Shown here piece by piece: positions 1-64,000 of a stretch of DNA of 64,000 nt (positions are counted from its first letter, which is position 1; each line of letters opens with the position of its first letter). The stretch is taken from positions 187,133 to 251,132 of IMG/VR virus record IMGVR_UViG_3300031417_000403; one strand, 5' to 3'. Made by a program: the position numbers and the translations under genes. This DNA is from a virus. Its lineage: Duplodnaviria; Heunggongvirae; Uroviricota; Caudoviricetes. The notes under the pieces were generated by a model. That model was not told where the DNA came from, ran no database searches, and worked only from the letters and a program-made list of their open reading frames with translations.

Positions 1-14
1 CGACGGAGAGATTG

Positions 15-23
15 TGGTATAAT
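15..23 (+). promoter_or_regulatory. extended -10 promoter (tggtataat) of conserved promoter-RBS cassette
   Basis: followed ~25 nt later by ccggagaacaacATG. Confidence 0.5.
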
Positions 24-48
24 CTCTCTGTCACAACCGGAGAACAAC

Positions 49-186
49 ATGGATCAAACGATGGAATTCGAGTACGACGACATTGTCGAGGCTTACACCA
101 AAGCTGAAGAGTACACGCTGAAAGGTTACGAAGTAACCAAGCCGCGCCTGATCACCGGCAAGTACTGCATCACCGTGCAATCGTAA
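49..186 (+). CDS. small hypothetical protein (45 aa) immediately downstream of promoter-RBS cassette
   Basis: ATG at 49 preceded by tggtataat ... ccggagaacaac; ORF to TAA 184-186. Confidence 0.4.
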   Translation: MDQTMEFEYDDIVEAYTKAEEYTLKGYEVTKPRLITGKYCITVQS

Positions 187-419
187 TGCACGTCGGCCCA
201 GTCACAGCAGTTGCTGTGACACCGCTCCCACGCATTGTGCCACCTGAAACGATGGCACTCATGATGCAGGCGATGGGAACAAATTTGCCCCGGCCAGTGA
301 GCCGGGTTTTACCTTATCCGCGTCTTGAAGAACCAAGAATAAAAGCAATCGCGCCCATTGAGGCGTATCGTGAACAGATGCGCGAACCAACACAGCACTA
401 CATCGACGTGTACTGCTAA
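186..419 (+). CDS. hypothetical protein (77 aa)
   Basis: ORF track; TAATG stop-start overlap with upstream ORF. Confidence 0.35.
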
Positions 420-448
420 AGAATTCTTTTCACCTTAGGAGCATCACC

Positions 449-1726
449 ATGTCACGAGAACAACAAATCGCCGAACTGCAAAACGATTGGGAAACCAATC
501 CACGCTGGCAAGGCATCAAACGAAACTACACGGCAGAAGATGTCGTGAACCTCCGCGGCTCGCTTCAAATCGAGCACACACTCGCAAAGCGTGGCGCAGA
601 AAAACTCTGGACGCTTCTGCAAGACGAACCGTTCGTCAACGCACTCGGTGCATTGACCGGCAATCAAGCGATGCAGCAAGTCAAAGCTGGTCTCAAAGCA
701 ATCTACCTTTCCGGCTGGCAAGTTGCCGGCGACGCCAATCTCGCTGGCGAAATGTATCCGGACCAATCGCTGTATCCAGCGAACTCGGTGCCGATGGTCG
801 TCAAGCGCATCAACAACACGTTCCAACGTGCTGACCAGATTCAATGGGCAGAAGGCAAGAACGACATCGACTTCTTCGCGCCGATCGTCGCCGACGCTGA
901 AGCCGGTTTCGGTGGTGTGCTGAACGCTTTCGAACTGATGAAGTCGATGATCGAAGCTGGTGCATCCGGCGTTCACTTCGAAGACCAGTTGGCATCCGTC
1001 AAGAAGTGCGGTCACATGGGCGGCAAAGTCCTGGTGCCGACTCGCGAAGCCATCGAGAAGCTGAACGCTGCTCGACTCGCAGCAGACGTGATGGGAACTC
1101 CGACGCTGGTCATCGCACGCACCGACGCAGAAGCTGCTGACCTGTTGACGTCCGACATCGATCCGAACGACCGACCTTTCGTCGATGGTGAACGTACCGT
1201 CGAAGGTTTCTTCCGCGTTGCTGCTGGTCTCGAACAAGCAATCTCGCGTGGTCTCGCTTACGCACCGTATGCCGATCTGGTCTGGTGTGAAACCGGCAAG
1301 CCTGACCTGGCGTACGCCAAGCAGTTCGCCGATGCAATCCACGAGAAATTCCCGGGCAAGATGCTGGCATACAACTGCTCTCCATCGTTCAACTGGAAGA
1401 AAAACCTGGACGACGCGACGATCGCCAAGTTCCAGAAAGAACTCGGCGCGATGGGTTACAAGTTCCAATTCATCACGCTGGCTGGTTTCCACTCGCTGAA
1501 CTACGGCATGTTCAACCTCGCACACGGCTACGCACGTCGTCAGATGTCTGCGTTCGTCGAACTGCAAGAAGCGGAATTCGCCGCAGCAGACAAAGGCTTC
1601 ACGGCCGTCAAGCACCAGCGCGAAGTCGGTACTGGTTACTTCGATGCAGTGTCGCAAGCGATCCAGCAGAATCAAAGCTCGACAACTGCCCTGCACGGTT
1701 CGACTGAAGAAGAGCAGTTCAAGTAA
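449..1726 (+). CDS. aceA: isocitrate lyase
   Basis: 425 aa; ICL signature KKCGHMGGK; length typical; RBS aggagc upstream. Confidence 0.9.
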
Positions 1727-1754
1727 TAAACGCTGTACATTCTCCGTGGTTGCA

Positions 1755-1762
1755 GGTATAAT
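1755..1762 (+). promoter_or_regulatory. promoter -10 (ggtataat); 36-nt exact repeat of the 2591 cassette
   Basis: gcaggtataatgaacccatcaactacggagaatcaa. Confidence 0.55.
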
Positions 1763-1787
1763 GAACCCATCAACTACGGAGAATCAA

Positions 1788-1922
1788 ATGGCTGTCAAAT
1801 ATAATAAAGCCTTTTGTGTTGTTCTGATTTTATTGGCCCTCGTTGGAAATGATGGGGACGATGATCCGATACCTCCTGGAAACCGTATTAAAATTCCCTA
1901 TAAACGAAAGGAAATACAATGA
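1788..1922 (+). CDS. small hydrophobic/secreted protein (44 aa)
   Basis: ATG 25 nt after cassette gcaggtataatgaacccatcaactacggagaatcaa; hydrophobic N-terminus. Confidence 0.45.
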   Translation: MAVKYNKAFCVVLILLALVGNDGDDDPIPPGNRIKIPYKRKEIQ

Positions 1923-2566
1923 GCCAGCAGACGATGTCGACGCTTTTCCCCATTATTATTGTGGCAGTCATACTTTATTTTGTATTTGCCAGAAAATCAA
2001 GTGGAAGTAAAGGCACTTCTTCAAGTGCAGAAGCTTCGCTGTGGACCAATCGTCATATTGAATTTGTCAGCGAGCTGAAGAACCCATTATCTACTGCCCC
2101 ATTCCGAATGCAGCCCGGCCCAGCGATTCAACGTGGCGTTGTTCTCATGAAAAATGAAGAGCTCATTGTAGACGCCCCAGTAAAAATGTTTCGCACTGTA
2201 AAGACTGGTGCACAGTGGAAATCGGGGTCCCGTGGCGTCCGTGTAACGCCTGTGAAGGGTCTCAGCTTTAACGTAGGCGGATCGCGCGGCCGAATGCAAG
2301 CAACCTATTCTAGCGATATGGAATTGGGCTATTTCACCATGACGAATAAGCGACTGATTTTTACCGGTGATAATAATTTCCGCTTCGCCATTCCATTAAC
2401 GAAATTGGATAATGTGTCGAAAGACGAGTCCATTATTCACTTTGATGTAAAATCGCGTGACGTGCCAGATTTTGGTATTTGCTTTATCGACTCAGCTATC
2501 GCGACAATGTTTTCTTCGTTGCTTAGCGACGATCAGCAGTCGTTCAACTTTAATTTTATCGCATAA
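1919..2566 (+). CDS. membrane protein (N-terminal TM helix), unknown function
   Basis: 215 aa ORF, hydrophobic N-terminus PIIIVAVILYFVF. Confidence 0.55.
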   Translation: MSQQTMSTLFPIIIVAVILYFVFARKSSGSKGTSSSAEASLWTNRHIEFVSELKNPLSTAPFRMQPGPAIQRGVVLMKNEELIVDAPVKMFRTVKTGAQWKSGSRGVRVTPVKGLSFNVGGSRGRMQATYSSDMELGYFTMTNKRLIFTGDNNFRFAIPLTKLDNVSKDESIIHFDVKSRDVPDFGICFIDSAIATMFSSLLSDDQQSFNFNFIA

Positions 2567-2590
2567 CGCTGTGCTTTTCTAGCAGTTGCA

Positions 2591-2598
2591 GGTATAAT
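2591..2598 (+). promoter_or_regulatory. promoter -10 (ggtataat); exact repeat of the 1755 cassette
   Basis: identical 36-mer. Confidence 0.55.
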
Positions 2599-2625
2599 GA
2601 ACCCATCAACTACGGAGAATCAAAC

Positions 2626-2841
2626 ATGGCCAAGTATAACCGGATCAACAACAAAGGCACCTACAACTGCGAACTCTGCGGCAAGCTGACTCGTGACACT
2701 GGCCATGGTGAAGCAGACATCAACGAGGGCTACTGCAAGAAGTGCTATCTCGACTGCCTGATGGAAAACGCGTACAATGACTACGGTCCTGACTCCGAGC
2801 AGTACAAGAGCGCCAAGGCCGATTACGAGGCTTGCGAATGA
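2626..2841 (+). CDS. zinc-ribbon protein (CxxC...CxxC)
   Basis: 71 aa; CELCGK...CKKCYLDC; exact copy of upstream promoter cassette precedes it. Confidence 0.55.
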   Translation: MAKYNRINNKGTYNCELCGKLTRDTGHGEADINEGYCKKCYLDCLMENAYNDYGPDSEQYKSAKADYEACE

Positions 2842-3046
2842 GCATCTTGCTCTTCCGCTACGTTCGGCGGGCCAGCAAGAATCACAGCAGCCCGTCGCCG
2901 AAGACGCCGCTGTCCTTCGTCTGGAAGCTGTTGCCTTTCTTCATCGTGAAGGCAGCAGCAAAACGCTGGTGTCCGACAAAGCGTATCAACAACACGATGT
3001 ACGTCGAAGCATTTCCAAAAACCTTTATCTCGATTGGACCGGCCAA

Positions 3047-3346
3047 ATGAAAAAGTTCCTGATGAAACTGCTCGGCATCGAACCGGCTGACAAGAAGCTG
3101 GCACGGCTCGAAGCCAATCACGTGGTCAACAAGGAAAGCATCGACCGCGTGCAGAACTCGCTGGACCGTCTCGTGAAGATTCACGCAGAATACGTCGGCG
3201 ATGACGATCACAAACAGAAGATCGCCGAGCACATCGAGCTGGTCAAGAGCAAGCTGAAAGCTGCTCGCGCCACGTACGCCGAGAACGAAATTCTTCTCAA
3301 CCTGATTCGCAACACTCTCGAAGCAGAGAAGGGAATCTACGCATGA
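3047..3346 (+). CDS. hypothetical protein (start uncertain, possible GTG at 2969)
   Basis: C-terminal part of ORF 2777..3346; first ATG after upstream stop. Confidence 0.35.
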   Translation: MKKFLMKLLGIEPADKKLARLEANHVVNKESIDRVQNSLDRLVKIHAEYVGDDDHKQKIAEHIELVKSKLKAARATYAENEILLNLIRNTLEAEKGIYA

Positions 3347-3615
3347 CGCAATACACCATCGAACATCCGGGCCCGCGTCCGAAGTCGCTGTACGACAGCC
3401 ATGACATCTACGTCACCGTTGACGAAGAAGACGAAGTCGCTGTCGCCCAACTCGAAGCACTGATCCGCTATGGCGTGGTCGTGCGGCCATCAACCAAAGA
3501 AGAAGAGGACCACGTCTGGGGTCTGGAAGTGGAACTCGACTACGATGACCTCGATGTCGCTCGCCACTGGCCGGAAGAAGAAGGCGAGATTATCCTCGAA
3601 ATCAAGGACTGGTAA
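3343..3615 (+). CDS. acidic hypothetical protein (90 aa)
   Basis: ORF track, ATGA overlap. Confidence 0.5.
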   Translation: MTQYTIEHPGPRPKSLYDSHDIYVTVDEEDEVAVAQLEALIRYGVVVRPSTKEEEDHVWGLEVELDYDDLDVARHWPEEEGEIILEIKDW

Positions 3616-3616
3616 T

Positions 3617-3712
3617 ATGCGCAGAGGTGGCCGCGAGATGACTCGCAAAGAAGCACTTGGCTGCATTGCACTGAGTTTCCTGATCCTCATCATCGTTGCC
3701 ATTTTCAGCTAA
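3617..3712 (+). CDS. tiny membrane protein (31 aa)
   Basis: ATG at 3617, hydrophobic C-terminus LILIIVAIF. Confidence 0.3.
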   Translation: MRRGGREMTRKEALGCIALSFLILIIVAIFS

Positions 3713-3957
3713 TGCAATCACTCAAACATTCATGGATCGAAGTCATCGCCAACATCGGCTCTGGCTTCATTATTTCTGGACTCTTCCAGCAATTTGTAAT
3801 CACGCCACTGTTTCATCTGCAAACATCGACCAGCCAAAACATCGGCATCACGATTCTGTTTACGATCGTGTCAATCGTACGATCGATTCTGTGGCGTCGT
3901 TTCTTCAACCGGATAACCATCAGACACTATGAGCGCTCCAAACTTCGTGGCAATTAA
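3712..3957 (+). CDS. small membrane protein (81 aa, 2 TM)
   Basis: ORF track; hydrophobic segments. Confidence 0.45.
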   Translation: MQSLKHSWIEVIANIGSGFIISGLFQQFVITPLFHLQTSTSQNIGITILFTIVSIVRSILWRRFFNRITIRHYERSKLRGN

Positions 3958-4129
3958 ACGCTGGTTCAAAGAGAACCGGTCCGACATTCCGCAACATCAG
4001 ATCGATCGTTTCATCGACGAGCCGGCGTACGCGCTGCTCATGTCGGCATCGTTCGAAGCCGGTCGTGAATTCCAGCAACGCAATCCGGAAGCCGGCAAGT
4101 TCCTCGACTTCGGCGTGGAATACAAATGA
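3929..4129 (+). CDS. hypothetical protein (66 aa)
   Basis: ORF track. Confidence 0.45.
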   Translation: MSAPNFVAIKRWFKENRSDIPQHQIDRFIDEPAYALLMSASFEAGREFQQRNPEAGKFLDFGVEYK

Positions 4130-4677
4130 AGCATCCGACAACCGGCGAGTTTATGGTGCCGGTCTTTGACCACTACCATAACCAGCTTCGCACAATGATG
4201 ATTCTCGCGAAGCCAGAAGATGACGTGCCCTGCGTCATCGACGAACAAGGCACGTTCTGGGCGACAGCTAAAATCATGACGAAGCTCACTGGCGAGTATT
4301 ACTACATCGTCAACGAAGACTTCGACCCAATCATTCGCGTCAGCTACGAAGACGGCAAAGTCTACAAAGACGAACGCAGTGGCTGGGGTCGCACGCACAC
4401 CATTACGTTCGCCGACCTGGAAGACCTGGCAGCGAAATGGGAAGTGCCGTTTGACGTTGGCGCAGATTCGCAAGAGTTTGCAGAGACGGCTTACAAGCTG
4501 ATGACGGCAGAACATTTCCGTTATCACGGTCTCGACTACACGCGGTTCTTGCCAACACCATCGAACAAGTTCCTGCCATCATTGCCGGAACCAGAAGTCG
4601 ATGGTAATTACACAGCAGAGCAAATGCGCGCCTACGGCGAAGCATGCGCAAAAGCTGCACTAGACGAGTACAAGTGA
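4126..4677 (+). CDS. hypothetical protein (183 aa)
   Basis: ORF track, ATGA overlap. Confidence 0.55.
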   Translation: MKHPTTGEFMVPVFDHYHNQLRTMMILAKPEDDVPCVIDEQGTFWATAKIMTKLTGEYYYIVNEDFDPIIRVSYEDGKVYKDERSGWGRTHTITFADLEDLAAKWEVPFDVGADSQEFAETAYKLMTAEHFRYHGLDYTRFLPTPSNKFLPSLPEPEVDGNYTAEQMRAYGEACAKAALDEYK

Positions 4678-4700
4678 TGTACATTTCCGTAGAAGGTGGG

Positions 4701-4706
4701 TATAAT
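4701..4706 (+). promoter_or_regulatory. promoter -10 TATAAT
   Basis: gggtataatctttccatcgactacggagattcaaATG. Confidence 0.5.
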
Positions 4707-4731
4707 CTTTCCATCGACTACGGAGATTCAA

Positions 4732-4932
4732 ATGACCACTGTGTACGAAAACAAGAACAATCCCGAACTGAGCATCGTCAAGCTCGACGACAAAACGCTG
4801 CAAGATGGTGGCATCACCGTCACGGACGTCGGCGTCGGTTTCCTGGCGAAAGCCTGGAACGGCAAGGAAGTTTACATCGACGACGAGATGGTCAAGCAGA
4901 TGGTCATCATGATGCAGAACCGGAAAGACTGA
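4732..4932 (+). CDS. hypothetical protein (66 aa)
   Basis: ATG after cassette gggtataatctttccatcgactacggagattcaa. Confidence 0.5.
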   Translation: MTTVYENKNNPELSIVKLDDKTLQDGGITVTDVGVGFLAKAWNGKEVYIDDEMVKQMVIMMQNRKD

Positions 4933-5207
4933 TGAAGCTCTACATCGTCAACATCAAACGGCCGTGGAATCCGGTGGCCGTCCGCGATTACGAAATCAAG
5001 GTCTGCAAGAAGTCCGTGTGGGCTATTGCCAAGACCGGTCGTCGTTTTCTCCTGGGCGCCAGTGCTTTCCAAACTCTGGCGTCGGCTGAACGATGCCGTA
5101 CAGCGCTGCTCGAACAAATCCACAACAGCCAGTGGCAGAAGAACAACCGCCAATACGGATGGGCGGCAACTGATGCTGTGCTGCAACAAATGCAAACACT
5201 TCACTGA
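4932..5207 (+). CDS. hypothetical protein (91 aa)
   Basis: ATG overlapping upstream TGA. Confidence 0.45.
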   Translation: MKLYIVNIKRPWNPVAVRDYEIKVCKKSVWAIAKTGRRFLLGASAFQTLASAERCRTALLEQIHNSQWQKNNRQYGWAATDAVLQQMQTLH

Positions 5208-5208
5208 T

Positions 5209-5586
5209 ATGACATTCAAAGTTGGCGATGCCGTCATGCTCAGCAGCGACGGCAACACATTCGACACGTACCATGCATGGGCAGACCGCGCAGCGCACGT
5301 GCCGCTTTTCACGTACGGCGGATTGCCGGTTGTTGGCAAAGCGTATCGAATCACGCATGTCGGCGCCCACGAGTTCCAGCGTCCGAACAACACACCAATG
5401 CCGTTGTACGTGCTCGATCACGAGTTCATCGTCGGCGTTACCTACATGCATCACATAAAGGAAACAGCAGATGGGATACAAAGCGGAGACACCAAGTCCG
5501 GGAAAATTTCGAAGCCACGAACCGGTAAATGGGTGGCCGACGGTAATCATACGCACGTATCGCAGAACCCCGTCGGGTTTGGTTGA
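5209..5586 (+). CDS. hypothetical protein (126 aa; 3' end overlaps next gene, possible frameshift)
   Basis: ATG at 5209 after TGA of upstream gene. Confidence 0.4.
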   Translation: MTFKVGDAVMLSSDGNTFDTYHAWADRAAHVPLFTYGGLPVVGKAYRITHVGAHEFQRPNNTPMPLYVLDHEFIVGVTYMHHIKETADGIQSGDTKSGKISKPRTGKWVADGNHTHVSQNPVGFG

Positions 5587-5758
5587 AGACACGCTGCATC
5601 TGCAGACCGATCATCCACCTGCACTCGGTGAACACGTGCAGGGCCTTGACTTCGAGTACCACAAAGTGATCGAAGTCAAAAAGTCGTATCAAGAGCAAAG
5701 CCCGCCGGTGATTTACGTCACGTGCGAAAAGCCGCGTGATGGTTCGTTGAACTGCTAA
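5471..5758 (+). CDS. hypothetical protein (95 aa)
   Basis: strong RBS aaggaaacagcag before ATG. Confidence 0.5.
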   Translation: MGYKAETPSPGKFRSHEPVNGWPTVIIRTYRRTPSGLVEDTLHLQTDHPPALGEHVQGLDFEYHKVIEVKKSYQEQSPPVIYVTCEKPRDGSLNC

Positions 5759-5796
5759 AGTAGTGTGCAACAGTGGAGTCATTGGGTATAATGGCT

Positions 5797-5802
5797 TCAC
5801 TG
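5797..5802 (+). promoter_or_regulatory. promoter -10 TATAAT
   Basis: gggtataatggcttcactgacctactgcggaacgaacATG. Confidence 0.5.
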
Positions 5803-5820
5803 ACCTACTGCGGAACGAAC

Positions 5821-6441
5821 ATGGACTACGTCAACTTTCAATATCTGTTTCCACCTCGGCCCGAACTGAAGATTGCCAAGGAAAACCTTGGCTTCTATCA
5901 GAAGCGCGGTTACGTCGCACAGAAGAAAAAGAACGGTACGTGCACCGTGATCTTCGCAAAAGGCGATCAAGTCATCTTCAAGACCCGTCATCCTGAAATC
6001 GACAACGGCGACCATCGCATGTGGACGCCGCAGGAAGACCACATCAAATTCTTCTCCGGCTCTGAAGGCTGGAATGTCTTCGTCGCCGAACTGCTGCACA
6101 GCAAAGTTACTGGCGGCCCGAAACACGAACTGTTCATCTTCGATCAACTCGTCTCGAATGGCGTGTCGCTTGCCGGCACCACGTTCGGTTCGCGTATGAT
6201 AGCGATGATGAAAAAGTTCGGCGGTGTTTCCGAATCCGACCAGTATCGCATCGACGACCGCATCACGCTGGCGAAATGTTTTGGTGCTGGCTTCACGGCT
6301 CTGTTCGACAAGCTCGGCAAAGAAGACGAAGGCCTTGTGCTGAAAGACCCGAAAGCAATCTTGCTGCCGTGCCACAAAGCTGACTCCAACAAATCGTGGC
6401 AAGTCAAGTGCCGCATCCCTCACGCGAATTACTCGTTCTAA
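5821..6441 (+). CDS. minimal ATP-dependent polynucleotide ligase-like nucleotidyltransferase (206 aa)
   Basis: covalent nucleotidyltransferase motifs I KKKNGT, IV EGLVLK, V WQVKCR; promoter cassette upstream. Confidence 0.6.
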   Translation: MDYVNFQYLFPPRPELKIAKENLGFYQKRGYVAQKKKNGTCTVIFAKGDQVIFKTRHPEIDNGDHRMWTPQEDHIKFFSGSEGWNVFVAELLHSKVTGGPKHELFIFDQLVSNGVSLAGTTFGSRMIAMMKKFGGVSESDQYRIDDRITLAKCFGAGFTALFDKLGKEDEGLVLKDPKAILLPCHKADSNKSWQVKCRIPHANYSF

Positions 6442-6468
6442 ATACTTTGCACACTGCACAAATGTGTG

Positions 6469-6474
6469 TATAAT
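6469..6474 (+). promoter_or_regulatory. promoter extended -10 tgtgtataat
   Basis: TGn-TATAAT. Confidence 0.5.
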
Positions 6475-6499
6475 GGTTTATCAAATCAAGGATAGAATC

Positions 6500-6673
6500 A
6501 TGGCATCCGACTGGAAATACACCGCACACGAACTTCCGCCTGAACGCGTCGTGCTGGAAACCACCAACTCGCAAGGCGATGTCGGCACGCTGGTCCGTAT
6601 TGGCAATCTCTTCTTCATCGAAGACCTGTCGATGTACGTGTACTACGTGCCGAAGATGTGGAGAATCAAGTGA
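6500..6673 (+). CDS. hypothetical protein (57 aa)
   Basis: ATG after tgtgtataatgg ... aaggatagaatc. Confidence 0.45.
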   Translation: MASDWKYTAHELPPERVVLETTNSQGDVGTLVRIGNLFFIEDLSMYVYYVPKMWRIK

Positions 6674-7119
6674 CACTCCAAGACATCGTTGACCGGTTGA
6701 CTGCAGAGGGGTATACAAACTGCAGCATCTCAGGTTACAATATAATGCTGCCTGGCCGTGGCGAGATTGAACTCGCTTACGGCGAAGCAAAAATCTTCGA
6801 CGCAAAGTATGCGTGGCCGGATTATGGCGACCATCCATGCGTCAAAACCATCGACAAACTTTTTGAAGACGTTCACAAAACCTGGCCACTGGAACCGACA
6901 CCATGCGAACCCTCCTTGCCCGAATCCGAGAATTCCTCAACAGCCTCCCCAGCTGCGGAGGAAATTGTAATCAAGGACGCCGTCCTTGCGATTGCAACGG
7001 CGGAGGCTGCAAGCGATGATCCGGAAAATGACGAACCAGCAAGCGTGCAAGTTGGCGATCCGGCACCGTCTGTTTGTGTCGGGGTGGATGCTGAACGAAC
7101 AGCTACACAGGGGAGCTGA
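6658..7119 (+). CDS. hypothetical protein (153 aa, GTG start)
   Basis: ORF track. Confidence 0.45.
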   Translation: MENQVTLQDIVDRLTAEGYTNCSISGYNIMLPGRGEIELAYGEAKIFDAKYAWPDYGDHPCVKTIDKLFEDVHKTWPLEPTPCEPSLPESENSSTASPAAEEIVIKDAVLAIATAEAASDDPENDEPASVQVGDPAPSVCVGVDAERTATQGS

Positions 7120-7378
7120 CCACGAAGATGGCGTCAAGTTCGCCGCGGTCTATGAACTTGACGGTGTTCCCGTCGGCGTCACCGTAATCACACGATACGG
7201 CGACATCCAGGTTTTCGTTCGCAAGTCACTGCGTCGCAAAGGCATCGGCAGCGCGCTGATCGACTACGCCCGCAAAAATGCGGACGAATCATACGTCAAG
7301 CGCATGGACGCCGGCACTGGTTTGCTGAGCGGCAGCCGTGAATTCTGGCGCGCCAACAACGTCCGCATGTATGATTAA
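7088..7378 (+). CDS. GNAT-family acetyltransferase-like small protein
   Basis: motif VFVRKSLRRKGIGSALI (GNAT motif A); start uncertain (7016 or 7088). Confidence 0.45.
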   Translation: MLNEQLHRGADHEDGVKFAAVYELDGVPVGVTVITRYGDIQVFVRKSLRRKGIGSALIDYARKNADESYVKRMDAGTGLLSGSREFWRANNVRMYD

Positions 7379-7422
7379 GAAATATTTCTGTCGTGCATCA
7401 TACGTCAAGGTAGAATAGACGT

Positions 7423-7956
7423 ATGAAAAAACTGACCATAAACCAAAACCGTATCGAGATAGACGAAGCCTACATGCAGATGGCGGAAGTCTGGTCGAAA
7501 CGTTCCAAAGCCAATCGCCTTCAAGTTGGTGCGCTCATCGTCAAGAACGGGCGCATCATCTCGGACGGTTATAACGGCATGCCTGCCGGTGCAACTGGTG
7601 ATGATGACGTATGCGAAATCTACGATGACGCAGGCAATGTTGTCACTAAGCAAGAAGTCCTTCACGCTGAAGCCAATGCGATTCTGAAACTCGCAGCAGC
7701 TGGTGGCGGTTCCGAAGGCGCAACTCTGTACACCACTTACTCACCCTGCCCTGAATGCGCGAAGCTGATCGTCCAAGCGAAGATTGCCCGCGTTGTTTAC
7801 CGCAATCACTATCGCCTGCCTGAAGGCGTTGAACGTTTGGAGAAGCGTGGTGTACCATGTCATCAGCTCGTGAAACCACCAGTGAAGAATGCTTGCATGT
7901 GCGATCCAAAGTCGACCGCGTGCCGCAATCCACTGTGCTACGCAGTAGACCAATAA
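7423..7956 (+). CDS. cd: deoxycytidylate (dCMP) deaminase
   Basis: zinc-binding HAEANAI ... PCPECAKLI motifs; 177 aa. Confidence 0.85.
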   Translation: MKKLTINQNRIEIDEAYMQMAEVWSKRSKANRLQVGALIVKNGRIISDGYNGMPAGATGDDDVCEIYDDAGNVVTKQEVLHAEANAILKLAAAGGGSEGATLYTTYSPCPECAKLIVQAKIARVVYRNHYRLPEGVERLEKRGVPCHQLVKPPVKNACMCDPKSTACRNPLCYAVDQ

Positions 7957-7967
7957 AGAAATGCCCG

Positions 7968-8045
7968 ATGTGCGGCAGCGATAAGCACGAACTTAACGAC
8001 TGCCCAAAGTGGCAGAATGAGGAACCACCAAATGACGAAAGCTGA
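7968..8045 (+). CDS. micro-ORF with CCHC zinc-knuckle (CX2CX4HX4C)
   Basis: MCGSDKHELNDC pattern; 25 aa only. Confidence 0.2.
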   Translation: MCGSDKHELNDCPKWQNEEPPNDES

Positions 8046-8068
8046 TGTGCATTTCGAAATGACCATTG

Positions 8069-8074
8069 TATAAT
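8069..8074 (+). promoter_or_regulatory. promoter extended -10 ttgtataat
   Basis: TGn-TATAAT. Confidence 0.5.
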
Positions 8075-8103
8075 GGCTGAACTCAACCACACAAGGAAAC
8101 ATC

Positions 8104-8442
8104 ATGCCTGATTTCGTCGAACCCAATGACCACTTGGCCCGGTCCTCGATCCTGCGCCAAGTTTCGAACCACCGCGTGTCGTTCGATCCGTCGAAGAAAG
8201 CGCACTGCGAATCCCTCAAGTCGTTCCTCGAAACGGGACGCTGGGGCAACGTGATGTTCTATCCGGAATATCCGTACACCGACGTGCCGACCTACGTGCT
8301 TGCCAAGTTCGCGTGCCACGCACTGAAGGTCAAGCGCAAGACCAGCGCCGAGACGCAGCTGGAAAACGCGCGTCGTCAAGTAACACAACCCGTCCAACCA
8401 GTGGACCTCGCCGATGAACTCATTGAAGTCCCTCAAGTCTGA
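8104..8442 (+). CDS. hypothetical protein (112 aa)
   Basis: ATG after ttgtataatggctgaactcaaccacacaaggaaacatc. Confidence 0.55.
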   Translation: MPDFVEPNDHLARSSILRQVSNHRVSFDPSKKAHCESLKSFLETGRWGNVMFYPEYPYTDVPTYVLAKFACHALKVKRKTSAETQLENARRQVTQPVQPVDLADELIEVPQV

Positions 8443-8974
8443 GCTGAGCGACCGCAACCTCCGTTTCGACGGAGTGTCTGAGATAGAACCGGACCAGTTG
8501 GCCCGGTTTTTGCTTTTGGGAATTCCACCCAACAAGTTGCGCGTCACCTCTGAAACACCAGACATCGCCGAGTTCAACACGCAAGTGTCTGAACGCGAAC
8601 AGCTGTTGCCTGTTCAACAAGAGCCGATCAACCTCGACATGGGTTGGCAGCTACCTGAAGAGTATCAGAATCTCGATCTGCAAGAGTACATGGCCAAACA
8701 GTTCGAGAAGAACTGCCCGGCATCGTATACACCAGAGATGGTTGAGAAAGCCCTGGATCGTATCGTTGACGAACTTCAAGAAGTTGAAGCTCGTGGCATG
8801 GTACAATTTATGCAGACCGTCATCTACATCATTGACCAGTTGCGTGAGAACAATGTTCTGTGGGGAGTCGGGCGTGGTTCGTCTTGCGCTTCGTATCTTC
8901 TCTATCTCATTGGTTTGCACGTTGTCGATTGTGTTGTCTTGGACGTGCCGGCCGATGAATTCTTCCACGACTGA
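8414..8974 (+). CDS. hypothetical protein (186 aa)
   Basis: ORF track. Confidence 0.5.
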   Translation: MNSLKSLKSELSDRNLRFDGVSEIEPDQLARFLLLGIPPNKLRVTSETPDIAEFNTQVSEREQLLPVQQEPINLDMGWQLPEEYQNLDLQEYMAKQFEKNCPASYTPEMVEKALDRIVDELQEVEARGMVQFMQTVIYIIDQLRENNVLWGVGRGSSCASYLLYLIGLHVVDCVVLDVPADEFFHD

Positions 8975-8976
8975 TT

Positions 8977-9204
8977 ATGATTCCACAACTTCCACCGAAT
9001 TATTTCACAATCTCCGATGCACGCCAAGATGCGCTTGATGTGAGCTGGTTGAACGATCGTAGACACAGACATGAAACGTTGGTGTTGATCGAGAATCAGC
9101 TCGACCTGCTTCGCCGCTACGACAACTATCATCGGGCGACTTGCCCAGAACGAGAAGCCGCAAAGGCTGCTTTGCTGGCGAAGAAGCGACAACTCATCCC
9201 ATAA
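8977..9204 (+). CDS. hypothetical protein (75 aa)
   Basis: ORF track. Confidence 0.45.
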   Translation: MIPQLPPNYFTISDARQDALDVSWLNDRRHRHETLVLIENQLDLLRRYDNYHRATCPEREAAKAALLAKKRQLIP

Positions 9205-9275
9205 TCCGGTCTATAGAAAAAGAACTATAAATATAGTGTGCGCAACCAAGCGCCATTATCCGGAGACTACATACA

Positions 9276-9500
9276 ATGGGACAACTCATCAGAAGCGCCC
9301 GCGGCGAACTTATCGACTTCGAAATGCTCGCCATCAAACAACAACTCGCTTCGGCACCAGTGCCAAAAGCAGTTGAGCAACGGAAACAGGCCATCGATGC
9401 AAAGGACGGAGTGAAGTCTTCCGTCGCACCTGACATCGATTTCCTGGCAGTTTCCGCCGAGGCTGCAGAACAATCGGGCAAAGCAAAGCAGCGCAAGTAA
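9276..9500 (+). CDS. hypothetical protein (74 aa)
   Basis: RBS ggagactacatacaATG. Confidence 0.5.
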   Translation: MGQLIRSARGELIDFEMLAIKQQLASAPVPKAVEQRKQAIDAKDGVKSSVAPDIDFLAVSAEAAEQSGKAKQRK

Positions 9501-9534
9501 CACCATCCAGCAGGAAATACTCATAGGACATAGC

Positions 9535-9870
9535 ATGCCAACAATCGTACATCCCCTCAATGGTAACATCATGTTCCGGTTTCTCGACGAAACCGGAGGC
9601 GGCAAAGGTAAATTCACTGACCGAATCCTCGGCAGTGGCATTATCATTGCGCAAACCGATATGCAGCAAAAGCAACCTCGTTGGGGCGAGGTGCTTGCTG
9701 TAGGCCCTGAAGCATCTATCAAGGTCGGCGAATACATTCTCATCGAGGGCCTGATGTGGACGTACGGAACTGAAGTCGACGGTCAAAAGATGTGGAAAAC
9801 TGACGAGGACAAAATCATCTTCGTCACTGACGACATCAAACTCACCGAAGGTACGGAGTTCATCAAATGA
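9535..9870 (+). CDS. GroES-like co-chaperonin (Hsp10 family, T4 gp31-type role)
   Basis: PLNGNIMFRF...GIIIAQT...GEVLAVGP...GEYILIE resembles GroES core. Confidence 0.6.
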   Translation: MPTIVHPLNGNIMFRFLDETGGGKGKFTDRILGSGIIIAQTDMQQKQPRWGEVLAVGPEASIKVGEYILIEGLMWTYGTEVDGQKMWKTDEDKIIFVTDDIKLTEGTEFIK

Positions 9871-10346
9871 CCGAATACTATCCACACCCGCTGCTGGACA
9901 TGCCGAAAGAAGAATTGCTCGCCGGCATTCTCAGCAAAATTCTCGAAGTCAATCCAAGTCTGAAACTCGGCGAAGCATTACCACACAGCGGAGTCAAAGT
10001 CTGGGAAGGTAAGATCGTTCCAGAATATCTGGACAACGATCCGATTGTCAAGCTGGACTACACTGTGCCACATGTTGAACGTCCAAGCGCCGTACTCGAC
10101 AAATCGAAGTTGGTGAAGATTTACTTCGAAGACCCGCATTGCTTCGACGCATTCAAGGGACTGACCGGATACCTGCATCCGATCGCGTTGGACGTACCAC
10201 ATGCTGAATGGCTGAAAGCCAAGAAGCCTGGTGACGTCGTCAACCTGCACGACGCAGTCTGGTACACTTCACCGTATACCCTGACCAAAGAAGATTTTTC
10301 AAAACACTCCTACGCAACTTTCCGTTTCGCTATAAGCGCCCAATAA
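9867..10346 (+). CDS. hypothetical protein (159 aa)
   Basis: ORF track. Confidence 0.5.
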   Translation: MTEYYPHPLLDMPKEELLAGILSKILEVNPSLKLGEALPHSGVKVWEGKIVPEYLDNDPIVKLDYTVPHVERPSAVLDKSKLVKIYFEDPHCFDAFKGLTGYLHPIALDVPHAEWLKAKKPGDVVNLHDAVWYTSPYTLTKEDFSKHSYATFRFAISAQ

Positions 10347-10347
10347 A

Positions 10348-11631
10348 ATGTTCTTTATAATCCTTACTTTCGCAGCGGCACTTTTCATCGAGGGCCTTGG
10401 TTCTCTTGTTTCCGTCATCGGTATTTCTGCGCTGTTCGGAGCAAACCCAATCATAATCGCCCTTGCAATAGCTCTTGACGTTGGTAAGATTGTAACGGTT
10501 TCGCTTCTGTACACGCACTGGAAAACTTTACCGAGACTGATGAAGCCGTACGCTTTCGCTGCGGCAATAGTCACCATGATTATCACCTCGTCAGGTGCCG
10601 CAGGGTATTTGACGGGTGAATTCCAGAAGTCCATTATGGGCGCGAAGGAAGGCGACGTGAAAGTTGCCGTCATGAAAGAACAGCAAGCGAAATATGAACT
10701 TCGCAAGAAACAGATCGACGATCAGATTGCCGCGCTCCCAACAAAGACGACGGTCAATCAACGACTTCGACTGATCCGCAGTTTCCAGGCAGAACAGAAA
10801 GCGCTGGACAAGAAGATCGCAGACATCGACAAGCAATTGCCAGAAGCGCAGATCAAACAGATCGGCACGGAAGCGAAAGCGGGTCCGATCGTTGCTATCT
10901 CGAAAGGTCTCGATGTTCCAATGGAAAAGGCAGTGTCGTACGTCATCGCGATGATTATCTTCGTGTTTGACCCGCTCGCCATCTTCCTCATCATCGCTGG
11001 CAACTATCTGTGGGCTCGTCGCAAAGAAGAGAAGTTGGCAGAGAAGCAAGTGCCAGTTGTCGAACAAGAGCCGGCAAAGGTCGAGGTGTTTGATGAACCG
11101 CAACCTGAAGGTTTTCAAGAGTTCAAGCCAATGAAGGGAACTCACAGCGAACATCTGATCGACGAAGAAGCCGATAAAGTCGGTTCAGAGTTCCCAGCAA
11201 ATCCGAAGAAGAACGACGTGTTCTTCCATCCGGAACATCATCAGATGTACATCTTCAACGGCTTCGCATGGGAAGGTGCAAACACCCTCGCTGCAACGAG
11301 CGAAGCAGAAGACAAAGTCTGGTTGGAGAAAGCCGAGCAGGCTCGTGAAGAAGGTTATGTTGGCGACCCGATTCCAGAGACCAAGTACGAGAAGTACGAA
11401 GAGCCGAAAGAAACCTACGAGCAGACTGGCATCTTGAAACCGGTCAACGTGGAACTTCCTGAAATCGTTGTTGAACCCGATCGCTCGCAGTTCATCCCGA
11501 TGAAAGTCGCGCAAGTACCAATCCACCGCGAAGAGATTACACGCTCAACATTGGGCATTGTACAACCTGATCCAGCAACGATCGTCGACGCACATCGCAA
11601 TCCAGGTTTCCGTCCTTCAGCAAGAAAGTAA
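10348..11631 (+). CDS. membrane protein with N-terminal TM helices and coiled-coil/acidic C-terminal region (427 aa)
   Basis: hydrophobic N-terminus, second TM near residue 200, E/K-rich tail. Confidence 0.55.
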   Translation: MFFIILTFAAALFIEGLGSLVSVIGISALFGANPIIIALAIALDVGKIVTVSLLYTHWKTLPRLMKPYAFAAAIVTMIITSSGAAGYLTGEFQKSIMGAKEGDVKVAVMKEQQAKYELRKKQIDDQIAALPTKTTVNQRLRLIRSFQAEQKALDKKIADIDKQLPEAQIKQIGTEAKAGPIVAISKGLDVPMEKAVSYVIAMIIFVFDPLAIFLIIAGNYLWARRKEEKLAEKQVPVVEQEPAKVEVFDEPQPEGFQEFKPMKGTHSEHLIDEEADKVGSEFPANPKKNDVFFHPEHHQMYIFNGFAWEGANTLAATSEAEDKVWLEKAEQAREEGYVGDPIPETKYEKYEEPKETYEQTGILKPVNVELPEIVVEPDRSQFIPMKVAQVPIHREEITRSTLGIVQPDPATIVDAHRNPGFRPSARK

Positions 11632-11697
11632 AACCGTCTATGAAAACAGTGTATTATGGCATGTTATGTCTTTGCACTGTTGCAACCGGAGAAAAGT

Positions 11698-11892
11698 ATG
11701 AGTATGTTATTTGATTGGTTGGACGCTGCATCGCGCTGTGGTGATCGAGAAGTCGAACAAGCCGCACGCGTAATGAAAGACTATTACCAAGGCGTTCCGC
11801 CGAAACGAAAGACCGCGGAACAACGAGAACGCGAAGAAGTGCTTGCGCGTAGAATCCAACAACGTAAATGGCTTAACGAAGAGAACGACTAA
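11698..11892 (+). CDS. hypothetical protein (64 aa)
   Basis: ATG after gtattatgg -10-like and ccggagaaaagt RBS. Confidence 0.45.
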   Translation: MSMLFDWLDAASRCGDREVEQAARVMKDYYQGVPPKRKTAEQREREEVLARRIQQRKWLNEEND

Positions 11893-12803
11893 TGTTGAAA
11901 AAAGTTTGGGTTGAGAAATACCGTCCGCAATCCGTGTCACAGGTCATCGCGACTGATGAACACGACTACAAGACCTTCCAGCAGTATGTGACCGAAGGCG
12001 AGATTCCGAACCTGCTGCTTTACGGTGGACCTGGTACCGGCAAGTCTTCACTGTCGCTCGCACTGGTCAAAGACCTGAACGTCGATCGCAGTGACATTCT
12101 GAAGATCAACTGTTCGGACGAGAAGATCGAAGCCATGCGTGACAAGGTGAAAGCCTTCGCCATGACGATGCCGGTCGGCAAGTTCAAGATTGTTCGTCTC
12201 GAAGAGTTGGACGGTGTCGGACATGATGCGCAGAAGCTGTTGCGTGACCTGATGGAAGTCTCGTCGAGTTCGTGCCGCTTCATTGCGACATGCAACTACG
12301 TCAACACCATCATGACTCCGCTGCGCTCGCGATTCCAGGAGTTTGAATTCAAAGCTCCATCGAAAGACGAAGTCCTCATCAAGGCTGCCGAGATTCTGGA
12401 AGCCGAGAACATCGCATTCACTCTCGATGACCTCGAGAAAGTTGTTGCAGCTGGTTATCCCGACTTCCGCAAAGTCATCCAGCTGATGGAACAGTCCAGC
12501 AAGACCGGTAAGCTCGTCATCAAAGGTGCTGACTCCGCGAAAGACTGGAAGCTCGAACTGTTGCCGCTGATCGAAGCTGGTGAAATCAAAGCAGCACGCG
12601 ACGTCGTCTGCGCATCGGCCACTCGCGAAGAACTCGTCGACGTGTACCGGTTCTTGTACGACAACCTCCACCGCATGAAGAAGCTGAAGCGTCAAGACGA
12701 AGCTGTTGTGCTCATCGCGCAATATCAATACCAGCATGGATTCGTCGCTGACCCGGAACTGCAAGTCGCAGCGCTCTTCATCGAGATAGCCGCGTTGGTA
12801 TGA
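11892..12803 (+). CDS. sliding-clamp loader ATPase subunit (RFC/gp44-like)
   Basis: KYRPQ, Walker A GGPGTGKSS, DELD, SRF motifs typical of RFC small subunit/gp44. Confidence 0.8.
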   Translation: MLKKVWVEKYRPQSVSQVIATDEHDYKTFQQYVTEGEIPNLLLYGGPGTGKSSLSLALVKDLNVDRSDILKINCSDEKIEAMRDKVKAFAMTMPVGKFKIVRLEELDGVGHDAQKLLRDLMEVSSSSCRFIATCNYVNTIMTPLRSRFQEFEFKAPSKDEVLIKAAEILEAENIAFTLDDLEKVVAAGYPDFRKVIQLMEQSSKTGKLVIKGADSAKDWKLELLPLIEAGEIKAARDVVCASATREELVDVYRFLYDNLHRMKKLKRQDEAVVLIAQYQYQHGFVADPELQVAALFIEIAALV

Positions 12804-12928
12804 ACTGGCGGTGCCGTCTCGGTTTCCACGAGTGGACACCTTGGTGCGCACCCTTCAGCAAACGGTTCAACTCGCCGCTGGTGACAAGACGCCATTGTCC
12901 ACACTGCCAAAAAATTGAAGAGAGAAAC

Positions 12929-13142
12929 TATGTACACAGCATCATTTCCTGATGGAACAATTCATGCCATCAGACTCCCAACAAAAGTGTATGACGCGCT
13001 CATGCAGTTCGTAGATGCCGAAGGGGTCGTCGACGAAGCGGCCGGTCCCGTTTACGGAAATTACCTGATGTTCTCCGGATACAAGGTTAAAATATCTAAA
13101 TTCGAAGTAACACCTACCACCTACAAGGTTCGTATCGTATGA
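12929..13142 (+). CDS. hypothetical small protein (possible clamp-loader accessory)
   Basis: RBS aagagagaaactATG. Confidence 0.4.
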
Positions 13143-13633
13143 GTTTTGATTTGTTCCAGGGTTTGTCTGACCTGTCGAAACGTGACCTGCAATGGTACGC
13201 GAACCTGTCTGACGAAGACAAGAAAGCTGCTGCACCATTCGTCATCGCACGGTGGATGACTGGCACAAATGACCAAGCACAGCTCATCCGGATAAATACC
13301 TTCGTCAACCCATACCTCTTCTCGCTGGGTTCGGAGAAAGGTCTGTTGTTCTCGCTTTTGGCTGCGGCAGCGACTGGCAAGTCCAAACGTTACTCGTGGA
13401 TCAAAGCGCCGGGTATGAAGGCTGTGACGAAGTTACGGCTGGAAGCGATCAAACAATACTACGACATCTCGACACGCGAAGCAGTTGGTTATGCTGACGC
13501 TATCGATGCAGAAGATATTCTCGCCATGGCAGAGGAATGTGGGTGGGATAAAGAAGAGCTAGCTAAGCTAAAAAAAGAGGTCGGCGATGGATCGGGAAGC
13601 CCTAAGAAACCAAGCAGCGTCAAGAAGAAATAA
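13139..13633 (+). CDS. hypothetical protein (164 aa)
   Basis: ORF track. Confidence 0.5.
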   Translation: MSFDLFQGLSDLSKRDLQWYANLSDEDKKAAAPFVIARWMTGTNDQAQLIRINTFVNPYLFSLGSEKGLLFSLLAAAATGKSKRYSWIKAPGMKAVTKLRLEAIKQYYDISTREAVGYADAIDAEDILAMAEECGWDKEELAKLKKEVGDGSGSPKKPSSVKKK

Positions 13634-14345
13634 CGCTGTCCAAGAAGAAACACCATTACGAAAGGTGAAGTGGACTTGTGAGTTTTGTTCTCACGATTTC
13701 GCAAGCGAACGCACGTTCATGAAGCATCGTTGCCGTGAACGTGAACGCATCGACGAGCTGCGTGGCCCAGTAGGTCAAGCAGCGTACGCATACTACAGTG
13801 CGTGGATGCGTCTGAACAAGCGGTCTGTTCCGCCAATGGAAACGTTCGCATCATCAATCCTTTACAACGCCTTCATCAAGTTTGCAAACCACGTGAAGCG
13901 CGTCAACATGCCTAACCCAGATGGCTTCGTCAAAGCCATGGTTGAGAACGGCAACGTTCAACCAGTGCTGTGGTGCCGTGATAATGTTTATGCAATGTAC
14001 CTCCAGGGTTATGATAAGATCGTAAGCCCTACCACGCAGTTCGTCAATTCGCTCGATCTTGTAATGGAGTATGCGAAGGAATACGAGTGCGAGCCAAATC
14101 AAGTCTTCGAGCAGATCGGTGTTACGAAGATTCTTGATCTAGTGCAAAAACGAAAACTGTCTCCGTGGTTTCTGGTTTCTTCTACTGCGTTCCGTACGTA
14201 CATGAAGAGCCGGGAAGAAATGGAAGCAAACCGATTGGAAGGTGGCGTGCAGGTTGGCGCAATGATTATGCGCATTCAGCAGAGCCCAGAGAACATTGCG
14301 TTGTTCACAGAGTTCTCGAAGGCATGCAAGGAACTCGACCTATGA
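13587..14345 (+). CDS. hypothetical protein with C2H2-like zinc finger (CEFCSH...HRC)
   Basis: ORF track; start may be later. Confidence 0.45.
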   Translation: MDREALRNQAASRRNNAVQEETPLRKVKWTCEFCSHDFASERTFMKHRCRERERIDELRGPVGQAAYAYYSAWMRLNKRSVPPMETFASSILYNAFIKFANHVKRVNMPNPDGFVKAMVENGNVQPVLWCRDNVYAMYLQGYDKIVSPTTQFVNSLDLVMEYAKEYECEPNQVFEQIGVTKILDLVQKRKLSPWFLVSSTAFRTYMKSREEMEANRLEGGVQVGAMIMRIQQSPENIALFTEFSKACKELDL

Positions 14346-14578
14346 CTGGCCGCAAACTATTTGAGTCGATGGGCGATGATGCCAAGCGATTCTATTCCAA
14401 GGTTTTCAACACTGTTATTCTGAACGACTACGCCGTGAAGCGTGGTTGGTTCGATGTTCGCTTTTGCGAAAGTGATGACCCGACCTTGACAGCGCGATGG
14501 CAAGAAGCTGTTCCGCAGATTGTCATGTTGGTCAAGGTCGAGCAGGCAAAGAAAAAGAAGAAGGACGAAGATAAGTAA
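14342..14578 (+). CDS. hypothetical protein (78 aa)
   Basis: ATG overlapping upstream TGA. Confidence 0.4.
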   Translation: MTGRKLFESMGDDAKRFYSKVFNTVILNDYAVKRGWFDVRFCESDDPTLTARWQEAVPQIVMLVKVEQAKKKKKDEDK

Positions 14579-15153
14579 TGGACGTCGACATCGACACGGA
14601 CAAAACGAGGTTTGACCCAGCAAAAGTATTTCCGACCTGGCCACGTGCCATGATTCTGAAAGACGGCAAGCTGTCGCCACACCCGTGCGGTGTCTATCCG
14701 CAAAAGATCGCAACTGATCCGGTCACTGGGTTGGCGGCGATTCCGTACGATCAAGCCGAGGATTTCGGATACTTGAAAGTCGACTTCCTGAATCTGTCTG
14801 TTTACAAACACTTCAACTCGCGTGCTGAGATTGAAGAGCTGCTGAAGAAAGAACCTGATTGGTCGTTGCTCCAAGTGCCGTCCGCTCAAGAGAAAATCTT
14901 TCAGCTCGGCAAGCATGGCGATCTGCTCAGTGCACTGAAGCCGAAGTCGATTATGGAACTTGCCGATGTCATGGCATTGATCCGCCCAGCAAAGCGAATG
15001 TTCATTCCGCTTTACAAGAAGGACCGAGAGTCCGCCCGCAAAATTCTGTTCGCAAAAGACGAGACTGGCTATGCGTTCAAGAAATCACACGCACTGGCGT
15101 ATTCGTATGTTGTTCTTCTTCAGCTTCATCTGATTGAGCAAGGGCGGCTTTAG
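14578..15153 (+). CDS. DNA polymerase III alpha (DnaE)-like fragment (palm/finger region only), TAG-terminated next to a homing endonuclease
   Basis: LKVDFLNLS and GYAFKKSHALAYSYVVL match DnaE catalytic/finger motifs; only 191 aa; ends in rare TAG overlapping the GIY-YIG gene on the opposite strand. Confidence 0.5.
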   Translation: MDVDIDTDKTRFDPAKVFPTWPRAMILKDGKLSPHPCGVYPQKIATDPVTGLAAIPYDQAEDFGYLKVDFLNLSVYKHFNSRAEIEELLKKEPDWSLLQVPSAQEKIFQLGKHGDLLSALKPKSIMELADVMALIRPAKRMFIPLYKKDRESARKILFAKDETGYAFKKSHALAYSYVVLLQLHLIEQGRL

Positions 15154-15673
15154 CCTTACGGCGTACCCAAGCAGCTTTCAACGCTTCAGAGTTTTTACGA
15201 TTATGCTCGGCAGATTTCGGAACACCTTTGCGCTGAGATGAATATAATGCCAATGTTTCAGCGCTTGGTTTCTTTCCAAGATTTTTACCTATATTCGATT
15301 GTCGAAGTTTCTCGGCGTGCTCTGGTGTTTTCTTTCTGCCAGTGACTGTATTAGAAAGTTTAGTCTTTGCCTCTTCAGTCCATACTAAACCTTTTCCGCC
15401 TTCACCACCTGGTTTCAAGTTCATACAGTTTGGATCAGCTAACATTTCTGGCGTGATGAATTCTTCTTCGCGTTTGACCAACTCTTCGAGGCTTTCACAT
15501 TCTTCCAGTATTTCTCGTGCATGATTGCTTGAACCATATTTCTTTATGGACAACAAAATAATCTTACCGCTTCCCAAATACTTGTCATTCTTATTGTTGG
15601 TTGAATGTCGACCATAATAGAACTTGCCGGTTGTTAAGCATGTCGTCTTGTATAGTATGTGATATTTCTTCAT
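15077..15673 (-). CDS. GIY-YIG homing endonuclease (Seg-like)
   Basis: N-terminal KYHILYKTT...GKFYYGRHST...KYLGSG GIY-YIG motif; minus strand in a plus-strand gene array. Confidence 0.8.
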   Translation of the reverse strand: MKKYHILYKTTCLTTGKFYYGRHSTNNKNDKYLGSGKIILLSIKKYGSSNHAREILEECESLEELVKREEEFITPEMLADPNCMNLKPGGEGGKGLVWTEEAKTKLSNTVTGRKKTPEHAEKLRQSNIGKNLGKKPSAETLALYSSQRKGVPKSAEHNRKNSEALKAAWVRRKAKAALAQSDEAEEEQHTNTPVRVIS

Positions 15674-15776
15674 AAGTCCAGTCCGTTCAACTTGTTTATT
15701 TACTGTTACAAAATATTAGCAATGGTACAATATGTCTGTCGTTTATAAAGTTGTGTGCATTCGTAAATCGCTGGGA

Positions 15777-15782
15777 TATAAT
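15777..15782 (+). promoter_or_regulatory. promoter -10 TATAAT
   Basis: gggatataatcttctcatcgacttacggagaacaaaATG. Confidence 0.5.
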
Positions 15783-15808
15783 CTTCTCATCGACTTACGG
15801 AGAACAAA

Positions 15809-15946
15809 ATGATTACCGATCACCTGCATATGCCGAACATCGTTTTCATCGACGACGGTTTTGGAAATCTTATTAACGCACCGCTGGATCAGATGGAACG
15901 TAACTTCGCTCGCCTGATGCAGAACGACGAAGACGGAGAGGAATAA
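15809..15946 (+). CDS. small hypothetical protein (45 aa)
   Basis: ATG after gggatataatcttctcatcgacttacggagaacaaa. Confidence 0.35.
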   Translation: MITDHLHMPNIVFIDDGFGNLINAPLDQMERNFARLMQNDEDGEE

Positions 15947-15948
15947 TC

Positions 15949-16455
15949 ATGGCGGTAATCTTTCTTGTAGTGGAATCAGAAATCGACTACGACAGCGCGC
16001 ACGTTCGCAATGTCAAAGCGTTCACGAATTACATCGACGCAGAAACTCTGCGGTTCAATCTGCAGACGACGCAAGAACGCAAGAACGAAGTGCAGCACAA
16101 AGTTCGTGCTGAATACATTGCGTGGGAAAAAGAGAATCCAAGCCCGCAAGCACCAGTGCTGGGTGTAAGTCTCCCAAAATGGAAACCGAAGTGGGGCAGC
16201 AAAAAGAATGCCGATCCAGAAATTCTCGCAACGTTCCAAGCTGAAGAAGAACGCGTGCGTGCAATAGCACGTCAACACGCAGAAGAATTTTCTGTTGTGT
16301 ACAACGAGTGGGAACAGCGCGCTGTTGCCGTGACACGTCAGATGCTGGTGAAAGCTGGCTTGACGCAAGAAGAAGCGGATACTGTTGAATGCATTGGCCG
16401 TTATCTGAGCCAAACCGATTATGACTACGAAGTTGAAGAGGTGGAACTGGCATGA
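15949..16455 (+). CDS. hypothetical protein (168 aa)
   Basis: ORF track. Confidence 0.55.
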   Translation: MAVIFLVVESEIDYDSAHVRNVKAFTNYIDAETLRFNLQTTQERKNEVQHKVRAEYIAWEKENPSPQAPVLGVSLPKWKPKWGSKKNADPEILATFQAEEERVRAIARQHAEEFSVVYNEWEQRAVAVTRQMLVKAGLTQEEADTVECIGRYLSQTDYDYEVEEVELA

Positions 16456-16616
16456 GCGACGCTGAAGCAGAAACACTGCTTTGGATCATCGGGGCCTTCA
16501 TGGCCCTGCTGACACTTTTCTTCGGACTGTATTTGCTCGGCGACAGCGCGAGCTACAGCAGCTGTTCCGGCAAAGGCGGTAACAGCGATCCGGATAATCC
16601 GTGGCTGCAGTTATGA
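16452..16616 (+). CDS. small membrane protein (54 aa)
   Basis: TM LLWIIGAFMALLTLFFGLYLL. Confidence 0.4.
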   Translation: MSDAEAETLLWIIGAFMALLTLFFGLYLLGDSASYSSCSGKGGNSDPDNPWLQL

Positions 16617-16747
16617 CCGAAGAAGACGATCTGATGGACCCAGATTATCTGGACCATCTGTACATGTGCTATCTCGAAGCCGGCGGAGAAGGTGAGCCAA
16701 TGAACTTCGACGAATGGCTGGAAGAACACAAAAGAGAGAACCAATGA
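16613..16747 (+). CDS. small acidic protein (44 aa)
   Basis: ATGA overlaps. Confidence 0.3.
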   Translation: MTEEDDLMDPDYLDHLYMCYLEAGGEGEPMNFDEWLEEHKRENQ

Positions 16748-17754
16748 AAAAAGATATGTTCATGGTGACGTACGGCTCGAAGCTGTACGGCACGAATACA
16801 CCCACATCCGACACCGACGAAAAGGTTGTTTACCTTCCGTCGCTTTCCGACATGCTGCTCGGCAAGAAGCTGACGATCTTCAAAGAGCGTTTCGACGCGG
16901 AAGGCAATCGCATCGGCGATGGCTTCACGATGCCGGACAACGGTGTCGAGACCGAGTACTTCCCGCTGCAGACGTTCGTTCGCGACTTCGTCAACGGCCA
17001 GACGTACGCACTCGAGATGGCTTTCGCTTTCGCCGACCAGACGAGCGGTCCGCTGAACTATTCGCGAGAGATGGTTCGCGACATGATCGAGAAGTTCGCA
17101 AACGCCGAAGTCTATTCGATGGTTGGCTTCGCGATGAAGCAAACGTTCGACTACGTTCGTCGTGGTGAACGTCTGAACTCGGCACGTTACGTCCTGGAAA
17201 CCGTCGACAAAGCAATCGGCATCGTCGGCGCCGAGTCGCGTCTGTCCGATCAGCTGAACGCGGCTGAAACCGTTCTGGACTGGATCGCTCGCAATGCGAA
17301 TCTCGAAACGGAAGTGATGACCAATGGCAAGACGCCGCAAGACAGCCTCAAGCTGAACGGCCGCAATTACCTGGCATCGACGACGCTCGAGCATCTGCGT
17401 AACCAGGTCGTGAAGGTGATCGACAAGTTCGGCGATCGTACGAATGCCGCTGCTGAAACTGACGTCGACTTCAAGTCGCTGTCGCATGCTGTGCGCGTGT
17501 ATCAGCAAGCAATCGAACTGCTCGACACCGGCCGCATCACGTTCCCACGTCCGAACGCGGAATTCTTGCTGCGCGTCAAGCAAGGTAAAGAAGACCTCGA
17601 GCAAGTGAAACGTTTGCTGATGGCACTCGACGACGAAGTGCAAGACAAGATCAAGTCATCGACGATGCGCAAGAAGACGCCGGAACTTCAAGCAGAAGCC
17701 GAAGCATGGCTGCAAGACGTGCTGTTTGAGCTGTACAACATCGAAGTAAAATAA
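16744..17754 (+). CDS. Pol-beta-superfamily nucleotidyltransferase with helical C-terminal domain (cGAS/DncV-like motif spacing)
   Basis: GSKLYGTNTPTSDTD matches GS-x3-GT-x4-SD-x-D of pol-beta NTases with DncV-like spacing; 336 aa. Confidence 0.55.
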   Translation: MKKDMFMVTYGSKLYGTNTPTSDTDEKVVYLPSLSDMLLGKKLTIFKERFDAEGNRIGDGFTMPDNGVETEYFPLQTFVRDFVNGQTYALEMAFAFADQTSGPLNYSREMVRDMIEKFANAEVYSMVGFAMKQTFDYVRRGERLNSARYVLETVDKAIGIVGAESRLSDQLNAAETVLDWIARNANLETEVMTNGKTPQDSLKLNGRNYLASTTLEHLRNQVVKVIDKFGDRTNAAAETDVDFKSLSHAVRVYQQAIELLDTGRITFPRPNAEFLLRVKQGKEDLEQVKRLLMALDDEVQDKIKSSTMRKKTPELQAEAEAWLQDVLFELYNIEVK

Positions 17755-17809
17755 TTCGAAAAAAGTTCCATTAGCAGTGTACAGGTTTAGTGGTTAGGGG
17801 TATAATGAT

Positions 17810-17815
17810 TTCACT
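17810..17815 (+). promoter_or_regulatory. promoter -10 TATAAT upstream of H1-like gene
   Basis: ggggtataatgatttcactgacc. Confidence 0.55.
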
Positions 17816-17851
17816 GACCGGCAAACGCCGCTAAACTAAAGGAGAAACGAA

Positions 17852-18475
17852 ATGACCAACGCAACCAACGCCCTGAACCTGAACACCCTGAAACTGAACG
17901 TGCTCGTCTCGATGGTGAACGAACTCGGCGGCAGCGCTACGCTGAAGACCTTCTCGCAGCGTTCGAAAGCCGTCGAGCGCATCACCAAGCTGGCCGATGC
18001 CCAGAAGGTCGACCTGAACAGCTTCTTCGAAGCCGACGGCACCAAGCGCGTCGCTCCGGTCGTCGAAGCACCGGCCGCTGAAAAAGCTCCGAAGAAAGCC
18101 AAGACCCCGAAAGAGCCGAAAGCTCCGAAGGAACCGAAAATCTCGATCCGCTCGGTCGCTGAAGCCCTGCTGGTCAAGGTCGCCGAAAACGGCGAAGGTC
18201 TGAGCTACGAAGAAATCGTGGCTACGGTCAAGGAACAGTTCCCGGCTGCCAAGACCACCGTCGGCTGCCTGCGCTGGTACGCTGTCCGCATGCGCGAAGC
18301 TGGCACCGTCCTGCCGAAGCGCCCGCGCGCTAAGCAAGCTGCTGCTGGCGAACCGACTCCTCCGACCCCGGCTGTTCCGGCTGAAGCACCGACCGAAACC
18401 CCGGCTGCTGAACCGGTCGTCGAAACCCCGGCTGAAGTCGCACCGGCCGCAACTGAAGAAGTCGCTGCGGCCTAA
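17852..18475 (+). CDS. histone H1-like basic DNA-binding protein (AKP/PKE repeats)
   Basis: KKAKTPKEPKAPKEPK repeats and Ala/Pro/Glu-rich tail; GC-rich codon usage; strongest cassette ggggtataatga...aaaggagaaacgaaATG. Confidence 0.65.
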   Translation: MTNATNALNLNTLKLNVLVSMVNELGGSATLKTFSQRSKAVERITKLADAQKVDLNSFFEADGTKRVAPVVEAPAAEKAPKKAKTPKEPKAPKEPKISIRSVAEALLVKVAENGEGLSYEEIVATVKEQFPAAKTTVGCLRWYAVRMREAGTVLPKRPRAKQAAAGEPTPPTPAVPAEAPTETPAAEPVVETPAEVAPAATEEVAAA

Positions 18476-18487
18476 TCGGAAAACCAG

Positions 18488-18751
18488 ATGACGAGTGTCG
18501 AAGACATCTACCGCGTTACCCTCGAGCAGCTTGCTGAAGAGGGTAACGAAAAAGCCCGGCTGGCCTTGGCAATGGCAAAAAAGTTGCCGGTCAGCAACGG
18601 ATCACAAAACGCGATCTGCGAGCTGCAGGTTGCTGAGCGAGAGCTGAATGCTGCGATCGATCACAACTCCACGAAGTGGACGTCTGCAACGGATCGCGCA
18701 ATCGGCCGAGCCCATCAAGCGATCACGCGGGCGATCATTCAGATAAAGTGA
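18488..18751 (+). CDS. hypothetical protein (87 aa)
   Basis: ORF track. Confidence 0.45.
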   Translation: MTSVEDIYRVTLEQLAEEGNEKARLALAMAKKLPVSNGSQNAICELQVAERELNAAIDHNSTKWTSATDRAIGRAHQAITRAIIQIK

Positions 18752-19184
18752 CGGCGGGCTTTCGACGGAGCGTAACCTCCACACCCGCCGGAATCATGCT
18801 GACGCGACGACGTTTGACTTTAGGTGCAGCTGCAAGGTTGTACTTAAAGTCATTTCCGATTAGCCTTGTCACGTGAGCCAGTTCGAAGTTTTTGTAGATG
18901 CGGTTCGTGTGCATTGCCATACCGAGTCGCGAGAATTCGAACGACAGCGGATACGTGTACGATCCACGATAGAACCAAGCTGTAACAACAGTAATCAATT
19001 GCTGTAAGTCAATCCCTTCCTGTTGCGCAAAGTCAAGCACATACGCGCCGACCGAATCTTCCGTGATGTTATCCACGATCACGAGATAGTTCTCTTTCCT
19101 ATACTCCAAAACCGACAAGTAGCAAAAGTTGCCTGAGTCGCATGCATACTCGACAACCAGTGTGGGAATTTTCTTTTTACTCAA
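18735..19184 (-). CDS. hypothetical protein (149 aa), lone minus-strand gene (TTG start)
   Basis: RBS GGAG 7 nt upstream of TTG on minus strand; convergent with upstream gene. Confidence 0.45.
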   Translation of the reverse strand: MSKKKIPTLVVEYACDSGNFCYLSVLEYRKENYLVIVDNITEDSVGAYVLDFAQQEGIDLQQLITVVTAWFYRGSYTYPLSFEFSRLGMAMHTNRIYKNFELAHVTRLIGNDFKYNLAAAPKVKRRRVSMIPAGVEVTLRRKPAVTLSE

Positions 19185-19284
19185 GACGTTCTCCGACTGT
19201 AATTTTCTTTTTCATTGCGTTTCCTTTTGTGGTAGACTGCTGGGATATTTACGTCGATCAAGGCGTCATCTTCAACACGAAGCA

Positions 19285-19320
19285 GAAATATAGGCATTAG
19301 CTGACAAATAAGGAATTGCC
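19285..19320 (+). promoter_or_regulatory. conserved ~36-nt motif aaatataRgcattagctgacaaataaggaaNtgc (copy 1)
   Basis: near-identical to 51872..51907. Confidence 0.45.
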
Positions 19321-19467
19321 ATGAGATGGATCGCCGCACTCGTTGTTTTGATACTGATTGTAATCATTGCATCAACACCCATACGCACGCACAACCGTTC
19401 ATGCGAGCATCTGAAAAGATACCCAACATCGAATCTTTTAGTTCAGTGTTTATTCGGCTCAAGATGA
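19321..19467 (+). CDS. small membrane protein (48 aa)
   Basis: ATG directly after conserved motif aaatataggcattagctgacaaataaggaattgcc; TM AALVVLILIVIIAS. Confidence 0.35.
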   Translation: MRWIAALVVLILIVIIASTPIRTHNRSCEHLKRYPTSNLLVQCLFGSR

Positions 19468-19474
19468 TTCGTGA

Positions 19475-19480
19475 TACAAT
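19475..19480 (+). promoter_or_regulatory. promoter -10 variant TACAAT upstream of DNA ligase
   Basis: gtgatacaatagacccctaaccaaaccggagaacccATG. Confidence 0.45.
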
Positions 19481-19506
19481 AGACCCCTAACCAAACCGGA
19501 GAACCC

Positions 19507-20856
19507 ATGAATTTTGTAGAAGTCCTCAAAGAAGCCGAAGCCGCGAATGGTGCTGGCACCAAGAAAGCAATCCAAGCTGCGCTGGCGAAACTCGATCCGA
19601 CAGGCCGCGCGCTGATGCGCTATGCCATGGACCCGTATAAAGTCTTCGGCGTCAAGAAGTTCGATCGTCCTGCAAGCTACGCGCAGCAAGACCCCGCCGA
19701 TATTTCCCCGCTGTTCCAATTGCTCGACGACCTGGCCGACCGCAATCTGACTGGCGACGCAGCACGTGGTGCAGTTTCCCAAGCACTGTCGAACTTCACC
19801 GAAGAAACCGCAGCATACATCGAACGCGTGATCGACAAAGACCCGCGCGCCGGCTTCTCTGCCGATACCTTCAACAAGGTATGGAAAGACGACGAGACCA
19901 TCCCAACGTTCGAAGTCATGCTCGCCGACAAGTGCGAAGACACTGACGACTTCGAAAAGAACGTCACGTTCCCGTGTCTCGCCGACGTCAAGTACGACGG
20001 CCAACGTACCATCGCGCTCGTCCGCCTCGGCCGTCCGGTCGAATATCGTGCACGCTCCGGCAAAGAGATGGATCACCTTGCCGGCCTGTTCGACGCTGAA
20101 CTGCTGCTGATCCGCAACATCGTAGGCTACGACTTCGTGATGGACGGCGAATCGTTCGCATCGGACTTCACCGAAACCATCAACGCCAAGAAGACCGGCA
20201 ACGACAAAGCGAAAGCCAACCTGAAGCTGCACTGCTTCTTCATGATGCCACTGACGCACTGGATCGCGCAGAAGACCGACATCACGATGGAAGCCAATCG
20301 TCTGGCACTCGAAGAACTGCTGCCGCAAGTCCGCGCCAAGCTGAACCTCGATCAAGACGCACTGGGCGAAGCTGTTCAAGTCGAACCGAAAGTCATTCTG
20401 ACCGACAGCGCGATCGTCAACAACTACGCCGAGATGACCGCTCGCTGCAATCACGTCATCGATGACCTGAAGCAAGAAGGTCTGATCCTGAAAGAACTGC
20501 AGGCCGTCTACACCTGGGACCGTTCGTTTGCATGGTGCAAAGTGAAACGCTTCTACGACGTCGACGCCCGCATCGTAGGCTTCTACGCTGGTCGTCCGAA
20601 GACCCGTCTGGCCGATACCGTCGGCGGTGTCAACTGCGTGGCATTCCTCGAATCCGGCGAACGCGTCGAGTTCAACGTCGGTTCCGGCTTCAGCGACGAC
20701 GATCGTGCCGACATGAAAGCCAATCCGGAAAAATGGCTGAAGGCAACTGTCGTCATCAAGTATCAAGACGTCACGCGCTCGAAGAGCAAGGCCGTCGCAT
20801 CGCTGCGCTTCTGCACGTTCGAACGTATCCGCGACGACAAGCTGGTGGAAATCTAA
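19507..20856 (+). CDS. ATP-dependent DNA ligase
   Basis: motif I CLADVKYDGQR (KxDGxR), III FVMDGE, IV EGLILK, V WCKVKRFY; 449 aa. Confidence 0.9.
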   Translation: MNFVEVLKEAEAANGAGTKKAIQAALAKLDPTGRALMRYAMDPYKVFGVKKFDRPASYAQQDPADISPLFQLLDDLADRNLTGDAARGAVSQALSNFTEETAAYIERVIDKDPRAGFSADTFNKVWKDDETIPTFEVMLADKCEDTDDFEKNVTFPCLADVKYDGQRTIALVRLGRPVEYRARSGKEMDHLAGLFDAELLLIRNIVGYDFVMDGESFASDFTETINAKKTGNDKAKANLKLHCFFMMPLTHWIAQKTDITMEANRLALEELLPQVRAKLNLDQDALGEAVQVEPKVILTDSAIVNNYAEMTARCNHVIDDLKQEGLILKELQAVYTWDRSFAWCKVKRFYDVDARIVGFYAGRPKTRLADTVGGVNCVAFLESGERVEFNVGSGFSDDDRADMKANPEKWLKATVVIKYQDVTRSKSKAVASLRFCTFERIRDDKLVEI

Positions 20857-21132
20857 ATGAAGAAGCCACACCTGTCTTGGCTCATCAGCTTGCCGCATGC
20901 GTTGGCCATCATCAAAAAGATGAACCAGAAGAAACACCGTGATGCTGGATACTCATTTGAGTTGTCCGAGGTTGATGACCAATACAAGGTGTGGGCTACA
21001 GCGGATAAACGCTTCTACGGTAAATATTCATACGGCACTACAATCTACAAGATGGACATATTTTACGAGAAGCCAGATGAAACACCACAGCCAAACAAGA
21101 ATCGCGTCTCTAGTAGAATCCCTCGTAAGTAA
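20857..21132 (+). CDS. hypothetical protein (91 aa)
   Basis: ORF track. Confidence 0.45.
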   Translation: MKKPHLSWLISLPHALAIIKKMNQKKHRDAGYSFELSEVDDQYKVWATADKRFYGKYSYGTTIYKMDIFYEKPDETPQPNKNRVSSRIPRK

Positions 21133-21133
21133 T

Positions 21134-21442
21134 GTGATCGGCTTCTTTCTCACCGTCGCGGCACAACTGTTCATCTTCCCTGACCAGCAGTTCTCACAGA
21201 ACATTTTCTTCTCGTCAGTACTGCTGATCCTCCACATTATCCGCAGCTACCTGGTTCGCCGCGGATTCAACGCCTACGTTCTAGCAAAAGCCAAGAAAGC
21301 AAAGAAGTTGAAGAGGCAGCAACGTGCTGCATTGAAACGTCAACACAAAGAGCAGAAACAACATGAAAACCGCAAAGCAGTACAACGAAATGACGCAGAA
21401 AGCAGCATACCAGATTATGCGAGCGATGGCGGTCTTCAATAA
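21134..21442 (+). CDS. membrane protein with basic C-terminal tail (GTG start, uncertain)
   Basis: TM VIGFFLTVAAQLFIF then KAKKAKKLKRQQRAALKRQHKEQ. Confidence 0.3.
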   Translation: MIGFFLTVAAQLFIFPDQQFSQNIFFSSVLLILHIIRSYLVRRGFNAYVLAKAKKAKKLKRQQRAALKRQHKEQKQHENRKAVQRNDAESSIPDYASDGGLQ

Positions 21443-21611
21443 CGAACCAGAGCATATCCGCCAACAAGCTGAACAGATCATCATGCAACGCGTTCAGCTG
21501 ATGCGAGCCGGCAGTGGTGAAGTCATTGAAGGCGATCACCTCATCCGCGAGTTCGTTGAACCAGAACCAACACCTCCAGAAAATCCTGAGACTGACGATC
21601 CGGCACCATAA
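21363..21611 (+). CDS. hypothetical protein (82 aa)
   Basis: ORF track. Confidence 0.35.
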   Translation: MKTAKQYNEMTQKAAYQIMRAMAVFNNEPEHIRQQAEQIIMQRVQLMRAGSGEVIEGDHLIREFVEPEPTPPENPETDDPAP

Positions 21612-21641
21612 ATATCCTTGTCAACCAACAAGGAGGGGACC

Positions 21642-21827
21642 GTGAAACTGTATGACTTCTCCGTTTACGCCGCCAGGCGAGACGCGATGCGAAAAGAGAA
21701 AGCTGCTGCCGCACGCGTTGTGGAGGTGATGGACCATATTGAAGAACCCGGTTCCATAAAGCAACTCAAGCATTGTGTCGATGATTGGTTCACTTTACAT
21801 AGGAACGTTATAGAACACCAAGCATAA
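21642..21827 (+). CDS. hypothetical protein (61 aa, GTG start)
   Basis: strong RBS aaggagggg before GTG. Confidence 0.45.
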   Translation: MKLYDFSVYAARRDAMRKEKAAAARVVEVMDHIEEPGSIKQLKHCVDDWFTLHRNVIEHQA

Positions 21828-22690
21828 TGAAACCAAAATATATCAGAGTCCTTTCGGACCTACACTTGGAACAACTACTCGGTCAACGAGAGGAATTCTT
21901 AGCTAACAGCTTTGTACCGCCCGATCCACGCGACTCGGAAAGCGTACTTGTTCTTGCTGGTGACATCAGCTCGAAACCCGCACAACTCATTCCTTTCCTG
22001 GGCTGGCTCAAAGACCGGTTCATGCGAGTCATCTACATTCCAGGCAACCACGAATACTACGGCCACGAGTTTGCTTCGTGGGAACGTGCTGTTACTGAAG
22101 CACTCAAAGAAGCACCCAATATCAAATTCTGTGGCAACGATGTTGCTGTCGAGGAATTTGAAGGCGTCCGCTTCATCTTCGGTACTCTGTGGGGCGATGG
22201 TGGATCGACGCTTGCTGAACACGCAGACATCGGCCGCTACTTGAACGACTTCCGTCTTGCACGTGTTGGCGACAAGAAATTCACTGTCGCCGATATGAAA
22301 ACGATGTATCGTTCGCAGAAGAGCAAGATCAAAGCATTGCTGGAAACTCCGTTCGACGGCAAGACCGTTGTCGCGACCCATCACATGCCATCGTACCAAC
22401 TTTGCCATCCACGTTTCGGTGGCGCAATCAACGGTGGCTTCGCTTCGCACAGCGATGATTTGATGGGCGGTGAACACGCACCAGCAGTTTGGATTCACGG
22501 CCACACTCACGATACGATCGACCGCATTCTGCATGGTTGCCGCGTCGTCTGCAATCCATCGGGCTATCGTCAAGAGTACGGCACCATCTTCAATCTGTTC
22601 GGGCCGAAGTTCATCACGATCGAAAACATGCAGTACGTTGAGCCAGTGAAACCGATGTGGCATGCAACCCCGGAGAAAGTCAGTGAATAA
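21827..22690 (+). CDS. calcineurin-like metallophosphoesterase
   Basis: motifs RVLSDLH, LAGD, GNHEYY, GHTH; 287 aa. Confidence 0.8.
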   Translation: MKPKYIRVLSDLHLEQLLGQREEFLANSFVPPDPRDSESVLVLAGDISSKPAQLIPFLGWLKDRFMRVIYIPGNHEYYGHEFASWERAVTEALKEAPNIKFCGNDVAVEEFEGVRFIFGTLWGDGGSTLAEHADIGRYLNDFRLARVGDKKFTVADMKTMYRSQKSKIKALLETPFDGKTVVATHHMPSYQLCHPRFGGAINGGFASHSDDLMGGEHAPAVWIHGHTHDTIDRILHGCRVVCNPSGYRQEYGTIFNLFGPKFITIENMQYVEPVKPMWHATPEKVSE

Positions 22691-22700
22691 TGTGATTGAC

Positions 22701-23099
22701 ATGTTCAATCCAAAGAAGCCTCGGGAAGCTCCGCCTTCCATCGAGGCTCTTGCCGTACGTTGCACTGACCTTATCAATGAAAACTGGGAACGCTTCGCTC
22801 GCAACAATCGACTCAACGATTACTTTCTGTCATGCGTTCCATTGTGGGCGATGCCACAGCTGAACTATCTCTCAGACCTCAATGGCGTTTCGACAATTGA
22901 AAACAAACTCGGATTGTCGGTCGTCGTCAACGCGCCTGGAACATCACCATCATCGAAGCTCGGCTGGGTTGCCGGCTTCGAAATCAAAGGAGTGAAAGTC
23001 GAAACTCCAGTGATGATGTGTGAAGCGTACGCCAGGTGTTTCAACATTCTCCTTTTCCTCAAGCTGTCGCGCGAACTGACAAATCACGGCATCAACTGA
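22701..23099 (+). CDS. hypothetical protein (132 aa)
   Basis: ORF track, first ATG after upstream stop. Confidence 0.45.
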   Translation: MFNPKKPREAPPSIEALAVRCTDLINENWERFARNNRLNDYFLSCVPLWAMPQLNYLSDLNGVSTIENKLGLSVVVNAPGTSPSSKLGWVAGFEIKGVKVETPVMMCEAYARCFNILLFLKLSRELTNHGIN

Positions 23100-23134
23100 A
23101 ATGTTGGCGTGCAAGCAACATTGCGCGTGATAGA

Positions 23135-23674
23135 ATGCTTTCCATGCTAATCTTCTATAAAGAACTAACGATAGAAGAAGGTTTCGAAGTCCTCGAGAAA
23201 ACAAAGTACGACCGTCTTGTTGGCGGCCGACAAGTATCTCAATGCTCGGGCTGGAATCTTTTTCAAACATACAAAGGCAAACCAATCACGTGTTGGAAGT
23301 GCGGATGCGCTGCCGACCGATGGATTGCTGATCGTGGGCCGAAGCACATGGGAAATCCAGTGCTCAATTTGTACGGCATGCGATACGGCGAGTTGGTGCT
23401 GATGAATCGTGACCACATCATTCCAAAATCTTTGGGCGGTGTTGATGTTAACGAAAATCTGCGGCCTGCATGCGAAGTTTGTAACGGCGGACGCGGCAAC
23501 ACGCTGACGCCAGAAGACTTGCAATTCCGAAAGGATCATCCCGAGTTGATCAGCGAGCATCGACTCGAAGAAGGAAAGAAGTCTGCGCGCAAAGCAATCA
23601 AAGCGCACGAAGGACATCCGGAAGAACAAGCACGAATTGCATTGCCATTCGAAATGATTGGCGAACCACTTTAA
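23135..23674 (+). CDS. HNH homing endonuclease
   Basis: CWKCGC...NRDHIIPKSLGG...NLRPACEVCN HNH/zinc-finger motifs; promoter-like tagaatgctttcc overlaps start. Confidence 0.75.
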   Translation: MLSMLIFYKELTIEEGFEVLEKTKYDRLVGGRQVSQCSGWNLFQTYKGKPITCWKCGCAADRWIADRGPKHMGNPVLNLYGMRYGELVLMNRDHIIPKSLGGVDVNENLRPACEVCNGGRGNTLTPEDLQFRKDHPELISEHRLEEGKKSARKAIKAHEGHPEEQARIALPFEMIGEPL

Positions 23675-23684
23675 AGGAAATACC

Positions 23685-25088
23685 ATGGGACAACCAACAC
23701 AAGAAATCGCACAAGGCGGCTGGAAAGCTGAAGCTCTGAAAGACGGCATTGTCGTTACCAACGAAGAAGAAATGCAGGCATATCTTGAAGCTGATGCAAC
23801 TGCAGCCGAACAAGCTGAAGTGCTGCGTCGCCAACAACTCGTCGACGAAGCTGTGGCAGACGGCCGCAAGCTGGTGACTGTTCGTCAAATCACTTCGATC
23901 GAAGATATTCCTGGCGCCGACCTGATCAAGAAAGCAATGGTCGAAGGCTGGCCAGTCGTCGTAAAAGCCGGCGAGTTCAAAGTTGGCGACCTGTGCGTCT
24001 TCTTCGAGGTCGACTCGTACCTGCCAATGTCGGACGAACGTTTCAAGTTCCTCGAAAAGAACGCCATCAACTGGAACGACATTCCAGGTGCACGACTGAA
24101 AACGATTCGCCTGCGCAAGCAGCTGTCGCAAGGCCTCGCACTTCCGCTCGATGCGTTCCCGGAAATCATCGATCATCTGATCGGCCTGGGAATCGGGAAA
24201 AGCGAAGTCGAAAAAATTCGCGACATCAACTTCACTGGCCTGCTCGGCATCATGAAGTGGGACAAGCCTGTCAACGCACAACTGGCTGGCATGGCGAAGG
24301 GTAACTTCCCAACGTTCCTCCGCAAGTCGGACCAAGAACGTTGCCAGAACATGGGCTCGCAAATCTTCGGCTACGATGAAACCTTCTCGCCGGTTCCGGC
24401 AGAAGCCGTCGCTGCAATGTCGCAAGAAGACAAGGACGCCGCAATCGCTGCTGGTCGTATGCGCATGACCGGCGATGTACTGCAGTTCGTCCGTCCGCCG
24501 CAAGCAAGCCGCGACACTCGTTACGAAGTCACGCTGAAAATGGACGGCAGTTCGATGACCGTGTATCGTTACGGTGCCGGCGGCGAACCGCTGGAAGGCG
24601 TGTGCTCGCGTAACCTCGATCTGAAGATGGAAGGCAACGACGACAACGCCTTCGTGCAGATGGCGAACAGCGGTATTCTGCAAGTGCTGCGAAGCGTCGG
24701 TCAAGACATCGCACTTCAAGGCGAGCTGATGGGTCCTGGTATCCAAGGCAACCGCGAAGGTTTCAAGACCAATCGCTTCTTCGTCTACAACATCTTCGAC
24801 ATCGACAAAGGCGAGTTCATGACTCCGCGCGAGCGCAAGTCGCTGGTGGCAAAGATGAACAGCATTGCCCGCGTCGAGAACATCAACGTCGTGATCGAGC
24901 ATGTTCCGACCCTGCACTTTGGCGTCACGCTCGAAGAACTGGGCATCAAGAACATGGACGAACTGCTGCAGTTCGCCATTGGCCCAAGCATGAACAACAA
25001 CGTGCGTGAAGGCCTGGTGTTCAAAGCAATGGACGGTTCGCACCAGTTCAAGGCCATCAGCAACCTGTACCTCGAACAAGAAAAATGA
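23685..25088 (+). CDS. ATP-dependent RNA ligase (Rnl-type nucleotidyltransferase with N-terminal extension)
   Basis: motif I TLKMDGSS (KxDG), IV EGLVFK, V FKAISNLY; RBS aaaggaaatacc; 467 aa. Confidence 0.7.
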   Translation: MGQPTQEIAQGGWKAEALKDGIVVTNEEEMQAYLEADATAAEQAEVLRRQQLVDEAVADGRKLVTVRQITSIEDIPGADLIKKAMVEGWPVVVKAGEFKVGDLCVFFEVDSYLPMSDERFKFLEKNAINWNDIPGARLKTIRLRKQLSQGLALPLDAFPEIIDHLIGLGIGKSEVEKIRDINFTGLLGIMKWDKPVNAQLAGMAKGNFPTFLRKSDQERCQNMGSQIFGYDETFSPVPAEAVAAMSQEDKDAAIAAGRMRMTGDVLQFVRPPQASRDTRYEVTLKMDGSSMTVYRYGAGGEPLEGVCSRNLDLKMEGNDDNAFVQMANSGILQVLRSVGQDIALQGELMGPGIQGNREGFKTNRFFVYNIFDIDKGEFMTPRERKSLVAKMNSIARVENINVVIEHVPTLHFGVTLEELGIKNMDELLQFAIGPSMNNNVREGLVFKAMDGSHQFKAISNLYLEQEK

Positions 25089-25258
25089 AATGCGAGAACG
25101 GGTGTGACGACCGCGCAGAAGTCAGCTTTCAATATCTGACTTCTGCCGGTCCAATAAAGCTTTGCCTGTGTGGAGTTTGCGCTGTTGCTTGGTGGAACAA
25201 GTACAAGCATACTCCCGCAGGTGAAACTCTCATCATCGAAGATGCAATAGGAAAATGA
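25085..25258 (+). CDS. Cys-rich small protein (57 aa)
   Basis: CENGC...CLCGVC pattern. Confidence 0.4.
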   Translation: MKCENGCDDRAEVSFQYLTSAGPIKLCLCGVCAVAWWNKYKHTPAGETLIIEDAIGK

Positions 25259-25689
25259 TCGAAACACAAATCAGCCCTGACCTACTGACCGGGCTACGTG
25301 AGCGGGCACATTCGTTTGAAGCTGTCGTGATGCGATTGGATACGCCCAACAAAAATGGACGTACGTATCCAACTGACGTCATGGTCAACGCATTGGCTAA
25401 AGTTCAATACCCAGTGTTGGGTTGCTTCATGGATGATCTGAATCAAGGCTTCATTCCGTTGAATCACGTTTCCCATAAAGTGCTGGACATGCGTATCGAC
25501 GGCGACCAAGTGATTGCGAGGATTCTGATTCTGCCGGCGTTGCCGCATGGCAAAGTGCTGCAGTCAATATACGACTTGACCGGTGCCGACTTCCGCACTG
25601 CCGGTCAAGCGATGGTTGATCCTAATGGTGTTGTCACGCAATTCCACTTCCTCAGTATCGGCGCACTTCCGAAAGGTAAAGGCGCATAA
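25255..25689 (+). CDS. hypothetical protein (144 aa)
   Basis: ORF track. Confidence 0.5.
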   Translation: MIETQISPDLLTGLRERAHSFEAVVMRLDTPNKNGRTYPTDVMVNALAKVQYPVLGCFMDDLNQGFIPLNHVSHKVLDMRIDGDQVIARILILPALPHGKVLQSIYDLTGADFRTAGQAMVDPNGVVTQFHFLSIGALPKGKGA

Positions 25690-25717
25690 AGTACTTTACA
25701 TCCTGTTGGTCATTCGG

Positions 25718-25723
25718 TATAAT
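25718..25723 (+). promoter_or_regulatory. promoter -10 TATAAT
   Basis: ggtataatctctacatcaa shared with the 27237 copy. Confidence 0.5.
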
Positions 25724-25753
25724 CTCTACATCAACTGACCAACAGGACGCATC

Positions 25754-26122
25754 ATGAGCAAAGCATCGAAAGCAGCAACCATCCCCGTCACTCCGAAAAC
25801 CAGCAACCCTGCTTCGGTGTTCAGCTGGCTGTCCAAGCACTTCAACGTCACCAAACACGCTTTCCAATCGGACAGCAATCCGTTCTCCAATCGTTCGTAC
25901 AAGACCGGCGACATTCCGGCGGCCGACCGCCGTCTGCTCGTCGCATGGCTGGCTGCAAACCCCGATGTGTGGGAGCTGGCCGACGATGGCACGAGCTACC
26001 ACTGGAAACAAGGTGGCGTGCGCATCAACCTCGCCAAGTATGCTGATCCGGCGTACTCGAAGTATTTCTCCTTCACCTGCCCGAAGGCCGCCAAAGCATC
26101 GACCATCTCTTACTACGACTAA
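25754..26122 (+). CDS. hypothetical protein (122 aa)
   Basis: ATG after tcggtataatctctacatcaactgaccaacaggacgcatc. Confidence 0.55.
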   Translation: MSKASKAATIPVTPKTSNPASVFSWLSKHFNVTKHAFQSDSNPFSNRSYKTGDIPAADRRLLVAWLAANPDVWELADDGTSYHWKQGGVRINLAKYADPAYSKYFSFTCPKAAKASTISYYD

Positions 26123-26124
26123 TC

Positions 26125-27210
26125 ATGAACCAAACACTGATCTGGCTTCTTGTAATTCCGATTGTGCTTGCGCTGGTGTTGTACATCGCTGCACGCAACA
26201 AAGAAGAAGCGCCGATGTTCTCCGGCATCTACGCGGCGGTTGGTCTTACGCTGGTGTTGTCGTGCTTCTTCATCTCGACCGGCTCGAAAGTGTGGGACAC
26301 GGAAGTGCTCAACGGCAAAGTCGTTTCGAAAGATCGTGAGCACGGCACGTACGAAGAATCGTACGAATGCAGATGCCGGACGGTGTCGAGTGGAAGCGGC
26401 AAGAATAAAACCACCAGTCGTGTTTGCGACACGTGTTATCGAACCCATTACACCGTCGAGTGGAACGTCAACACGACTATTGGCGACTATCAAATCGACA
26501 AGCTCGACCGCACATCGCGAAGCGTCTATCATGAACCCGACCCGTCGCGATACACCGTCGTGCAAACTGGTGATCCAGCAGCGAAGACGCATCAATATAC
26601 GAACTACGTGCAGGCAGTTCCGAATTCTCTCTTCACACCGGCAGCGGCTGATTTGAAGAAGAAGTTCGCAGGTCTGATTCCGGCATATCCGGACAAGATT
26701 TACGATCTGTACAAGGTCGATCGTTTCCTCACGCCTGGTTGGAGCATTGCAGACACGGCAGCATGGAATGCTGACATCTCGAATATTCTGCGCGACCTCG
26801 GTCCGAAGAAGCAAGTGAATCTGATCGTCGTCGTGGCGAAGACGGATGATCCGAACTACGAGTATGCACTGCGCGATGCATGGGAAGGTGCAAACAAGAA
26901 CGACGTCGTGCTGATCGTTGGCAGCACGCAATATCCGAAGATCGACTTCGTGCGTGTGTTGAGCTGGACCAAGAACGAAACGTTCAAAGTACAACTGCGC
27001 GATGCAGTGATGGACAAAGGCACGATCGACCGTTCGCTGGTGACCATGTGCGCATCGCAGATAGAACAGAACTTCGTTCGTCGTCAGATGAAAGAATTCG
27101 AGTATCTGAGCGGCGAAATCGATCCGCCTGATTGGCTCGTCACAACGCTGATTGCTCTGCTGATCGTTGGCGCAGTCGGTACGTACGTCTTCATCCAAAA
27201 GCGAAAATAA
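26125..27210 (+). CDS. membrane protein with N- and C-terminal TM anchors (361 aa)
   Basis: hydrophobic termini, Cys-cluster CRCRT...CDTC. Confidence 0.55.
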   Translation: MNQTLIWLLVIPIVLALVLYIAARNKEEAPMFSGIYAAVGLTLVLSCFFISTGSKVWDTEVLNGKVVSKDREHGTYEESYECRCRTVSSGSGKNKTTSRVCDTCYRTHYTVEWNVNTTIGDYQIDKLDRTSRSVYHEPDPSRYTVVQTGDPAAKTHQYTNYVQAVPNSLFTPAAADLKKKFAGLIPAYPDKIYDLYKVDRFLTPGWSIADTAAWNADISNILRDLGPKKQVNLIVVVAKTDDPNYEYALRDAWEGANKNDVVLIVGSTQYPKIDFVRVLSWTKNETFKVQLRDAVMDKGTIDRSLVTMCASQIEQNFVRRQMKEFEYLSGEIDPPDWLVTTLIALLIVGAVGTYVFIQKRK

Positions 27211-27236
27211 GCCTGTACAAGAATTAGAATCCGCCG

Positions 27237-27242
27237 TATAAT
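27237..27242 (+). promoter_or_regulatory. promoter -10 TATAAT
   Basis: cgtataatctctacatcaa. Confidence 0.5.
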
Positions 27243-27275
27243 CTCTACATCAAAACTCTTTCGGAAACAAACAAA

Positions 27276-27854
27276 ATGAAACTGAAACGTCAACAAGGTT
27301 CGGGTCTGGTAACTGGTCTGGTCGTCGCTGGTGTCTTCGGCGCGGTACTGCTCGGAGTCGGTGCAAGCTACTTCAGCGCGGCATCGTACGGTAACCGCAC
27401 CGAGCAGCAGCTGAAGGCGAAGTATAGCGACAACGAGAACGTCCTGTCGTCCGGCTATCAGCAACTGAAAGGCGTCGCCGGCGTGACCAAGATGGCCACG
27501 CAAGATCAGATTGATCTGTTCAAGGCAGCAGTGACCGGCCGCTACGGTGCCGACGGCTCGAAGGCCGTGTTCCAATCGATCACCGAGCAAAACCCGGTGC
27601 AGGACCCGCAGCTGTATCGCAAGGTGCAGCAAGTCGTCGAATCGACGCAGAAAGAATTCCAGGTTTCGCAGACGCAGATGCTCGACATCAAGCGTTCGTA
27701 CGAGACCGCGCTCGGTTCGCCGTGGCAAGGCTTCTGGCTCGGTGTCGCCGGTTATCCGAAGATCGACCTGAACAAGTACGTCATCATCTCGAGCGAAGGC
27801 GCGAGCGAAGCGTTCCGCACCAAGAAACAAGCAGCGCCGGACTTCGGCCGTTAA
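27276..27854 (+). CDS. LemA-family membrane protein
   Basis: N-terminal TM plus LemA-like GNRTEQQLKAKYSD...ATQDQIDLFKAAVTGRY pattern. Confidence 0.55.
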   Translation: MKLKRQQGSGLVTGLVVAGVFGAVLLGVGASYFSAASYGNRTEQQLKAKYSDNENVLSSGYQQLKGVAGVTKMATQDQIDLFKAAVTGRYGADGSKAVFQSITEQNPVQDPQLYRKVQQVVESTQKEFQVSQTQMLDIKRSYETALGSPWQGFWLGVAGYPKIDLNKYVIISSEGASEAFRTKKQAAPDFGR

Positions 27855-27869
27855 TCAAAGGACAACATC

Positions 27870-28565
27870 ATGGCATTCGGTAATCTCCTCAGCGGACTGA
27901 AGAACTCGCTGTTCGAAAGCGACGGTTCGCAACCTGCAGCAGAAGCCCCGCAAGGGGCGCCGCAACAGCAGCAAGCCCCGGCGCAAACTCCACGACCGGC
28001 AACGACCGTCGGCAGTGGCATGTCGTTCTCGGCGCCGACCGCCGTCAACCAAGAAATGGTGGCGGCAATTCGCAAGCAAACGATGGGCCGCAACACTGCG
28101 CTCACGGCTCTGATGAACGCGGCAGATCAACTCGCCGACGTGATTCCCGATCCGACGATGCGACTGAAGGCGGCACAGAAAACTGCCGGCGCAGGTCGTG
28201 CAGCTAAGGAATTCGCTGACGCAGTGACGATTCACTTGGCCGACGTCGACGCTGCAGAGATGTCTTTCGGCCAAGCACTGGAAGGCAAGATCAAGTCGGA
28301 AGTCGGCGGACTGAAAGCACAAGCTGGTCAAGCTGAAGCTGCAGTGAACGCCGCCAACAACGAAATCCAAAGTCTGCAGCAACGCATCGCGACGCTGCAG
28401 CAACAGACGATCGAGCAGACGACCGCACTGCACAATTTCAATGCGCAAGCCGCGTCGAAAGAAGCAGAACTGCGTCAAGCTGAGGTAGAATTCAAAGCTG
28501 CCGCAGCACACGTCCGCAACGAACTGAACGGCCACAAAGCAACCATTCTCTCCACCCTCGGCTAA
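27870..28565 (+). CDS. coiled-coil protein (Q/A-rich), unknown
   Basis: 231 aa, heptad-rich C-terminal half. Confidence 0.5.
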   Translation: MAFGNLLSGLKNSLFESDGSQPAAEAPQGAPQQQQAPAQTPRPATTVGSGMSFSAPTAVNQEMVAAIRKQTMGRNTALTALMNAADQLADVIPDPTMRLKAAQKTAGAGRAAKEFADAVTIHLADVDAAEMSFGQALEGKIKSEVGGLKAQAGQAEAAVNAANNEIQSLQQRIATLQQQTIEQTTALHNFNAQAASKEAELRQAEVEFKAAAAHVRNELNGHKATILSTLG

Positions 28566-28577
28566 AAAGGAAAAGCC

Positions 28578-29609
28578 ATGTCGACTAACGAATTCAAACC
28601 AAAATCCTTCTGGGAACGTCCGGAAGGTACGACCGGTATGTTTGCCATCGGGCTCGGAGTGGTGGCAGCATACTTCTCGCTGGACTTCCTCACGCGGCTG
28701 TTCGGCAAGATCATCAACCTGCTGGGCCAAGGCATCGCGATCACGGTGCTCGGCGCGATCCTCTTCGGGCTCATCATGATCCTGACGAACAGCAAGTTCC
28801 AAACGCTGATCGCGTACGGGTTCAAGAGCGTGATGCGAAAGATCACCGGCGCCTTCGTCGAAATCGATCCGATCGGCATCATGAAGTCGTACATCGACGA
28901 TCTGAAGTCCAAACGCGGCATCATGGAAGAATCCATCGCGAAGCTGCGAGGACAAGTACAGGTCTGCAAGAAACAAGTCGAGCAGAACGACATCGAGTAC
29001 GAAAAGCAGATGTCCACGTTCAAGGTCGCGCATGAAAAAGGTCTGGGCTCTGCTGCAACCGTCGCATCGCGTCAAGCCGGCCGACTCGAGAAGTTGAACA
29101 AGGAATCGCTGAAGCCGCTGCTGTTGCAGATGGAAGTCCACCTCAAAGCGCTGATGAAATACTACGAAGTGACTGGCACCGTCATCGACGACCTGCACAA
29201 CGAAGTGAAGGCGCAAGAGATGCAGCGCAAGATGATTCAAGAATCGTACTCGGCCATGTCGACTGCGAAGAAGATTCTGATGGGCGGCACCGATCAACGC
29301 GAGCTGTTCGACCAAGCGATGGAATATGTCGTCAACGACTACGGCATGAAGATGGGCGAAATCGAGAACTTCATCGAGAACTCGAAAGGTTTCGTCGAAG
29401 GCCTGGACCTGCAAAACGGCGTGTACGAAGCCGATGCACTGAAGAAGCTGCAAGAGTGGGAAAACAAAGCTGACTCGATCCTGCTCGGCAACCACAAACA
29501 GCAGATGCTGGAACAGAGCACGTACGACTCGACTCTGTACAACGGCATCGGCCAACCGGCTGCTCAGCAGTTCGACTACAGCCAACTATTGAACAAAAAA
29601 GATCAATAA
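28578..29609 (+). CDS. membrane-anchored coiled-coil protein (possibly TelA/PspA-like)
   Basis: TM hairpin at N-terminus then long helical region; 343 aa. Confidence 0.45.
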   Translation: MSTNEFKPKSFWERPEGTTGMFAIGLGVVAAYFSLDFLTRLFGKIINLLGQGIAITVLGAILFGLIMILTNSKFQTLIAYGFKSVMRKITGAFVEIDPIGIMKSYIDDLKSKRGIMEESIAKLRGQVQVCKKQVEQNDIEYEKQMSTFKVAHEKGLGSAATVASRQAGRLEKLNKESLKPLLLQMEVHLKALMKYYEVTGTVIDDLHNEVKAQEMQRKMIQESYSAMSTAKKILMGGTDQRELFDQAMEYVVNDYGMKMGEIENFIENSKGFVEGLDLQNGVYEADALKKLQEWENKADSILLGNHKQQMLEQSTYDSTLYNGIGQPAAQQFDYSQLLNKKDQ

Positions 29610-29677
29610 TTTCTGTACCAATGATGAACTGTTCATCATTGGTGTCTCATGCTGTCTAACTTGAAAATGGAAATAAA

Positions 29678-30436
29678 ATGAAAACTCGTCTTATTACAGC
29701 TGTTAGCCTTGCAATTGTCTGCAGTGGCTGCGCTAATCTTCACACATACACTGCATCAAAACCAGCAGATGGAAATACAACGCTGGTATTCAAGCAAGGT
29801 GTCGGAACACTGGCATCATCAGAACCAGAAGGCGACATCGTGATTTATCCAACGTTTCGACTGTTGAATTCAGGTGCCATTCCAACGTTCAGCATTTACT
29901 ACATGAATAAGACTGACAAGCCGGTCGATTTTTCAAACGCCAACGTGAAAGTATTCTGGCGAGGTGCACAAGTTGGCCTCTACACGTTCGAAGAACGTAC
30001 TGCTGAAATCCGTAGCAATAAAATGAAAGCCCAAATTCTGATGGCCGTTGTCGGCGGTGTAGCAGCGGCATCTGCTGCGCACTCGGCATCGCACCAAACA
30101 ACAACGTACAACGCCTACGGTCGTAATGGTTGGATCGGCGGCGGCCAAATCAATACGTACAATCCTGCCGCTGGTATGCTGGCTGCTGGTACTGTTGGCG
30201 CAGCAACTGGTGTAAGCATCAATCAAATTGAACGGTACGCAGCAAACGACGAAGTTCGCGCACAAGCATTGCTGCAACAAAACACTGTATTGCCACAAGC
30301 CAATGTCGACGCGCAACTGATGGTAAAAAACTGCTGTGATGACAATGTGACCGCCAATGATGAAATGCGGTTTGAAGTCACTGTCGGCGGTAAAACAAAA
30401 ACGTTCGCTTTCAACCGCAATACAATCAAGCAATAA
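29678..30436 (+). CDS. lipoprotein (AT-richer gene)
   Basis: lipobox LAIVCSGC; 252 aa. Confidence 0.55.
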   Translation: MKTRLITAVSLAIVCSGCANLHTYTASKPADGNTTLVFKQGVGTLASSEPEGDIVIYPTFRLLNSGAIPTFSIYYMNKTDKPVDFSNANVKVFWRGAQVGLYTFEERTAEIRSNKMKAQILMAVVGGVAAASAAHSASHQTTTYNAYGRNGWIGGGQINTYNPAAGMLAAGTVGAATGVSINQIERYAANDEVRAQALLQQNTVLPQANVDAQLMVKNCCDDNVTANDEMRFEVTVGGKTKTFAFNRNTIKQ

Positions 30437-30464
30437 AAATCAACACGAAATTCGTCGATGGGTG

Positions 30465-30470
30465 TATAAT
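30465..30470 (+). promoter_or_regulatory. promoter extended -10 ggtgtataat
   Basis: TGn-TATAAT. Confidence 0.45.
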
Positions 30471-30547
30471 GCACTCATCGGCTCTTTTTAGTAACCGAAA
30501 ACCTAAAGTCTGACAGGGCTTAGTTTATTAACTTTGAAGGAAATTAA

Positions 30548-32200
30548 ATGAAACTCAAACCTTTGCCAAAAGCAATTCTGGTCGCAGTCGTTCTCGCTGG
30601 TGTCGGCTTCGGCGTTCACACCGCGATGAATAAAGGCTACTTCAAGTCGCGCGCTACGATCGAAGCATCCGTGCCGGACAAGATCGACCTCCCAACTGCA
30701 GCTGCAAACCAGACCGCGTCGACCGGCACCATCACCACTGCAGCAGTGAACTCGCACGAAACCATCCGCGTCAAGACCCTCGCATGGAACGCGACGGCCG
30801 GCATGCACTACGCCAACGGCGACGCCGACACGACCTCCGATTCGCTGATGGCGAAGCGTGGCCTGAAGGTCAACATCCGTCGCGAAGACGACTACAGCAA
30901 GATGATCGCCGATCTGGCATCGTTCGCCAAAGACAACTCGACCGGCGTGCACTTCGTCGTCATCATGGGCGACGGCTATCCGGCATTCGTCAAGGGCGCC
31001 AACGACGCACTGAAGCCGTTCGACCAATCCGTCGAAGTGGTGGGCGCACTGGGCTACAGCCGCGGCGAAGACAAGTGCATCATCGACAAGAATGCACGTC
31101 CGCAGGGTTCGCTGATTGCTGGCGTGCTCGGCGATGGCGACATCAACATCTGCATCAAGTATGCGGCCGACAACGGCATCAAGGTCAACTCCGATCCGAA
31201 GACCTACGATCCGGAAGCGATGAACTTCGTGGGCGTTTCGTCCTTCACCGACGGCGACGAGAAGTTCATCGCTGGCGCAAGCGACCGCGGCCATCCGATC
31301 AACGGTACCGCAACCTGGACCCCGGGCGATGTCAAAGTTGCAACGAAGCGCGGCAACATCAAGGTGCTGGCGTCGACGAAAGAATACGCATGGCAGATGC
31401 CGGCCGTCGTGATCGGCAATAAGAAGTGGATGGCTGCACACCCGAACGAGGTGAAGGCTTTCCTGGCGGCAGCATTCGAAGGCGGTGAAGCAGTTCGCAG
31501 CAGCGATCAAGCACTGCTGAAAGCCGGCGCGGTCGAAGCCAAGGTGTATGGCGAAGGCGATGCGAACTACTGGGCCAAGTACTTCAAGGGCACGACTGAA
31601 AACGGCGTATCGCTCGGCGGCTCGACCACGAACGGACTCGCAGACAATGCGTTCTTGTTCGGCCTGAAAGGCGCCGACAACCTGTACAAGAAAGTGTACA
31701 ACGTGTACGGCAACATCGCGGTCAAGTACTTCCCGGACAACCTGCCGAAGCTGATTCCGTACGATCAAGTTGTGAACACCTCGTATCTCGAGGGCCTGCT
31801 GCAGAACTCGAACGTGAGCGTCGAATCGGCTGCTACGCCGACGTACGGTGGCCAGAAGTCCGAGGTCGTCGGTAACAAGTCGTACAGCATCGAGTTCGAC
31901 ACCGGCAAGACGACCTTCAAGCCGGCATCGATCGCTGTGCTGAACGAGCTGCTGGACCAGATCGCTGTCTCGGGCCTGTCGGTGCAAATCAACGGTCACA
32001 CCGACAGCAAGGGTAATCCGGAAGCAAACCTGGCCCTGTCGAAGAAGCGTGCTGAAGCAGTGGCGAACTTCCTCCGCGCGAATGCGCCGAGCAACTTCCC
32101 GGCCGAGCGTATCTCGACCCGCGGCTTCGGCGACACGCAGCCGATCGGTTCGGATGCTCAGAACCGCCGCGTGGAAATTGTGTTGTACTCCACGAAGTAA
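30548..32200 (+). CDS. membrane-anchored periplasmic solute-binding-like domain fused to C-terminal OmpA-like peptidoglycan-binding domain
   Basis: N-terminus paralogous to the 36706 gene; C-terminus NGHTDSKGNPEANLALSKKRAEAV (OmpA_C motif); 550 aa. Confidence 0.6.
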   Translation: MKLKPLPKAILVAVVLAGVGFGVHTAMNKGYFKSRATIEASVPDKIDLPTAAANQTASTGTITTAAVNSHETIRVKTLAWNATAGMHYANGDADTTSDSLMAKRGLKVNIRREDDYSKMIADLASFAKDNSTGVHFVVIMGDGYPAFVKGANDALKPFDQSVEVVGALGYSRGEDKCIIDKNARPQGSLIAGVLGDGDINICIKYAADNGIKVNSDPKTYDPEAMNFVGVSSFTDGDEKFIAGASDRGHPINGTATWTPGDVKVATKRGNIKVLASTKEYAWQMPAVVIGNKKWMAAHPNEVKAFLAAAFEGGEAVRSSDQALLKAGAVEAKVYGEGDANYWAKYFKGTTENGVSLGGSTTNGLADNAFLFGLKGADNLYKKVYNVYGNIAVKYFPDNLPKLIPYDQVVNTSYLEGLLQNSNVSVESAATPTYGGQKSEVVGNKSYSIEFDTGKTTFKPASIAVLNELLDQIAVSGLSVQINGHTDSKGNPEANLALSKKRAEAVANFLRANAPSNFPAERISTRGFGDTQPIGSDAQNRRVEIVLYSTK

Positions 32201-32256
32201 GCTGATGTACAATAGGGAGACCTCCGGGTTTCCCTAATTTTCTTTCAGGACTCAAC

Positions 32257-32448
32257 ATGCTTATCATTCTCGGCTACATCGTTCTCGGCATCGTCATCTA
32301 CAACGTTCCGTCGATGATCGCTCTGCTTCGACTCCACAACAACGGCCATCGCATCGTCATGATGAACATGGTACTCGGTTGGACCATCGTCGGCTGGTTC
32401 ACTGCACTGTTCTGGTCGCTACAATCTCCGACGGCTGACTACAAATGA
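32257..32448 (+). CDS. imm: superinfection immunity (Imm-family) membrane protein
   Basis: NMVLGWTIVGWFTALFWSL matches Imm_superinfect family core; 63 aa, 2 TM. Confidence 0.55.
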   Translation: MLIILGYIVLGIVIYNVPSMIALLRLHNNGHRIVMMNMVLGWTIVGWFTALFWSLQSPTADYK

Positions 32449-32585
32449 ACCAAGCGTTCTACGAGCATGCGAAGAAAATCATAGAGAATCTGACTGTTGA
32501 AGAGCTCTATGAAGCACTCACAAAAGCCGGCATCGACGTGACGGTTCGACAATATCCAGAACCCGAGAAAAAGGACGAAGAATGA
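32445..32585 (+). CDS. small hypothetical protein (46 aa)
   Basis: ATGA overlap. Confidence 0.3.
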   Translation: MNQAFYEHAKKIIENLTVEELYEALTKAGIDVTVRQYPEPEKKDEE

Positions 32586-32824
32586 AAGCAAGTCTGATAG
32601 TATTAGCTTTGATCGCTGCAAGTCTTTCGGCCTGCATGCGTAAGGAAAGGCCGGAACCGCAGCCGACCAATGCTGCCAACGTGAAGATCGTAAGCGTAGA
32701 ACCGGGTAACTATAATGTTTACCAACACTGCATCAAGGGCGTCGCTTACCTCACGTATTCGAAAACCATCATCGTTCAAGTGACCGAAGATGGTAAACCT
32801 CAGACATGTGTGGTGTCGCCATGA
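32582..32824 (+). CDS. small lipoprotein (80 aa)
   Basis: lipobox LSAC. Confidence 0.5.
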   Translation: MKASLIVLALIAASLSACMRKERPEPQPTNAANVKIVSVEPGNYNVYQHCIKGVAYLTYSKTIIVQVTEDGKPQTCVVSP

Positions 32825-33027
32825 CCAAAACCAAACGTAAGACCAAGCAAGACAAGCTGGACCAAGAAGCTCGTACCAGAATCATTGCATCGCTAAATAA
32901 TTTCTTCTCCGACTTGAACGAAATCAGTAATGACACTGGTTACGACATTCCGGACTTGCACTACAACAGCTTGTCGGTTCTGCATCGTGAACTGTGCGAG
33001 CAGAGGGAGAAACATGATGCTGCATAA
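32821..33027 (+). CDS. hypothetical protein (68 aa)
   Basis: ATG overlapping upstream TGA. Confidence 0.4.
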   Translation: MTKTKRKTKQDKLDQEARTRIIASLNNFFSDLNEISNDTGYDIPDLHYNSLSVLHRELCEQREKHDAA

Positions 33028-33235
33028 ACTTTCCGACTGGTACGACAGCCTGCACGAGCCATACCGCTTCTTCACGTTCATCTACTTTGTGTTCGGTGCA
33101 TTCTTCCCGTTCGCAATGGCGATGTTCACGTTCGACGCCAAGATTATCTTCTGGCCGTACGTGTTCGCGACGTTGGGCATGCTGCATCTCGCGTTCTTCT
33201 ACTCATTTGCCATCTACCGGGCAACTCGAAAGTAA
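33014..33235 (+). CDS. small membrane protein (73 aa)
   Basis: two hydrophobic helices. Confidence 0.45.
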   Translation: MMLHKLSDWYDSLHEPYRFFTFIYFVFGAFFPFAMAMFTFDAKIIFWPYVFATLGMLHLAFFYSFAIYRATRK

Positions 33236-33237
33236 AA

Positions 33238-34026
33238 ATGTTCAACTCACTGTTTACACCTTTTTATGCTGGGCGCAAGTTCAGCATCAAGTTTCTTGCA
33301 GCCTTTCAACTCGTGGTTCTCGCGGTTGTATGGGTTCTGTTGCCGGCAAGCAGTGGTATTCCGTCGCCATCGGCAATCGCCTCCGCGTGGAACGACCTTG
33401 CACTGAAGCAAGGTCTTCTGCTGGAACTCTTTAAGTCCGTAGCCGTGATCTGGGAAGCGCTCATCCTGTCAGCGTTAATTTCCTTCGGCGCTGCCTACCT
33501 CACAACTGCGGACTTCTTTAAACCTGGAGCAACGTTCATCGCGTCGCTCCGATTCCTCGGCTTCGCCGGTCTGACGTTCCTCTTCACACTGTGGGTTGGC
33601 GGAAATGGTTCGCACCTGAAACTGGCCATGTTGACGTTCGGCATGACTGTGTTCTTGATGCGGTCGACCGTGGACGAAATCAAAGCGATTCCATTGGAGT
33701 CCATCGACTACGCTCGATCGCTGGGCATGAACGGATGGCACATCACATATGAAATCGGTGTGTTGGGTCGACTGCATGTGATGCTGGACCTGCTCCGCCA
33801 AAATGCGGCAATCGGCTGGACGCTGATCGTGATGGTTGAATCGTACGTCCGCAGCGATGGTGGTATCGGTGCTCTGCTGGCGGTGCAAGCAAAGTACTTC
33901 AACCTGCCGGCCGTGTTCGCGATTCAACTGACGATTCTCGCGTATGGTATCATTCAAGATATGTTGCTTGATCTGCTGCGCGCCACCGTCTGCCCTTACA
34001 CCAATCTAAACCGGAGTGATCGATAA
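33238..34026 (+). CDS. ABC transporter permease (binding-protein-dependent, SsuC/TauC/NrtB-like)
   Basis: 6 TM pattern with EAA-like loop ESIDYARSLGMNGWHITYEIGVLGRLHVML. Confidence 0.75.
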   Translation: MFNSLFTPFYAGRKFSIKFLAAFQLVVLAVVWVLLPASSGIPSPSAIASAWNDLALKQGLLLELFKSVAVIWEALILSALISFGAAYLTTADFFKPGATFIASLRFLGFAGLTFLFTLWVGGNGSHLKLAMLTFGMTVFLMRSTVDEIKAIPLESIDYARSLGMNGWHITYEIGVLGRLHVMLDLLRQNAAIGWTLIVMVESYVRSDGGIGALLAVQAKYFNLPAVFAIQLTILAYGIIQDMLLDLLRATVCPYTNLNRSDR

Positions 34027-34427
34027 TGGATCGCAAAATTGCACTGAAGTGGGCACGTGCCCTTGAAAGCGGCGAGTATGGCCAAACAACCGGCGCACTG
34101 CGTGAAGGCAACAAGTTCTGTTGTCTTGGTGTCCTCTGCAATCTGCATGCTCAAGCACATCCAGAAATTGCAAAGGACGAAACTGACCCAGAGAAATACA
34201 TGGGCAAAGAAGGCGAGCTGCCGGAACAAGTGATGCACTGGGCCGGCATGCGATCCGATAATGGAAAAATCGGTGATGGCGTGAGACTCAAAGTCCGCGA
34301 CAAGAAGAGCCACAGTCAAGACGAGATGACAGAATACATTCGCGATCTGATCGATCTGAATGACCATTACGAATTCGACTTCCCAAAGATCGCGAAAGTA
34401 ATTCGCGAACATTCCGACAAACTGTGA
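34026..34427 (+). CDS. hypothetical protein (133 aa)
   Basis: ORF track. Confidence 0.5.
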   Translation: MDRKIALKWARALESGEYGQTTGALREGNKFCCLGVLCNLHAQAHPEIAKDETDPEKYMGKEGELPEQVMHWAGMRSDNGKIGDGVRLKVRDKKSHSQDEMTEYIRDLIDLNDHYEFDFPKIAKVIREHSDKL

Positions 34428-34450
34428 TGTGCAAGAAATAGGTTACGAAG

Positions 34451-34456
34451 TATAAT
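34451..34456 (+). promoter_or_regulatory. promoter -10 TATAAT
   Basis: gtataatggcttcgtaacc. Confidence 0.45.
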
Positions 34457-34497
34457 GGCTTCGTAACCTAACTGCACAGGAGATTAAAGGCTAACCA

Positions 34498-34791
34498 ATG
34501 TCATTTCCAATTCGCCCACTGGGCCCAAAAGACGTCGTGAAGAGCGGCATTCCCGAATTTGTCATCGAAGCGGTCAACGAACTCATCAGTGAGAAGTACA
34601 ACGATAGTTCGTTCGTCATTCGTCAGAACGAAGTGAAGGATCGCATCATGTCGAAGACCACACAGGACTTCGACTGGGAATGGCTCAACTTCGAAAAAAT
34701 TTACCGCGACGCAGGGTGGTACGTCGAATACGACAAACCCGCTTACTGCGAAAGCTACGAAGCATTTTTCAAATTTACTCCGAAAAGATAA
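34498..34791 (+). CDS. hypothetical protein (97 aa)
   Basis: ATG after gtataatggcttcgtaacc...ggagattaaaggctaacc. Confidence 0.5.
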   Translation: MSFPIRPLGPKDVVKSGIPEFVIEAVNELISEKYNDSSFVIRQNEVKDRIMSKTTQDFDWEWLNFEKIYRDAGWYVEYDKPAYCESYEAFFKFTPKR

Positions 34792-34794
34792 AAC

Positions 34795-35649
34795 ATGAGT
34801 TCGAATACCGCTAAAAGCCCCAACGTCCTGCTGTATGGTATTGCAGGTCTCGTCATCATCGCCATCGCCACGTTCTTCCTCGTGTGGCTGTTGGCCATGC
34901 GAACCGAGACCGTGGAACCCGGCCACGAGCTGGTCATCATCGACAAGCCGTACTTCTTCGGCTCCAGCGGTGTACGCGATGAAACCCTGAAGCAAGGTCG
35001 TATTCTGCTGTTCCGAACGTCGGACGTCGAGCCGGTACGAATGACACCGCAATCATACAACGTCAAGTTCGACGACCTGTCGTCGGCAGACAACATCTTG
35101 CTGGACTTCGAATCCACGATCCAGTTCAAGATTACCGACGCGAAAGTGCTGGTGAGCAAGTTCGGATCGAAGGATTGGTTCGTCAACAACTTGCAACGCC
35201 AATACATGTCGATCGTGCGCGAGGCTGTCAAGAAGGAAACCATGACGGACATGATGTCCAATGCTGAAACGTCGACACGTGTTGACACCTACGTTACCGA
35301 TGCGCTGCAAAAGCTCGTGGCGGAAAGCAAGTTGCCAATCGCGATTCTCGGCGTTACGCTGGGTCGTGCGAAGCCGAACGACAACGTCTTGCTGCAGATG
35401 AACGAGACCGCTGCTCAACAGCAACGTAACAAGACGTTGATCGCCGCGACCGCTGCAGAAGAACAACGTGCGAAAGAGCAGACCGCAAAGGCCGCAGCTG
35501 ACAACGCGTACCGTAACGCGCTGGGCATGAACAGCGAGCAGTTCATCCAACTCGAAGCCATCAAGCGTTACTCCGAAGCCTGTGCCAAGTCGGAACGCTG
35601 CATCGTGACTCCGGGCATGGGCACCAACGTGCTGGTAACTGGAAAGTAA
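34795..35649 (+). CDS. SPFH/band-7 (stomatin/HflK-like) membrane protein
   Basis: N-terminal TM, SPFH core, Ala/Gln/Glu-rich coiled-coil tail. Confidence 0.65.
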   Translation: MSSNTAKSPNVLLYGIAGLVIIAIATFFLVWLLAMRTETVEPGHELVIIDKPYFFGSSGVRDETLKQGRILLFRTSDVEPVRMTPQSYNVKFDDLSSADNILLDFESTIQFKITDAKVLVSKFGSKDWFVNNLQRQYMSIVREAVKKETMTDMMSNAETSTRVDTYVTDALQKLVAESKLPIAILGVTLGRAKPNDNVLLQMNETAAQQQRNKTLIAATAAEEQRAKEQTAKAAADNAYRNALGMNSEQFIQLEAIKRYSEACAKSERCIVTPGMGTNVLVTGK

Positions 35650-35650
35650 A

Positions 35651-36448
35651 ATGGAATACAAACTCGAAGAACGCATGCTGACCATCACTGGTCTTGGCTT
35701 GTCGTACGGTAACAAAGTCATCTTGCGCGACATCAACCTCGTGATCGACAACGTGGTACGACCGGGGCTGAATCAAGGCCAGTGCGTCGCGCTGCTCGGA
35801 CCGTCCGGCTGTGGCAAGACGCAGCTGTTCCGATGCATCGCCGGTCTGCAACGACCGACGCTCGGCACGATCGAGTTTGGCGAAATCGAAGAAGGAAAAA
35901 TCGGCAAAGCGCCGGAGCCCGGAAGTGTTGGTGTTGTGCAGCAAGCATATCCGCTGTTGCAACACCGCACCATCATGGGCAACCTAACGCTCGTCTGCAA
36001 AGACAAGAAGAGGGTTGTCGAGATGCTGACTCGTTTCGGCCTGCAAGATCATGGCGACAAGTATCCAGTGCAGTTGTCTGGTGGTCAACGTCAACGCGTT
36101 GCCATCATTCAACAGATGCTGATTTCCGACCGTCACTTCTTGTTGATGGACGAACCGTTCTCCGGTCTCGACATCATCGCAAAAGACAAGGTGTGCGATC
36201 TGATCAACGAAGTGAATCTCGTTGATGAACTGAACACGACCATCTTCACTACACACGATCTAGAATCCGCGATTCAAATCGCCGACACGATCTGGGTGAT
36301 GGGTCGTGAAGAAGGAAAACCCGGCGCGACGATCGTCAAGATATACGATCTGAAAGCCATGGGCCTTGCGTGGCAGCCCAACGTGACGAAGCATCCAATG
36401 TTCGTGCCACTGCTGAACGAGCTGCACGATTTGTTTCATACTCTGTAA
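35651..36448 (+). CDS. ABC transporter ATP-binding protein
   Basis: Walker A GPSGCGKT, signature LSGGQRQRVAI, Walker B LLMDEPFSGLD. Confidence 0.85.
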   Translation: MEYKLEERMLTITGLGLSYGNKVILRDINLVIDNVVRPGLNQGQCVALLGPSGCGKTQLFRCIAGLQRPTLGTIEFGEIEEGKIGKAPEPGSVGVVQQAYPLLQHRTIMGNLTLVCKDKKRVVEMLTRFGLQDHGDKYPVQLSGGQRQRVAIIQQMLISDRHFLLMDEPFSGLDIIAKDKVCDLINEVNLVDELNTTIFTTHDLESAIQIADTIWVMGREEGKPGATIVKIYDLKAMGLAWQPNVTKHPMFVPLLNELHDLFHTL

Positions 36449-36478
36449 TCTGCTGTGTACAAATCCGGTACCACAGGC

Positions 36479-36484
36479 TATAAT
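36479..36484 (+). promoter_or_regulatory. promoter -10 TATAAT
   Basis: ggctataatagcttcacataaccaaacggagtttgaATG. Confidence 0.5.
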
Positions 36485-36511
36485 AGCTTCACATAACCAA
36501 ACGGAGTTTGA

Positions 36512-36694
36512 ATGAACACGAAAAGTCAGAACATCGAAAATCAGATCGATGACGCGCTCGAAGCAGGCGATGCCAATAAGCTGGACTTGGCGTTGCGTGC
36601 ACAGTATCACTTCCAGTGCCGCGGCATGTCGGTAAGTACCGAAGGCCACGAGTACGATTTGGTCAAGACCATTGACCCGAACTTCTACGGATAA
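36512..36694 (+). CDS. small hypothetical protein (60 aa)
   Basis: ATG after ggctataatagcttcacataaccaaacggagtttga. Confidence 0.4.
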   Translation: MNTKSQNIENQIDDALEAGDANKLDLALRAQYHFQCRGMSVSTEGHEYDLVKTIDPNFYG

Positions 36695-36705
36695 GGACCA
36701 ACATC

Positions 36706-37815
36706 ATGGCAAAGCTCAAAGCTCTCCCAAAAGCACTGATCGTCGCAGCAATCGTCGGCGCCGCCGGTTTCGGCGCGTACAAGTTCATGCCGAAGCATGA
36801 CAAGACCGAAGTGGCCGAAACGAAAGACGCCGAAGTCGCGGCAGCACCGGAAGTTCAACGTGGCGATCCCGTCGCACCGCGTGAAGAACTGCCGACGCGT
36901 GAACCCGCAAGCGTGAACGCGGTACCATCCGAATCCTCGCTCGAAGTCGCAAACGGCCAGAAACTTCCTGGCGCCGGCATCGCGTCCGGCCAGAAGACCG
37001 GCACCAACTATCCGATGGTCGAAGACATCATCAAGGTCTGCTCGACGCCGGATTACCCGCTGCGCAACGTCATCACCAACGGTTCCGTCGACAACATCAA
37101 CAAGATTTACACCGACAAGAACTCGCAGTTCGGCATCATTCAAGAAGATGCGCTGGACTACCAACGCAAGATCGATCCGAAGATGATGTCGCGCGTCGTC
37201 GCAGTCTTCCCGTTCTTCTCGGTCGAAGTCCACGCCATCGCCAAGAACGGCGCACCGATCAACTCGCTGGCTGACATGGCCGGCAAGCGCGTAGTGGAAG
37301 GTCCGGAAGGTTCCGGCACGTGGGTTACCGTGCAGCTCATCAAGCAGATGACCGGCATCAAGTGGAACACTGTGTCCGGCAACCTGTCGCAGAAAGACGG
37401 TCTCGCTGCAGTGCAACGTGGCGACGCCGACGTCGAGTTCATCGTGGCCGGTCAACCGATCACGGTGCTGACGACCGCCAAAGGCATCAAGCTGGTGCCG
37501 CTGAGCAATCCGACGCTCGACAAGTACGGGTACTACACGAAGACGTCGCTGGCATCGCACACGTACGGCTTCCAAGGCGACGCTGTGCCGACGTACAAGG
37601 TCAACAACGTGCTGGCCACGTTCGCGTACAAGAACCAGTACCAGAAGGAAATCGGTACGCTCGTCAGCTGCATCACGAAAAACGTGGACAACCTGCAAGC
37701 TGATGGTCATCCGAAATGGCGTGACGTCGATCCGCTCGACATCGAACGGGTGAACTGGCCTGTGCATCCGGCCGCACTGGCCGCAATCAAACGTGAAGCG
37801 AAAGGTCGTAAATAA
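36706..37815 (+). CDS. membrane-anchored periplasmic solute-binding protein (TAXI/NMT1-like fold)
   Basis: N-terminal anchor paralogous to the 30548 gene; GQKTGTNYPM resembles TAXI GxTGG-YYP motif. Confidence 0.6.
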   Translation: MAKLKALPKALIVAAIVGAAGFGAYKFMPKHDKTEVAETKDAEVAAAPEVQRGDPVAPREELPTREPASVNAVPSESSLEVANGQKLPGAGIASGQKTGTNYPMVEDIIKVCSTPDYPLRNVITNGSVDNINKIYTDKNSQFGIIQEDALDYQRKIDPKMMSRVVAVFPFFSVEVHAIAKNGAPINSLADMAGKRVVEGPEGSGTWVTVQLIKQMTGIKWNTVSGNLSQKDGLAAVQRGDADVEFIVAGQPITVLTTAKGIKLVPLSNPTLDKYGYYTKTSLASHTYGFQGDAVPTYKVNNVLATFAYKNQYQKEIGTLVSCITKNVDNLQADGHPKWRDVDPLDIERVNWPVHPAALAAIKREAKGRK

Positions 37816-38315
37816 TGTCCGACGAACGAATCATCTTCGTCATCCACACCAACGCGTACGCTGGCAATTTCGAGCGTGAGCTGTGCGCGTACATCACCGG
37901 CCAAGTCGGTGATTGCGGTGTGGGTGAAGACCTGGCAAGCGACTTCCTCGACGAAGTCGGCGATGAACAAGCTGATCTGTTCGCAGACATCATCGGCGTC
38001 GCGCCCGATGATGGGCGCTGCGACAGGCCGTGCAAAATCTACCCGACGCCCGGTCGTCTCAACAACGGCATGGGCACGCACTTCGACGCGGCTGAAGATC
38101 AAAAGGGTTTTCCGGCTTACGAGTCGGTCGCGATCTACTTCGACGAGATGCCGTCCGACGAGCAGTTCGATCTGATGAAGGATCGCACGATGCAGTACGC
38201 GAAGTCGGTGTACAATCGCAAGTCGTACTACAAAGACCGCGAACCGCTCGTCATCAAAGGTTTCGAACTGATCGTCGAAACCACGGAAGTCAAGCAACTC
38301 CGCAAAGCCATGTAA
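37815..38315 (+). CDS. hypothetical acidic protein (166 aa)
   Basis: ORF track. Confidence 0.5.
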   Translation: MSDERIIFVIHTNAYAGNFERELCAYITGQVGDCGVGEDLASDFLDEVGDEQADLFADIIGVAPDDGRCDRPCKIYPTPGRLNNGMGTHFDAAEDQKGFPAYESVAIYFDEMPSDEQFDLMKDRTMQYAKSVYNRKSYYKDREPLVIKGFELIVETTEVKQLRKAM

Positions 38316-38333
38316 CACGAAAGGAAGTCATCC

Positions 38334-39149
38334 ATGAAGAAGCTGTTTGTTACTCTGTTGTGGATGATTTCAGCGACGTGTTCTGCCGCGAAGTTCAACT
38401 CACAGTCAGTGTTCGTTATTGAAGACGGTGGTCAAGTGTTGTTCGAAAAACAACCTGACCTCGTCAGCCCAATCGCGTCACTGACAAAACTCATGACTGC
38501 AATGGTAGTGCTGGACGCACATCAGAACATGCAGGAAATAATTACGATTCAACAGTCTGATGTCGATGAAATCAAGCACAGCATGTCACGTGTTCGTGTT
38601 GGTTGGCAGATGACACGAGCAGAGGCGTTGGAACTCGCGCTGATGCACTCCGACAACAGAGCTGCAACTGCACTGGGCAGAACGTATCCAAGCGGACTAC
38701 CAGCATTCCAAGAAGCAATGCGAGCGAAAATCGCAGCATTGGGACTTCGCGGAACATCGATTGTAGAACCATCCGGACTCTCGCCAAGCAATGTATCCAC
38801 CGCACGTGATCTTGCCATCATCGCAATAGCGGCATCAGCATATCCAGACATCACCCGCATCACCACGACCGAATTGGTTCAAATCCACGGTACAAATTTC
38901 AAGAACACCAACAGATTAGTTGGCGCAAACGGCTGGGACATTCGTCTGTCAAAGACTGGTTACATCGAAGAATCAGGTCGATGCTTTGTCATGAGAATCG
39001 TCGCTGCTGGTAAAACTGCAACCATCGTCTTGCTCAATGCTGGATCGAGTTCAGCTCGCATGCAAGATGCGTGGACAATCCGTCGCGCAATCACTGGCGA
39101 ACCCTCACCGAAGCCGCAGAAGCACAAGAAGAAAAAGCGTCGCAAATAG
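38334..39149 (+). CDS. D-alanyl-D-alanine carboxypeptidase/endopeptidase (low-MW PBP, S11 family), secreted
   Basis: signal peptide; SxxK SLTK, SxN HSDN, KTG LSKTG motifs; TAG stop. Confidence 0.75.
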   Translation: MKKLFVTLLWMISATCSAAKFNSQSVFVIEDGGQVLFEKQPDLVSPIASLTKLMTAMVVLDAHQNMQEIITIQQSDVDEIKHSMSRVRVGWQMTRAEALELALMHSDNRAATALGRTYPSGLPAFQEAMRAKIAALGLRGTSIVEPSGLSPSNVSTARDLAIIAIAASAYPDITRITTTELVQIHGTNFKNTNRLVGANGWDIRLSKTGYIEESGRCFVMRIVAAGKTATIVLLNAGSSSARMQDAWTIRRAITGEPSPKPQKHKKKKRRK

Positions 39150-39172
39150 TATGCGTACACGGTGCATCAAGG

Positions 39173-39178
39173 TATAAT
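39173..39178 (+). promoter_or_regulatory. promoter -10 TATAAT
   Basis: ggtataatctttcaccacataggaaacatcATG. Confidence 0.5.
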
Positions 39179-39200
39179 CTTTCACCACATAGGAAACATC

Positions 39201-39851
39201 ATGTCGAAGAAACTCTACGTATCATCAGCAGTGCAAGTCGCACTGCTGCGAGATGTCCTCATTCCCGAAATGTCCACTGGCTTCTGGAAAGACCATCGTC
39301 CGGCGGATCATGCTGCGCAATGGGTCGGTCTCGAAATCCTCGTGTCGGAAGACTCAAAGCTGGGACCAGTCAACTGGGTTGCACCGCGTCTGTACAACTT
39401 CATCAATCCGGAATTTCTGCGGCCGGAGGCTGATGGCATTCCGGAAAAGAAACAACTGTCGCGTATGGAAAAGCGATTGGTCGACGTCGCACAATCTGTG
39501 AAGTCGTCGAGCAACCTGCGTTCGGTCAAGAAAGAACTGATCGAGCTGTCGCACATCATCAGCGGCCGTTTGACGGATGCGAATGTAAATCCGACGAAAG
39601 CCAACCGTGGCAACAACAAGCATGGTACAATTCAAGAAAGCGTATCGAAGGCAAAGGCCGCAGTCAAGAAAGCTGCGACCGCTGTCAAGAAGCCAGCAGT
39701 AAAGAAACCATCGGTCAACACCGTTACGGTAACGAGAATGCCGGACGGATCGATCGTGAAGCGCGTGGCTGTTGTTCGCGCCGATCCATTTGCAGCGCTC
39801 ACGGGCAATGCAACCATCACAACTGAAATCGAAACCATCGAAGGAGCATAA
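39201..39851 (+). CDS. hypothetical protein with basic AKK repeats (216 aa)
   Basis: ATG after ggtataatctttcaccacataggaaacatc. Confidence 0.5.
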   Translation: MSKKLYVSSAVQVALLRDVLIPEMSTGFWKDHRPADHAAQWVGLEILVSEDSKLGPVNWVAPRLYNFINPEFLRPEADGIPEKKQLSRMEKRLVDVAQSVKSSSNLRSVKKELIELSHIISGRLTDANVNPTKANRGNNKHGTIQESVSKAKAAVKKAATAVKKPAVKKPSVNTVTVTRMPDGSIVKRVAVVRADPFAALTGNATITTEIETIEGA

Positions 39852-39852
39852 C

Positions 39853-40119
39853 ATGGGCTGCTACGTCAATCCGGACAACGAAACCAAAGAAGCATTCCTG
39901 CAACGTGAAGGCCGCCGTGTCAGCGTGGTCGACGCGGCAATCACCGAGACAGAAATGCCGGTCTGCCTCGTGAACAACGGCTTCTTCACCGCTGCTGCCG
40001 TCGGCTTCAGCGAAGACGAAATCGCTACGTTCGCTCGTCCAGACGGCCGTCCGAAAACCTGGTTCATGGTCGAGCAATCGAAGTTGCTGCAAGTCAGCGA
40101 CCTGGCCGACTTCGTCTAA
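39853..40119 (+). CDS. hypothetical protein (88 aa)
   Basis: ATG 2 nt after upstream TAA. Confidence 0.45.
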   Translation: MGCYVNPDNETKEAFLQREGRRVSVVDAAITETEMPVCLVNNGFFTAAAVGFSEDEIATFARPDGRPKTWFMVEQSKLLQVSDLADFV

Positions 40120-40121
40120 TC

Positions 40122-40589
40122 ATGGGCATCTATCAAAGCGGAACCGCGCTGTTGTCCGTCGAGAAAGATGGCGACGATGACAGCTCAAGCAGTCTGTACG
40201 TCTCGATCAATTGCCTGAGTGGCATTGACAAGAACGACTACGGCGGCCAAGACTGGTTGCAACGTTCGACCAGCGAACTCGCTGCGTTCTGCGACTGGTT
40301 GCCGCCACAATGCTATCGCATGAAACATGGCGACAAGATCGTCATGAAGGTTCGCTTCGAGCAAAGTTTCTGGCGTGGCGATGGCTACACGACTGACGAT
40401 GACGAAGAGCTGATCTTCGAGCACGTGAAGACGCTGTACAAGTCGCGTGGCGAAGACGAGTCGCGCCGGCAGCGCAAACGTTATTACCGGCAGAAGTCGC
40501 CACTGAAGTACGGCGGCAAAATCAAACCATCCAAGAAACAATTATTGGAAATGGGTTACACCGAATCTGAAATGGTACATTTCACATGA
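40122..40589 (+). CDS. hypothetical protein (155 aa)
   Basis: ORF track. Confidence 0.5.
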   Translation: MGIYQSGTALLSVEKDGDDDSSSSLYVSINCLSGIDKNDYGGQDWLQRSTSELAAFCDWLPPQCYRMKHGDKIVMKVRFEQSFWRGDGYTTDDDEELIFEHVKTLYKSRGEDESRRQRKRYYRQKSPLKYGGKIKPSKKQLLEMGYTESEMVHFT

Positions 40590-40786
40590 GTCCAGCAAAA
40601 TTCGAAACAATTCAAGCCGCCCTTCAATTGCAGGGCGACATCAAGGTTCGCCTGGAAAAGATGGGCTTCGGCGTCACTGCTGACCGCATCTCGTGCGACA
40701 TCATGGACATGGTCCTGAAGAGCGACGCGGTGAAGCCGGAAATCAAAGCAATCTACATGGAAATCGAAAATGGCATTGCCACCTGA
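40586..40786 (+). CDS. hypothetical protein (66 aa)
   Basis: ORF track. Confidence 0.4.
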   Translation: MSPAKFETIQAALQLQGDIKVRLEKMGFGVTADRISCDIMDMVLKSDAVKPEIKAIYMEIENGIAT

Positions 40787-40970
40787 ACAATTTGTGTACA
40801 CCGGCTACGGGTGTCCCAACACCGAGATGTGGACGCGTCGTGCTGCGTTTGAAGAAGCGCATCCCGACCTGAACCACTTCATGAAGAAGGACGCCCCGCA
40901 TTACGCGAATCATAACACCCGTATCGCGTACACCAAGTGGGAAGACGAGACGTTCAACGTCGAAAAATAA
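40770..40970 (+). CDS. hypothetical protein (66 aa)
   Basis: ORF track. Confidence 0.4.
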   Translation: MALPPEQFVYTGYGCPNTEMWTRRAAFEEAHPDLNHFMKKDAPHYANHNTRIAYTKWEDETFNVEK

Positions 40971-41058
40971 AACCACGGACTTATGTTCGTGGTACTATAA
41001 ATACTCTCGTGAAGCGATAGACGCTTCCACAGTTCACCGCCCACTCGAGGAGCTCGAA

Positions 41059-42282
41059 ATGGCACACAGCGAAATCAAGACGCGTAAGCGTCTGACGGTC
41101 TTCATTGGCCGTTTCCAACCGTTCCATAATGGTCACGCCCATATACTGGAACAGGCAATTGAATCTTCGGACAAAGTCCTGGTACTCGTCGGAAGTGCAT
41201 TCATCGCCCGCAACATTAAGAATCCGTTTACGTTCAGCGAACGTTTCGACATGATTAACGCTTGGGTTCTTCAGAACTATCTGACGACTGACAAGTGGCC
41301 TATCATCAAGCCGGTGGTTGACCAATACAATACCCCAAAGTGGTTGCAGTTGGTTCAAGAAACCGTCGATGCGACCATCAAAGAAGTTGGCTGGAAAGCC
41401 AGCGAAGTTGATGTCGCCATCACTGGCGCCGATCGTGATTCGACAACGTGGTATCTCAATTCATTTCCTCAATACATCAGCGACCTCAAACCAGCAATCG
41501 ATGCTGGCGAAGGGCTGTCTGCATCGAAACTTCGTCATCGTCTGTTCAGCGACAACTTCGGTGGTGCAGCCAACTGGCTTGATGTGCCGCTGACGACCGT
41601 GAACTTCCTTCGCCAATTTCATGGCACGAAGGAATTCGAAACGCTTCGTGAAGAGTACGAGTTCAACGTCAAGTACAAGAATCCGCACGCACCACTGCTC
41701 AAGGCGATCCTTGACTTCGTGCCTCACCGCTATCACGAGAAGATCGTCGACATCTTCGACTCGTGGCTCGCGAAGCAATACGACCGCACGTACGTCACGG
41801 CCGACGCCTGCATTATCCAGTCCGGCCACGTGCTTGTTGTTCGTCGCGGTGCACTGCCTGGTAAAGGTCTGATCGCTCTGCCTGGCGGCTTCGTCAAAAG
41901 TAATCAGACGCTGCTGCTCGCCGCAATCGCAGAAGCGATCGAAGAAACTGGTCTAAAGCTGGCTGACGGAAAGAACTGGCGGAAGATCACCGAAGCAATT
42001 CTGCGCGGCTCGTTGGTTGCTACGCGGAACTTCGACGATCCGAACCGCAGTCTTCGTGGTCGTACGTTCACGACTTGCCACCTCTTCCGTCTCGATGATA
42101 CGAAGCCGTTGCCGATCGTGAAAGGCCAATACTTCCCAATCGAAGATATTGGTGTTGATGGTGTAGTGGAAACTGAAGATGCTTTCTTCATGCCAATCTC
42201 TGTTGCTCTGGCAAATCCTGAATGGTGGTTTGAAGACCATCATATCATGCTGAGCACGATGCTCGGTTTGATTAAAGATTAA
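41059..42282 (+). CDS. nadM: bifunctional NMN adenylyltransferase / Nudix ADP-ribose pyrophosphatase (NadM-type)
   Basis: N-terminal GRFQPFHNGH (HxGH nucleotidyltransferase), C-terminal Nudix box GGFVKSNQTLLLAAIAEAIEETG. Confidence 0.8.
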   Translation: MAHSEIKTRKRLTVFIGRFQPFHNGHAHILEQAIESSDKVLVLVGSAFIARNIKNPFTFSERFDMINAWVLQNYLTTDKWPIIKPVVDQYNTPKWLQLVQETVDATIKEVGWKASEVDVAITGADRDSTTWYLNSFPQYISDLKPAIDAGEGLSASKLRHRLFSDNFGGAANWLDVPLTTVNFLRQFHGTKEFETLREEYEFNVKYKNPHAPLLKAILDFVPHRYHEKIVDIFDSWLAKQYDRTYVTADACIIQSGHVLVVRRGALPGKGLIALPGGFVKSNQTLLLAAIAEAIEETGLKLADGKNWRKITEAILRGSLVATRNFDDPNRSLRGRTFTTCHLFRLDDTKPLPIVKGQYFPIEDIGVDGVVETEDAFFMPISVALANPEWWFEDHHIMLSTMLGLIKD

Positions 42283-42314
42283 ACTAACGCTGTACATTGG
42301 AGTCATTACAGGCT

Positions 42315-42320
42315 ATAATG
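42315..42320 (+). promoter_or_regulatory. promoter -10 TATAAT
   Basis: ggctataatgtactcac. Confidence 0.45.
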
Positions 42321-42384
42321 TACTCACTTAAACGGATACGCCTCGAATCCAAAAATTATCGGGGTACTCTCAAGGAGAATAACA

Positions 42385-43206
42385 ATGAATGCAATGACTA
42401 ACTTTGGTGCAAACATGCCGGGCGGCGAAAAGTTCATGGACCGCATCTTCCGTCGCGCACCAGGCGTGGTGTGGGACATGATGACCGGTAAGGTCGGCGT
42501 GCAAACGAAAGAAGGCATCGCGACCTTCGCCGGCGAAGGCGACGACGCACAAGTCGAAATCAACCTGTTCGACCAGTTCGGCATGGAAGTTCCGGCGTTC
42601 GCCCAATCGACCCCAATCTCGGCCGTCAACGTCGGCGACCTGATCTACTTCGGCGCCGGCGATCGTCCGGGCTGGATCATCGAAATCAAGCGTGGCGTGA
42701 AGCCGACCGGCAGCTCGACCCCGACCAAAGCGAAGCGTCAAACCGCCGCTACTCGCGCACAAGCTGCAGCTGGTCCTGACCCGCTGGGCCTGCAACCGGC
42801 GACCGCCATCGACAGCAACAACGTGCAGTTCGTGCTGATGAAGACCGACGGCCAGCGTACCACCTGGAAACCACCGAAGGTCACGATGCTGGGCATGGGC
42901 TCGGACGGCGTGATGGTCATCCGCTCGCTGCTGACCATGCTGCCGGGCGGTCACAACGACCTGCAAGGCATGCAGAGCAACATGATGATGATGATGCAAC
43001 TGTCGGCCATGAACGGCGGCGAAGGCGGCCCGGACATGGAAAAACTGATGCCCCTGATGCTGATGGGCGCCATGGGCGGTAACAACGGCGGCGGCAACAT
43101 GATGCAGACCATGATGATGATGCAGATGATGGGCGGCGGTGGCAACCTGTTCGGCGGCAGCAACAAGACCAGCGGCAACGGTCCGAAAGGCCCTTTCAAT
43201 CGCTGA
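42385..43206 (+). CDS. Met/Gly-rich low-complexity protein (273 aa)
   Basis: MMMMMQ, GGNNGGGNMMQTMMMMQMMGGGG repeats; GC-rich. Confidence 0.5.
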   Translation: MNAMTNFGANMPGGEKFMDRIFRRAPGVVWDMMTGKVGVQTKEGIATFAGEGDDAQVEINLFDQFGMEVPAFAQSTPISAVNVGDLIYFGAGDRPGWIIEIKRGVKPTGSSTPTKAKRQTAATRAQAAAGPDPLGLQPATAIDSNNVQFVLMKTDGQRTTWKPPKVTMLGMGSDGVMVIRSLLTMLPGGHNDLQGMQSNMMMMMQLSAMNGGEGGPDMEKLMPLMLMGAMGGNNGGGNMMQTMMMMQMMGGGGNLFGGSNKTSGNGPKGPFNR

Positions 43207-43301
43207 CCGACGACAGCGATTGGGATGCGAAGTTCCACTCGGGACTTCGCAGTCTGACTAGTGCAGAGCGGACAACGCTCTCACCGATCACAATCGTCGG
43301 G

Positions 43302-43673
43302 ATGCGGTTTTACAACGGAGCACACGATTACATCCACCGTGCGTCGAAGCTCGACGTGTTCGACCAGTGTTTGTATTTGGTGCCCGAGCAAGACAACAAG
43401 TACGACACCAATGCAGTGATGCTGCATAACGGTAAGATGAAACTCGGCAGCGTCGAAGCAAGCGATGCCGCACGAGTGAAGCGATTGCTTCAAGAGTGGA
43501 AAGACCAAAATGGCGGCGGCATTACCGGCGAAGACGTAATCGTGGTAAGATGTGACCCTCTGTACGTCGATCCGCAAACCTTTGAATTCAAAGGATCGGT
43601 AAAAGTTCGCGGCATGTATCGTGTAAACGAACGTCTCGCTCGTAAGTTTTCAAACAAACATCGGAAGGATTAA
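43302..43673 (+). CDS. HIRAN-domain protein
   Basis: YLVPEQDNKYDTNAVMLH...KLGSV resembles HIRAN core. Confidence 0.5.
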   Translation: MRFYNGAHDYIHRASKLDVFDQCLYLVPEQDNKYDTNAVMLHNGKMKLGSVEASDAARVKRLLQEWKDQNGGGITGEDVIVVRCDPLYVDPQTFEFKGSVKVRGMYRVNERLARKFSNKHRKD

Positions 43674-43676
43674 ATC

Positions 43677-44594
43677 ATGGGTAACGCACGCTGGGATCAA
43701 GACAACTACCGCTCGTACGCGAAGAGTACCGACTACGTCAACAAACCGCGCGAGCAAGTCTTCTCGCACAAGGTCGCCGAAAAGCTCGATCCACGTAACG
43801 TGAAGGTCGGCAAAGGCGATCGCGTCGGCCTGCAACTGCGCGAATCGATCATCTCGGACGAGAATCCGAATCCGACGCCGATCATCCTCGGCCTGGACGT
43901 GACCGGCTCCATGGGCGCCGTCGCAGAACAAATCGCCAAGGTCGAGCTGCCGAAGCTGATGACCGAAATCCACGCCACCGGTATCGTCAGCGATCCGCAC
44001 GTCATGTTCCACGCGATCGACGACGTGTTCGCACAAGGTCACGGCGCCCTGCAGGTGTCGTACTTCGAGCCGGACCTGAAGATCGTCGAGCAGCTGCGTC
44101 AGATGTGGCTGGTCGCCAACGGCGGCGGTAACGGCTCCGAGTCGTACGACCTGTCGTGGTACTTCGCCGGTCGCTACACCTATCTCGAGTCGTACGAAAA
44201 GCAAAACCGCAAAGGTTTCCTGTTCACCTTCGGCGACGAGCCGGCACCGTTCCAGACCGTTCGCAAGAGCGACCTGCGCACCATCTTCGGCCCGGGCGAC
44301 TACGAAGACACTCCGCCGGCAGCAAGCCTGAAGGCTGCGCAAGAGAAATACAACGTGTTCCACGTCGTGATCGAGACCGGCGGCCGTTCGAGCCGTGGCA
44401 CTCGCCAAAGCTGGATCGACATGCTGGGCCCGAACGCGATCTTCGTCAAGGACACTTCGGTGCTGACCGAAGTCGTGCTGGCCACGATGGCAATCGCACA
44501 AGGCGCCGACATGCACGCGGTCATCGCTGAATCGAAAGTGAAGGACGCACTGCGCTACGCGTTCAGCACTGCACTCGGCGAAGAAGGCATCTAA
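43677..44594 (+). CDS. von Willebrand factor type A (vWA) domain protein
   Basis: MIDAS motif ILGLDVTGSMG (DxSxS). Confidence 0.65.
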   Translation: MGNARWDQDNYRSYAKSTDYVNKPREQVFSHKVAEKLDPRNVKVGKGDRVGLQLRESIISDENPNPTPIILGLDVTGSMGAVAEQIAKVELPKLMTEIHATGIVSDPHVMFHAIDDVFAQGHGALQVSYFEPDLKIVEQLRQMWLVANGGGNGSESYDLSWYFAGRYTYLESYEKQNRKGFLFTFGDEPAPFQTVRKSDLRTIFGPGDYEDTPPAASLKAAQEKYNVFHVVIETGGRSSRGTRQSWIDMLGPNAIFVKDTSVLTEVVLATMAIAQGADMHAVIAESKVKDALRYAFSTALGEEGI

Positions 44595-44595
44595 A

Positions 44596-44796
44596 ATGGA
44601 CGGCTGGGACGGTTGGTCACGACCCCAGCTGCCTCCACCGAAAACAACGGTCACCGAATATTTCGCGACTCGAAAGCCAAAAGATACTTGGCCTGACGAG
44701 TTTCGCGAGATAGTTTGGGATCGTGGAATGCCACATGAGTCGCGTGAACGTATCACACGCGACGATCCGCGGTGGAACGAAGCCGAGACAATTTAA
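44596..44796 (+). CDS. hypothetical protein (66 aa)
   Basis: ORF track. Confidence 0.4.
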   Translation: MDGWDGWSRPQLPPPKTTVTEYFATRKPKDTWPDEFREIVWDRGMPHESRERITRDDPRWNEAETI

Positions 44797-44831
44797 AGAT
44801 GTACACGAATGGACCGATGTAGTATAATTGG

Positions 44832-44837
44832 TCCATT
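44832..44837 (+). promoter_or_regulatory. promoter -10 TATAAT
   Basis: gtataattggtcc. Confidence 0.45.
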
Positions 44838-44856
44838 CTTCTTTTGGAGCAACACA

Positions 44857-45117
44857 ATGAATGATTTCCTGCGGCATATCTTTGCTGAAGTAGTTGGCAC
44901 TGCCCGTGATGAAATGTCGAACAACGGCTGCAACGATTACCCAATCAAAGTGAACGACGCGAATCGCGAAGATGTTCGCGCGCTCTGCGTAGAGTATGCG
45001 CAAGACGATGACGAACTCGAATCGCTGCTCGAACAGCTGGACGAAGGAAAGGTTTACTTCCAAGACTGGTGCATTCTCGACATGCTGATCAACCGCCTGA
45101 AGGAGGGCAAGCTGTGA
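44857..45117 (+). CDS. hypothetical acidic protein (86 aa)
   Basis: ATG after gtataattggtccattcttcttttggagcaacaca. Confidence 0.45.
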   Translation: MNDFLRHIFAEVVGTARDEMSNNGCNDYPIKVNDANREDVRALCVEYAQDDDELESLLEQLDEGKVYFQDWCILDMLINRLKEGKL

Positions 45118-45290
45118 TCGTTCCATACATTCTCACGATGGTGTTTACCGTCGGCATGAGCCAAGGTGGTGTGGCAACCCTGAAGGTCGAGTACAACTCG
45201 CAGGCCACATGCAACGCCGCCATGGAAGCAAACCGTGAAAGTCTGCGTGGTCAGGCTTCGATCGTACTCGCAACCTGCACGAAAAAATAA
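45114..45290 (+). CDS. small secreted/hydrophobic protein (GTG start, uncertain)
   Basis: ORF track. Confidence 0.3.
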   Translation: MIVPYILTMVFTVGMSQGGVATLKVEYNSQATCNAAMEANRESLRGQASIVLATCTKK

Positions 45291-45300
45291 GGAAATCAAC

Positions 45301-46530
45301 ATGTCGAAATCTATCGCAGTTATCGGCGCCGGTTATGGCGACGAAGGCAAAGGCCTTGCAACCGACTTCTTCTCGCGTCACTACAATGCAGCCATGGTGG
45401 CTCGCGGCAATGGTGGCGCACAAGCTGGTCACACTGTCGTCGATGGCGATAAGCGACATGTCTTCGGCCACGTCGGCTCCGGCGCGTTCGCTGGTGTTCC
45501 AACGTATCTGAGTTCCGGCTTCATCGCGAATCCGTACATGCTCAATCGTGAGCTGAAAGAACTCGGCACTCGCCAACGCGTCTACATCTCGCCCAACAGC
45601 CGCGTCACCACGTACTACGACATGGCCATCAACTCGCTGATCGAAATCAAGCGCGGTGCGGCACGTCATGGTTCGTGCGGCATGGGCATCAACGAGACCG
45701 TCACGCGTGATCTGGCCGGCTACCATCTCGACATGGCAACCATCAAAGGCAGCGAGTTCGGTATCGCACAAGCCCTGCAGAAAATTCGCGGTCAATGGGT
45801 TCCGAAGCGTATGCAGGAACTCGGCCTGAACAAAGCTGACTTCGAAGGCAACGAAGACGCAATGCGTTTCTTCGAGTACTTCGACGAAACCCAAACGCAA
45901 GTCGAAGACCTGATGCACTATGGCGACATCATGTCGCTGCAGAATCCGAAGTTGTTCCTTGGACAAGATGATGTCGTGGTCGTCGAAGGCGCACAAGGCC
46001 TGATGCTCGACGAATTCCTTGGCGACTTCCCGCACGTCACGCGTTCCGTTACTGGTCTCGCATCGTCGATCCGCGCTGCAGCTGAATGCGGTCGCACGTC
46101 GATCCGTCCAGTGTACATGACTCGTTCGTACGCGACGCGTCACGGTGCCGGCGAACTGCTGTACGAAGGCGCAACCATCACCGACAAAGAACTGGTCGAC
46201 AAGACCAACGTCGACAACCAATGGCAAGGCTCGATCCGTTACGCTCCGCTGAATCTGCATGCGCTCGCATGGTATATCCGCGAAGACATGAAGCGTGGCC
46301 AACACGTTGCACAGCTGTTCGGTGTCGAGGTTCTTCAGCCGAAGCTGTTTGTGACCTGCCTCGACCAACTCGACGAGCACGTGACGATCGTCACCCGCAA
46401 CAAGGACATGCTCAAGCTGAAGTCGGTGAAGCTGCTGGCGTACATCGAAAAAGTCATGGGCATCGAAGTCTGTGCTGCATCGTACGGTCCGTCGGCTGCT
46501 GATGTTCAACTCCTCCACGAAGTACTGTAA
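45301..46530 (+). CDS. purA: adenylosuccinate synthetase (PurA-like; PurZ not excluded)
   Basis: P-loop GYGDEGKG, GGAQAGHTV, EGAQGLMLDEFLGDFPHVTRS match PurA motifs; 409 aa. Confidence 0.75.
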   Translation: MSKSIAVIGAGYGDEGKGLATDFFSRHYNAAMVARGNGGAQAGHTVVDGDKRHVFGHVGSGAFAGVPTYLSSGFIANPYMLNRELKELGTRQRVYISPNSRVTTYYDMAINSLIEIKRGAARHGSCGMGINETVTRDLAGYHLDMATIKGSEFGIAQALQKIRGQWVPKRMQELGLNKADFEGNEDAMRFFEYFDETQTQVEDLMHYGDIMSLQNPKLFLGQDDVVVVEGAQGLMLDEFLGDFPHVTRSVTGLASSIRAAAECGRTSIRPVYMTRSYATRHGAGELLYEGATITDKELVDKTNVDNQWQGSIRYAPLNLHALAWYIREDMKRGQHVAQLFGVEVLQPKLFVTCLDQLDEHVTIVTRNKDMLKLKSVKLLAYIEKVMGIEVCAASYGPSAADVQLLHEVL

Positions 46531-46538
46531 GGAAAATC

Positions 46539-47102
46539 ATGGAACAAATTTATCTGAGCCGTCGCAATCTGATGACGCTGCTGTCCAAACTGGATCGTCA
46601 AGCTGCCGGCGAATCGACGTCGTGCACGGTCGTCAAGTATCGAAACCCGGGCGATCCGTACATTCAAACAATGGACTCGATTGCCGTCACGGCAATTCCG
46701 GACGACGAGTATTACGTTGCTCGTCAACCAGGTCCAATGCATCAACGTGACGAAGAAGCCATGAAGGCTGATCCGCTCGAATTGGTGGCGTATGTGTATC
46801 TGAGCGAGTTGCCGCTGGGTCATCACCTCTATACTGGCGAGCCAGTTGGCCAGGGTGCGCGTGACATCTTCGGCATGGATGATCTGGATAAAACGCCAGC
46901 AACGATCATCATCACCGCGCCGGAAGACACGTACTCCATTTCGGATTCGTTCTGGCGCGGTTTGCTGGAAGACAGCCTGAACAAACTTGGCAACAAAGAA
47001 TCAGCCCATCGCAAGCTGAAGTTTGCGGGTCCGCGTCAATTCCAGGACTCGTTCCAGGGCTACATCGTCCGCCACTTCCTTTCGCGAGGTCTGCAAAAAT
47101 GA
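46539..47102 (+). CDS. hypothetical protein (187 aa)
   Basis: RBS aaggaaaatc. Confidence 0.5.
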   Translation: MEQIYLSRRNLMTLLSKLDRQAAGESTSCTVVKYRNPGDPYIQTMDSIAVTAIPDDEYYVARQPGPMHQRDEEAMKADPLELVAYVYLSELPLGHHLYTGEPVGQGARDIFGMDDLDKTPATIIITAPEDTYSISDSFWRGLLEDSLNKLGNKESAHRKLKFAGPRQFQDSFQGYIVRHFLSRGLQK

Positions 47103-47494
47103 AATTCGATTACATGAATGAAGCCGTGGACGAGTTGTGCTATGCCATGGTGAACAACCCAGGCCGGTTCAGTGTTGGCGTCCACACGATGACCGACACC
47201 AAGACCGGCGTCGAATATTGGATTTCCACAACTGGTGGAAGTGGAATTACCGATACCTGGAATGGCCGTAGCAATAACACTGTTTTCTCGTACGAGCAAG
47301 GCAAACGTCTCAGGGACGCGTTTACACAAATGCGGGAAATCAAGGCTAGCAACGCACAACAGCGAATCTTGAACGCTTCGCAGAAAACAGACGACAACGA
47401 GGGCGGTAGCGACTTTCCGATCATGCTAGTTATCTGCGGTGTTCTGTTGCTGATCTGCATCATAACTATGCTTTTGACAACAGTTGCGCGTTAA
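47099..47494 (+). CDS. hypothetical protein with C-terminal TM (131 aa)
   Basis: ORF track. Confidence 0.5.
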   Translation: MKFDYMNEAVDELCYAMVNNPGRFSVGVHTMTDTKTGVEYWISTTGGSGITDTWNGRSNNTVFSYEQGKRLRDAFTQMREIKASNAQQRILNASQKTDDNEGGSDFPIMLVICGVLLLICIITMLLTTVAR

Positions 47495-47529
47495 GGCATA
47501 AATAACTGATCCAACAATTAGGATCAACT

Positions 47530-47874
47530 ATGAAACTGCACGAAATCCGCGGCTCCTCGAAGCGTAAAGATAGCTCCAACAATACTAAGAATGTCACCAT
47601 CGACTCATACAACATGGGTGAGATGAAACTCAAGGTGACTTTCGACTACGAAGCTGGATTCAGCGATCGCCATGGTGACAACTCGTCATTTGACGAGAAT
47701 CATCCAGAACAGTTCATGATTACCAAGATTGAATTGGCTGCACCGCTCACGATCGAAGATTTTGAAGGGGAAGAGAAAACCTATCCAAAAGGAACCAACG
47801 TCGACGATCTGCCTGATTGGAACGATCGGAAAGATACTGACCTTGTTCTCGATGAACTGTACGGGAAGAAATAA
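47530..47874 (+). CDS. hypothetical protein (114 aa)
   Basis: ORF track. Confidence 0.5.
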   Translation: MKLHEIRGSSKRKDSSNNTKNVTIDSYNMGEMKLKVTFDYEAGFSDRHGDNSSFDENHPEQFMITKIELAAPLTIEDFEGEEKTYPKGTNVDDLPDWNDRKDTDLVLDELYGKK

Positions 47875-47876
47875 TC

Positions 47877-48173
47877 ATGCCTAACGCAGTCGTCAAAAGT
47901 TACGCCAAGGAAACTGGGCTATCAGCGGATCATATCGAACGCTGGTGGAAAGAGGCTGAAGAACAAGCCTCAAAGAAGTTCAAGAAGAGCGACCCTCGCT
48001 TCTATGCCTACGTCAACGGGATCGTTGAGAAACGTGGAAAGCTCGTACATGGCAAGAAGAGAAAAAAGAAACGCACGAATGAGGACGGGTCCGTCTTCAC
48101 GTTTAAATGTTTCTTAGCTGAGGAGCGCAATGATGGGAACGAAGAACAAAGCCCAGGAGACGCAGGAACCTGA
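47877..48173 (+). CDS. hypothetical protein (98 aa)
   Basis: ORF track. Confidence 0.5.
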   Translation: MPNAVVKSYAKETGLSADHIERWWKEAEEQASKKFKKSDPRFYAYVNGIVEKRGKLVHGKKRKKKRTNEDGSVFTFKCFLAEERNDGNEEQSPGDAGT

Positions 48174-48324
48174 AGTTCAAGGTTACTGCCCAGGTTGTGA
48201 TGAACCACGGATCGACAATTGGATTTGGCACAAGCCGTGCTGCCCATACGATCCTGGGGACAACTGCGACGATTCAGAAAAGAGTGTGAAATTTCTCGGC
48301 ATCCGAGGTAAAATAGAACCGTAA
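48130..48324 (+). CDS. Cys-rich small protein (64 aa)
   Basis: CPGCD...CCPYDPGDNCDD. Confidence 0.35.
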   Translation: MMGTKNKAQETQEPEVQGYCPGCDEPRIDNWIWHKPCCPYDPGDNCDDSEKSVKFLGIRGKIEP

Positions 48325-48329
48325 CAAAT

Positions 48330-48450
48330 CAGTGAACGCCTTCACTGAAGAACTTTGGACGTTGCTGCAGCAACGCGCTCGGGCGAGTGATTGCCTGCCC
48401 CTACTTTATAGGAAGTAGGACTTCAAAGCTCTTCAGTGAAGGCGTTCTGC
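48330..48450 (+). other. complex multi-hairpin structured element (nested inverted repeats)
   Basis: outer 17-20 bp inverted repeat cttcactgaagaac / gctcttcagtgaag with inner palindromes gttgctgcagcaac and cctactttataggaagtagg. Confidence 0.4.
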
Positions 48451-48472
48451 ATTCCCCTCAGGAGACAGGCAA

Positions 48473-48937
48473 ATGTCAGCATCACTTGTAGCAAGCGTCA
48501 CTCTCGCGGCCTTAATCGCAATGCCGGGAGTGGCCACGCCACAGACCGCTGCACCGCTGATTACTCCCGCCTGGTCCAACGTGGTTGACCAACCAAACTT
48601 CAAAATCGACATCGACACCAAGTCCGTAAAGCTGATCGTCCGCCACAATGGATTCGAACTGCTGTCACGTTTGAAGATGGACTTCGGAACACCATTTGCA
48701 ATTTCCGGTAAAACAAAGCTCGGTGCTTACTACGTCAATGAAGTAGCAGCGAAATGCAATGATGACACGTTCAACATCGAGAAGTCGACAGTGTACGCGT
48801 CCGACGGTGAAGTGCTGGCAACCGGCACCAATATTGCATCCATCAAGAATCCAAAGAACACCGGCAGTTTTGTCACTGTGTGGTTGCATCTCGCGTGCAG
48901 CAAATTCAAAGGCAAGAAGCCACCAACAATTATTTGA
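48473..48937 (+). CDS. secreted protein with signal peptide (154 aa)
   Basis: N-terminal signal LAALIAMPGVATPQTAAP; RBS ggagacagg. Confidence 0.55.
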   Translation: MSASLVASVTLAALIAMPGVATPQTAAPLITPAWSNVVDQPNFKIDIDTKSVKLIVRHNGFELLSRLKMDFGTPFAISGKTKLGAYYVNEVAAKCNDDTFNIEKSTVYASDGEVLATGTNIASIKNPKNTGSFVTVWLHLACSKFKGKKPPTII

Positions 48938-49001
48938 GTTCGGCTGTGTGCAAGCTGTGATGGTTCGGGTAGAATATCTCTACTGAATCACGGAGCGCAA
49001 A

Positions 49002-49292
49002 ATGAAAAACGTCAACGTCCTCGAAGCAGAATGCAAAGAAATCAAGTTCCCGAGTCTCAAGTGGGACAAAGAACGCAAGACTTACGACGATGTCGAAGTC
49101 AGCTGCGATTGCTTCGTGAAGAACGGCGTGCTCATGGTGACGAGCGATGACGGTCTCGGTGCGATCGACTACTACGGCGAGTTCCGCGGTGGTTACTCGT
49201 ACATCGACCCGAAGCTGGAAGCATTCGCGAAGGCGAACGGTTGCTTCTGGGAATGGAACAACCCGTCGAGCATCTCGCTCCACGAAGCCTGA
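49002..49292 (+). CDS. hypothetical protein (96 aa)
   Basis: ORF track. Confidence 0.5.
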   Translation: MKNVNVLEAECKEIKFPSLKWDKERKTYDDVEVSCDCFVKNGVLMVTSDDGLGAIDYYGEFRGGYSYIDPKLEAFAKANGCFWEWNNPSSISLHEA

Positions 49293-49322
49293 AAAAGGCT
49301 GTGCAAGACAGTGTGAACCGGG

Positions 49323-49328
49323 TATAAT
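49323..49328 (+). promoter_or_regulatory. promoter -10 TATAAT immediately upstream of suppressor tRNA
   Basis: gggtataatgattccactgaacg, same subclass as the 17810 and 55991 copies. Confidence 0.55.
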
Positions 49329-49362
49329 GATTCCACTGAACGAAACAGGCAGTACAGATTAA

Positions 49363-49438
49363 GCCTCGTTAGCTCAACTGGCAGAGTGGCGGTCTCTAAA
49401 ACCGAGGGTTGCGGGTTCGATCCCCGCACGGGGCACCA
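49363..49438 (+). tRNA. amber suppressor tRNA, anticodon CUA (tRNA-Trp-like anticodon arm), CCA encoded
   Basis: cloverleaf: acceptor gcctcgt/acggggc, anticodon arm gcggt CTCTAAA accga, T-arm gcggg ttcgatc cccgc. Confidence 0.7.
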
Positions 49439-49455
49439 GAATTTAGGAGCAGTAC

Positions 49456-49680
49456 ATGAAGGGCTGGGGCGCACAAGACGATTTTCAAGCACAGATCGAG
49501 CAGACGGTAAAAGACCGTCGCGCAGTTCTCGAATCGATCTTGTCGGCGCCGGGCAAAGCAAAATGCGAAGATTGCGACCAGCCGATTCCTGAACTGCGAC
49601 GTGAAGCATACCCATCCTGCACTCGTTGTGTAGGATGTCAGTCGGAACACGAAGGCGGATACTTCATTCGTCGTCGTTAA
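49456..49680 (+). CDS. TraR/DksA-family C4 zinc-finger protein
   Basis: CEDCDQPIPELRREAYPSCTRCVGC. Confidence 0.5.
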   Translation: MKGWGAQDDFQAQIEQTVKDRRAVLESILSAPGKAKCEDCDQPIPELRREAYPSCTRCVGCQSEHEGGYFIRRR

Positions 49681-49709
49681 TTTTGTAGTCAACTTTAAAG
49701 GAACTGAAC

Positions 49710-49892
49710 ATGACCGTCAATACCCGTGAACTGAACGACCGCGCCCGCCACCTGCTGAGCACCGGCAACACGAAGGAATCGGCCGCTCGCAAGCTGAGCG
49801 CCGAGTTCGCTGCTTCGGCCTACGTCAGCAAGGGCAAGCTGTTCGCCACCTTCCTCGACGAAGGCAAGCCGACGACCCGCACGCTCGGCTAA
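49710..49892 (+). CDS. hypothetical protein (60 aa)
   Basis: ORF track; RBS aaaggaactgaac. Confidence 0.4.
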   Translation: MTVNTRELNDRARHLLSTGNTKESAARKLSAEFAASAYVSKGKLFATFLDEGKPTTRTLG

Positions 49893-49925
49893 CGCGGCCT
49901 GGACCTCGCAAGAGGTTCCACATAA

Positions 49926-50042
49926 CTGGATTAGCTCAGTGGGAGAGCGGCGTGCAGCGGCACGTGATACCGAAACCGATACAGCATTCTCGTGTGAATG
50001 TTCCCTACGGTTAGCGTCATTGGTTCGAATCCAATATCCAGT
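49926..50042 (+). tRNA. tRNA-like gene (117 nt) with ~40-nt insertion between D-arm and T-arm; anticodon undetermined
   Basis: acceptor actggat/atccagt, D-arm gctcagtgggagagc, T-arm attgg ttcgaat ccaat; internal hairpin cgtgc agcg gcacg. Confidence 0.35.
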
Positions 50043-50238
50043 TATGTGACGAATGCGTAAGCTAATACGCGAAACTTGTGGTTGTGATACAGACCGGAGA
50101 AGCGGTTCATAAGGGTGGACGCATACAACTCTTCCTTGGCGTCCGAAGCTGCCTCATGAAAGTGAGATGCGGGATTCCTGATAAAGTATCACATGCCGGG
50201 ATTAGCTCCGGCCGTCACTGAACTTAACGGAGGATGAC

Positions 50239-50412
50239 GTGGACCATGAAGTGCGAGTGCAACAGTTGATCAACAGCGGACTTACGCCTGCTCAAGCTCG
50301 GCGAGAAGCCAGAGCAGAGCGAGCAGAACTTCGCGCTGAAGCACGAGCATCGAAGGCGAACGTGAGACTCGGCATTTCGATTTTCAACCTGATCGCAAGA
50401 ATTTTCAAATGA
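50239..50412 (+). CDS. small hypothetical protein (GTG start)
   Basis: RBS ggagga before GTG. Confidence 0.3.
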   Translation: MDHEVRVQQLINSGLTPAQARREARAERAELRAEARASKANVRLGISIFNLIARIFK

Positions 50413-50571
50413 CGCGTGAACAAGAACTGGAGGCAATGGTCGAACGACTGGTTGCCGCAATGAAAGAAGCCCACAATGTGGGCTGTGTGGATCACCTCGA
50501 TTGCTGCGATGATGGCGGCGAGTTCTGGTATGGAGCAATCGAGGATGCTAAGGCTTTGCTGAAGCGTTAAT
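50410..50571 (+). CDS. small hypothetical protein (53 aa)
   Basis: ATGA overlap. Confidence 0.3.
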
Positions 50572-50830
50572 CGTCGTCTTCTACCCCGTCGTCATGCTTC
50601 TGGAAGTGTTTGTCGATTTCCTTCCAGAGTTTGTCTTCGGGTGTACCGGCTGGTGCGGAGAAGTATCCGACTGAAACGAATTTGCCGTTACGCTTTTTGT
50701 AACCTTTGAACTTGACACGTTTCTTGCCGTTGTCCGTATATTCTTCAACGTTCTTGACCTTGTAGAATGACGGATCGCCAAGACCCTTGATTTCCTCGTT
50801 CAGTTGAATTAGTTCTTTAAGTAGGCTCAC
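50567..50830 (-). CDS. hypothetical protein (87 aa, GTG start) on minus strand
   Basis: RBS aggat 7 nt before GTG on minus strand. Confidence 0.4.
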   Translation of the reverse strand: MSLLKELIQLNEEIKGLGDPSFYKVKNVEEYTDNGKKRVKFKGYKKRNGKFVSVGYFSAPAGTPEDKLWKEIDKHFQKHDDGVEDDD

Positions 50831-50879
50831 GTAATATCCTGTTTGTGTTAGAATCGAATCAGGTATTTATGGAACACGC

Positions 50880-51260
<381 letters not shown>

Positions 51261-51271
51261 TAGGATATATC

Positions 51272-51631
51272 ATGCATAAGCTCTAGATTTCCAAACCGCA
51301 AAAGACGTACCTCTACACCATCTCGCGCCGAGACCTCCCACTCGCGCAACAGGCTATTCAAGCCGGCCACGCTGCCGTTGAACACGCCTACACGTATGGC
51401 CGACCAGTGGATCACCACCCGTCGTACATTCACCTCACGATCAAAAACAAGTCGCAACTTGAATCGCTCCGCCAGAAGCTGAACGATGCAGGCATTCCTA
51501 CAGCCGAATTTCACGAGCCGTACCAGGAATGGGGACTGACCGCGATCGCATGCATCCTCACCGAAGACCAACGACATTTGACAAAGGGCTTGCAGCTCTG
51601 GCGTCTGCCTACCCAAGGAGAACAGCAATGA
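51272..51631 (+). CDS. PTH2-family peptidyl-tRNA hydrolase with in-frame TAG at codon 5 (requires amber suppression)
   Basis: ATG 51272, TAG 51284-51286, then TISRRDLPLAQQAIQAGHAAVEHAY (PTH2 N-terminal motif) with no in-frame start before GTG 51407; C-terminal LTIKNKSQLESLRQKLNDAGIP...GLTAIACIL matches PTH2 fold. Confidence 0.5.
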
Positions 51632-51870
51632 ACCTCAACCAAGCCGAGGCGATTGCCTCCCTGTATCAAGAACTGATCGAGTCGATCGACAAGTCGAGAA
51701 TCACTCCGCCAATCTTTGGCTGGGGAACTGGTACGTTTGAAGAGAAACATATCCAATCGATTTCCATGGAAGACGGGCAGATCAAAGTCCATTGGAGTCG
51801 TTACATGGGTTGCGGCGATTACGATACCGACGACACGTACCACGCTCTGCATACGCTGTTCGACTAACAA
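51628..51870 (+). CDS. hypothetical protein (80 aa)
   Basis: ATGA overlap. Confidence 0.45.
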
Positions 51871-51871
51871 G

Positions 51872-51907
51872 AAATATAAGCATTAGCTGACAAATAAGGA
51901 AATGCAA
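51872..51907 (+). promoter_or_regulatory. conserved ~36-nt motif (copy 2) preceding ATG-...-TAG leader of HD gene
   Basis: aaatataagcattagctgacaaataaggaaatgcaa. Confidence 0.45.
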
Positions 51908-51943
51908 ATGAACGCTCATCACCTCTAGGTTCTCCGCGAAAAG

Positions 51944-52468
51944 ATGTCGTCGTGTAGTCAGTCGAAGGGTCAAACGATCCTCCAGCATGGCGAAGCCGTT
52001 GCGGCCCGATACAAAGACCTCATTGGCGAACAGAAAATGGAATGGCGACTGCCGGACTGGTTCGATCTGGATTACCTGCTGCCACTCTGCCCACCGGCAG
52101 AAATCATGGAGCAGTACCACATCTACCACGATTGCGGCAAGCCGTATTGTGTAACCGTTGACGATGAAGGTCGCCAACACTTTCCAGACCACGCGCGCAT
52201 CAGCGCAGCGATCTGGCGAGTCAACGGCGGAAGTGAGCAGATCGCCGAACTCATCCAGCGAGATATGGACATGCACACGATCAAGCCAGCGGACGCTGCT
52301 GGATACGATCGCATGGACCTCGCACCAGCACTTCTGCTCACGGCACTCAGTGAACTTCATGCCAACGCTGAAATGTTCGGAGGTATTGAAAGCACGTCTT
52401 TCAAGATCAAATTCAAGGCACTCAACAAAGTCGGTCGTAACATCATCAACAAACTTAAAGGAAACTAA
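51944..52468 (+). CDS. HD-domain phosphohydrolase (possible N-terminal extension from ATG 51902 through in-frame TAG 51926)
   Basis: H...HD...H...H...D pattern (LQHGE, IYHDCGKP, PDHARI, DMHTIK); upstream leader MQMNAHHL-TAG in frame. Confidence 0.5.
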   Translation: MSSCSQSKGQTILQHGEAVAARYKDLIGEQKMEWRLPDWFDLDYLLPLCPPAEIMEQYHIYHDCGKPYCVTVDDEGRQHFPDHARISAAIWRVNGGSEQIAELIQRDMDMHTIKPADAAGYDRMDLAPALLLTALSELHANAEMFGGIESTSFKIKFKALNKVGRNIINKLKGN

Positions 52469-52470
52469 TC

Positions 52471-52770
52471 ATGACGAACTTCAACTCCAAAGAAACCTAC
52501 CTGGCTGCCCGCGCTGAATGGAAAGCTAACTACAATCGCCTGACGGAAGAATCGCGCAAGCTGCGTCAAGAATTCAAGGACGCTGCGAGCCTGTTCGGCA
52601 AGACGTCGTACCGCGATCACACCGCATACTGGGCTAACTATCGTGCGGCTGAAGCTCTGCGCGAACAGCGCGATGCACTCCGCCGCGAAGCCAACGTAGC
52701 ACTGGCTGATCTGTTCGCGATGAAGGAAGAAGCGGCAGCACAGTGGGAAGCTGCTCGCGCTCTGGCATAA
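52471..52770 (+). CDS. hypothetical helical protein (99 aa)
   Basis: ORF track. Confidence 0.5.
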   Translation: MTNFNSKETYLAARAEWKANYNRLTEESRKLRQEFKDAASLFGKTSYRDHTAYWANYRAAEALREQRDALRREANVALADLFAMKEEAAAQWEAARALA

Positions 52771-52809
52771 CGCGAAAAATGACATTTCGGCAACAGTAAA
52801 TAGAATATA

Positions 52810-52852
52810 ATTCTGGATGCTGTTGCCGTACTGTAACATTGTTATTTTGTCA
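52810..52852 (+). terminator. hairpin cggcaacag...ctgttgccg followed by T-rich tract
   Basis: 9-bp inverted repeat with 23-nt loop then gtactgtaacattgttattttg. Confidence 0.35.
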
Positions 52853-52871
52853 ACGTTGACGAGATTCATGG

Positions 52872-52877
52872 TACAAT
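52872..52877 (+). promoter_or_regulatory. promoter -10 variant TACAAT
   Basis: catggtacaatggttc. Confidence 0.4.
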
Positions 52878-52914
52878 GGTTCTTTGGCATCTAACCATCA
52901 CTAAAGGACCTATC

Positions 52915-53223
52915 ATGAAACGAGAAAAAGAAGTTGTCGAACGACTGTGGTACAAGGCAAAGCTGTCGCCGGTTGCGGCTGGACTATTCACTGACGCTTT
53001 CTACCCAACACCAAAACGTGGGACGGGAGCGCAGTATGTTTTCTTCACGCAGATCGACACAACTCCGAGCCAGCAAAAGGTTATCATCGCATCCAAGCTA
53101 AACGAAGCTGGACTGCGCATGATGACACGTGACCTGGCTCAGAAATGCCTCATCCCTGGCGACAAGGCAACTAAAGCGGAAATGGCTCAGTTGAACGAGC
53201 TGTCCAAAAATCTCAAGCTCTAA
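52915..53223 (+). CDS. hypothetical protein (102 aa)
   Basis: ATG after ggtacaatggttc...aaggacctatc. Confidence 0.5.
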   Translation: MKREKEVVERLWYKAKLSPVAAGLFTDAFYPTPKRGTGAQYVFFTQIDTTPSQQKVIIASKLNEAGLRMMTRDLAQKCLIPGDKATKAEMAQLNELSKNLKL

Positions 53224-53239
53224 ACTTTGAAAGAAAACA

Positions 53240-53416
53240 ATGGCCACATTGAAAATTAAAATTCAGCCTTTTGAAATACCTGAACACGTTTACATCGAAG
53301 TTCCTGGTGATGCTGCACCTGTTGCAGTCGCGCTTGGGGAACTCGACGAAGACACTCTCAGCACCATGATCGAAGAATTTGTTGCCGGCATCATGGCAAA
53401 GACGGGGCGCGAATGA
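53240..53416 (+). CDS. small hypothetical protein (58 aa)
   Basis: ORF, ATGA overlap with next. Confidence 0.35.
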   Translation: MATLKIKIQPFEIPEHVYIEVPGDAAPVAVALGELDEDTLSTMIEEFVAGIMAKTGRE

Positions 53417-53715
53417 CTTCCATCGTCCAGATTCTCATCGACAAGTGGGAAGGTAACCCATCCGGCCTTCGCGAGGATTACCGCAACAAGCTCAAGCATG
53501 GTAGCTGGATTGTCGAGTTCACGAAGAAAGACGGTACACCAGCCGTCATGGAGTGCACTCTTGACGAAAGGCTTCTGCCTGAATCGGAACGAGAACTCGA
53601 AGCTCGCACCGAACAAAATCACCTCCTCCACGTCTACTCGCTCGACCGTCAGGGTTGGCGCAGCTTCATCGTTGACAACGTCAAAGCATTTTACCGTAAG
53701 CCTGACGTATCATGA
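53413..53715 (+). CDS. hypothetical protein (100 aa)
   Basis: ORF track. Confidence 0.5.
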   Translation: MTSIVQILIDKWEGNPSGLREDYRNKLKHGSWIVEFTKKDGTPAVMECTLDERLLPESERELEARTEQNHLLHVYSLDRQGWRSFIVDNVKAFYRKPDVS

Positions 53716-54056
53716 CTGACGCATTCAATAACATTCTGACAAAGCGCAAGAAGTTGAAAGAAGAACTCATCGCCAAGTACGGCGAAAACTTCGATCAGCC
53801 AGCGCGCATCATCCGCGTACTCGACGCGGAAGAGCAAGTCATTCGCCAATGGCTTGAAGAACTGAAACCGGAAATCATGGCCATCCAAGGACCGGGTCCG
53901 CTCGGCGATGATGAACCGTACTACGGTGCGATTGGCGGCGGAGTGACATACAGCTTCACGCCAACAGGTCTCGGCTACATTCTCGTAGTCAAAGAAGCAA
54001 CCACTGGAAAAGAACTCAACGTCACGCAAGCGCTTGACTGGTACTTTTTCGACTAA
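53712..54056 (+). CDS. hypothetical protein (114 aa)
   Basis: ORF track. Confidence 0.5.
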   Translation: MTDAFNNILTKRKKLKEELIAKYGENFDQPARIIRVLDAEEQVIRQWLEELKPEIMAIQGPGPLGDDEPYYGAIGGGVTYSFTPTGLGYILVVKEATTGKELNVTQALDWYFFD

Positions 54057-54071
54057 TCAAGGAAACACATA

Positions 54072-54398
54072 ATGCAAATCAAAGGTATCAAACTCACAAC
54101 CGGCGACGAGCTGGTGGCAAAGGTCGTGTCGGAAAATCCTGATGGCACTCTGACTGTGCAAGACCCGCTCATGATGGTTATGCAGATCGTGCCGAAGTCC
54201 AAAGAAAATCCTGAAGGCGGAATGGTCTGTCAGTTCTATCCATGGACCATCATCAACGAAGGCGACATCGTTCTGCAAACTGCAGGCATCATGGCCCACT
54301 ACGCAGTGCCACGCGACGTTGAACAATCTTACAACCAAAACACGAGCGGTCTTCAGATCGTATCGGGCGCAGCGGCACAGCAAATCCTTCATGGCTAA
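54072..54398 (+). CDS. hypothetical protein (108 aa)
   Basis: RBS aaggaaacacataATG. Confidence 0.5.
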   Translation: MQIKGIKLTTGDELVAKVVSENPDGTLTVQDPLMMVMQIVPKSKENPEGGMVCQFYPWTIINEGDIVLQTAGIMAHYAVPRDVEQSYNQNTSGLQIVSGAAAQQILHG

Positions 54399-54630
54399 TA
54401 CCGAAATGACGTTGCCGGAAATCTTCGTCCAGCTGCCTGAAGAAATTCAGGCAGCGCTCGAATCCGCATTGGAGCGAAGCACGTTGCCGCTCGATCCAAC
54501 AAAGAGCGAAATATTCGTGGCAACGGAAGTGGTTGTGTTTGACCTGAAGTATCGTTTTCCGATGGCTTCTCAACGAGTGGTAGAATTGCTCGACATGGTT
54601 CCACAAGCGGTTGCAAATCTTCTGTCTTGA
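54392..54630 (+). CDS. hypothetical protein (79 aa)
   Basis: ORF track. Confidence 0.4.
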
Positions 54631-54668
54631 TAAATAGAACCATTGTCGTTCAATAATCCAGGATTCAA

Positions 54669-55325
54669 ATGAAACTCACAGACCTCGTTGTACAAGAAGC
54701 AGCTCCACTCGGAGATGACCCAGTTGAACTCAAAGACGTTGTCGAGTTCTTCCCGTCACAATACAAGAAAGCAATCAAGGCCTTCGCAAAGAAAGGTCGC
54801 CTTCGTTTCGGTGGCGACGAACTGTTCACATCGGATGGTGAACACGGTCCTGCACTGGATGACGCAATCCGTGTTGCCCAGCGTTTCCTGAAACACGAAC
54901 CGATCAATGTCGAAGTTGAGTTCAACACGGCTGGAACTGATCTTCCGGAACCAAGCGACCGATCATTCGAAATCGAATGCGATGTAGAAGAGTCAACCCC
55001 AGTATGGGTTGGCTATGACACGAAGCAGGATATGCTTCTGCTCGGGTTTGACGTCTGGATCGGTGACAACGAGTTCAACGACGAATGGGACAACAAGTTC
55101 GAAGATGCATTCGGTGAAGGCTTTGACCAGGACAATGAAGACCACGACAAGGTGTTCGACAAAGCCTGGAAGACGTTCAGCAACGGGCAAATGTTCTACG
55201 GAGCAATTGTCCAGGTGAATGCTGGCGGCCACGCTGAAATGGAAATGCCGATCATGGATGGCGGATTCTACCGTGGCCCATTCAAGCACCTCAGCAAAAC
55301 CAACGTGATCGAACTGAACGGTTAA
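54669..55325 (+). CDS. acidic hypothetical protein (218 aa)
   Basis: ORF track. Confidence 0.55.
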   Translation: MKLTDLVVQEAAPLGDDPVELKDVVEFFPSQYKKAIKAFAKKGRLRFGGDELFTSDGEHGPALDDAIRVAQRFLKHEPINVEVEFNTAGTDLPEPSDRSFEIECDVEESTPVWVGYDTKQDMLLLGFDVWIGDNEFNDEWDNKFEDAFGEGFDQDNEDHDKVFDKAWKTFSNGQMFYGAIVQVNAGGHAEMEMPIMDGGFYRGPFKHLSKTNVIELNG

Positions 55326-55327
55326 TC

Positions 55328-55561
55328 ATGACTCCAGAAGAGCGTATCGCAGAACTTGAAAAAGAAGTGAAGTGCCTGACCCGGCTAGTAAAGGAGATGG
55401 CAGCTCGCGAGAAAGTAACTACGGCCAGGTTAGCATCGGTCGCACGTGAGCACGCTTCTACTGCCAAGGACGTGAAAGCCCTTGACACTGCTGCAAGAAA
55501 ATCTGATGCGAAGATTGCACAGGTTCATGCATCAGTCCAACGTGTAGCAAATTCGCGTTGA
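55328..55561 (+). CDS. hypothetical coiled-coil protein (77 aa)
   Basis: ORF track. Confidence 0.45.
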   Translation: MTPEERIAELEKEVKCLTRLVKEMAAREKVTTARLASVAREHASTAKDVKALDTAARKSDAKIAQVHASVQRVANSR

Positions 55562-55760
55562 AGAAAATATGGAAGTTTTGAAAATTCCCATATATAACTC
55601 TACTATGACAAACAAACTGAAGGAACTATCTTCCGTGAAAACTCTCTCCACCCTCGCCTTGCTGACATCACTCCCTTCGGGTAGTGGGTATGTCTGCGCG
55701 CCTGCGGTGTACGGTAGTATGAGGTCCCTGATGTAAGTTCAGTCGATAGACTAGAATCCA

Positions 55761-55796
55761 AAAGGGACCCAACGCGAGTTTGGTCCCTTTTTCTTT
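55761..55796 (+). terminator. Rho-independent terminator
   Basis: aaagggacc caacgcgagttt ggtcccttt followed by ttctttat. Confidence 0.6.
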
Positions 55797-55835
55797 ATGG
55801 TTCAAAAAAAGTTGTACAAGTTTAGATTGACCTGG

Positions 55836-55841
55836 TAGAAT
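55836..55841 (+). promoter_or_regulatory. promoter TAGAAT-GCTTTCCTCG subclass (tandem 1 of 3 upstream of tRNA array)
   Basis: ggtagaatgctttcctcg. Confidence 0.5.
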
Positions 55842-55913
55842 GCTTTCCTCGACTGACTGATCGCGACAGCGAAAAGCCGGTTGCAAAAAGATGTACAAGT
55901 TCGGAAAACATGT

Positions 55914-55919
55914 TATAAT
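55914..55919 (+). promoter_or_regulatory. promoter TATAAT-GCTTTCCTCG subclass (tandem 2 of 3)
   Basis: tgttataatgctttcctcg. Confidence 0.55.
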
Positions 55920-55990
55920 GCTTTCCTCGTTTGACGAAACAAACTGAGTGATGAACGAAAAATAAATCACACAGACTTCGAAAAACACGG

Positions 55991-55996
55991 TATAAT
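55991..55996 (+). promoter_or_regulatory. promoter ggtataatgatt subclass (tandem 3 of 3)
   Basis: cggtataatgattaaaacc. Confidence 0.5.
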
Positions 55997-56359
55997 GATT
56001 AAAACCAAACTGCACAAAACGCTGCAGTACGAAACTGGTCTTTAACAATTTAGATGCCAACAGCTCACGCTGAAAGCAACAAGAGTTCCTGGATGTGCTG
56101 ACGCACCGATGGATGAAACCTCAATGCTGTGAACGTCGCAGTAAGCCCGTCAGGGCGAGACGAACAGTTATAGGGGCCGTACACAGTATGGTTGATTAGT
56201 AGTTTTGTCGTTCGCGACCGAATGTCAATCGTTACCTACATAATGGCCATAAAGCTACTTGTCGCCACTTCAGCGTGAGCAAAACTGAACTGTTAGCAAA
56301 ACGTTACCCGTACGACGCTTTAGTCTATGCGGATACTTAGTACCCTAACAGTTCGATTT

Positions 56360-56435
56360 GGTTCCTTAGCTCAGCTGGTAGAGCGGATGCCTTACAAGCA
56401 TTAGGTCGCAGGTTCGACTCCTGCAGGAACCACCA
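56360..56435 (+). tRNA. tRNA-Val (anticodon TAC), CCA encoded
   Basis: acceptor ggttcct/aggaacc, anticodon loop cttacaa. Confidence 0.8.
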
Positions 56436-56448
56436 AATCAATATGCAC

Positions 56449-56535
56449 TGTCGATAGTTCAAGTGGTAAGAACAGCTATACATTAGCGCATGAAAGGTTC
56501 AACTCCTTTCTCGCACAGTGCATATTGATTTGGTA
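56449..56535 (+). repeat. 12-bp inverted repeat (caatatgcactg/cagtgcatattg) enclosing a degenerate tRNA-like core
   Basis: core has D-arm gttc aagtggtaa gaac and T-arm aaagg ttcaact ccttt but no valid anticodon arm. Confidence 0.45.
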
Positions 56536-56633
56536 CACTGGAATGGTAAACATGGCCGAGTAAATCGGCCGGTGTGAGACGGACAGATAAAGCTGCGACG
56601 CTTTTAACAGTGTGCTTTAAATTCGTTGTGATG

Positions 56634-56639
56634 TATAAT
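56634..56639 (+). promoter_or_regulatory. promoter extended -10 tgtataat
   Basis: TGn-TATAAT. Confidence 0.5.
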
Positions 56640-56662
56640 TCTCTCATCAACTGGAGAATATT

Positions 56663-56887
56663 ATGGCAGACGTCAGGGTAACAGCAGCATTCGCACAAGC
56701 GATTGATCTTACGATCGAAAAGTTTTCGGATCACTTCGACGGCAAAGCTGAACAAGTAAAACGTCTGCTTCACGCAGACATGACCAAGTTTGAAATTGCG
56801 GCAGCGCTTCAATGTGCTGGCGTAAAAAATCAAAGCGATCTTGCACAAGCAATTCTGAATTGTGCTCGTCGAATTTTGAAGTGGTAA
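56663..56887 (+). CDS. hypothetical protein (74 aa)
   Basis: ATG after tgtataattctctcatcaactggagaatatt. Confidence 0.45.
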   Translation: MADVRVTAAFAQAIDLTIEKFSDHFDGKAEQVKRLLHADMTKFEIAAALQCAGVKNQSDLAQAILNCARRILKW

Positions 56888-56895
56888 CACATTTT

Positions 56896-56978
56896 GTACG
56901 TCCTATCCTTGGAGAGATAAGCTGCCTGTAAAGCAGTGGCCTTTGGCTGAACTGGTTCGATTCCAGTGGCGTGCACCA
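56896..56978 (+). tRNA. tRNA-Tyr-like (anticodon GTA, long variable arm), CCA encoded; acceptor with 2 G-U pairs
   Basis: anticodon arm gctgc ctgtaaa gcagt; variable ggcctttggctga; T-arm actgg ttcgatt ccagt. Confidence 0.5.
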
Positions 56979-57091
56979 TAATCAAAGCGTACTCTTGTAG
57001 TCCCGTCCATCAGGACGACCCGAATCGCGTGGACAAAGGGAACTCAATGAGTTTAGTGTAAGCAGCACACTTGAGTGCGCTTTGATTATGG
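56976..57091 (+). repeat. 14-bp inverted repeat (ccataatcaaagcg/cgctttgattatgg) bridging the 3' end of one tRNA and the 5' end of the next
   Basis: arms overlap CCA of upstream tRNA and first G residues of downstream tRNA; ~88-nt interior with hairpins. Confidence 0.45.
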
Positions 57092-57160
57092 GGTGTTTAC
57101 AGGGGTAGGCGCTGCACTTGCACTGCGGTAGGAGGGGTTCGAGTCCCCTACGCTCCACCA
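57090..57160 (+). tRNA. short tRNA-Ala-like (anticodon TGC, G3-U70), reduced D-arm, CCA encoded
   Basis: acceptor ggggtgt/acgctcc with G3-U70; anticodon arm ctgca cttgcac tgcgg; T-arm agggg ttcgagt cccct; only 71 nt. Confidence 0.45.
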
Positions 57161-57165
57161 GATTT

Positions 57166-57239
57166 GCCCGCGTAGCTCAATGGCAGAGCGCTGCATTGAC
57201 ATTGCAGATACAGTGGTCCGATTCCACTCGTGGGTACCA
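57166..57239 (+). tRNA. tRNA-Val (anticodon GAC)
   Basis: acceptor gcccgcg/cgtgggt, anticodon arm ctgca ttgacat tgcag. Confidence 0.7.
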
Positions 57240-57336
57240 GAATTCGCGAAGCTACGTAGCAATACGTGGCCAGACACAGCACGATGAAGAACGTTGAAAA
57301 AATACGAGTTAGTCGTCGGAGTGCTGTGACAGATAT

Positions 57337-57428
57337 GGAGGATAGGCTGCAAGGTGCAGACGCGGACTTGAAATCCGTCCCACTGGGGCCAACCCTCGGT
57401 GAGGGTTCGATTCCTTTATCCTCCGCCA
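57337..57428 (+). tRNA. tRNA-Ser (anticodon TGA), long variable arm
   Basis: acceptor ggaggat/atcctcc G73; anticodon arm gcgga cttgaaa tccgt. Confidence 0.75.
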
Positions 57429-57450
57429 AGTTTATATTTTGGAGAATGTG

Positions 57451-57687
57451 ATGGACGCAAAAACGCTGTTCAAGAAGTTACGCTTCGACGCGGAGTTCGG
57501 TACCAGTGAAGATACTCCGCGACCGATCATGACACATGGATCGCAAAGTCGTCAATCAGATTTTGCCACAGGCAAACGCCCAGGGCGTTTTGCACATCTC
57601 ACGAACGACTACATCGACAGTCTGTCCGATGCAGAACTCGAACGTGAAATGGTAACGTTTATCTATCGCTGTTTTCAACAGCGGTAA
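57451..57687 (+). CDS. hypothetical protein (78 aa)
   Basis: RBS ggaga before ATG. Confidence 0.45.
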   Translation: MDAKTLFKKLRFDAEFGTSEDTPRPIMTHGSQSRQSDFATGKRPGRFAHLTNDYIDSLSDAELEREMVTFIYRCFQQR

Positions 57688-57694
57688 CGAATTT

Positions 57695-57770
57695 GGGGGA
57701 TTAGCTCAGCTGGGAGAGCGGGTGCTTTGCAAGCATCAGGTCAACGGTTCGATCCCGTTATCCTCCACCA
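57695..57770 (+). tRNA. tRNA-Ala (anticodon TGC)
   Basis: canonical; G3-U70; loop tttgcaa. Confidence 0.85.
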
Positions 57771-57957
57771 AGTTTGCTGTATACGTTATGGACAAAAGAC
57801 GATCGTAATTCGATTGTGAAGGACGTGCGTGTACAGCGATCAAACGCAGGGTGCCAGTTTAGGCCGGATTAAAAAATCCCTGGATGGCTCGTCGATTTCC
57901 GCTTGACCGAGTACCGTATTAGAGACGTGGTCACCTCTAATAGCTATTGACCACTAT

Positions 57958-58097
57958 GGAGTTGTAGGGAATTGGAAAACCCACGTAAACATCGATTGCA
58001 AATCTTTGTTGTTTCTACAACCGCTCGCTAATTGGTTATCCACTGTAAATGGCGCGCCTCTGGCTTAGGTAGGTTCGAATCCTACCCAACTCCACCA
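57958..58097 (+). tRNA. long tRNA-like gene A (140 nt): tRNA acceptor/D/T arms plus ~65-nt conserved insertion (ATTGGTTATCCACT-GTA-AAT)
   Basis: acceptor ggagttg/caactcc, D-arm ggg aattggaaaa ccc, T-arm gtagg ttcgaat cctac, CCA; interior paralogous to the 59423 and 61502 genes. Confidence 0.45.
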
Positions 58098-58105
58098 GAA
58101 TTCTT

Positions 58106-58179
58106 GCGGGTATAGCTCAATGGTAGAGCTGAAGCCTTCCAAGCTTAAGACTGGGGTTCGATTCCCCATACCCGCTCCA
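58106..58179 (+). tRNA. tRNA-Gly (anticodon TCC)
   Basis: acceptor gcgggta/tacccgc U73; loop cttccaa. Confidence 0.8.
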
Positions 58180-58284
58180 TCATTTAAGGTCTTTGACGGA
58201 CTAGTCATCCGCTGTGGCGAAATACCGGTAGACTGCTGGAAAAGTAGTTATACACGACTTCACCCTAAGACACTGGGTGTTGAA

Positions 58285-58375
58285 GCAGAGACCTCAAATG
58301 ATGGAACCGTTGTTAATTGGTTATCAGGTGAAATACTGGCTTCGGTCAGTTAGAGGGTGTCGAATCCGCTCAGAC
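58285..58375 (+). repeat. degenerate copy of the ATTGGTTATC insertion module
   Basis: gaaccgttgttaattggttatcaggtgaaatactgg...gggtgtcgaatcc. Confidence 0.35.
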
Positions 58376-58491
58376 CGTGAAAACGGTTGCCTCTCAGAGG
58401 ACATTACCGATTGACGCTTTTTGTTCCTCTCTTTTTCGAGTGTTGGTGAGCTGGACATTTTGTTACCCAGTCGAACACTCTTTTTAACAAT

Positions 58492-58570
58492 GCCCACGTA
58501 CGCAATTTGGCAAAGCGGCGATGCTCAAAACATCGTGATTCTGCCGGTTCGACTCCGGCCGTGGGTACCA
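58492..58570 (+). tRNA. tRNA with anticodon CAA but short variable arm (non-canonical for Leu)
   Basis: acceptor gcccacg/cgtgggt, anticodon arm cgatg ctcaaaa catcg, T-arm gccgg ttcgact ccggc. Confidence 0.5.
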
Positions 58571-58575
58571 ACAAT

Positions 58576-58658
58576 GCGCCAGTAGATAATGTGAATTGGT
58601 ACAACTGACTCGTTTAGAGCGAGTAACCTTGTGGGTTCGAGTCCCACCTGGCGCACCA
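58576..58658 (+). tRNA. tRNA with anticodon TAG, enlarged D region and short variable arm (non-canonical for Leu)
   Basis: acceptor gcgccag/ctggcgc, anticodon arm actcg tttagag cgagt, T-arm gtggg ttcgagt cccac. Confidence 0.5.
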
Positions 58659-58670
58659 AACAAAAGTGAT

Positions 58671-59126
58671 ATGAAGAATATAACCGATGAAATGCTGACT
58701 GAAGCAGTAGCAGCGAGCACGACGTTCCGCGAAGTGCTTCGCAAGCTCGGCATCAAAGAAGCAGGCGGATCGCACGGCCACTATACGCGTCGTGCTAAAA
58801 ACCTCGGTCTCGACATGAGTCACATGCTCGGTAAGTCTTCATCATCTGGTAAGATTAGCCACAAACGAAAATATGCTGCAGACATTCTTGTGAAGCGAGA
58901 AAGCGGCGGTCGAGCAAAAGCAGAACAGCTTGTCAGAAGTTTGTTGGAAATTGGTAGGAAACATGAGTGTGAGAAATGCGGACAACTGCCTGAATGGCAC
59001 GGTCATCCACTGACGCTTGACGTCGATCACATCAATGAAGATTGGCTGGACGATCGTGCTGAGAACTTGCGGTTCTTGTGCCCGAACTGCCATAGTCAGT
59101 TAAGCAGACGTTTGATTCAAAAATAA
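58671..59126 (+). CDS. HNH homing endonuclease
   Basis: LDVDHINEDWLDDRAENLRFLCPNCH. Confidence 0.7.
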   Translation: MKNITDEMLTEAVAASTTFREVLRKLGIKEAGGSHGHYTRRAKNLGLDMSHMLGKSSSSGKISHKRKYAADILVKRESGGRAKAEQLVRSLLEIGRKHECEKCGQLPEWHGHPLTLDVDHINEDWLDDRAENLRFLCPNCHSQLSRRLIQK

Positions 59127-59127
59127 A

Positions 59128-59170
59128 ATTCAGCTTGTCGAAGAACAGTGTATAATGCTTGCTCTTCGAC
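59128..59170 (+). promoter_or_regulatory. 12-bp hairpin (gcttgtcgaaga/tcttcgacaagc) with -10 gtgtataatgctt in its loop
   Basis: terminator-like stem with TATAATGCTT subclass promoter inside. Confidence 0.45.
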
Positions 59171-59191
59171 AAGCTTTGAGAATACTTAGTT

Positions 59192-59262
59192 GCGGGTAGG
59201 GCCTGGTCACCAGCAGGGTCTCATAAGCCTTCGCCATCACACGTTCGAATCGTGTACCCGCT
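59192..59262 (+). pseudogene. tRNA-like pseudogene (CAT anticodon loop, defective D-arm, no CCA)
   Basis: acceptor gcgggta/tacccgc, anticodon arm agggt ctcataa gcctt, T-arm cacg ttcgaat cgtg. Confidence 0.3.
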
Positions 59263-59422
59263 ACTAAGTGTTTTTAAGAATGCTCGGCCGTACTTAATGC
59301 GGCACGCTTGAAATGAAGCCACGCATGACTGCCCACCGCGAAAGCGGTGCAAGGAGGAAGGTTGTGGTAGCAAGCATCAGCGATGGATAGTGATCCATTA
59401 CGAACTGCTAGAGTTCGACAAT

Positions 59423-59553
59423 TGAGGTGTAGTGTAAGGGTTAGCACGCGAAAAACATCGATCGCGCATTTTTGTTCAGCAATGAACCGCCCTGTGATTG
59501 GTTATCCACTCATAAAGGCGAAGATCCGGTTCGAGTCCGGACGACCTCAGCCA
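59423..59553 (+). tRNA. long tRNA-like gene B (131 nt) with conserved insertion (ATTGGTTATCCACT-CAT-AAAGG)
   Basis: acceptor tgaggtg/gacctca, D-arm gtg taagggttag cac, T-arm tccgg ttcgagt ccgga, CCA; D-stem covaries with gene A. Confidence 0.45.
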
Positions 59554-59574
59554 AGTTTATTGTGAAGCTGTCAT

Positions 59575-59700
59575 CCAAAATAGTAACCGCTTGCTTATTG
59601 GTTATCTACTTTTACTATGATGAAAAACCGAGAGGGTTCGATTCCCTTAATGTGCAGTGGTCAAGGGCACAATTCCCGATAGCTACTTTTGTTGCTATTT
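59575..59700 (+). repeat. 5'-truncated degenerate copy of the long tRNA-like gene
   Basis: aaccgcttgcttattggttatctacttttactatg...gagggttcgattccctt. Confidence 0.35.
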
Positions 59701-59722
59701 TGAATGACAGTTTCTGTTTTAT

Positions 59723-59797
59723 CGGAGTGTAGTCCAGTGGTAGGTCGCATGGTTTGGGACCATGAACTCGCAGGTTCGATTCCTGCCACTCCGACCA
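59723..59797 (+). tRNA. tRNA-Pro (anticodon TGG), copy 1
   Basis: acceptor cggagtg/cactccg, anticodon arm catgg tttggga ccatg. Confidence 0.8.
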
Positions 59798-60165
59798 ATT
59801 TATGGAGGATGCTATGACATCGCTAAACGCAACAAGGGTCAACCACGTACGTCTGTAAACGGCGTCAGTAAGAAATTCAAACGGATGGCGGAGTTATACA
59901 AATACTTCGCTCGACATTGGACAGGGTTAGACTTCAGCGATGAAGCATTACTCGAAATGTTCAACAGCGAATCTTATGGCACGAGAGTGAATCCGAAAAA
60001 CGGATACCTCATCGGCAAAGGTTACTTGAACATGACAGTGACATCCTGGAAAGAAGACATTGCACTCGGCACCTTGTTTGTCAAGGAACTGTATGCTGAT
60101 GGAAATTTTCCAGAATGGTGGCTCGACGGAATCTTCCAAGATTCGCCGGGCTACAAAGATAGAAT
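59798..60165 (+). mobile_element. insertion between duplicated tRNA-Pro genes carrying one ORF (59884..60175)
   Basis: both copies begin atcggagtgtagtccagtggtaggtcg; the ORF ends with TAG inside copy 2. Confidence 0.4.
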
Positions 60166-60175
60166 CGGAGTGTAG
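59884..60175 (+). CDS. hypothetical protein (97 aa) carried on the inter-tRNA-Pro insertion
   Basis: first in-frame ATG after tRNA copy 1; TAG stop. Confidence 0.35.
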
Positions 60176-60240
60176 TCCAGTGGTAGGTCGTCTGGTTTGG
60201 GACCAGAAACTCGGGTGTTCGATTCACCCCACTCCGACCA
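60166..60240 (+). tRNA. tRNA-Pro (anticodon TGG), copy 2
   Basis: acceptor cggagtg/cactccg, anticodon arm tctgg tttggga ccaga. Confidence 0.8.
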
Positions 60241-60245
60241 ACTTA

Positions 60246-60321
60246 GGCGAGGTAGCTCAGCGATTAGAGCGGCCGTCATTGCGACGGAGGTACGGTGGTT
60301 CAAATCCACCCCTCGCCACCA
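60246..60321 (+). tRNA. atypical tRNA (probable anticodon TTG, with A33 and C37)
   Basis: acceptor ggcgagg/cctcgcc, anticodon region gccgt cattgcg acgga, T-arm ggtgg ttcaaat ccacc. Confidence 0.45.
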
Positions 60322-60355
60322 AGAATTCGCGTTGATAGACGTATAAATACCCTCT

Positions 60356-60862
60356 TTGAGGAGCGTCTATCAAATGGCAAGAAATAAAATTGAAGTAACG
60401 AAAGAACAAATTGAATGGGCTTTAACGCAAAGTAATTCTGCGAAAGCTGCTTCAGATGTGATAGGATTATCCTTTATGACGTTCAAGCGACGTTGTAAAG
60501 AGTTTGGCTTGTACGCACCGAATCAAGGTTTGAAAGGTACGAAGAAGCCAAATCCAAAGTGGGAGATTCCACTTGAAAAGATTTTCAGCAACGAACACTT
60601 CATGACTGGCGCTGCCATCAAGAAGAAAATGTTGAAAGCAGGATTATGGACCGACGAGTGTTCCGAATGCAAACAGCCGCCCATGTGGAACGGCAAGAAG
60701 CTAGTTTTGCAGGTAGATCATATCGACGGTGATAAAACGAACAACGCGCAATCCAACCTCAGATTGCTATGTCCAAACTGCCATACGCAGACACATACCT
60801 TTTCGAAGGGCAAGTTCAGAACCAAAGCGGTTGTGGCGGAACTGGTAGACGCGTTAGGTTGA
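60356..60862 (+). CDS. HNH homing endonuclease (3' end overlaps tRNA-Leu)
   Basis: LQVDHIDGDKTNNAQSNLRLLCPNCH. Confidence 0.7.
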   Translation: MRSVYQMARNKIEVTKEQIEWALTQSNSAKAASDVIGLSFMTFKRRCKEFGLYAPNQGLKGTKKPNPKWEIPLEKIFSNEHFMTGAAIKKKMLKAGLWTDECSECKQPPMWNGKKLVLQVDHIDGDKTNNAQSNLRLLCPNCHTQTHTFSKGKFRTKAVVAELVDALG

Positions 60863-60913
60863 GGGCCTAATGCCCGAAAGGGCGTGTGGGTTCGAGTCCC
60901 ATCATCCGCACCA
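60827..60913 (+). tRNA. tRNA-Leu (anticodon GAG)
   Basis: class II; anticodon arm ttagg ttgaggg cctaa; variable tgcccgaaagggcg. Confidence 0.75.
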
Positions 60914-61103
60914 GAATATGGTGTAAGAACTTGTTCATGTGCGAGTACGTGTAACTGCCATCAGTCCGGTTATGCTTCCGACGCCTTGACTGTTCAACAG
61001 AGGACTAGTGCGGTACAATGGGAAATGCATAGGTTGGTAGCCGTCGCATATACTCCTCGTACTCAGGAGAATCTGATTGAGACAACATGAACAAACGAAC
61101 AAT

Positions 61104-61178
61104 GTCGCGTTAGCCCAGTGGTAAGGTCACGGATTGCAAATCCGATGTTCGGGGGTTCGATTCCCTCACGCGACTCCA
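61104..61178 (+). tRNA. tRNA-Cys (anticodon GCA)
   Basis: acceptor gtcgcgt/acgcgac U73; loop ttgcaaa. Confidence 0.75.
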
Positions 61179-61184
61179 AGTTTG

Positions 61185-61250
61185 ACAACCGACATGCATT
61201 GGTTATCTCGGAAAAATCTCCGATGCAAACTCTTTTGTTGTCATATAATT
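61185..61250 (+). repeat. degenerate ATTGGTTATC module fragment
   Basis: caaccgacatgcattggttatctcggaaaaatctccgatgc. Confidence 0.35.
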
Positions 61251-61252
61251 AT

Positions 61253-61354
61253 GCAGTGCCCATTGTCTGGGTGTAATGTCAGTCTGGTAGACGGCCTTGT
61301 TTGGAACGAGGAGGGCGCTGGTTCAAATCCAGCCACCCAGACAATGGGCACTGC
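61253..61354 (+). repeat. 21-bp perfect inverted repeat (gcagtgcccattgtctgggtg / cacccagacaatgggcactgc) enclosing a tRNA-like core
   Basis: inner 7 bp of each arm form the acceptor stem of the enclosed tRNA-like gene. Confidence 0.5.
61267..61341 (+). tRNA. tRNA-Pro-like (TGG loop) embedded in a 21-bp extended stem, no CCA
   Basis: acceptor ctgggtg/cacccag, anticodon arm ccttg tttggaa cgagg, T-arm gctgg ttcaaat ccagc. Confidence 0.4.
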
Positions 61355-61418
61355 GAATGAGTAAGTCCACATGAGATGACGCGTCGTCTCTTAACGGGTA
61401 TTGCCGGGTGGCAACTAT

Positions 61419-61493
61419 GCAGGTGTAGCTCAGCGGTAGAGTCTTTCGTTGCCAACGAAAATGTCGAGGGTTCGAATCCCTTCACCTGCTCCA
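61419..61493 (+). tRNA. tRNA-Gly (anticodon GCC)
   Basis: acceptor gcaggtg/cacctgc U73; arm tttcg ttgccaa cgaaa. Confidence 0.8.
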
Positions 61494-61501
61494 GTTTTAA
61501 T

Positions 61502-61638
61502 GTAGAGGTAGCTCAGTCTGGCAGAGCGACCGCCTCGTCGAAAGACACCTGTTTGCGCAACTTGTTGACAAACGTCAACCGAATGTGAATAGTTATCCAA
61601 GCAGTATGTCGTAGGTTCGAATCCTACCCTCTACACCA
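61502..61638 (+). tRNA. long tRNA-like gene C (137 nt) with variant insertion (AATAGTTATCCAAGCAGTATG)
   Basis: acceptor gtagagg/cctctac, D-arm gctc agtctggc agagc, T-arm gtagg ttcgaat cctac, CCA; internal hairpin gttgac aaac gtcaac. Confidence 0.45.
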
Positions 61639-61644
61639 AACCCG

Positions 61645-61690
61645 CTTGCAGCGTGCTGCAAGCTCGCTCCTGAACACGAGCGCTTTCAAA
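61645..61690 (+). terminator. tandem hairpins (cttgcagc gt gctgcaag; gctcg...cgagc)
   Basis: two perfect stems followed by ctttcaaaaagg. Confidence 0.35.
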
Positions 61691-61701
61691 AAGGTTCCGA
61701 T

Positions 61702-61787
61702 GCGGGTATAGCTCAGATGGTAGAGCACTTGACTTCCAATCAAGAGGCGAATAGTTTACGCAGGTTCGAATCCTGTTACCCGCTCCA
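61702..61787 (+). tRNA. tRNA-Gly (anticodon TCC) with ~11-nt insertion in variable region
   Basis: acceptor gcgggta/tacccgc U73, arm cttga cttccaa tcaag, variable aggcgaatagtttacg. Confidence 0.6.
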
Positions 61788-61898
61788 TATCAAAGCCCAC
61801 TGAATAGTGGTTGCGTCGAAAGACGGCAAGAATTCAACGCCTGCAGCGTGACCTCGCCCATTCGTGGTCAAGTGAATTCATTCAGTAGGCTTTGATAT
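61788..61898 (+). repeat. ~20-bp imperfect inverted repeat (atatcaaagcccactgaat / attcagtaggctttgatat) enclosing ~70 nt, abutting tRNA-Ser
   Basis: inverted-repeat arms directly seen; interior hairpins cgtc gaaa gacg. Confidence 0.45.
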
Positions 61899-61988
61899 GG
61901 AAGTATGGCAGAGTGGTCTATCGCGCCATCTTGGAAAGGTGGTGACTGGTAAAAAGGTCCGTGAGTTCGAATCTCACTACTTCCGCCA
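61899..61988 (+). tRNA. tRNA-Ser (anticodon GGA)
   Basis: class II, G73; arm ccatc ttggaaa ggtgg. Confidence 0.8.
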
Positions 61989-61995
61989 AAAATAC

Positions 61996-62086
61996 GGGGA
62001 TATGGGCAAATTCTGGTAAAGTCGCCACGTTCAGACCGTGGAGCCGCGAAAGCGTATTGTGGGTTCGAATCCCACTATCCCCACCA
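61996..62086 (+). tRNA. tRNA-Leu (anticodon CAG)
   Basis: class II; arm ccacg ttcagac cgtgg. Confidence 0.8.
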
Positions 62087-62096
62087 AGTTTCAATG

Positions 62097-62171
62097 CCCG
62101 AGGTAGCTCAGCGGTAGAGCAGGCTCCGTTATGGGAGCTGTGCGCTGGTTCGAATCCAGCCCTTAGGCCCA
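62097..62171 (+). tRNA. atypical tRNA (C3-A70 mismatch; 6- or 8-nt anticodon loop gttatg; TAT/Ile candidate)
   Basis: acceptor cccgagg/ccttagg, stem gctcc/ggagc enclosing gttatg, T-arm gctgg ttcgaat ccagc. Confidence 0.4.
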
Positions 62172-62193
62172 AGTTTTTATTGGGAGTTGTTAT

Positions 62194-62476
62194 GAAGCTA
62201 CGCAACATCTATCTCGGCTTCAAGGATCAACTGCCTTTAAGCCGCATGTGGCGGAACGTACGGAAAGGCGGGTTCGGTTGCTTCTGGCATCCACGAACAC
62301 ACGAACGATCTGACGGCCAGCCAAAAATAATGTACAATACCAGAGCTAGTGCAGTGAAAGCTGCGGCAGCGATGGAAAAGAAAACGGGTAACGCGTTCGG
62401 TAAATGGAAGTGCTGGCGATGCGATGGTTATCACATCGGCAAGAACTCTCCAAGCAACAACGAACAAGCACCGTAA
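62194..62476 (+). CDS. hypothetical Cys/Trp-rich protein (94 aa)
   Basis: RBS gggag before ATG; 5' ORF extension overlapping tRNAs is an artefact. Confidence 0.45.
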
Positions 62477-62483
62477 AGATTTT

Positions 62484-62559
62484 GCCGGTTTAGCTCATCT
62501 GGTAGAGCACTTGATTTGTAATCATGGGGTGGCGGGTTCGAGTCCTGCAACCGGCACCA
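62484..62559 (+). tRNA. tRNA-Thr (anticodon TGT)
   Basis: acceptor gccggtt/aaccggc; loop tttgtaa. Confidence 0.75.
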
Positions 62560-62565
62560 AGTTTC

Positions 62566-62639
62566 GCCCCACTAGTTCAATGGTAGAACAGGAGCTTTGT
62601 AACCTTCAAACGTCAGTTCGATTCTGTCGTGGGGCACCA
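62566..62639 (+). tRNA. tRNA with TGT anticodon loop (second Thr-like; C31-C39 mismatch)
   Basis: acceptor gccccac/gtggggc; arm ggagc tttgtaa ccttc. Confidence 0.5.
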
Positions 62640-62815
62640 AGTTAAGAAGAGGCGTCGTGGAAAGCAAGGTCTCAGGCATGGGATTCGGACACGATTGACG
62701 GATGGACTGTTCCCGGTGCACCGGCGCATTAAACAGATGATGGCGTAGCGACCATCCCTTTTCTTGCAAGTTCAAATGACAGCATAAATAGTCTACACAA
62801 AATGTGAGGACGTGT

Positions 62816-62821
62816 TATAAT
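62816..62821 (+). promoter_or_regulatory. promoter TATAAT-GCTTTC subclass upstream of toxin-antitoxin pair
   Basis: tgttataatgctttcattg. Confidence 0.5.
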
Positions 62822-62850
62822 GCTTTCATTGACAGACAACGAGGTACACC

Positions 62851-63030
62851 ATGGCTAACAAAACTACTCTGATCGCTGAAGTCGCACTGCGCGAAGCTAT
62901 CGAAGCAGATGACAGTGGCCTGGACAAAGAAGTGCTTTTCGAAGCTGTGCAAGTCAAAGAAGAAGACTTGTCGGCGCCGGTTGATGGTGCGACTCTTCTG
63001 ATGCAGTTGGCGCAGGAAGGTCTTCTGTGA
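62851..63030 (+). CDS. small acidic protein, putative antitoxin
   Basis: ATG after gttataatgctttcattgacagacaacgaggtacacc; overlaps toxin start (GTGA). Confidence 0.45.
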   Translation: MANKTTLIAEVALREAIEADDSGLDKEVLFEAVQVKEEDLSAPVDGATLLMQLAQEGLL

Positions 63031-63371
63031 AAGTAGAATTTCGACGTAGTCAGCTGTTCAATCAGACGCTGGCGAAGCACAAAGGTATCGCAAATAAACT
63101 TGCTGAATTCATTCAGTTCAAGACGAACGATCCTATGGCAAGATTTGGAAAGAAGGACCAGCACTTTGCTGGTGGCGACTTGGGCGAGACTGGGTTAATC
63201 CATGCTCACTTGACGAACGACATCAGCGTATTGTATCGCCGATCAGGACGAGACCCAACGTACATCGACCTGATAGCATTGCTGACGCATGATGATTTGG
63301 GAACGGGTAATCCGCCGAATCAGAAGCAGCAACGCAAGATGGCGAAAGTGTTGAGCAATGAAAAGGTTTAA
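63027..63371 (+). CDS. RelE/ParE-superfamily toxin (YafQ-like)
   Basis: GLIHAHLTNDISVLYRRSGRDPTYIDLIALLTHDDL resembles YafQ C-terminal catalytic region. Confidence 0.5.
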   Translation: MKVEFRRSQLFNQTLAKHKGIANKLAEFIQFKTNDPMARFGKKDQHFAGGDLGETGLIHAHLTNDISVLYRRSGRDPTYIDLIALLTHDDLGTGNPPNQKQQRKMAKVLSNEKV

Positions 63372-63379
63372 AGATCAAT

Positions 63380-63453
63380 CGCGGGGTAGTGTAAGTGGTG
63401 GCACATCGGGCTCATAATCCGAAAGACTGGTTCGATTCCAGCGACCGCAACCA
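63380..63453 (+). tRNA. initiator tRNA-fMet (anticodon CAT)
   Basis: cgcgggg...gaccgca-A-CCA with C1-A72 mismatch; anticodon arm tcggg ctcataa tccga. Confidence 0.65.
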
Positions 63454-63456
63454 AAT

Positions 63457-63623
63457 TTGTTGTTAGTGTAGTGGCCCATCACGCTCTAGCAGGGTAGGTA
63501 GACTGTTCAATTCAGCTCACGGTTAATGATCCCATCGGGTCGCATGCAACCCACACTCGATCAACCGGCATGGTGACCGTAAATCCGCATAGAGAAACGC
63601 TGGTTCGAATCCAGCACGACAAA
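63457..63623 (+). tRNA. long tRNA-like gene D (167 nt): ~100-nt insertion within anticodon-stem region, no CCA
   Basis: acceptor ttgttgt/acgacaa, D-arm gtg tagtggcccat cac, T-arm gctgg ttcgaat ccagc; long-range pairing ctcta (63486) with tagag (63598). Confidence 0.4.
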
Positions 63624-63633
63624 TGAAGAACAT

Positions 63634-63723
63634 GGAGAATTAACTATTCAGGGAATAGGACCGCCTGCTAAGCGGATCGCCTGGCTTCGGTCGGGTACGG
63701 TTCGAGTCCGTAGTTCTCCGCCA
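63634..63723 (+). tRNA. tRNA-Ser (anticodon GCT)
   Basis: class II, G73; loop ctgctaa. Confidence 0.75.
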
Positions 63724-63800
63724 AGTTGTAGCAAATGTTGTGGCCTGTCAGGTAAGCCCCTCACGATACTGTTAAATGCGTGGAAGCTGGCAACGAATTT

Positions 63801-63890
63801 GGAGGATAGGTATGCTGGGCATTAACGACTCTCGAAAGGTCGCCCGCTTGGTGTTCCCAGGCGATGGTTCGATTCCATTATCCTCCGCCA
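63801..63890 (+). tRNA. tRNA-Ser (anticodon CGA)
   Basis: class II, G73; arm cgact ctcgaaa ggtcg. Confidence 0.75.
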
Positions 63891-63897
63891 TTACACT

Positions 63898-63982
63898 GGG
63901 TCGTGAGCAGCACTGGCGACTGCAGCGGACTGTAAATCCGCCGCCTCTGGCATACTTGGTTCGACTCCAAGACGACCCACCA
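63898..63982 (+). tRNA. tRNA-Tyr (anticodon GTA)
   Basis: class II; arm gcgga ctgtaaa tccgc; acceptor gggtcgt/acgaccc. Confidence 0.8.
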
Positions 63983-64000
63983 GAAAGAGCAACCCGTTGA

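Follow-up and report, generated by a model that had tools for sequence, protein, structure and literature searches.

We analysed a 64,000-nt stretch of DNA (the window) from a jumbo phage of ~375 kb that uses the standard genetic code and has a single amber suppressor tRNA. Two neighbouring genes in it begin with an ATG that is separated from the body of the protein by a few codons and an in-frame TAG. We call such an arrangement (an ATG, 1-7 codons, an in-frame stop and a conserved protein) a gate. When region 50000-56000 was compared with known phages at the DNA level, only a 37-39 nt rRNA-like match was returned and a close relative was not found. A 23S-like segment matched no Rfam family, was present in 0 of 219 fetched loci and had an unexceptional fold (z=-1.4). 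The features discussed below are:

19284..19321, + strand: copy 2 of a 36-nt repeat, followed by the SD AAGGAA and ATG 19321 of a 48-codon hydrophobic ORF; no TAG leader
49363..49438, + strand: amber suppressor tRNA, anticodon CUA (ARAGORN; Rfam tRNA, 60.3 bits; read from the sequence)
51203..51213, + strand: T4-late-promoter-like element TATAAATAAAA, by resemblance only, upstream of the PTH2-like gene
51262..51286, + strand: gate of the PTH2-like gene (SD AGGA 51262-51265; ATG 51272; CAT AAG CTC; in-frame TAG 51284-51286)
51272..51631, + strand: PTH2-fold (peptidyl-tRNA hydrolase 2-like) gene, whose full product would need read-through of TAG 51284
51870..51907, + strand: copy 1 of the repeat, core GCATTAGCTGACAAATA at 51880-51896; it starts 4 nt past the stop (TAA) of the preceding ORF, and the SD AAGGAA of the HD-like gene is supplied by its 3' end
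51896..51928, + strand: gate of the HD-like gene (SD AAGGAA 51896-51901; ATG 51908 after a 7 nt spacer; AAC GCT CAT CAC CTC; in-frame TAG 51926-51928)
51908..52468, + strand: HD-fold gene, read as MNAHHL-[TAG]-VLREK-MSSC...

The earlier note on this DNA had described an amber leader in frame with an HD-domain ORF, and this proved correct. From the SD and ATG 51908 the frame runs into TAG 51926-51928, continues through GTT CTC CGC GAA AAG to ATG 51944 and stays in frame with the ORF that ends at 52468. A second possible start, ATG 51902 (followed by CAA and ATG 51908), is spaced 1 nt from the SD. Between the TAG and the annotated ATG 51944, five codons encode a helix that is conserved in gated and ungated homologues alike. 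This extension is coding, as ungated homologues read through it without a stop (L024; Serratia BF, GAP32), and close relatives differ by synonymous changes in its L-R-x-K residues. The ATG five codons past the TAG could permit basal expression without a suppressor. By eye, a weak 5-bp hairpin (GCATT/AATGC) can be drawn around the SD.

Three things led us to assign this gene to the HD domains: its H..HD motif, a hit to a profile and the fold predicted for it. Pfam searches of the ORF and its neighbours gave no family at E<=0.01 and no HD call, and among the matches listed PF01966 was precomputed on only 1 of 120 homologues. The predicted metal-binding residues of the H...HD...D motif typical of the HD phosphohydrolase superfamily (H62 D63, H79, H83, D107 and D109) are invariant in 30 homologues. 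The protein is predicted to adopt an HD fold, with the HD-like domain of class II tRNA nucleotidyltransferases as its closest structural match.

As the earlier note had also stated, the same CTC-TAG occurs in the PTH2 gene, as ATG CAT AAG CTC TAG (51272-51286) and in frame. Here the first ATG, GTG or TTG past the TAG is found at 51407, 40 codons on, and a start at that position would cost the fold its strand 1 and helix 1. The 40-codon stretch scores as coding in the window codon model. To assign gene strand, a codon model took the place of sums of ORF length, which are uninformative in these genomes of ~50% GC. The window protein shows the PTH2 alpha/beta fold by prediction and scores below the PF01981 gathering threshold (18.7 bits against a cut-off of 23, E=0.002). 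Its family is without the GK of the canonical D-L-x-M-x-x-G-K motif, and peptidyl-tRNA hydrolase activity is putative. The element at 51203..51213 is a candidate promoter for the run of PTH2-like gene, small ORF and HD-like gene; many relatives carry TAAATAG-like elements 25-35 nt 5' of the ATG.

The tRNA-CUA gene lies ~2 kb upstream of these two adjacent genes. The tRNA has elongator features: G1-C72 is paired, and the anticodon stem contains only two G-C pairs (29-41 and 30-40), 31-39 being T-A. Attempts to assign an isotype through similarity to phage tRNAs gave inconsistent answers (Arg, Met, Val, Thr, Asp and others), and the suppressor tRNAs of relatives are heterogeneous, discriminator bases included. 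Glutamine, suggested as the inserted residue by stop-less database homologues, was discarded as an artefact, since the Q in these entries is TAG translated under code 15.

Among short ATG..stop leaders in frame with long ORFs, TAG is not enriched within the window (TAG 7, TGA 10, TAA 7). The significance of the two gates comes only from the SD signal and from comparative data. Among non-redundant jumbo-phage homologues we found 125 gates: 70 in HD-like genes (67 TAG and 3 TGA), 49 in PTH2-like genes (48 TAG and 1 TGA) and 6, all TAG, in canonical PTH2 genes. An unbiased scan of 70 loci that required an SD returned 64 TAG, 18 TGA and 7 TAA leaders, and nearly all of the TAG matches belonged to the HD-like or PTH2-like family. 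The leader ATG is preceded by an SD in 43 of 62 HD-like and 38 of 49 PTH2-like gates; for internal Met codons the corresponding counts are 1/59 and 0/10. Of the 49 PTH2-like gates, 31 lack a canonical start in the 15 codons that follow the stop. The codon 3' of the stop is often AAC, ACA or ACC, which makes a start codon at this position impossible. The codon before the stop varies over the 125 gates (ACG, ACT, TTG, TCG, CTA and others), and the idea of CTC-TAG as a shared context was therefore abandoned.

A purine follows the stop in 119 of the 125 gates (A 93, G 26, C 6, T 0), compared with 54% for background early TAGs, a signal that is confounded with a preference for Ile, Val or Asn at this position. 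Nonsense suppression in E. coli is reportedly favoured by a 3' purine, as Bossi in 1983 and Miller and Albertini in the same year are said to have found. The stop can move and is nevertheless kept, at codon 47 in the HD-like genes of BF and GAP32 and at codon 17 in L005. Gates are present in the cultured phages XacN1 (ORF364), RsoM2USA, GAP32, Serratia BF and Atu_ph07, where they sit upstream of annotated starts or within unannotated ORFs; in GenBank, the gated genes of the first four are unannotated or truncated. A phage tmRNA gene often adjoins in the relatives.

The stop codon of the gates covaries with the anticodon of the suppressor. A tRNA-CUA was found near TAG gates in 46 loci. In L037/L162 both genes carry TGA and two tRNA-UCA are encoded, and L168 combines a TGA gate with a tRNA-UCA; besides Atu_ph07, TGA gates and tRNA-UCA are thus paired at two loci. 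Atu_ph07 encodes an opal suppressor (PMC6102473), and the TGA gate that we had predicted beforehand for its PTH2 gene is there, in frame, as ATG ATT GGC GAA CAC TTT TGA. Sinorhizobium phage Phosso, related to Atu_ph07, has a TAG gate. Within the 8-16 kb fetched per locus, a suppressor tRNA was not found at 29 TAG-gated loci or at TGA-gated L154; in all of these the tRNA may be encoded on another part of the contig. L160 is an exception, with a TAG gate and only a tRNA-UCA within 16 kb. Stop usage per locus, based on crude gene calls, gave no clear signal of TGA avoidance in the TGA-gated phages.

The anatomy of the gates, their deep conservation, the position of the SD, the coding continuity across the stop and the covariation of stop and anticodon point to an early-stop gate that the phage suppressor tRNA opens by reading through the stop. 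We consider this the best explanation and a probable one, judging from sequence comparison. Read-through regulation was also one of the possibilities that the earlier note had raised, and with the suppressor tRNA it is the best-supported account. The pairing of this leader with that of the PTH2-like gene is supported too. Ribosomes would initiate at the SD-preceded ATG and reach the in-frame UAG after 4-6 sense codons in both window genes. Where release factor 1 wins at the UAG, only a tiny peptide would result; where the phage suppressor tRNA decodes it, the full protein would be made. That the stops are actually read through, and by the phage tRNA, is what we infer. The early stop would then serve as gate or rheostat, making synthesis of the two tRNA/ribosome-maintenance enzymes dependent on a suppressor tRNA that is present and active. 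Its purpose is a matter of speculation: it might serve timing, might keep rescue capacity in step with how much suppression occurs (a tmRNA gene often adjoins in relatives) or might limit expression to cells with a functional phage tRNA set. More tentatively, and well aware that it may turn out otherwise, we suggest that jumbo phages with the standard code carry their lone suppressor tRNA as a dedicated regulatory RNA, which would chiefly serve to open early-stop gates in a small regulon for tRNA repair and ribosome rescue (PTH2, the HD-fold protein and possibly some further genes). This would be a natural tRNA-operated switch and might be a foothold for genome-wide recoding.

Lambda bar minigenes are very short ORFs that lead to peptidyl-tRNA drop-off and thereby to Pth substrate. 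The leader of the HD-like gene might similarly be an independent mini-ORF (a lambda-bar-like minigene or uORF) that ends at a true TAG terminator and modulates ribosome loading or peptidyl-tRNA drop-off, with the HD-like protein made from ATG 51944. We regard this as unlikely. The ATG five codons past the TAG in the window, the Met within 25 codons in 59 of 62 HD-like gates and the promotion of peptidyl-tRNA drop-off by very short ORFs (cf. PMC10192219) would agree with it, but just one of these 59 internal Met codons has an SD, the leader never departs from the frame of the gene, and the codons in between show protein-level conservation and also occur in ungated homologues. Moreover, the PTH2-like gene is without a nearby internal start, and the switch of the stop to TGA exactly beside tRNA-UCA would be left unexplained. 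That the whole genome uses code 15, with TAG an ordinary sense codon of no special role, we hold to be very unlikely, although a suppressor tRNA is present and gene callers chose code 15 on some related short contigs. TAG terminators are indeed rare in the window (3 of 86 well-scoring ORFs), but TAG is the rarest stop trinucleotide on the window strand in every frame, so that its avoidance as a terminator is not decisive. Coding density is normal under code 11. If TAG is read as sense, no gene in the 64 kb acquires additional coding sequence except the PTH2-like and HD-like genes, and the stops occur solely at codons 2-8 of two families instead of being scattered. Other in-frame TAGs of the window, at 39147 (between a D-Ala-D-Ala carboxypeptidase gene and the next gene) and 15151, act as normal, true terminators, and TGA terminators persist in TGA-gated L037, which argues against recoding of this type. 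Amber initiator tRNAs work in engineered E. coli, and a synthetic phage example exists. The TAG lies close to the SD and might in this way itself be a start codon, with tRNA-CUA as an amber-reading initiator, an idea that we find barely credible: the G1-C72 pair leaves no 1:72 mismatch, the anticodon stem is without three consecutive G-C pairs, the distance from the SD suits the leader ATG, which is never absent, and the stop lies 17-47 codons inside the gene in BF, GAP32 and L005.

The earlier note had further seen a mark of a co-regulated set of TAG-leader genes in the 36-nt motif upstream of the HD-like gene. The near-exact copy that it placed near 19285 is real: AAATATA[A/G]GCATTAGCTGACAAATAAGGAA at 51872-51901 and 19286-19315 has 1 mismatch in 30 nt (33/36 over 36 nt), with 0 matches in 100 dinucleotide shuffles. 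The small membrane-protein gene said to follow the 19286 copy scored negative in the codon model in both candidate frames and is not a confident gene. As a promoter or operator of co-regulated read-through genes, the motif would profit from the fact that both near-identical window copies lie directly 5' of an SD and ATG, that it is also found 5' of the HD-like gene in close relatives (inverted there in L010 and L029) and that its core TAGGTGACA is what we take to be an SP6-type promoter core. We nonetheless consider this role quite improbable. The motif is missing from the PTH2-like gate, and no TAG leader follows the copy at 19286. On the + strand of 49200-52600, no sigma-70 site (-35/-10 hexamers, 16-18 nt spacing) was found; sigma-70 promoter and terminator were both rejected for want of support, and a T7/SP6-like sense promoter was rejected for inconsistent orientation relative to the downstream gene. 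Relatives hold 56 distinct copies, with as many as 10 or more on one contig and in either orientation relative to genes (F/F 8, R/R 7, convergent 7, divergent 0), usually 4-12 nt past a stop codon and often with a hairpin and T-run next. This pattern fits a 3'-end or intergenic repeat and not a sense promoter. The motif is a dispersed intergenic repeat of the phage clade, separate from the gates, and here happens to lie against the HD-like gene.

Among jumbo phages, cultured as well as metagenomic, many keep the standard code and still encode one or two suppressor tRNAs, whose targets have been an explicit open question. The gates offer concrete, testable targets in phages amenable to culture and engineering. 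If suppressor-dependent read-through holds true, they would represent a natural tRNA-operated gene switch at the start of genes that tend tRNAs and stalled ribosomes, and a plausible intermediate towards full stop-codon reassignment in phages. Missing or truncated GenBank annotations of gated genes would be corrected, and 'Q' residues in metagenomic databases would carry the warning that they can be artefacts of code-15 gene calling. A description of such gates was not found in the searchable literature.

Lone suppressors have been reported for XacN1 (PMC5852040), RsoM2USA (PMC8504454), Atu_ph07 (PMC6102473), phiKp24 (PMC8386662) and phage G (PMC12484599), which are phages of the same kind with the same tRNAs and with homologues of both genes; phiKp24 and phage G carry the ochre type, tRNA-UUA. 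The XacN1 authors searched for suppressor targets beyond 18 amber terminators and found none (PMC5852040), and the reports on the other four speculate on the role of the suppressor and name no target (PMC8504454; PMC6102473; PMC8386662; PMC12484599). Iyer et al. 2021 (PMC7824862) proposed that jumbo-phage PTH2 releases peptidyl-tRNA from jammed ribosomes (ribosome rescue/tRNA repair); their study covers the same family and phage groups and is silent on in-frame stops and on any connection with suppressor tRNAs.

Recoding phages with suppressor tRNAs (Lak megaphages and crAss-like phages; code 15 or code 4) likewise have in-frame stops in phage genes read by a phage suppressor tRNA, for which a regulatory role has been proposed, and acquisition of a suppressor tRNA by a standard-code phage has been considered a possible step before the code change (10.1101/2021.08.26.457843; PMC9523058). 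In contrast to these, the code here is otherwise standard, two or three small families are affected, the genes serve translation maintenance rather than structure or lysis, and a single gate sits at codons 2-8 instead of stops spread through the ORF. Bacterial prfB (RF2) also has an early in-frame stop in a translation factor ORF, at which a release factor and alternative decoding compete in the A site (PMC12421855). However, prfB senses RF2 itself through a +1 frameshift, whereas the ORFs downstream of the gates continue in the zero frame and would employ a dedicated phage tRNA. In synthetic amber-suppressor circuits such as the feed-forward 'leak dampener' (PMC7969014; PMC13276491), an early amber codon and a separately expressed suppressor tRNA form a translational AND gate. 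Those circuits are engineered; the phage gates would be their natural, evolutionarily conserved counterpart.

The window is phage-like, with essentially all genes on the plus strand, a GC content of 51.7% and 26 tRNA genes. Its HD-like protein is 100% identical to one encoded on a 375,534-bp contig (database protein P0001) and related IMG/VR contigs measure 110-455 kb, indicating that the window belongs to a jumbo phage. Two genes open with a Shine-Dalgarno sequence (SD), a start codon and a few sense codons followed by an in-frame stop, beyond which the conserved protein continues. We refer to this arrangement as a gate. A tRNA with the matching anticodon is also encoded:

49363-49438, tRNA with anticodon CUA (ARAGORN; Rfam tRNA, 60.3 bits)
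51272-51631, plus strand, peptidyl-tRNA hydrolase 2-like (PTH2-like) gene; AGGA at 51262-51265, 6-nt spacer, in-frame gate ATG CAT AAG CTC TAG at 51272-51286
51908-52468, plus strand, HD-like gene; leader ATG (51902) CAA ATG (51908) AAC GCT CAT CAC CTC TAG (51926-51928)

Upstream of the HD-like gene, the preceding ORF ends with TAA at 51865-51867, a repeated motif begins at 51870/51872 and AAGGAA follows at 51896-51901. The TAG is followed by GTT CTC CGC GAA AAG ATG (51944), and the frame stays open to TAA at 52466-52468. Reading the sequence therefore bore out the in-frame amber leader described in an earlier note, whose HD label holds as far as fold and motif go. A 7-nt SD spacing favours ATG 51908 as the start, which makes the leader MNAHHL and the amber codon 7. 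The 'Pyl' label given to the tRNA by ARAGORN is based on the anticodon only, and initiation at UAG by this tRNA was excluded by its elongator features. The two gated genes suggest a role in maintaining tRNAs and ribosomes; PTH2 of jumbo phages has been proposed to rescue ribosomes jammed by damaged tRNAs (Iyer et al., PMC7824862).

In the window alone, short in-frame leaders from ATG to a stop are no commoner with TAG (7) than with TGA (10) or TAA (7), and the significance of the TAG leaders could not come from the window by itself. We compared 25 and then 80 loci with HD-like homologues, as well as 45 with PTH2-like homologues. Most relatives of both genes, down to about 40% identity, carried an SD, an ATG, 1 to 7 sense codons and an in-frame stop followed by the uninterrupted conserved protein. 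Leaders preceding the stop were, for example, MT, MK, MTM, MM, MC and MW in HD-like genes and ML, MQS, MKL, MK, MKA, MQ and MSL in PTH2-like genes; 2-4 codons are usual, and the leaders of the window, with 4 and 6, are among the longer ones. The non-redundant gated genes comprised 70 HD-like (67 TAG, 3 TGA), 49 PTH2-like (48 TAG, 1 TGA) and 6 canonical PTH2 genes (TAG), to which a divergent PTH2-like cluster adds 7. An unbiased scan of 70 loci requiring an SD returned 64 TAG, 18 TGA and 7 TAA matches, and nearly all TAG matches fell into the HD-like and PTH2-like families.

Two further arrangements were seen among the relatives. In an AT-rich clade, a third family, with about 315 residues, starts with ATG, 1-3 codons and TAG (loci L161 at 6660, L171 at 6661 and L198 at 5800); with its repeated Zn-ribbon-like CxxC modules it looks like a homing endonuclease. 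Loci L044, L045 and L047 (3326-4300) encode tandem PTH2-like paralogues in one open frame, the first gated by TAG (ATG AAG GCC TAG) and the second with a normal ATG.

A genome-wide code change was rejected, as reading TAG as sense across the 64-kb window gave a convincing coding gain in the PTH2-like and HD-like genes only. Well-scoring plus-strand ORFs of the window terminate with TAA (53), TGA (30) or TAG (3), and the extension past the TAG at 15151 is not coding by codon score. The TAG at 39147 ends a D-Ala-D-Ala carboxypeptidase gene (38334-39149); beyond it come TATAAT, an SD and the ATG of the next gene at 39202. That gene is in frame without a further stop (39147-39851), and amber suppression would yield a 505-residue fusion; this continuity is probably incidental.

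An early stop might instead mark the end of a small upstream ORF, with the main protein starting at an internal codon. However, an SD precedes the leader ATG in 43 of 62 HD-like and 38 of 49 PTH2-like gates, and the internal Met in only 1 of 59 and 0 of 10, respectively. In the PTH2-like gene of the window the first ATG, GTG or TTG past the TAG lies 40 codons downstream, yet the intervening 51287-51406 is coding by the codon model (+0.26 per codon, other frames negative) and supplies strand 1 and helix 1 of the fold. The stop is frequently followed by AAC, ACA or ACC, none of which can serve as a start. In HD-like proteins, the segment from the stop to the annotated Met forms a conserved L-x-x-L-R-x-K-M helix, which is also found in ungated homologues (locus L024, MQLAKSLYELKEAM; Serratia phage BF and phage GAP32, MIYPNTFEELLQVM) and which shows synonymous differences among close relatives (CTC/CTT/CTG, CGC/CGT/CGA, AAG/AAA). 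Finally, some lineages have displaced the stop but kept it, at codon 47 in BF and GAP32 and at codon 17 in locus L005. This comparative evidence strongly supports the read-through suggested in the earlier note.

Read-through by a suppressor is further addressed by the tRNAs of the relatives. At 46 non-redundant TAG-gated loci the gates have a tRNA-CUA, often two, no more than a few kb away; the stretch fetched for another 29 contained none. Of 78 loci, 14 have an adjacent phage tmRNA gene. On contig 3300036781_000418 (L037/L162) TGA gates both genes; two tRNA-UCA are encoded at this locus, and CUA is absent. Contig 3300028874_000010 (L008/L168) has a TGA-gated HD-like gene, and a tRNA-UCA appears with a wider flank. 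An opal suppressor has been published for Agrobacterium phage Atu_ph07 (PMC6102473), which led us to predict a TGA gate ahead of inspection; indeed, its PTH2 gene reads AAAGG..ATG ATT GGC GAA CAC TTT TGA ATT AAT.., in frame. Among loci showing both gate and suppressor, TAG pairs with CUA in about 50 and with UCA in 1, and TGA with UCA in 3 and with CUA in 0 (association about 2e-4, hypergeometric by hand). The TAG-UCA case, L160 (contig 3300026088_000010), has a TAG-gated HD-like gene, and the lone suppressor found among the 27 tRNAs of its 16.5-kb locus reads UCA in the anticodon; L154, gated by TGA with no suppressor tRNA in the stretch fetched, is a second exception.

The base 3' of the stop was A in 93, G in 26, C in 6 and T in 0 of 125 gates, vs 45, 30, 33 and 32 at background early TAGs. 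In E. coli, a 3' purine favours nonsense suppression; at the gates, this bias cannot be separated from a preference for Ile, Val or Asn there. The CTC-TAG context that the earlier note had seen shared by both genes is a match of the window that is not conserved, the codon ahead of the stop being variable across gates. Some database proteins (P0013 and P0125-P0158, including P0136; loci L076 and L077) show 'Q' at the gate, where the DNA has TAG; this is an artefact of a gene caller using code 15 on short contigs. Public protein collections thus already contain silently 'read-through' versions of gated genes. Among relatives, the suppressor tRNAs vary in both sequence and discriminator base, some being Gln-like (U1-A72/G73). 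As the gate lies within a variable N-terminal segment, many inserted residues are probably tolerated.

Together, gate anatomy and the covariation of stop and anticodon suggest that RF1 and a phage suppressor tRNA would compete for an early codon. A closed gate would release a short peptide only, and the early position would minimise wasted synthesis. Speculatively, the gate may serve as a timer, as a rheostat that adjusts rescue capacity (PTH2, with a neighbouring tmRNA) to how strongly the phage suppresses stop codons, or as a check on expression and charging of the phage tRNA set.

The 30-nt motif has exactly two copies in the window (19286 and 51872, one mismatch; 0 matches in 100 shuffles). 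Its core, GCATTAG[C/G]TGACAAATA, extended to aATAcAG-core-Gcg, occurs in 56 distinct copies on IMG/VR contigs, with at least 10 on one 257-kb contig and at least 7 on another. It typically starts 4-12 nt past a stop codon, often followed by a GC-rich hairpin and a T-run. Judged by a codon model trained on the window (strand separation there 4625 vs 83), the motif was oriented F/F in 8, R/R in 7, convergent in 7 and divergent in 0 cases with respect to its flanking genes. This is not what a sense promoter would show, and agrees with either a small mobile cassette or a repeat, intergenic or at 3' ends, that works as DNA. No sigma-70 match was found. Ahead of the HD-like gene the motif runs in direct orientation in the window, L001, L003, L004 and L005, and is inverted in L010 and L029. 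In the window it abuts the HD-like gene and supplies its SD. The proposed tie to TAG leaders did not hold, since the PTH2-like gate lacks the motif and the copy at 19286 lacks a TAG leader.

Several other features surround the tRNAs and gated genes:

49322-49331 (approximately), GGTATAAT element ahead of the suppressor tRNA; another precedes the gene at 39202
49456-49680, DksA/TraR-type C4 zinc-finger gene directly downstream of the suppressor tRNA (Pfam E=1.6e-10)
49925-50043, tRNA-like gene whose anticodon region carries a 45-nt insertion (Rfam tRNA, 40.2 bits; not called by ARAGORN); it may be an intron-containing tRNA
50567-50830, minus strand, sole plausible minus-strand ORF in about 49280-52700, flanked by the tRNA region and the 23S-like segment
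50908-50946, 37-39 nt matching bacterial 23S rRNA exactly, within a 700-nt gap that is free of ORFs and directly precedes the PTH2-like gene
51203-51213, TAAATAG / TATAAATA element
61502-61635, second long tRNA match (Rfam, 50.2 bits)
62097-62171, tRNA with two-base anticodon '(ta)' from ARAGORN (Rfam, 42.2 bits)

We take the 23S-identical stretch to be the L11/thiostrepton-binding GTPase-associated-centre region. Matches of about 93% occur in the Xanthomonas jumbo phages XacN1 and XaC1; the segment matched no Rfam family, had 0 copies in 219 loci and folds unexceptionally. The TAAATAG / TATAAATA element lies 25-35 nt upstream of many start codons (also in L028, L037, L082, L103 and L113) and resembles the T4 late promoter.

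Gates are also present in cultured phages, several of which have the gated genes missing or shortened in their GenBank annotation.

PTH2-like and HD-like genes of cultured phages
RsoM2USA (L071): PTH2-like ATG TTG TAG, unannotated; HD-like ATG AAA TCG TAG, annotated from an internal ATG
Serratia BF (L073): PTH2-like ATG ACG CAC TAG, unannotated; HD-like split in two at TAG codon 47
GAP32 (L075): PTH2-like ATG GCA CAA TAG, truncated; HD-like split in two at TAG codon 47
XacN1 (L072): PTH2-like and HD-like fused as ORF364; AGAGGA..ATG AAG TAG ACC upstream, in frame
Atu_ph07 (L220): PTH2 gate TGA; GenBank CDS truncated to an internal Met
Sinorhizobium phage Phosso: PTH2(-like) gate TAG
RaK2: PTH2(-like) with normal start

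For XacN1, extending 18 amber terminators in silico turned up nothing, and the targets of its two suppressors were not identifiable (PMC5852040); the publications on RsoM2USA (PMC8504454), Atu_ph07 (PMC6102473), phiKp24 (PMC8386662) and phage G (PMC12484599) go no further than speculation. We found no description of early-stop gates in PTH2-like or HD-like genes in the open-access full-text literature; they may have been described elsewhere. With the gates, the orphan suppressor tRNAs of jumbo phages gain concrete candidate targets, which are directly testable in cultured phage systems. Read-through by suppressor tRNAs is already known in phages, and the gates are a variant of it.

Follow-up and report, generated by a model that had tools for sequence, protein, structure and literature searches.

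Long inverted repeats in the tRNA array

The window analysed here, a stretch of 64,000 nucleotides from a 375-kb uncultured phage, contains a tRNA array of about 8.2 kb in which seven long inverted repeats were found, with one more at 48.3 kb (Table 1). All four pairs described in an earlier note on this DNA are present, and three further ones fall within the range it covered. Their arms, given there as 12 to 21 bp, had been understated, the 12-bp pair measuring 20 bp and the 14-bp pair 19 bp; the measured arms are 19-24 bp long. The predicted fold of each element is a long stem topped by three hairpins; the z-scores range from -4.4 to -9.5.

Table 1. Long-stem elements, module-bearing RNAs and one associated tRNA-like gene in the window. 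Arms are the two strands of each inverted repeat, with length and complementarity; the fifth column relates each repeat to the earlier note.
Feature	Coordinates	Strand	Arms	Earlier note	Remarks
Long-stem element outside the array	48334-48447	+	48334-48357 / 48424-48447 (24 bp, 96%)	outside its range	predicted 24-25-bp stem and three hairpins; MFE -64.6 kcal/mol, z -9.5
Predicted long-stem degenerate cloverleaf	56432-56534	+	56432-56451 / 56515-56534 (20 bp, 100%)	listed	directly 3' of tRNA-Val(UAC); MFE -45.3 kcal/mol, z -9.3
Class II tRNA-Tyr(GUA)-like gene	56895-56975	+			31.6 bits on tRNA-Sec model (same clan as tRNA); cloverleaf fold
Predicted spacer hairpin filling the whole tRNA-Tyr-like/tRNA-Ala gap	56976-57091	+	56976-56994 / 57073-57091 (19 bp, 95%)	listed	one U.G; z -6.4
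tRNA-Tyr(GUA) 'A' with module insert	57958-58097	+			54-nt insert (57986-58039) in 5' strand of anticodon stem
Predicted spacer hairpin after tRNA-Gly(UCC)	58176-58305	+	58176-58195 / 58286-58305 (20 bp, 90%)	beyond its four	2 mismatches; z -5.3
Module RNA 'B'	58303-58427	+			P1 GGAAC/GUUCC, P2 11 bp; MFE fold gives P1 and P2 as predicted
tRNA-Met(CAU)-like gene without CCA	59178-59276	+	~59178-59197 / 59257-59275	beyond its four	ARAGORN 59191-59264; z -4.45
tRNA-Met(CAU) 'C' with module insert	59423-59553	+			55-nt insert (59451-59505), same anticodon-stem site as tRNA-Tyr 'A'
Predicted D-type (elbow) RNA	59564-59714	+	59564-59587 / 59691-59714 (24 bp, 88%)	beyond its four	closing stem 22-24 bp
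Minimal free-standing module 'E'	61184-61242	+			59 nt; MFE fold gives P1 and P2
tRNA-Pro(UGG), complete cloverleaf without CCA (ACAA)	61253-61354	+	61253-61273 / 61334-61354 (21 bp, 100%)	listed	z -7.7
tRNA 'F' with module insert	61502-61638	+			60-nt insert (61537-61596); 50.2 bits on tRNA model with large insertion
Predicted spacer hairpin bridging tRNA-Gly(UCC) and tRNA-Ser(GGA)	61784-61901	+	61784-61805 / 61880-61901 (22 bp, 95%)	listed	1 mismatch; z -6.75

When only repeats of at least 16 bp with at most one mismatch, Watson-Crick pairs alone and a loop of 40-170 nt were counted, the window held six, five of which fall inside the 8.2-kb array. In 100 block shuffles the mean was 0.08 and no shuffle gave more than 1. 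Rather than occurring genome-wide irrespective of tRNAs, as the earlier note had considered, the repeats thus cluster in the tRNA array, at a density of about 6 per 10 kb; other phage tRNA arrays show 0.62 and viral loci without tRNAs 0.09 per 10 kb, which corresponds to an excess of about 10-fold and 70-fold, respectively.

The proposal that the repeats are the terminal inverted repeats of MITE-like miniature elements inserting at tRNA ends has in its favour that they abut tRNA ends and bracket cores of 60-110 nt, and that two 5' arms (56976 and 61784) have CCAUA(A)UCAAAGC in common. It is largely refuted by the remaining data, and we regard it as very improbable. No target-site duplications are visible in the flanks, and a direct-repeat search returned only tRNA T-arms, a promoter-like motif and the module described below, with no family of repeated arms; neither repeated copies nor a shared terminal sequence were found. 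The cores are tRNA-like and each is different, every stem has its own sequence, and orthologous elements diverge through compensatory changes that keep the helix, not through presence or absence of identical copies. There is no transposase nearby, the nuclease ORFs of the array being free-standing HNH genes only.

Cloverleaf-type RNAs lacking an encoded CCA

Three elements (61253-61354, around 59178-59276, and 56432-56534) are predicted to be complete or degenerate cloverleaves without an encoded CCA, in which the 5' leader pairs with the 3' trailer. As the earlier note had recognised, the 21-bp pair extends the acceptor stem of a Pro-like tRNA that lacks CCA: this tRNA-Pro(UGG) scores 53 bits on the Rfam tRNA model, and its perfect stem is made of the 7-bp acceptor and a 14-bp leader-trailer duplex. 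A TATAAT box (61244-61249) lies about 10 nt ahead of the start of the 5' arm. Its homologs in the related phages L106, L053 and L113 have the CCA and no extension. In the Met-like gene, which ends in ACTA, leader-trailer pairing adds 16 bp, for an extended acceptor stem of about 19-20 bp. The extension is also present in the L106 ortholog (5276-5374), with a compensatory change from C-G to U-A.

The element at 56432-56534 was not called as a tRNA by either ARAGORN or Rfam. Its predicted stem of 23 bp, with one bulge, starts at the ACCA tail of tRNA-Val(UAC), and its head would comprise a D-like arm (loop AAGUGGUAA), a mini arm (loop UACAU) and a T-arm (UUCAACU). A stem that follows tRNA-Val(UAC) in L053 (5299-5408) likewise takes in ACCA.

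The leader-trailer extension accompanies the absence of CCA. Of the window's conventional tRNAs, the 23 that were scored all have an encoded CCA, with leader-trailer pairing of 0-1 bp; the two ARAGORN-called tRNAs without CCA show 16-17 bp. Leader-trailer pairing of 8 bp or more was found in none of 455 other phage-array tRNAs. Among 147 CCA-less tRNAs of phage arrays, taken as loci with at least 8 tRNAs and with the window included, only two have an extension of at least 8 bp, and both are the window's own.

Hairpins spanning the spacers between tRNAs

The elements at 56976-57091, 58176-58305 and 61784-61901 are modelled as lineage-specific three-hairpin spacers, each reaching from the unpaired NCCA of the tRNA before it to roughly where the next tRNA starts. 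Every one of the four helices located 3' of a tRNA has its start at N73 or C74 of that tRNA's NCCA tail, with the pairings ACCA/UGGU, UCCA/UGGA (twice) and CCA/UGG; for two of the four, the far end lies at positions -1 to +3 of the following tRNA. Where the next tRNA follows directly, the entire spacer is predicted to form a single hairpin.

Specifically, the CCA of the tRNA-Tyr-like gene, which ARAGORN missed, is the first part of the hairpin at 56976-57091: the upstream A76 would pair with downstream position -1, and C75 and C74 with G1 and G2 of the tRNA-Ala at 57090. This bears out the earlier observation that the 14-bp pair overlaps a CCA and the G-run of the next tRNA. The head would form three hairpins with no T-loop. 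The stem at 58176-58305 starts at the UCCA tail of tRNA-Gly(UCC), and at 61784-61901 U73-C74-C75-A76 of tRNA-Gly are paired with A3-G2-G1-U(-1) of tRNA-Ser, below a head that resembles a degenerate tRNA. At the same position in L106, 5' of tRNA-Ser(GGA), an element (1124-1239) has the AGCCCA/UGGGCU core in common with 61784-61901 and carries a true T-arm; about 11 stem positions, in a manual register, are changed on both sides with the pair kept. The element at 48334-48447 lies in the 5' untranslated region of an ORF starting at 48473, about 0.9 kb upstream of a single tRNA at 49363. Covariation support does not extend to this element, 56976-57091 or 58176-58305, because none of the three has a detectable homolog.

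Stable intergenic hairpins could in principle be intrinsic terminators or attenuators splitting the array into transcription units; 56432-56534 does end a block, after which comes a promoter-like TGTGATGTATAAT preceding the ORF at 56663. Even so, no U-run follows any of the long stems, the terminator scan picked up none of them, the loops are 60-110 nt of structured RNA instead of 3-8 nt, and two elements extend directly into the first nucleotides of the next tRNA, so that we consider this the least probable of the explanations.

An elbow RNA and its conservation

The element at 59564-59714 is modelled as a conserved RNA in which a T-arm and a D-arm form an 'elbow' on a two-helix module. Its stem continues into module helix P1 (..AAC/GUU..) and then P2, and the head consists of a T-arm (GGGUUCGAUUCCC) and a D-like hairpin with an invariant UGG. 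An alignment of nine members from at least six huge-phage contigs shows changes on both sides in 27 of 33 pairs, 19 of 23 within the long stem. Paired cells amount to 90.6%, compared with 35-45% when the partners are slid and 61% in shuffles, none of 500 reaching the observed value.

By hand count the long stem has about 20 G.U cells across members versus five A.C cells, which points to the tRNA strand as the folding strand; the repeats are taken to be RNA helices of that sense. The window's own stems contain seven mismatches, four G.U and three C.A on the + strand, and leave the strand undecided. The helices of elements at matching positions in related phages are kept via compensatory change.

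These data bear on the alternative that the repeats are by-products of palindrome growth at the DNA level, that is, perfect lineage-specific stems without RNA function. The seed would be the 7-bp inverted repeat in the acceptor stem of a tRNA or pseudo-tRNA gene; intrastrand template switching during replication, or quasi-palindrome correction, would then copy the leader into the trailer up to selected sequence, the neighbouring tRNA body. In line with this, several stems are perfectly Watson-Crick with no G.U (21/21 at 61253-61354, 20/20 at 56432-56534, 19/19 in L169, 20/20 in L026), in the tRNA-Pro at 61267 a perfect complement of the leader stands in place of the CCA and trailer, and every stem stops where more pairing would compete with the acceptor stem of a neighbouring tRNA. 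Nevertheless, when diverged phages are compared, stems at corresponding positions have different sequences but remain paired, and G.U is far commoner than A.C on the tRNA strand, which requires selection on the RNA. Moreover, the repeats are about 10 times as dense here as in other phage tRNA arrays, which hold the same acceptor-stem seeds, and the other 145 of the 147 CCA-less tRNAs lack the extension. We consider palindrome growth improbable.

A different possibility, which we hold to be unlikely although somewhat less so than palindrome growth, is that the heads are stable tRNA mimics, Y RNA-like in layout or decoys, which would bind a protein (a Ro/Rsr-like protein, a tRNA-modifying or -processing enzyme, or a host anticodon nuclease), the stem merely holding the ends or serving as a handle. 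The D-type heads retain the tRNA elbow features, namely a T-loop (GUUCGAUUC) that does not vary and a D-like loop containing UGG, and T-arms adjoin the 3' strand in 56432-56534 and in elements of L106 (1124-1239), L169 (10436-10539) and L053 (5399-5527). None of the heads encodes CCA, so that none could be charged as transcribed; to this extent the decoys suggested in the earlier note find a counterpart in tRNA-like or tRNA-derived heads without CCA. The invariant nucleotides and invariant G.U pair of the stem-adjoining module are what would be expected of a protein-binding site. Finally, the order stem, helix, T-arm, D-arm, helix, stem matches the permuted-tRNA layout of YrlA.

The phage-encoded D-type RNA, which adjoins tRNAs, resembles YrlA and bacterial Y RNAs (Rfam RF02553) in its end-formed long stem and permuted tRNA-like domain, the T-arm preceding the D-like arm. 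Yet the YrlA model gives no hit at E up to 10 on 59555-59725, and the one weak match that it gives elsewhere, at 24.7 bits where the cut-off is 69, covers two ordinary tRNAs; the acceptor-like hairpin is missing between the T and D arms, the conserved stem sequence is another one, and no TROVE/Ro/Rsr gene was seen among the window ORFs scanned. Three spacer heads show no tRNA features at all, and a stoichiometric decoy would, in our estimation, be a weak defence against a catalytic nuclease.

The two-helix module in tRNA genes

Besides closing the elbow RNA, the P1-P2 module (AACCG...UUGGUUAUC) interrupts the anticodon arm of three tRNAs of the window as an intron-like insert of 54-60 nt. Viral contigs yielded a further 22-23 cases; no case was found among 185,579 genomes of bacteria and archaea, and no Rfam family matches these elements. 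The module has invariant nucleotides and an invariant G.U pair, and covariation is present.

The inserts in the window's tRNAs are apparent introns, judging from the flanking sequence. In tRNA-Tyr 'A' the joined flanks restore a stem (CG+CCA pairing with UGGCG, loop CUGUAAA), and with the insert removed in silico ARAGORN calls a tRNA-Tyr. The insert of tRNA 'F' lies inside the anticodon loop (CUC|..|CCAA), so that this tRNA would read Gly CCC; its P2 carries two compensatory changes (AAUAG/CUGUU replacing AUUGG/YCGAU). Module 'E' (P1 GACAAC/GUUGUC, P2 GCAUUGG/CCGAUGC, 17-nt closing loop) starts 5 nt after the CCA of tRNA-Cys. Module RNA 'B' is of the same family as 59564-59714 but its P1 is short, and its P2 loop holds several hairpins, one of them a degenerate T-arm.

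The archaeal bulge-helix-bulge is a single endonuclease motif used in tRNA introns and atop the long processing stems that flank rRNAs. The P1-P2 module is similarly placed, in tRNA anticodon arms and atop a 20-30-bp stem enclosing another RNA, and the window encodes an RNA ligase. However, the module is without the 3-4-3 bulge-helix-bulge, both junctions lie on the same anticodon-stem strand and flank a hairpin, no splicing endonuclease gene was found here, and the host is presumably bacterial. In Lak megaphages, tRNA genes carry 'enigmatic' introns that are tens of nucleotides long and for which a splicing mechanism is not known; Devoto et al. (bioRxiv 10.1101/356790) suggest that large phages may often have such introns. 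The inserts described here are of like size and setting but, comparing by description, they have a covarying two-helix core and near-fixed boundaries, whereas that paper gives no shared structure or motif.

Processing helices as an interpretation

Bacterial rRNA precursors have processing stems that are cut by RNase III, and tRNA maturation in phage T4 is RNase III-dependent. We give about an even chance to a comparable explanation, in which the inverted repeats are the two strands of 19-25-bp helices of tRNA sense that serve as RNase III-type processing platforms and also clamp the ends of tRNA-derived RNAs. The array would be transcribed as a polycistronic RNA; the helices, about two turns long, would be platforms for a double-strand-specific endonuclease of the RNase III type, and cleavage would leave an excised RNA with paired, exonuclease-resistant ends, which may be stable and might act in trans. 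We propose this type of cleavage because we know of no other bacterial route by which a CCA end could be freed when it is paired at the foot of a stem of 20 bp. The geometry fits the RNase III or RNase P platforms put forward in the earlier note, the helices being formed from the flanks of structured RNAs and starting at NCCA in four of four cases; an RNase III gene was not found among about 55 window ORFs scanned with Pfam or PHROGs.

A hairpin fused to a tRNA-like fold guides end processing by tRNA enzymes in the tRNA-hairpin units of murid herpesvirus 68. In MALAT1 mascRNA (PMC8457004) a leader-trailer helix adjoining the fold plays this part, but both are eukaryotic nuclear systems with other enzymes and much shorter helices. 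A further parallel is with the flank-formed stems of the 16S and 23S rRNA precursors and the B. subtilis scRNA precursor. In these, the sequences on either side of a structured RNA form a helix at least about 20 bp long, and both strands can be cut, freeing the RNA from a longer transcript. In the scRNA precursor, RNase III cuts both sides of the flank-formed stem (PMC1935012). What differs is that the enclosed RNAs are 60-110-nt tRNA-like or T-loop RNAs in a phage tRNA array, that the helix takes in NCCA from the tRNA on one side and the start of the tRNA on the other, and that cleavage is here a proposal.

Two points speak against the processing-platform explanation. The perfect lineage-specific stems at 61253-61354 and 56432-56534 could instead be young products of DNA-level palindrome extension that have not been selected as structures. 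The conserved D-type head, with its invariant T-loop and UGG, would be needless for a plain processing stem, and this suggests that the RNA has a function of its own.

Long inverted repeats in the tRNA array

The window comes from a metagenomic contig of 375 kb (ENA ERZ27247433, k141_1209711), and exact protein look-up recovered a locus 100% identical to its positions 46663-64000. Among annotated phages, the nearest relative by protein comparison is an uncultured phage of 462 kb, itself unannotated. No close DNA relative was found: megablast of the array against annotated phages returned single tRNAs only, blastn of the tRNA-Tyr element against the same phages gave no match, nor did a protein-seeded search of metagenome contigs, and a 74-aa ORF of the array hit one weak locus among viral contigs. 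The array itself extends from 56.3 kb to the window end and carries, all on the + strand, at least 25 tRNA genes, as well as a handful of small ORFs and two that encode HNH proteins.

An earlier note, made from the sequence alone, had listed four inverted repeats of 12-21 bp next to the tRNA genes and had proposed processing platforms, mobile elements or decoys. All four repeats exist, but their arms are longer than reported, and further ones lie inside and beyond the range then considered (see table). Under strict criteria, the window contains six repeats, compared to 0.08 in shuffles; five of the six fall within the 8.2-kb array, where repeats are about 10 times as dense as in other phage tRNA arrays and about 70 times as dense as in viral DNA without tRNAs. 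A spread of such repeats irrespective of tRNAs, which the earlier note had named as a refutation, was not seen. All elements are predicted to fold into a long stem with three hairpins (z-scores -4.4 to -9.5). The closing helices, of 19-25 bp in the window and 16-28 bp in relatives, are formed by the flanks of the structured RNAs and span about two or more turns. Taken together, the enrichment over shuffles, the concentration in the array and the folds show that the repeats exist, greatly exceed chance and are associated with the tRNA genes of the array.

Features of the window: inverted repeats, RNA modules, interrupted tRNAs and the RNA/DNA end-repair gene cluster (16714-25088)
Feature	Coordinates	Remarks
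Listed repeat	56432-56451 / 56515-56534	20 bp, perfect
Listed repeat	56976-56994 / 57073-57091	19 bp
Listed repeat	61253-61273 / 61334-61354	21 bp, perfect
Listed repeat	61784-61805 / 61880-61901	22 bp
Additional repeat, inside listed range	58176-58195 / 58286-58305
Additional repeat, inside listed range	59564-59587 / 59691-59714
Additional stem, inside listed range	around 59191-59264	~19 bp around Met-like tRNA
Additional repeat, beyond listed range	48334-48447
Free-standing minimal module	61184-61242	59 nt, 5 nt 3' of tRNA-Cys; folds as predicted
D-type RNA with short P1	58303-58427	125 nt; folds as predicted
Module insert	57986-58039	tRNA-Tyr(GUA), 57958-58097
Module insert	59451-59505	tRNA-Met(CAU), 59423-59553
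Module insert, in anticodon loop	61537-61596	third tRNA, 61502-61638, would read Gly CCC
RlaP-like nucleotidyltransferase	16714-17754	end-repair cluster
ATP-dependent DNA ligase	19507-20856	end-repair cluster
Metallophosphoesterase	21827-22690	end-repair cluster
HNH protein	23036-23674	end-repair cluster
RNA ligase with PHA02142 OB domain	23658-25088	end-repair cluster

The proposal that the repeats are MITE-like insertions did not hold up. Reading the flanks of all seven elements revealed no target-site duplication besides a possible TGT at 59564-59714, and, apart from a 12-mer common to two 5' arms, a direct-repeat search revealed no family among arms or cores. No transposase lies nearby, and the orthologs diverge through compensatory change. 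The near relatives given by exact protein look-up are only copies identical to the window, while the distant ones differ in content and have diverged too much for an empty-site comparison. Intrinsic terminators, which are short GC-rich hairpins followed by a U-run, were also considered; none of the long stems emerged from a terminator scan.

The element at 48334-48447 shares the architecture of the array elements but lies outside the array, within the 5' untranslated region of ORF 48473-48937. This 114-nt RNA has three hairpins on a stem of 24-25 bp (MFE -64.6 kcal/mol, z -9.5). A lone tRNA at 49363-49438, preceded by a TATAAT-like box, bears the amber-suppressor type anticodon CUA (ARAGORN label Pyl; 60 bits on the Rfam tRNA model) and may be a hint of stop-codon recoding in this phage. 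In addition, a promoter-like word, (TG)TTATAATGCTTTC, is repeated at 55830-55857, 55908-55935, 59145-59162 and 62810-62837, and also at 49323-49335 and 61240-61250. Its copies sit upstream of tRNA blocks and small ORFs, and the repetition suggests several putative transcription starts inside the array.

Three kinds of long-stem elements

The elements fall into three kinds: cloverleaves with an extended acceptor stem, a T-loop RNA built on a two-helix module, and spacer hairpins. Specifically, 61253-61354 is a complete tRNA-Pro(UGG), whose core (61267-61341) scores 53 bits with the Rfam model; it ends in ACAA, and its trailer is exactly complementary to its own 14-nt leader. The Met-like tRNA called by ARAGORN at 59191-59264 likewise lacks CCA, having the tail ACTA, and shows a 16-bp leader-trailer extension. 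A third cloverleaf, at 56432-56534, is degenerate and has a T arm and a D-like arm. All 23 ordinary window tRNAs that were scored encode CCA and have a leader-trailer pairing of 0-1 bp; in the two called window tRNAs without CCA this pairing amounts to 16-17 bp, and none of 455 tRNAs from other phage arrays reaches 8 bp.

The spacer hairpins (56976-57091, 58176-58305 and 61784-61901) have heads without most tRNA features, and neither these three nor 56432-56534 gave a tRNA call with ARAGORN or Rfam. In all four cases in which a tRNA lies directly upstream, the helix starts at the unpaired tail of that tRNA, through the pairs ACCA/UGGU, CCA/UGG and, twice, UCCA/UGGA. In the two bridging hairpins the tail also reaches the next tRNA: A76 is paired to its position -1, C75 to its G1 and C74 to its G2. 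A chance extension of 3-4 bp to exactly the tRNA-tail boundary is very unlikely in four cases out of four. The same stem arrangement is found 3' of tRNA-Val(UAC) in a related phage (locus L053, 5299-5408).

Three further tRNA genes of the array deserve mention. A class II tRNA-Tyr(GUA)-like gene at 56895-56975 and a locus at 63381-63449, the latter with 36 bits on the Rfam tRNA model, are both missed by ARAGORN. The variable region of the 86-nt tRNA-Gly(UCC) at 61702-61787 contains an extra hairpin, GCG AAUAGUUUA CGC, an uncommon feature among glycine tRNAs.

Long-stem elements in related phages

Related tRNA arrays, recovered through pattern searches of viral contigs (loci L026, L053, L106, L113, L169, L253, L275, L277, L279 and others), carry long-stem elements too. 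At L169 10244-10425, a perfect 19-bp stem surrounds two adjacent tRNA-like genes without CCA. The element at L106 1124-1239, located 5' of tRNA-Ser(GGA), has the stem core AGCCCA/UGGGCU in common with window 61784-61901 and a true T-arm against its 3' strand; between the two, about 11 stem positions show two-sided changes that keep the pair, in a register set manually. L106 also keeps the Met-like element, with its extension and one compensatory change. At L053 5299-5527, two long-stem elements follow each other with an overlap of about 10 nt, implying alternative pairings.

In L106, L053 and L113, the Pro-like tRNA has homologs that end in an ordinary CCA and lack the extension; therefore, the perfect stem at 61253-61354 appears to be young. 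Perfect, lineage-specific stems of this kind may have arisen by recent palindrome extension at the DNA level, seeded by the acceptor-stem repeat. This origin can be combined with a role of the helix in the RNA: mutation would create stems, and selection would retain the working ones.

A conserved elbow RNA built on a two-helix module

Five exact copies of the word TTGGTTATC are present in the window, all of them on the + strand of the array; the word belongs to a two-helix module. In order, the module consists of P1 (..AAC / GUU.., with a U-rich strand before GUU), a CG linker, P2 (..AUUGG / YCGAU..) and UUAU(C). In the elbow RNA at 59564-59714, the D-type, P1 extends outward as the 22-24-bp inverted repeat, and the P2 loop is occupied by a T-arm followed by a D-like hairpin.

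Nine D-type members, drawn from six or more phage contigs, give a good alignment (A4), in which the invariant positions are those of the T-loop GUUCGAUUC, of the module words and of a UGG in the D-like hairpin. The long stem shows covariation in 19 of its 23 pairs. The paired fraction of cells across the alignment is 90.6%, whereas shuffles give 61% (none of 500 reaching the observed value) and slid partners 35-45%; as the structure was derived from the same sequences, these figures are somewhat inflated, but the margin is large. By hand count, the long stem contains about 20 G.U cells and five A.C cells, as expected if the RNA of the tRNA sense folds. In related phages, many free-standing copies of the module start 5-12 nt past a tRNA CCA.

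The D-type has a Y-RNA-like layout of a permuted tRNA (terminal stem, P2, T-arm, D-like hairpin, P2', stem). It thus resembles YrlA (RF02553) in its terminal stem and in a permuted tRNA-like domain with the T-arm before the D-arm, but the acceptor-like hairpin that YrlA carries between the arms is absent. The YrlA model gave no match on 59555-59725 at E up to 10; its sole match scored 24.7 bits, against a gathering threshold of 69 bits, and lay across two adjacent tRNAs. No TROVE (Ro60/Rsr) domain was found among the window ORFs scanned, the window covering 64 kb of the 375-kb genome. Rfam scans of 48000-64000 at E up to 1 and of 59555-59725 at E up to 10 returned tRNAs only, with no match to YrlA, ribozymes, GOLLD/ROOL or group I introns. 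Hammerhead, twister, pistol, hatchet, HDV-like and hairpin ribozymes thus gave no match in these scans.

The module interrupts the anticodon arms of tRNAs

The anticodon arms of three window tRNAs each contain a 54-60-nt insert that is a circular permutation of the module, in which a loop caps P1. When the flanks are joined, the anticodon arm regains a stem of 5 bp and a loop of 7 nt. Following in silico removal of the insert, ARAGORN calls tRNA-Tyr and tRNA-Met, whereas the genomic sequence gives no call there. Since ARAGORN accepts several removal lengths, the in silico splicing supports the boundaries without fixing their position to the nucleotide. Counting these and other missed genes, standard tRNA finders overlook at least four tRNA genes in the window, and tRNA counts of huge phages are therefore probably too low.

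Searches for the module with loose DNA patterns were overrun by chance matches and by ordinary tRNA D-loops containing UUGGUUA; a stricter pattern worked. Of the 26 stretches that it retrieved in IMG/VR, 22-23 represent true interrupted tRNAs, and the contigs that carry these are mostly about 50-370 kb long. A search of 185,579 bacterial and archaeal genomes with the same pattern gave 65 stretches, and no T-loop follows any of them. An alignment of 27 tRNA inserts from about 20 viral contigs (A5) has 97.8% of its P1 and P2 cells paired and 45 cells with two-sided changes, compared to 11.8 in shuffles (none of 500 reaching the observed value), and one G.U pair is invariant in all 27. According to manual parsing, in which some cases are ambiguous by 1 nt, the 3' boundary of the insert is nearly always GGUUAU|, the 5' boundary lies 5-7 nt before P2, and the insertion site is 27/28 or 28/29 in the anticodon stem or, in one subgroup, 34/35 in the loop.

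We compared the inserts with the two intron types that they might represent. The bulge-helix-bulge (BHB) motif of archaeal and eukaryal introns comprises two 3-nt bulges with a 4-bp helix between them, across both splice sites. In the Tyr and Met inserts, the hand-parsed junctions are both on the 5' strand of the anticodon stem, flanking a hairpin, and the junction linkers are NAAACA and UUAU; the BHB motif was rejected on the position of the junctions. Group I introns, known from bacterial and phage tRNAs, have a P3-P9 helix core of about 200 nt or more; the inserts have only 54-60 nt, two helices and no Rfam match. 'Enigmatic' introns in the tRNAs of Lak megaphages have been reported without a structural description (10.1101/356790).

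Gene content

A scan of about 55 window ORFs against Pfam and PHROGs yielded, as relevant matches, only the RNA ligase, the RlaP-like nucleotidyltransferase, the phosphoesterase and HNH proteins; no endonuclease candidate, RNase III or Ro protein was found among them. The window also encodes host-like metabolic and envelope genes at 449-1726, 35651-36448, 38334-39149 and 45235-46530 (isocitrate lyase, ABC transporter ATPase, D-Ala-D-Ala carboxypeptidase and adenylosuccinate synthetase), as well as an OmpA-domain protein at 30548-32200.

Discussion

With the mobile-element and terminator readings rejected, the stems are best seen as RNA helices under selection on the tRNA strand. It is plausible that they serve as cleavage platforms for a double-strand-specific nuclease and as clamps of RNA ends; both the processing-platform and the tRNA-like readings of the earlier note are plausible. 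A 20-bp helix spans from the upstream CCA tail to the first nucleotides of the next tRNA. RNase P could free the 5' end of the downstream tRNA, leaving the 3' end of the upstream one in a hairpin with an overhang of at most 1 nt, a substrate that 3' exonucleases are not known to enter. As the 3' end would be buried and exonucleases excluded, an RNase III-type cut in the stem would be the simplest release route, which is an argument of necessity.

Such helices have precedents. Ribosomal RNAs are released via RNase III cleavage of stems formed by their flanks, and the window helices match RNase III processing stems in being double-stranded RNA of about two or more turns made of the flanks of a structured RNA. 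The scRNA of B. subtilis is likewise described as freed by RNase III cuts in a flank-formed stem (PMC1935012). The kind of helix is known, the setting is unreported, and the linked module is well supported and has no Rfam match. Two points weaken the cleavage model as a full account. The conserved heads, that of the D-type above all, suggest that the released RNAs may themselves act, perhaps as tRNA mimics or as Y-RNA-like partners of a protein, and the perfect, lineage-specific stems may be products of palindrome extension at the DNA level.

The archaeal BHB motif has a dual use, in tRNA introns and in long processing stems. The module, which is not itself a BHB motif, parallels this in occurring both in tRNA inserts and in the elbow RNA on a long stem. 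By this analogy it is possible, if on balance unlikely, that P1, the CG linker, P2 with its invariant G.U pair and the NAAACA/UUAU linkers constitute the recognition element or catalytic core of an undescribed splicing and processing system of huge phages. Such a system would excise the 54-60-nt tRNA introns and free the T-loop elbow RNA from its 20-30-bp stems, the phage RNA ligase would seal the ends, and the other leader-trailer stems would share its double-stranded RNA logic.

An array of tRNA genes in a phage is usually taken for a simple list of tRNAs. Here, about one third of the units do not fit that description; they are tRNA-derived RNAs closed by two-turn helices, a conserved elbow RNA, or tRNAs that carry a structured mini-insert. 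If the helices are processing platforms, several phage tRNAs would need a double-strand-specific nuclease in order to mature, a dependence that would both offer a point of control and make the phage vulnerable. If the module signals splicing or processing, it would provide a mechanism for at least one class of huge-phage tRNA intron, and would represent the first non-group I tRNA splicing system, protein- or ribozyme-dependent, in a bacterial virus.
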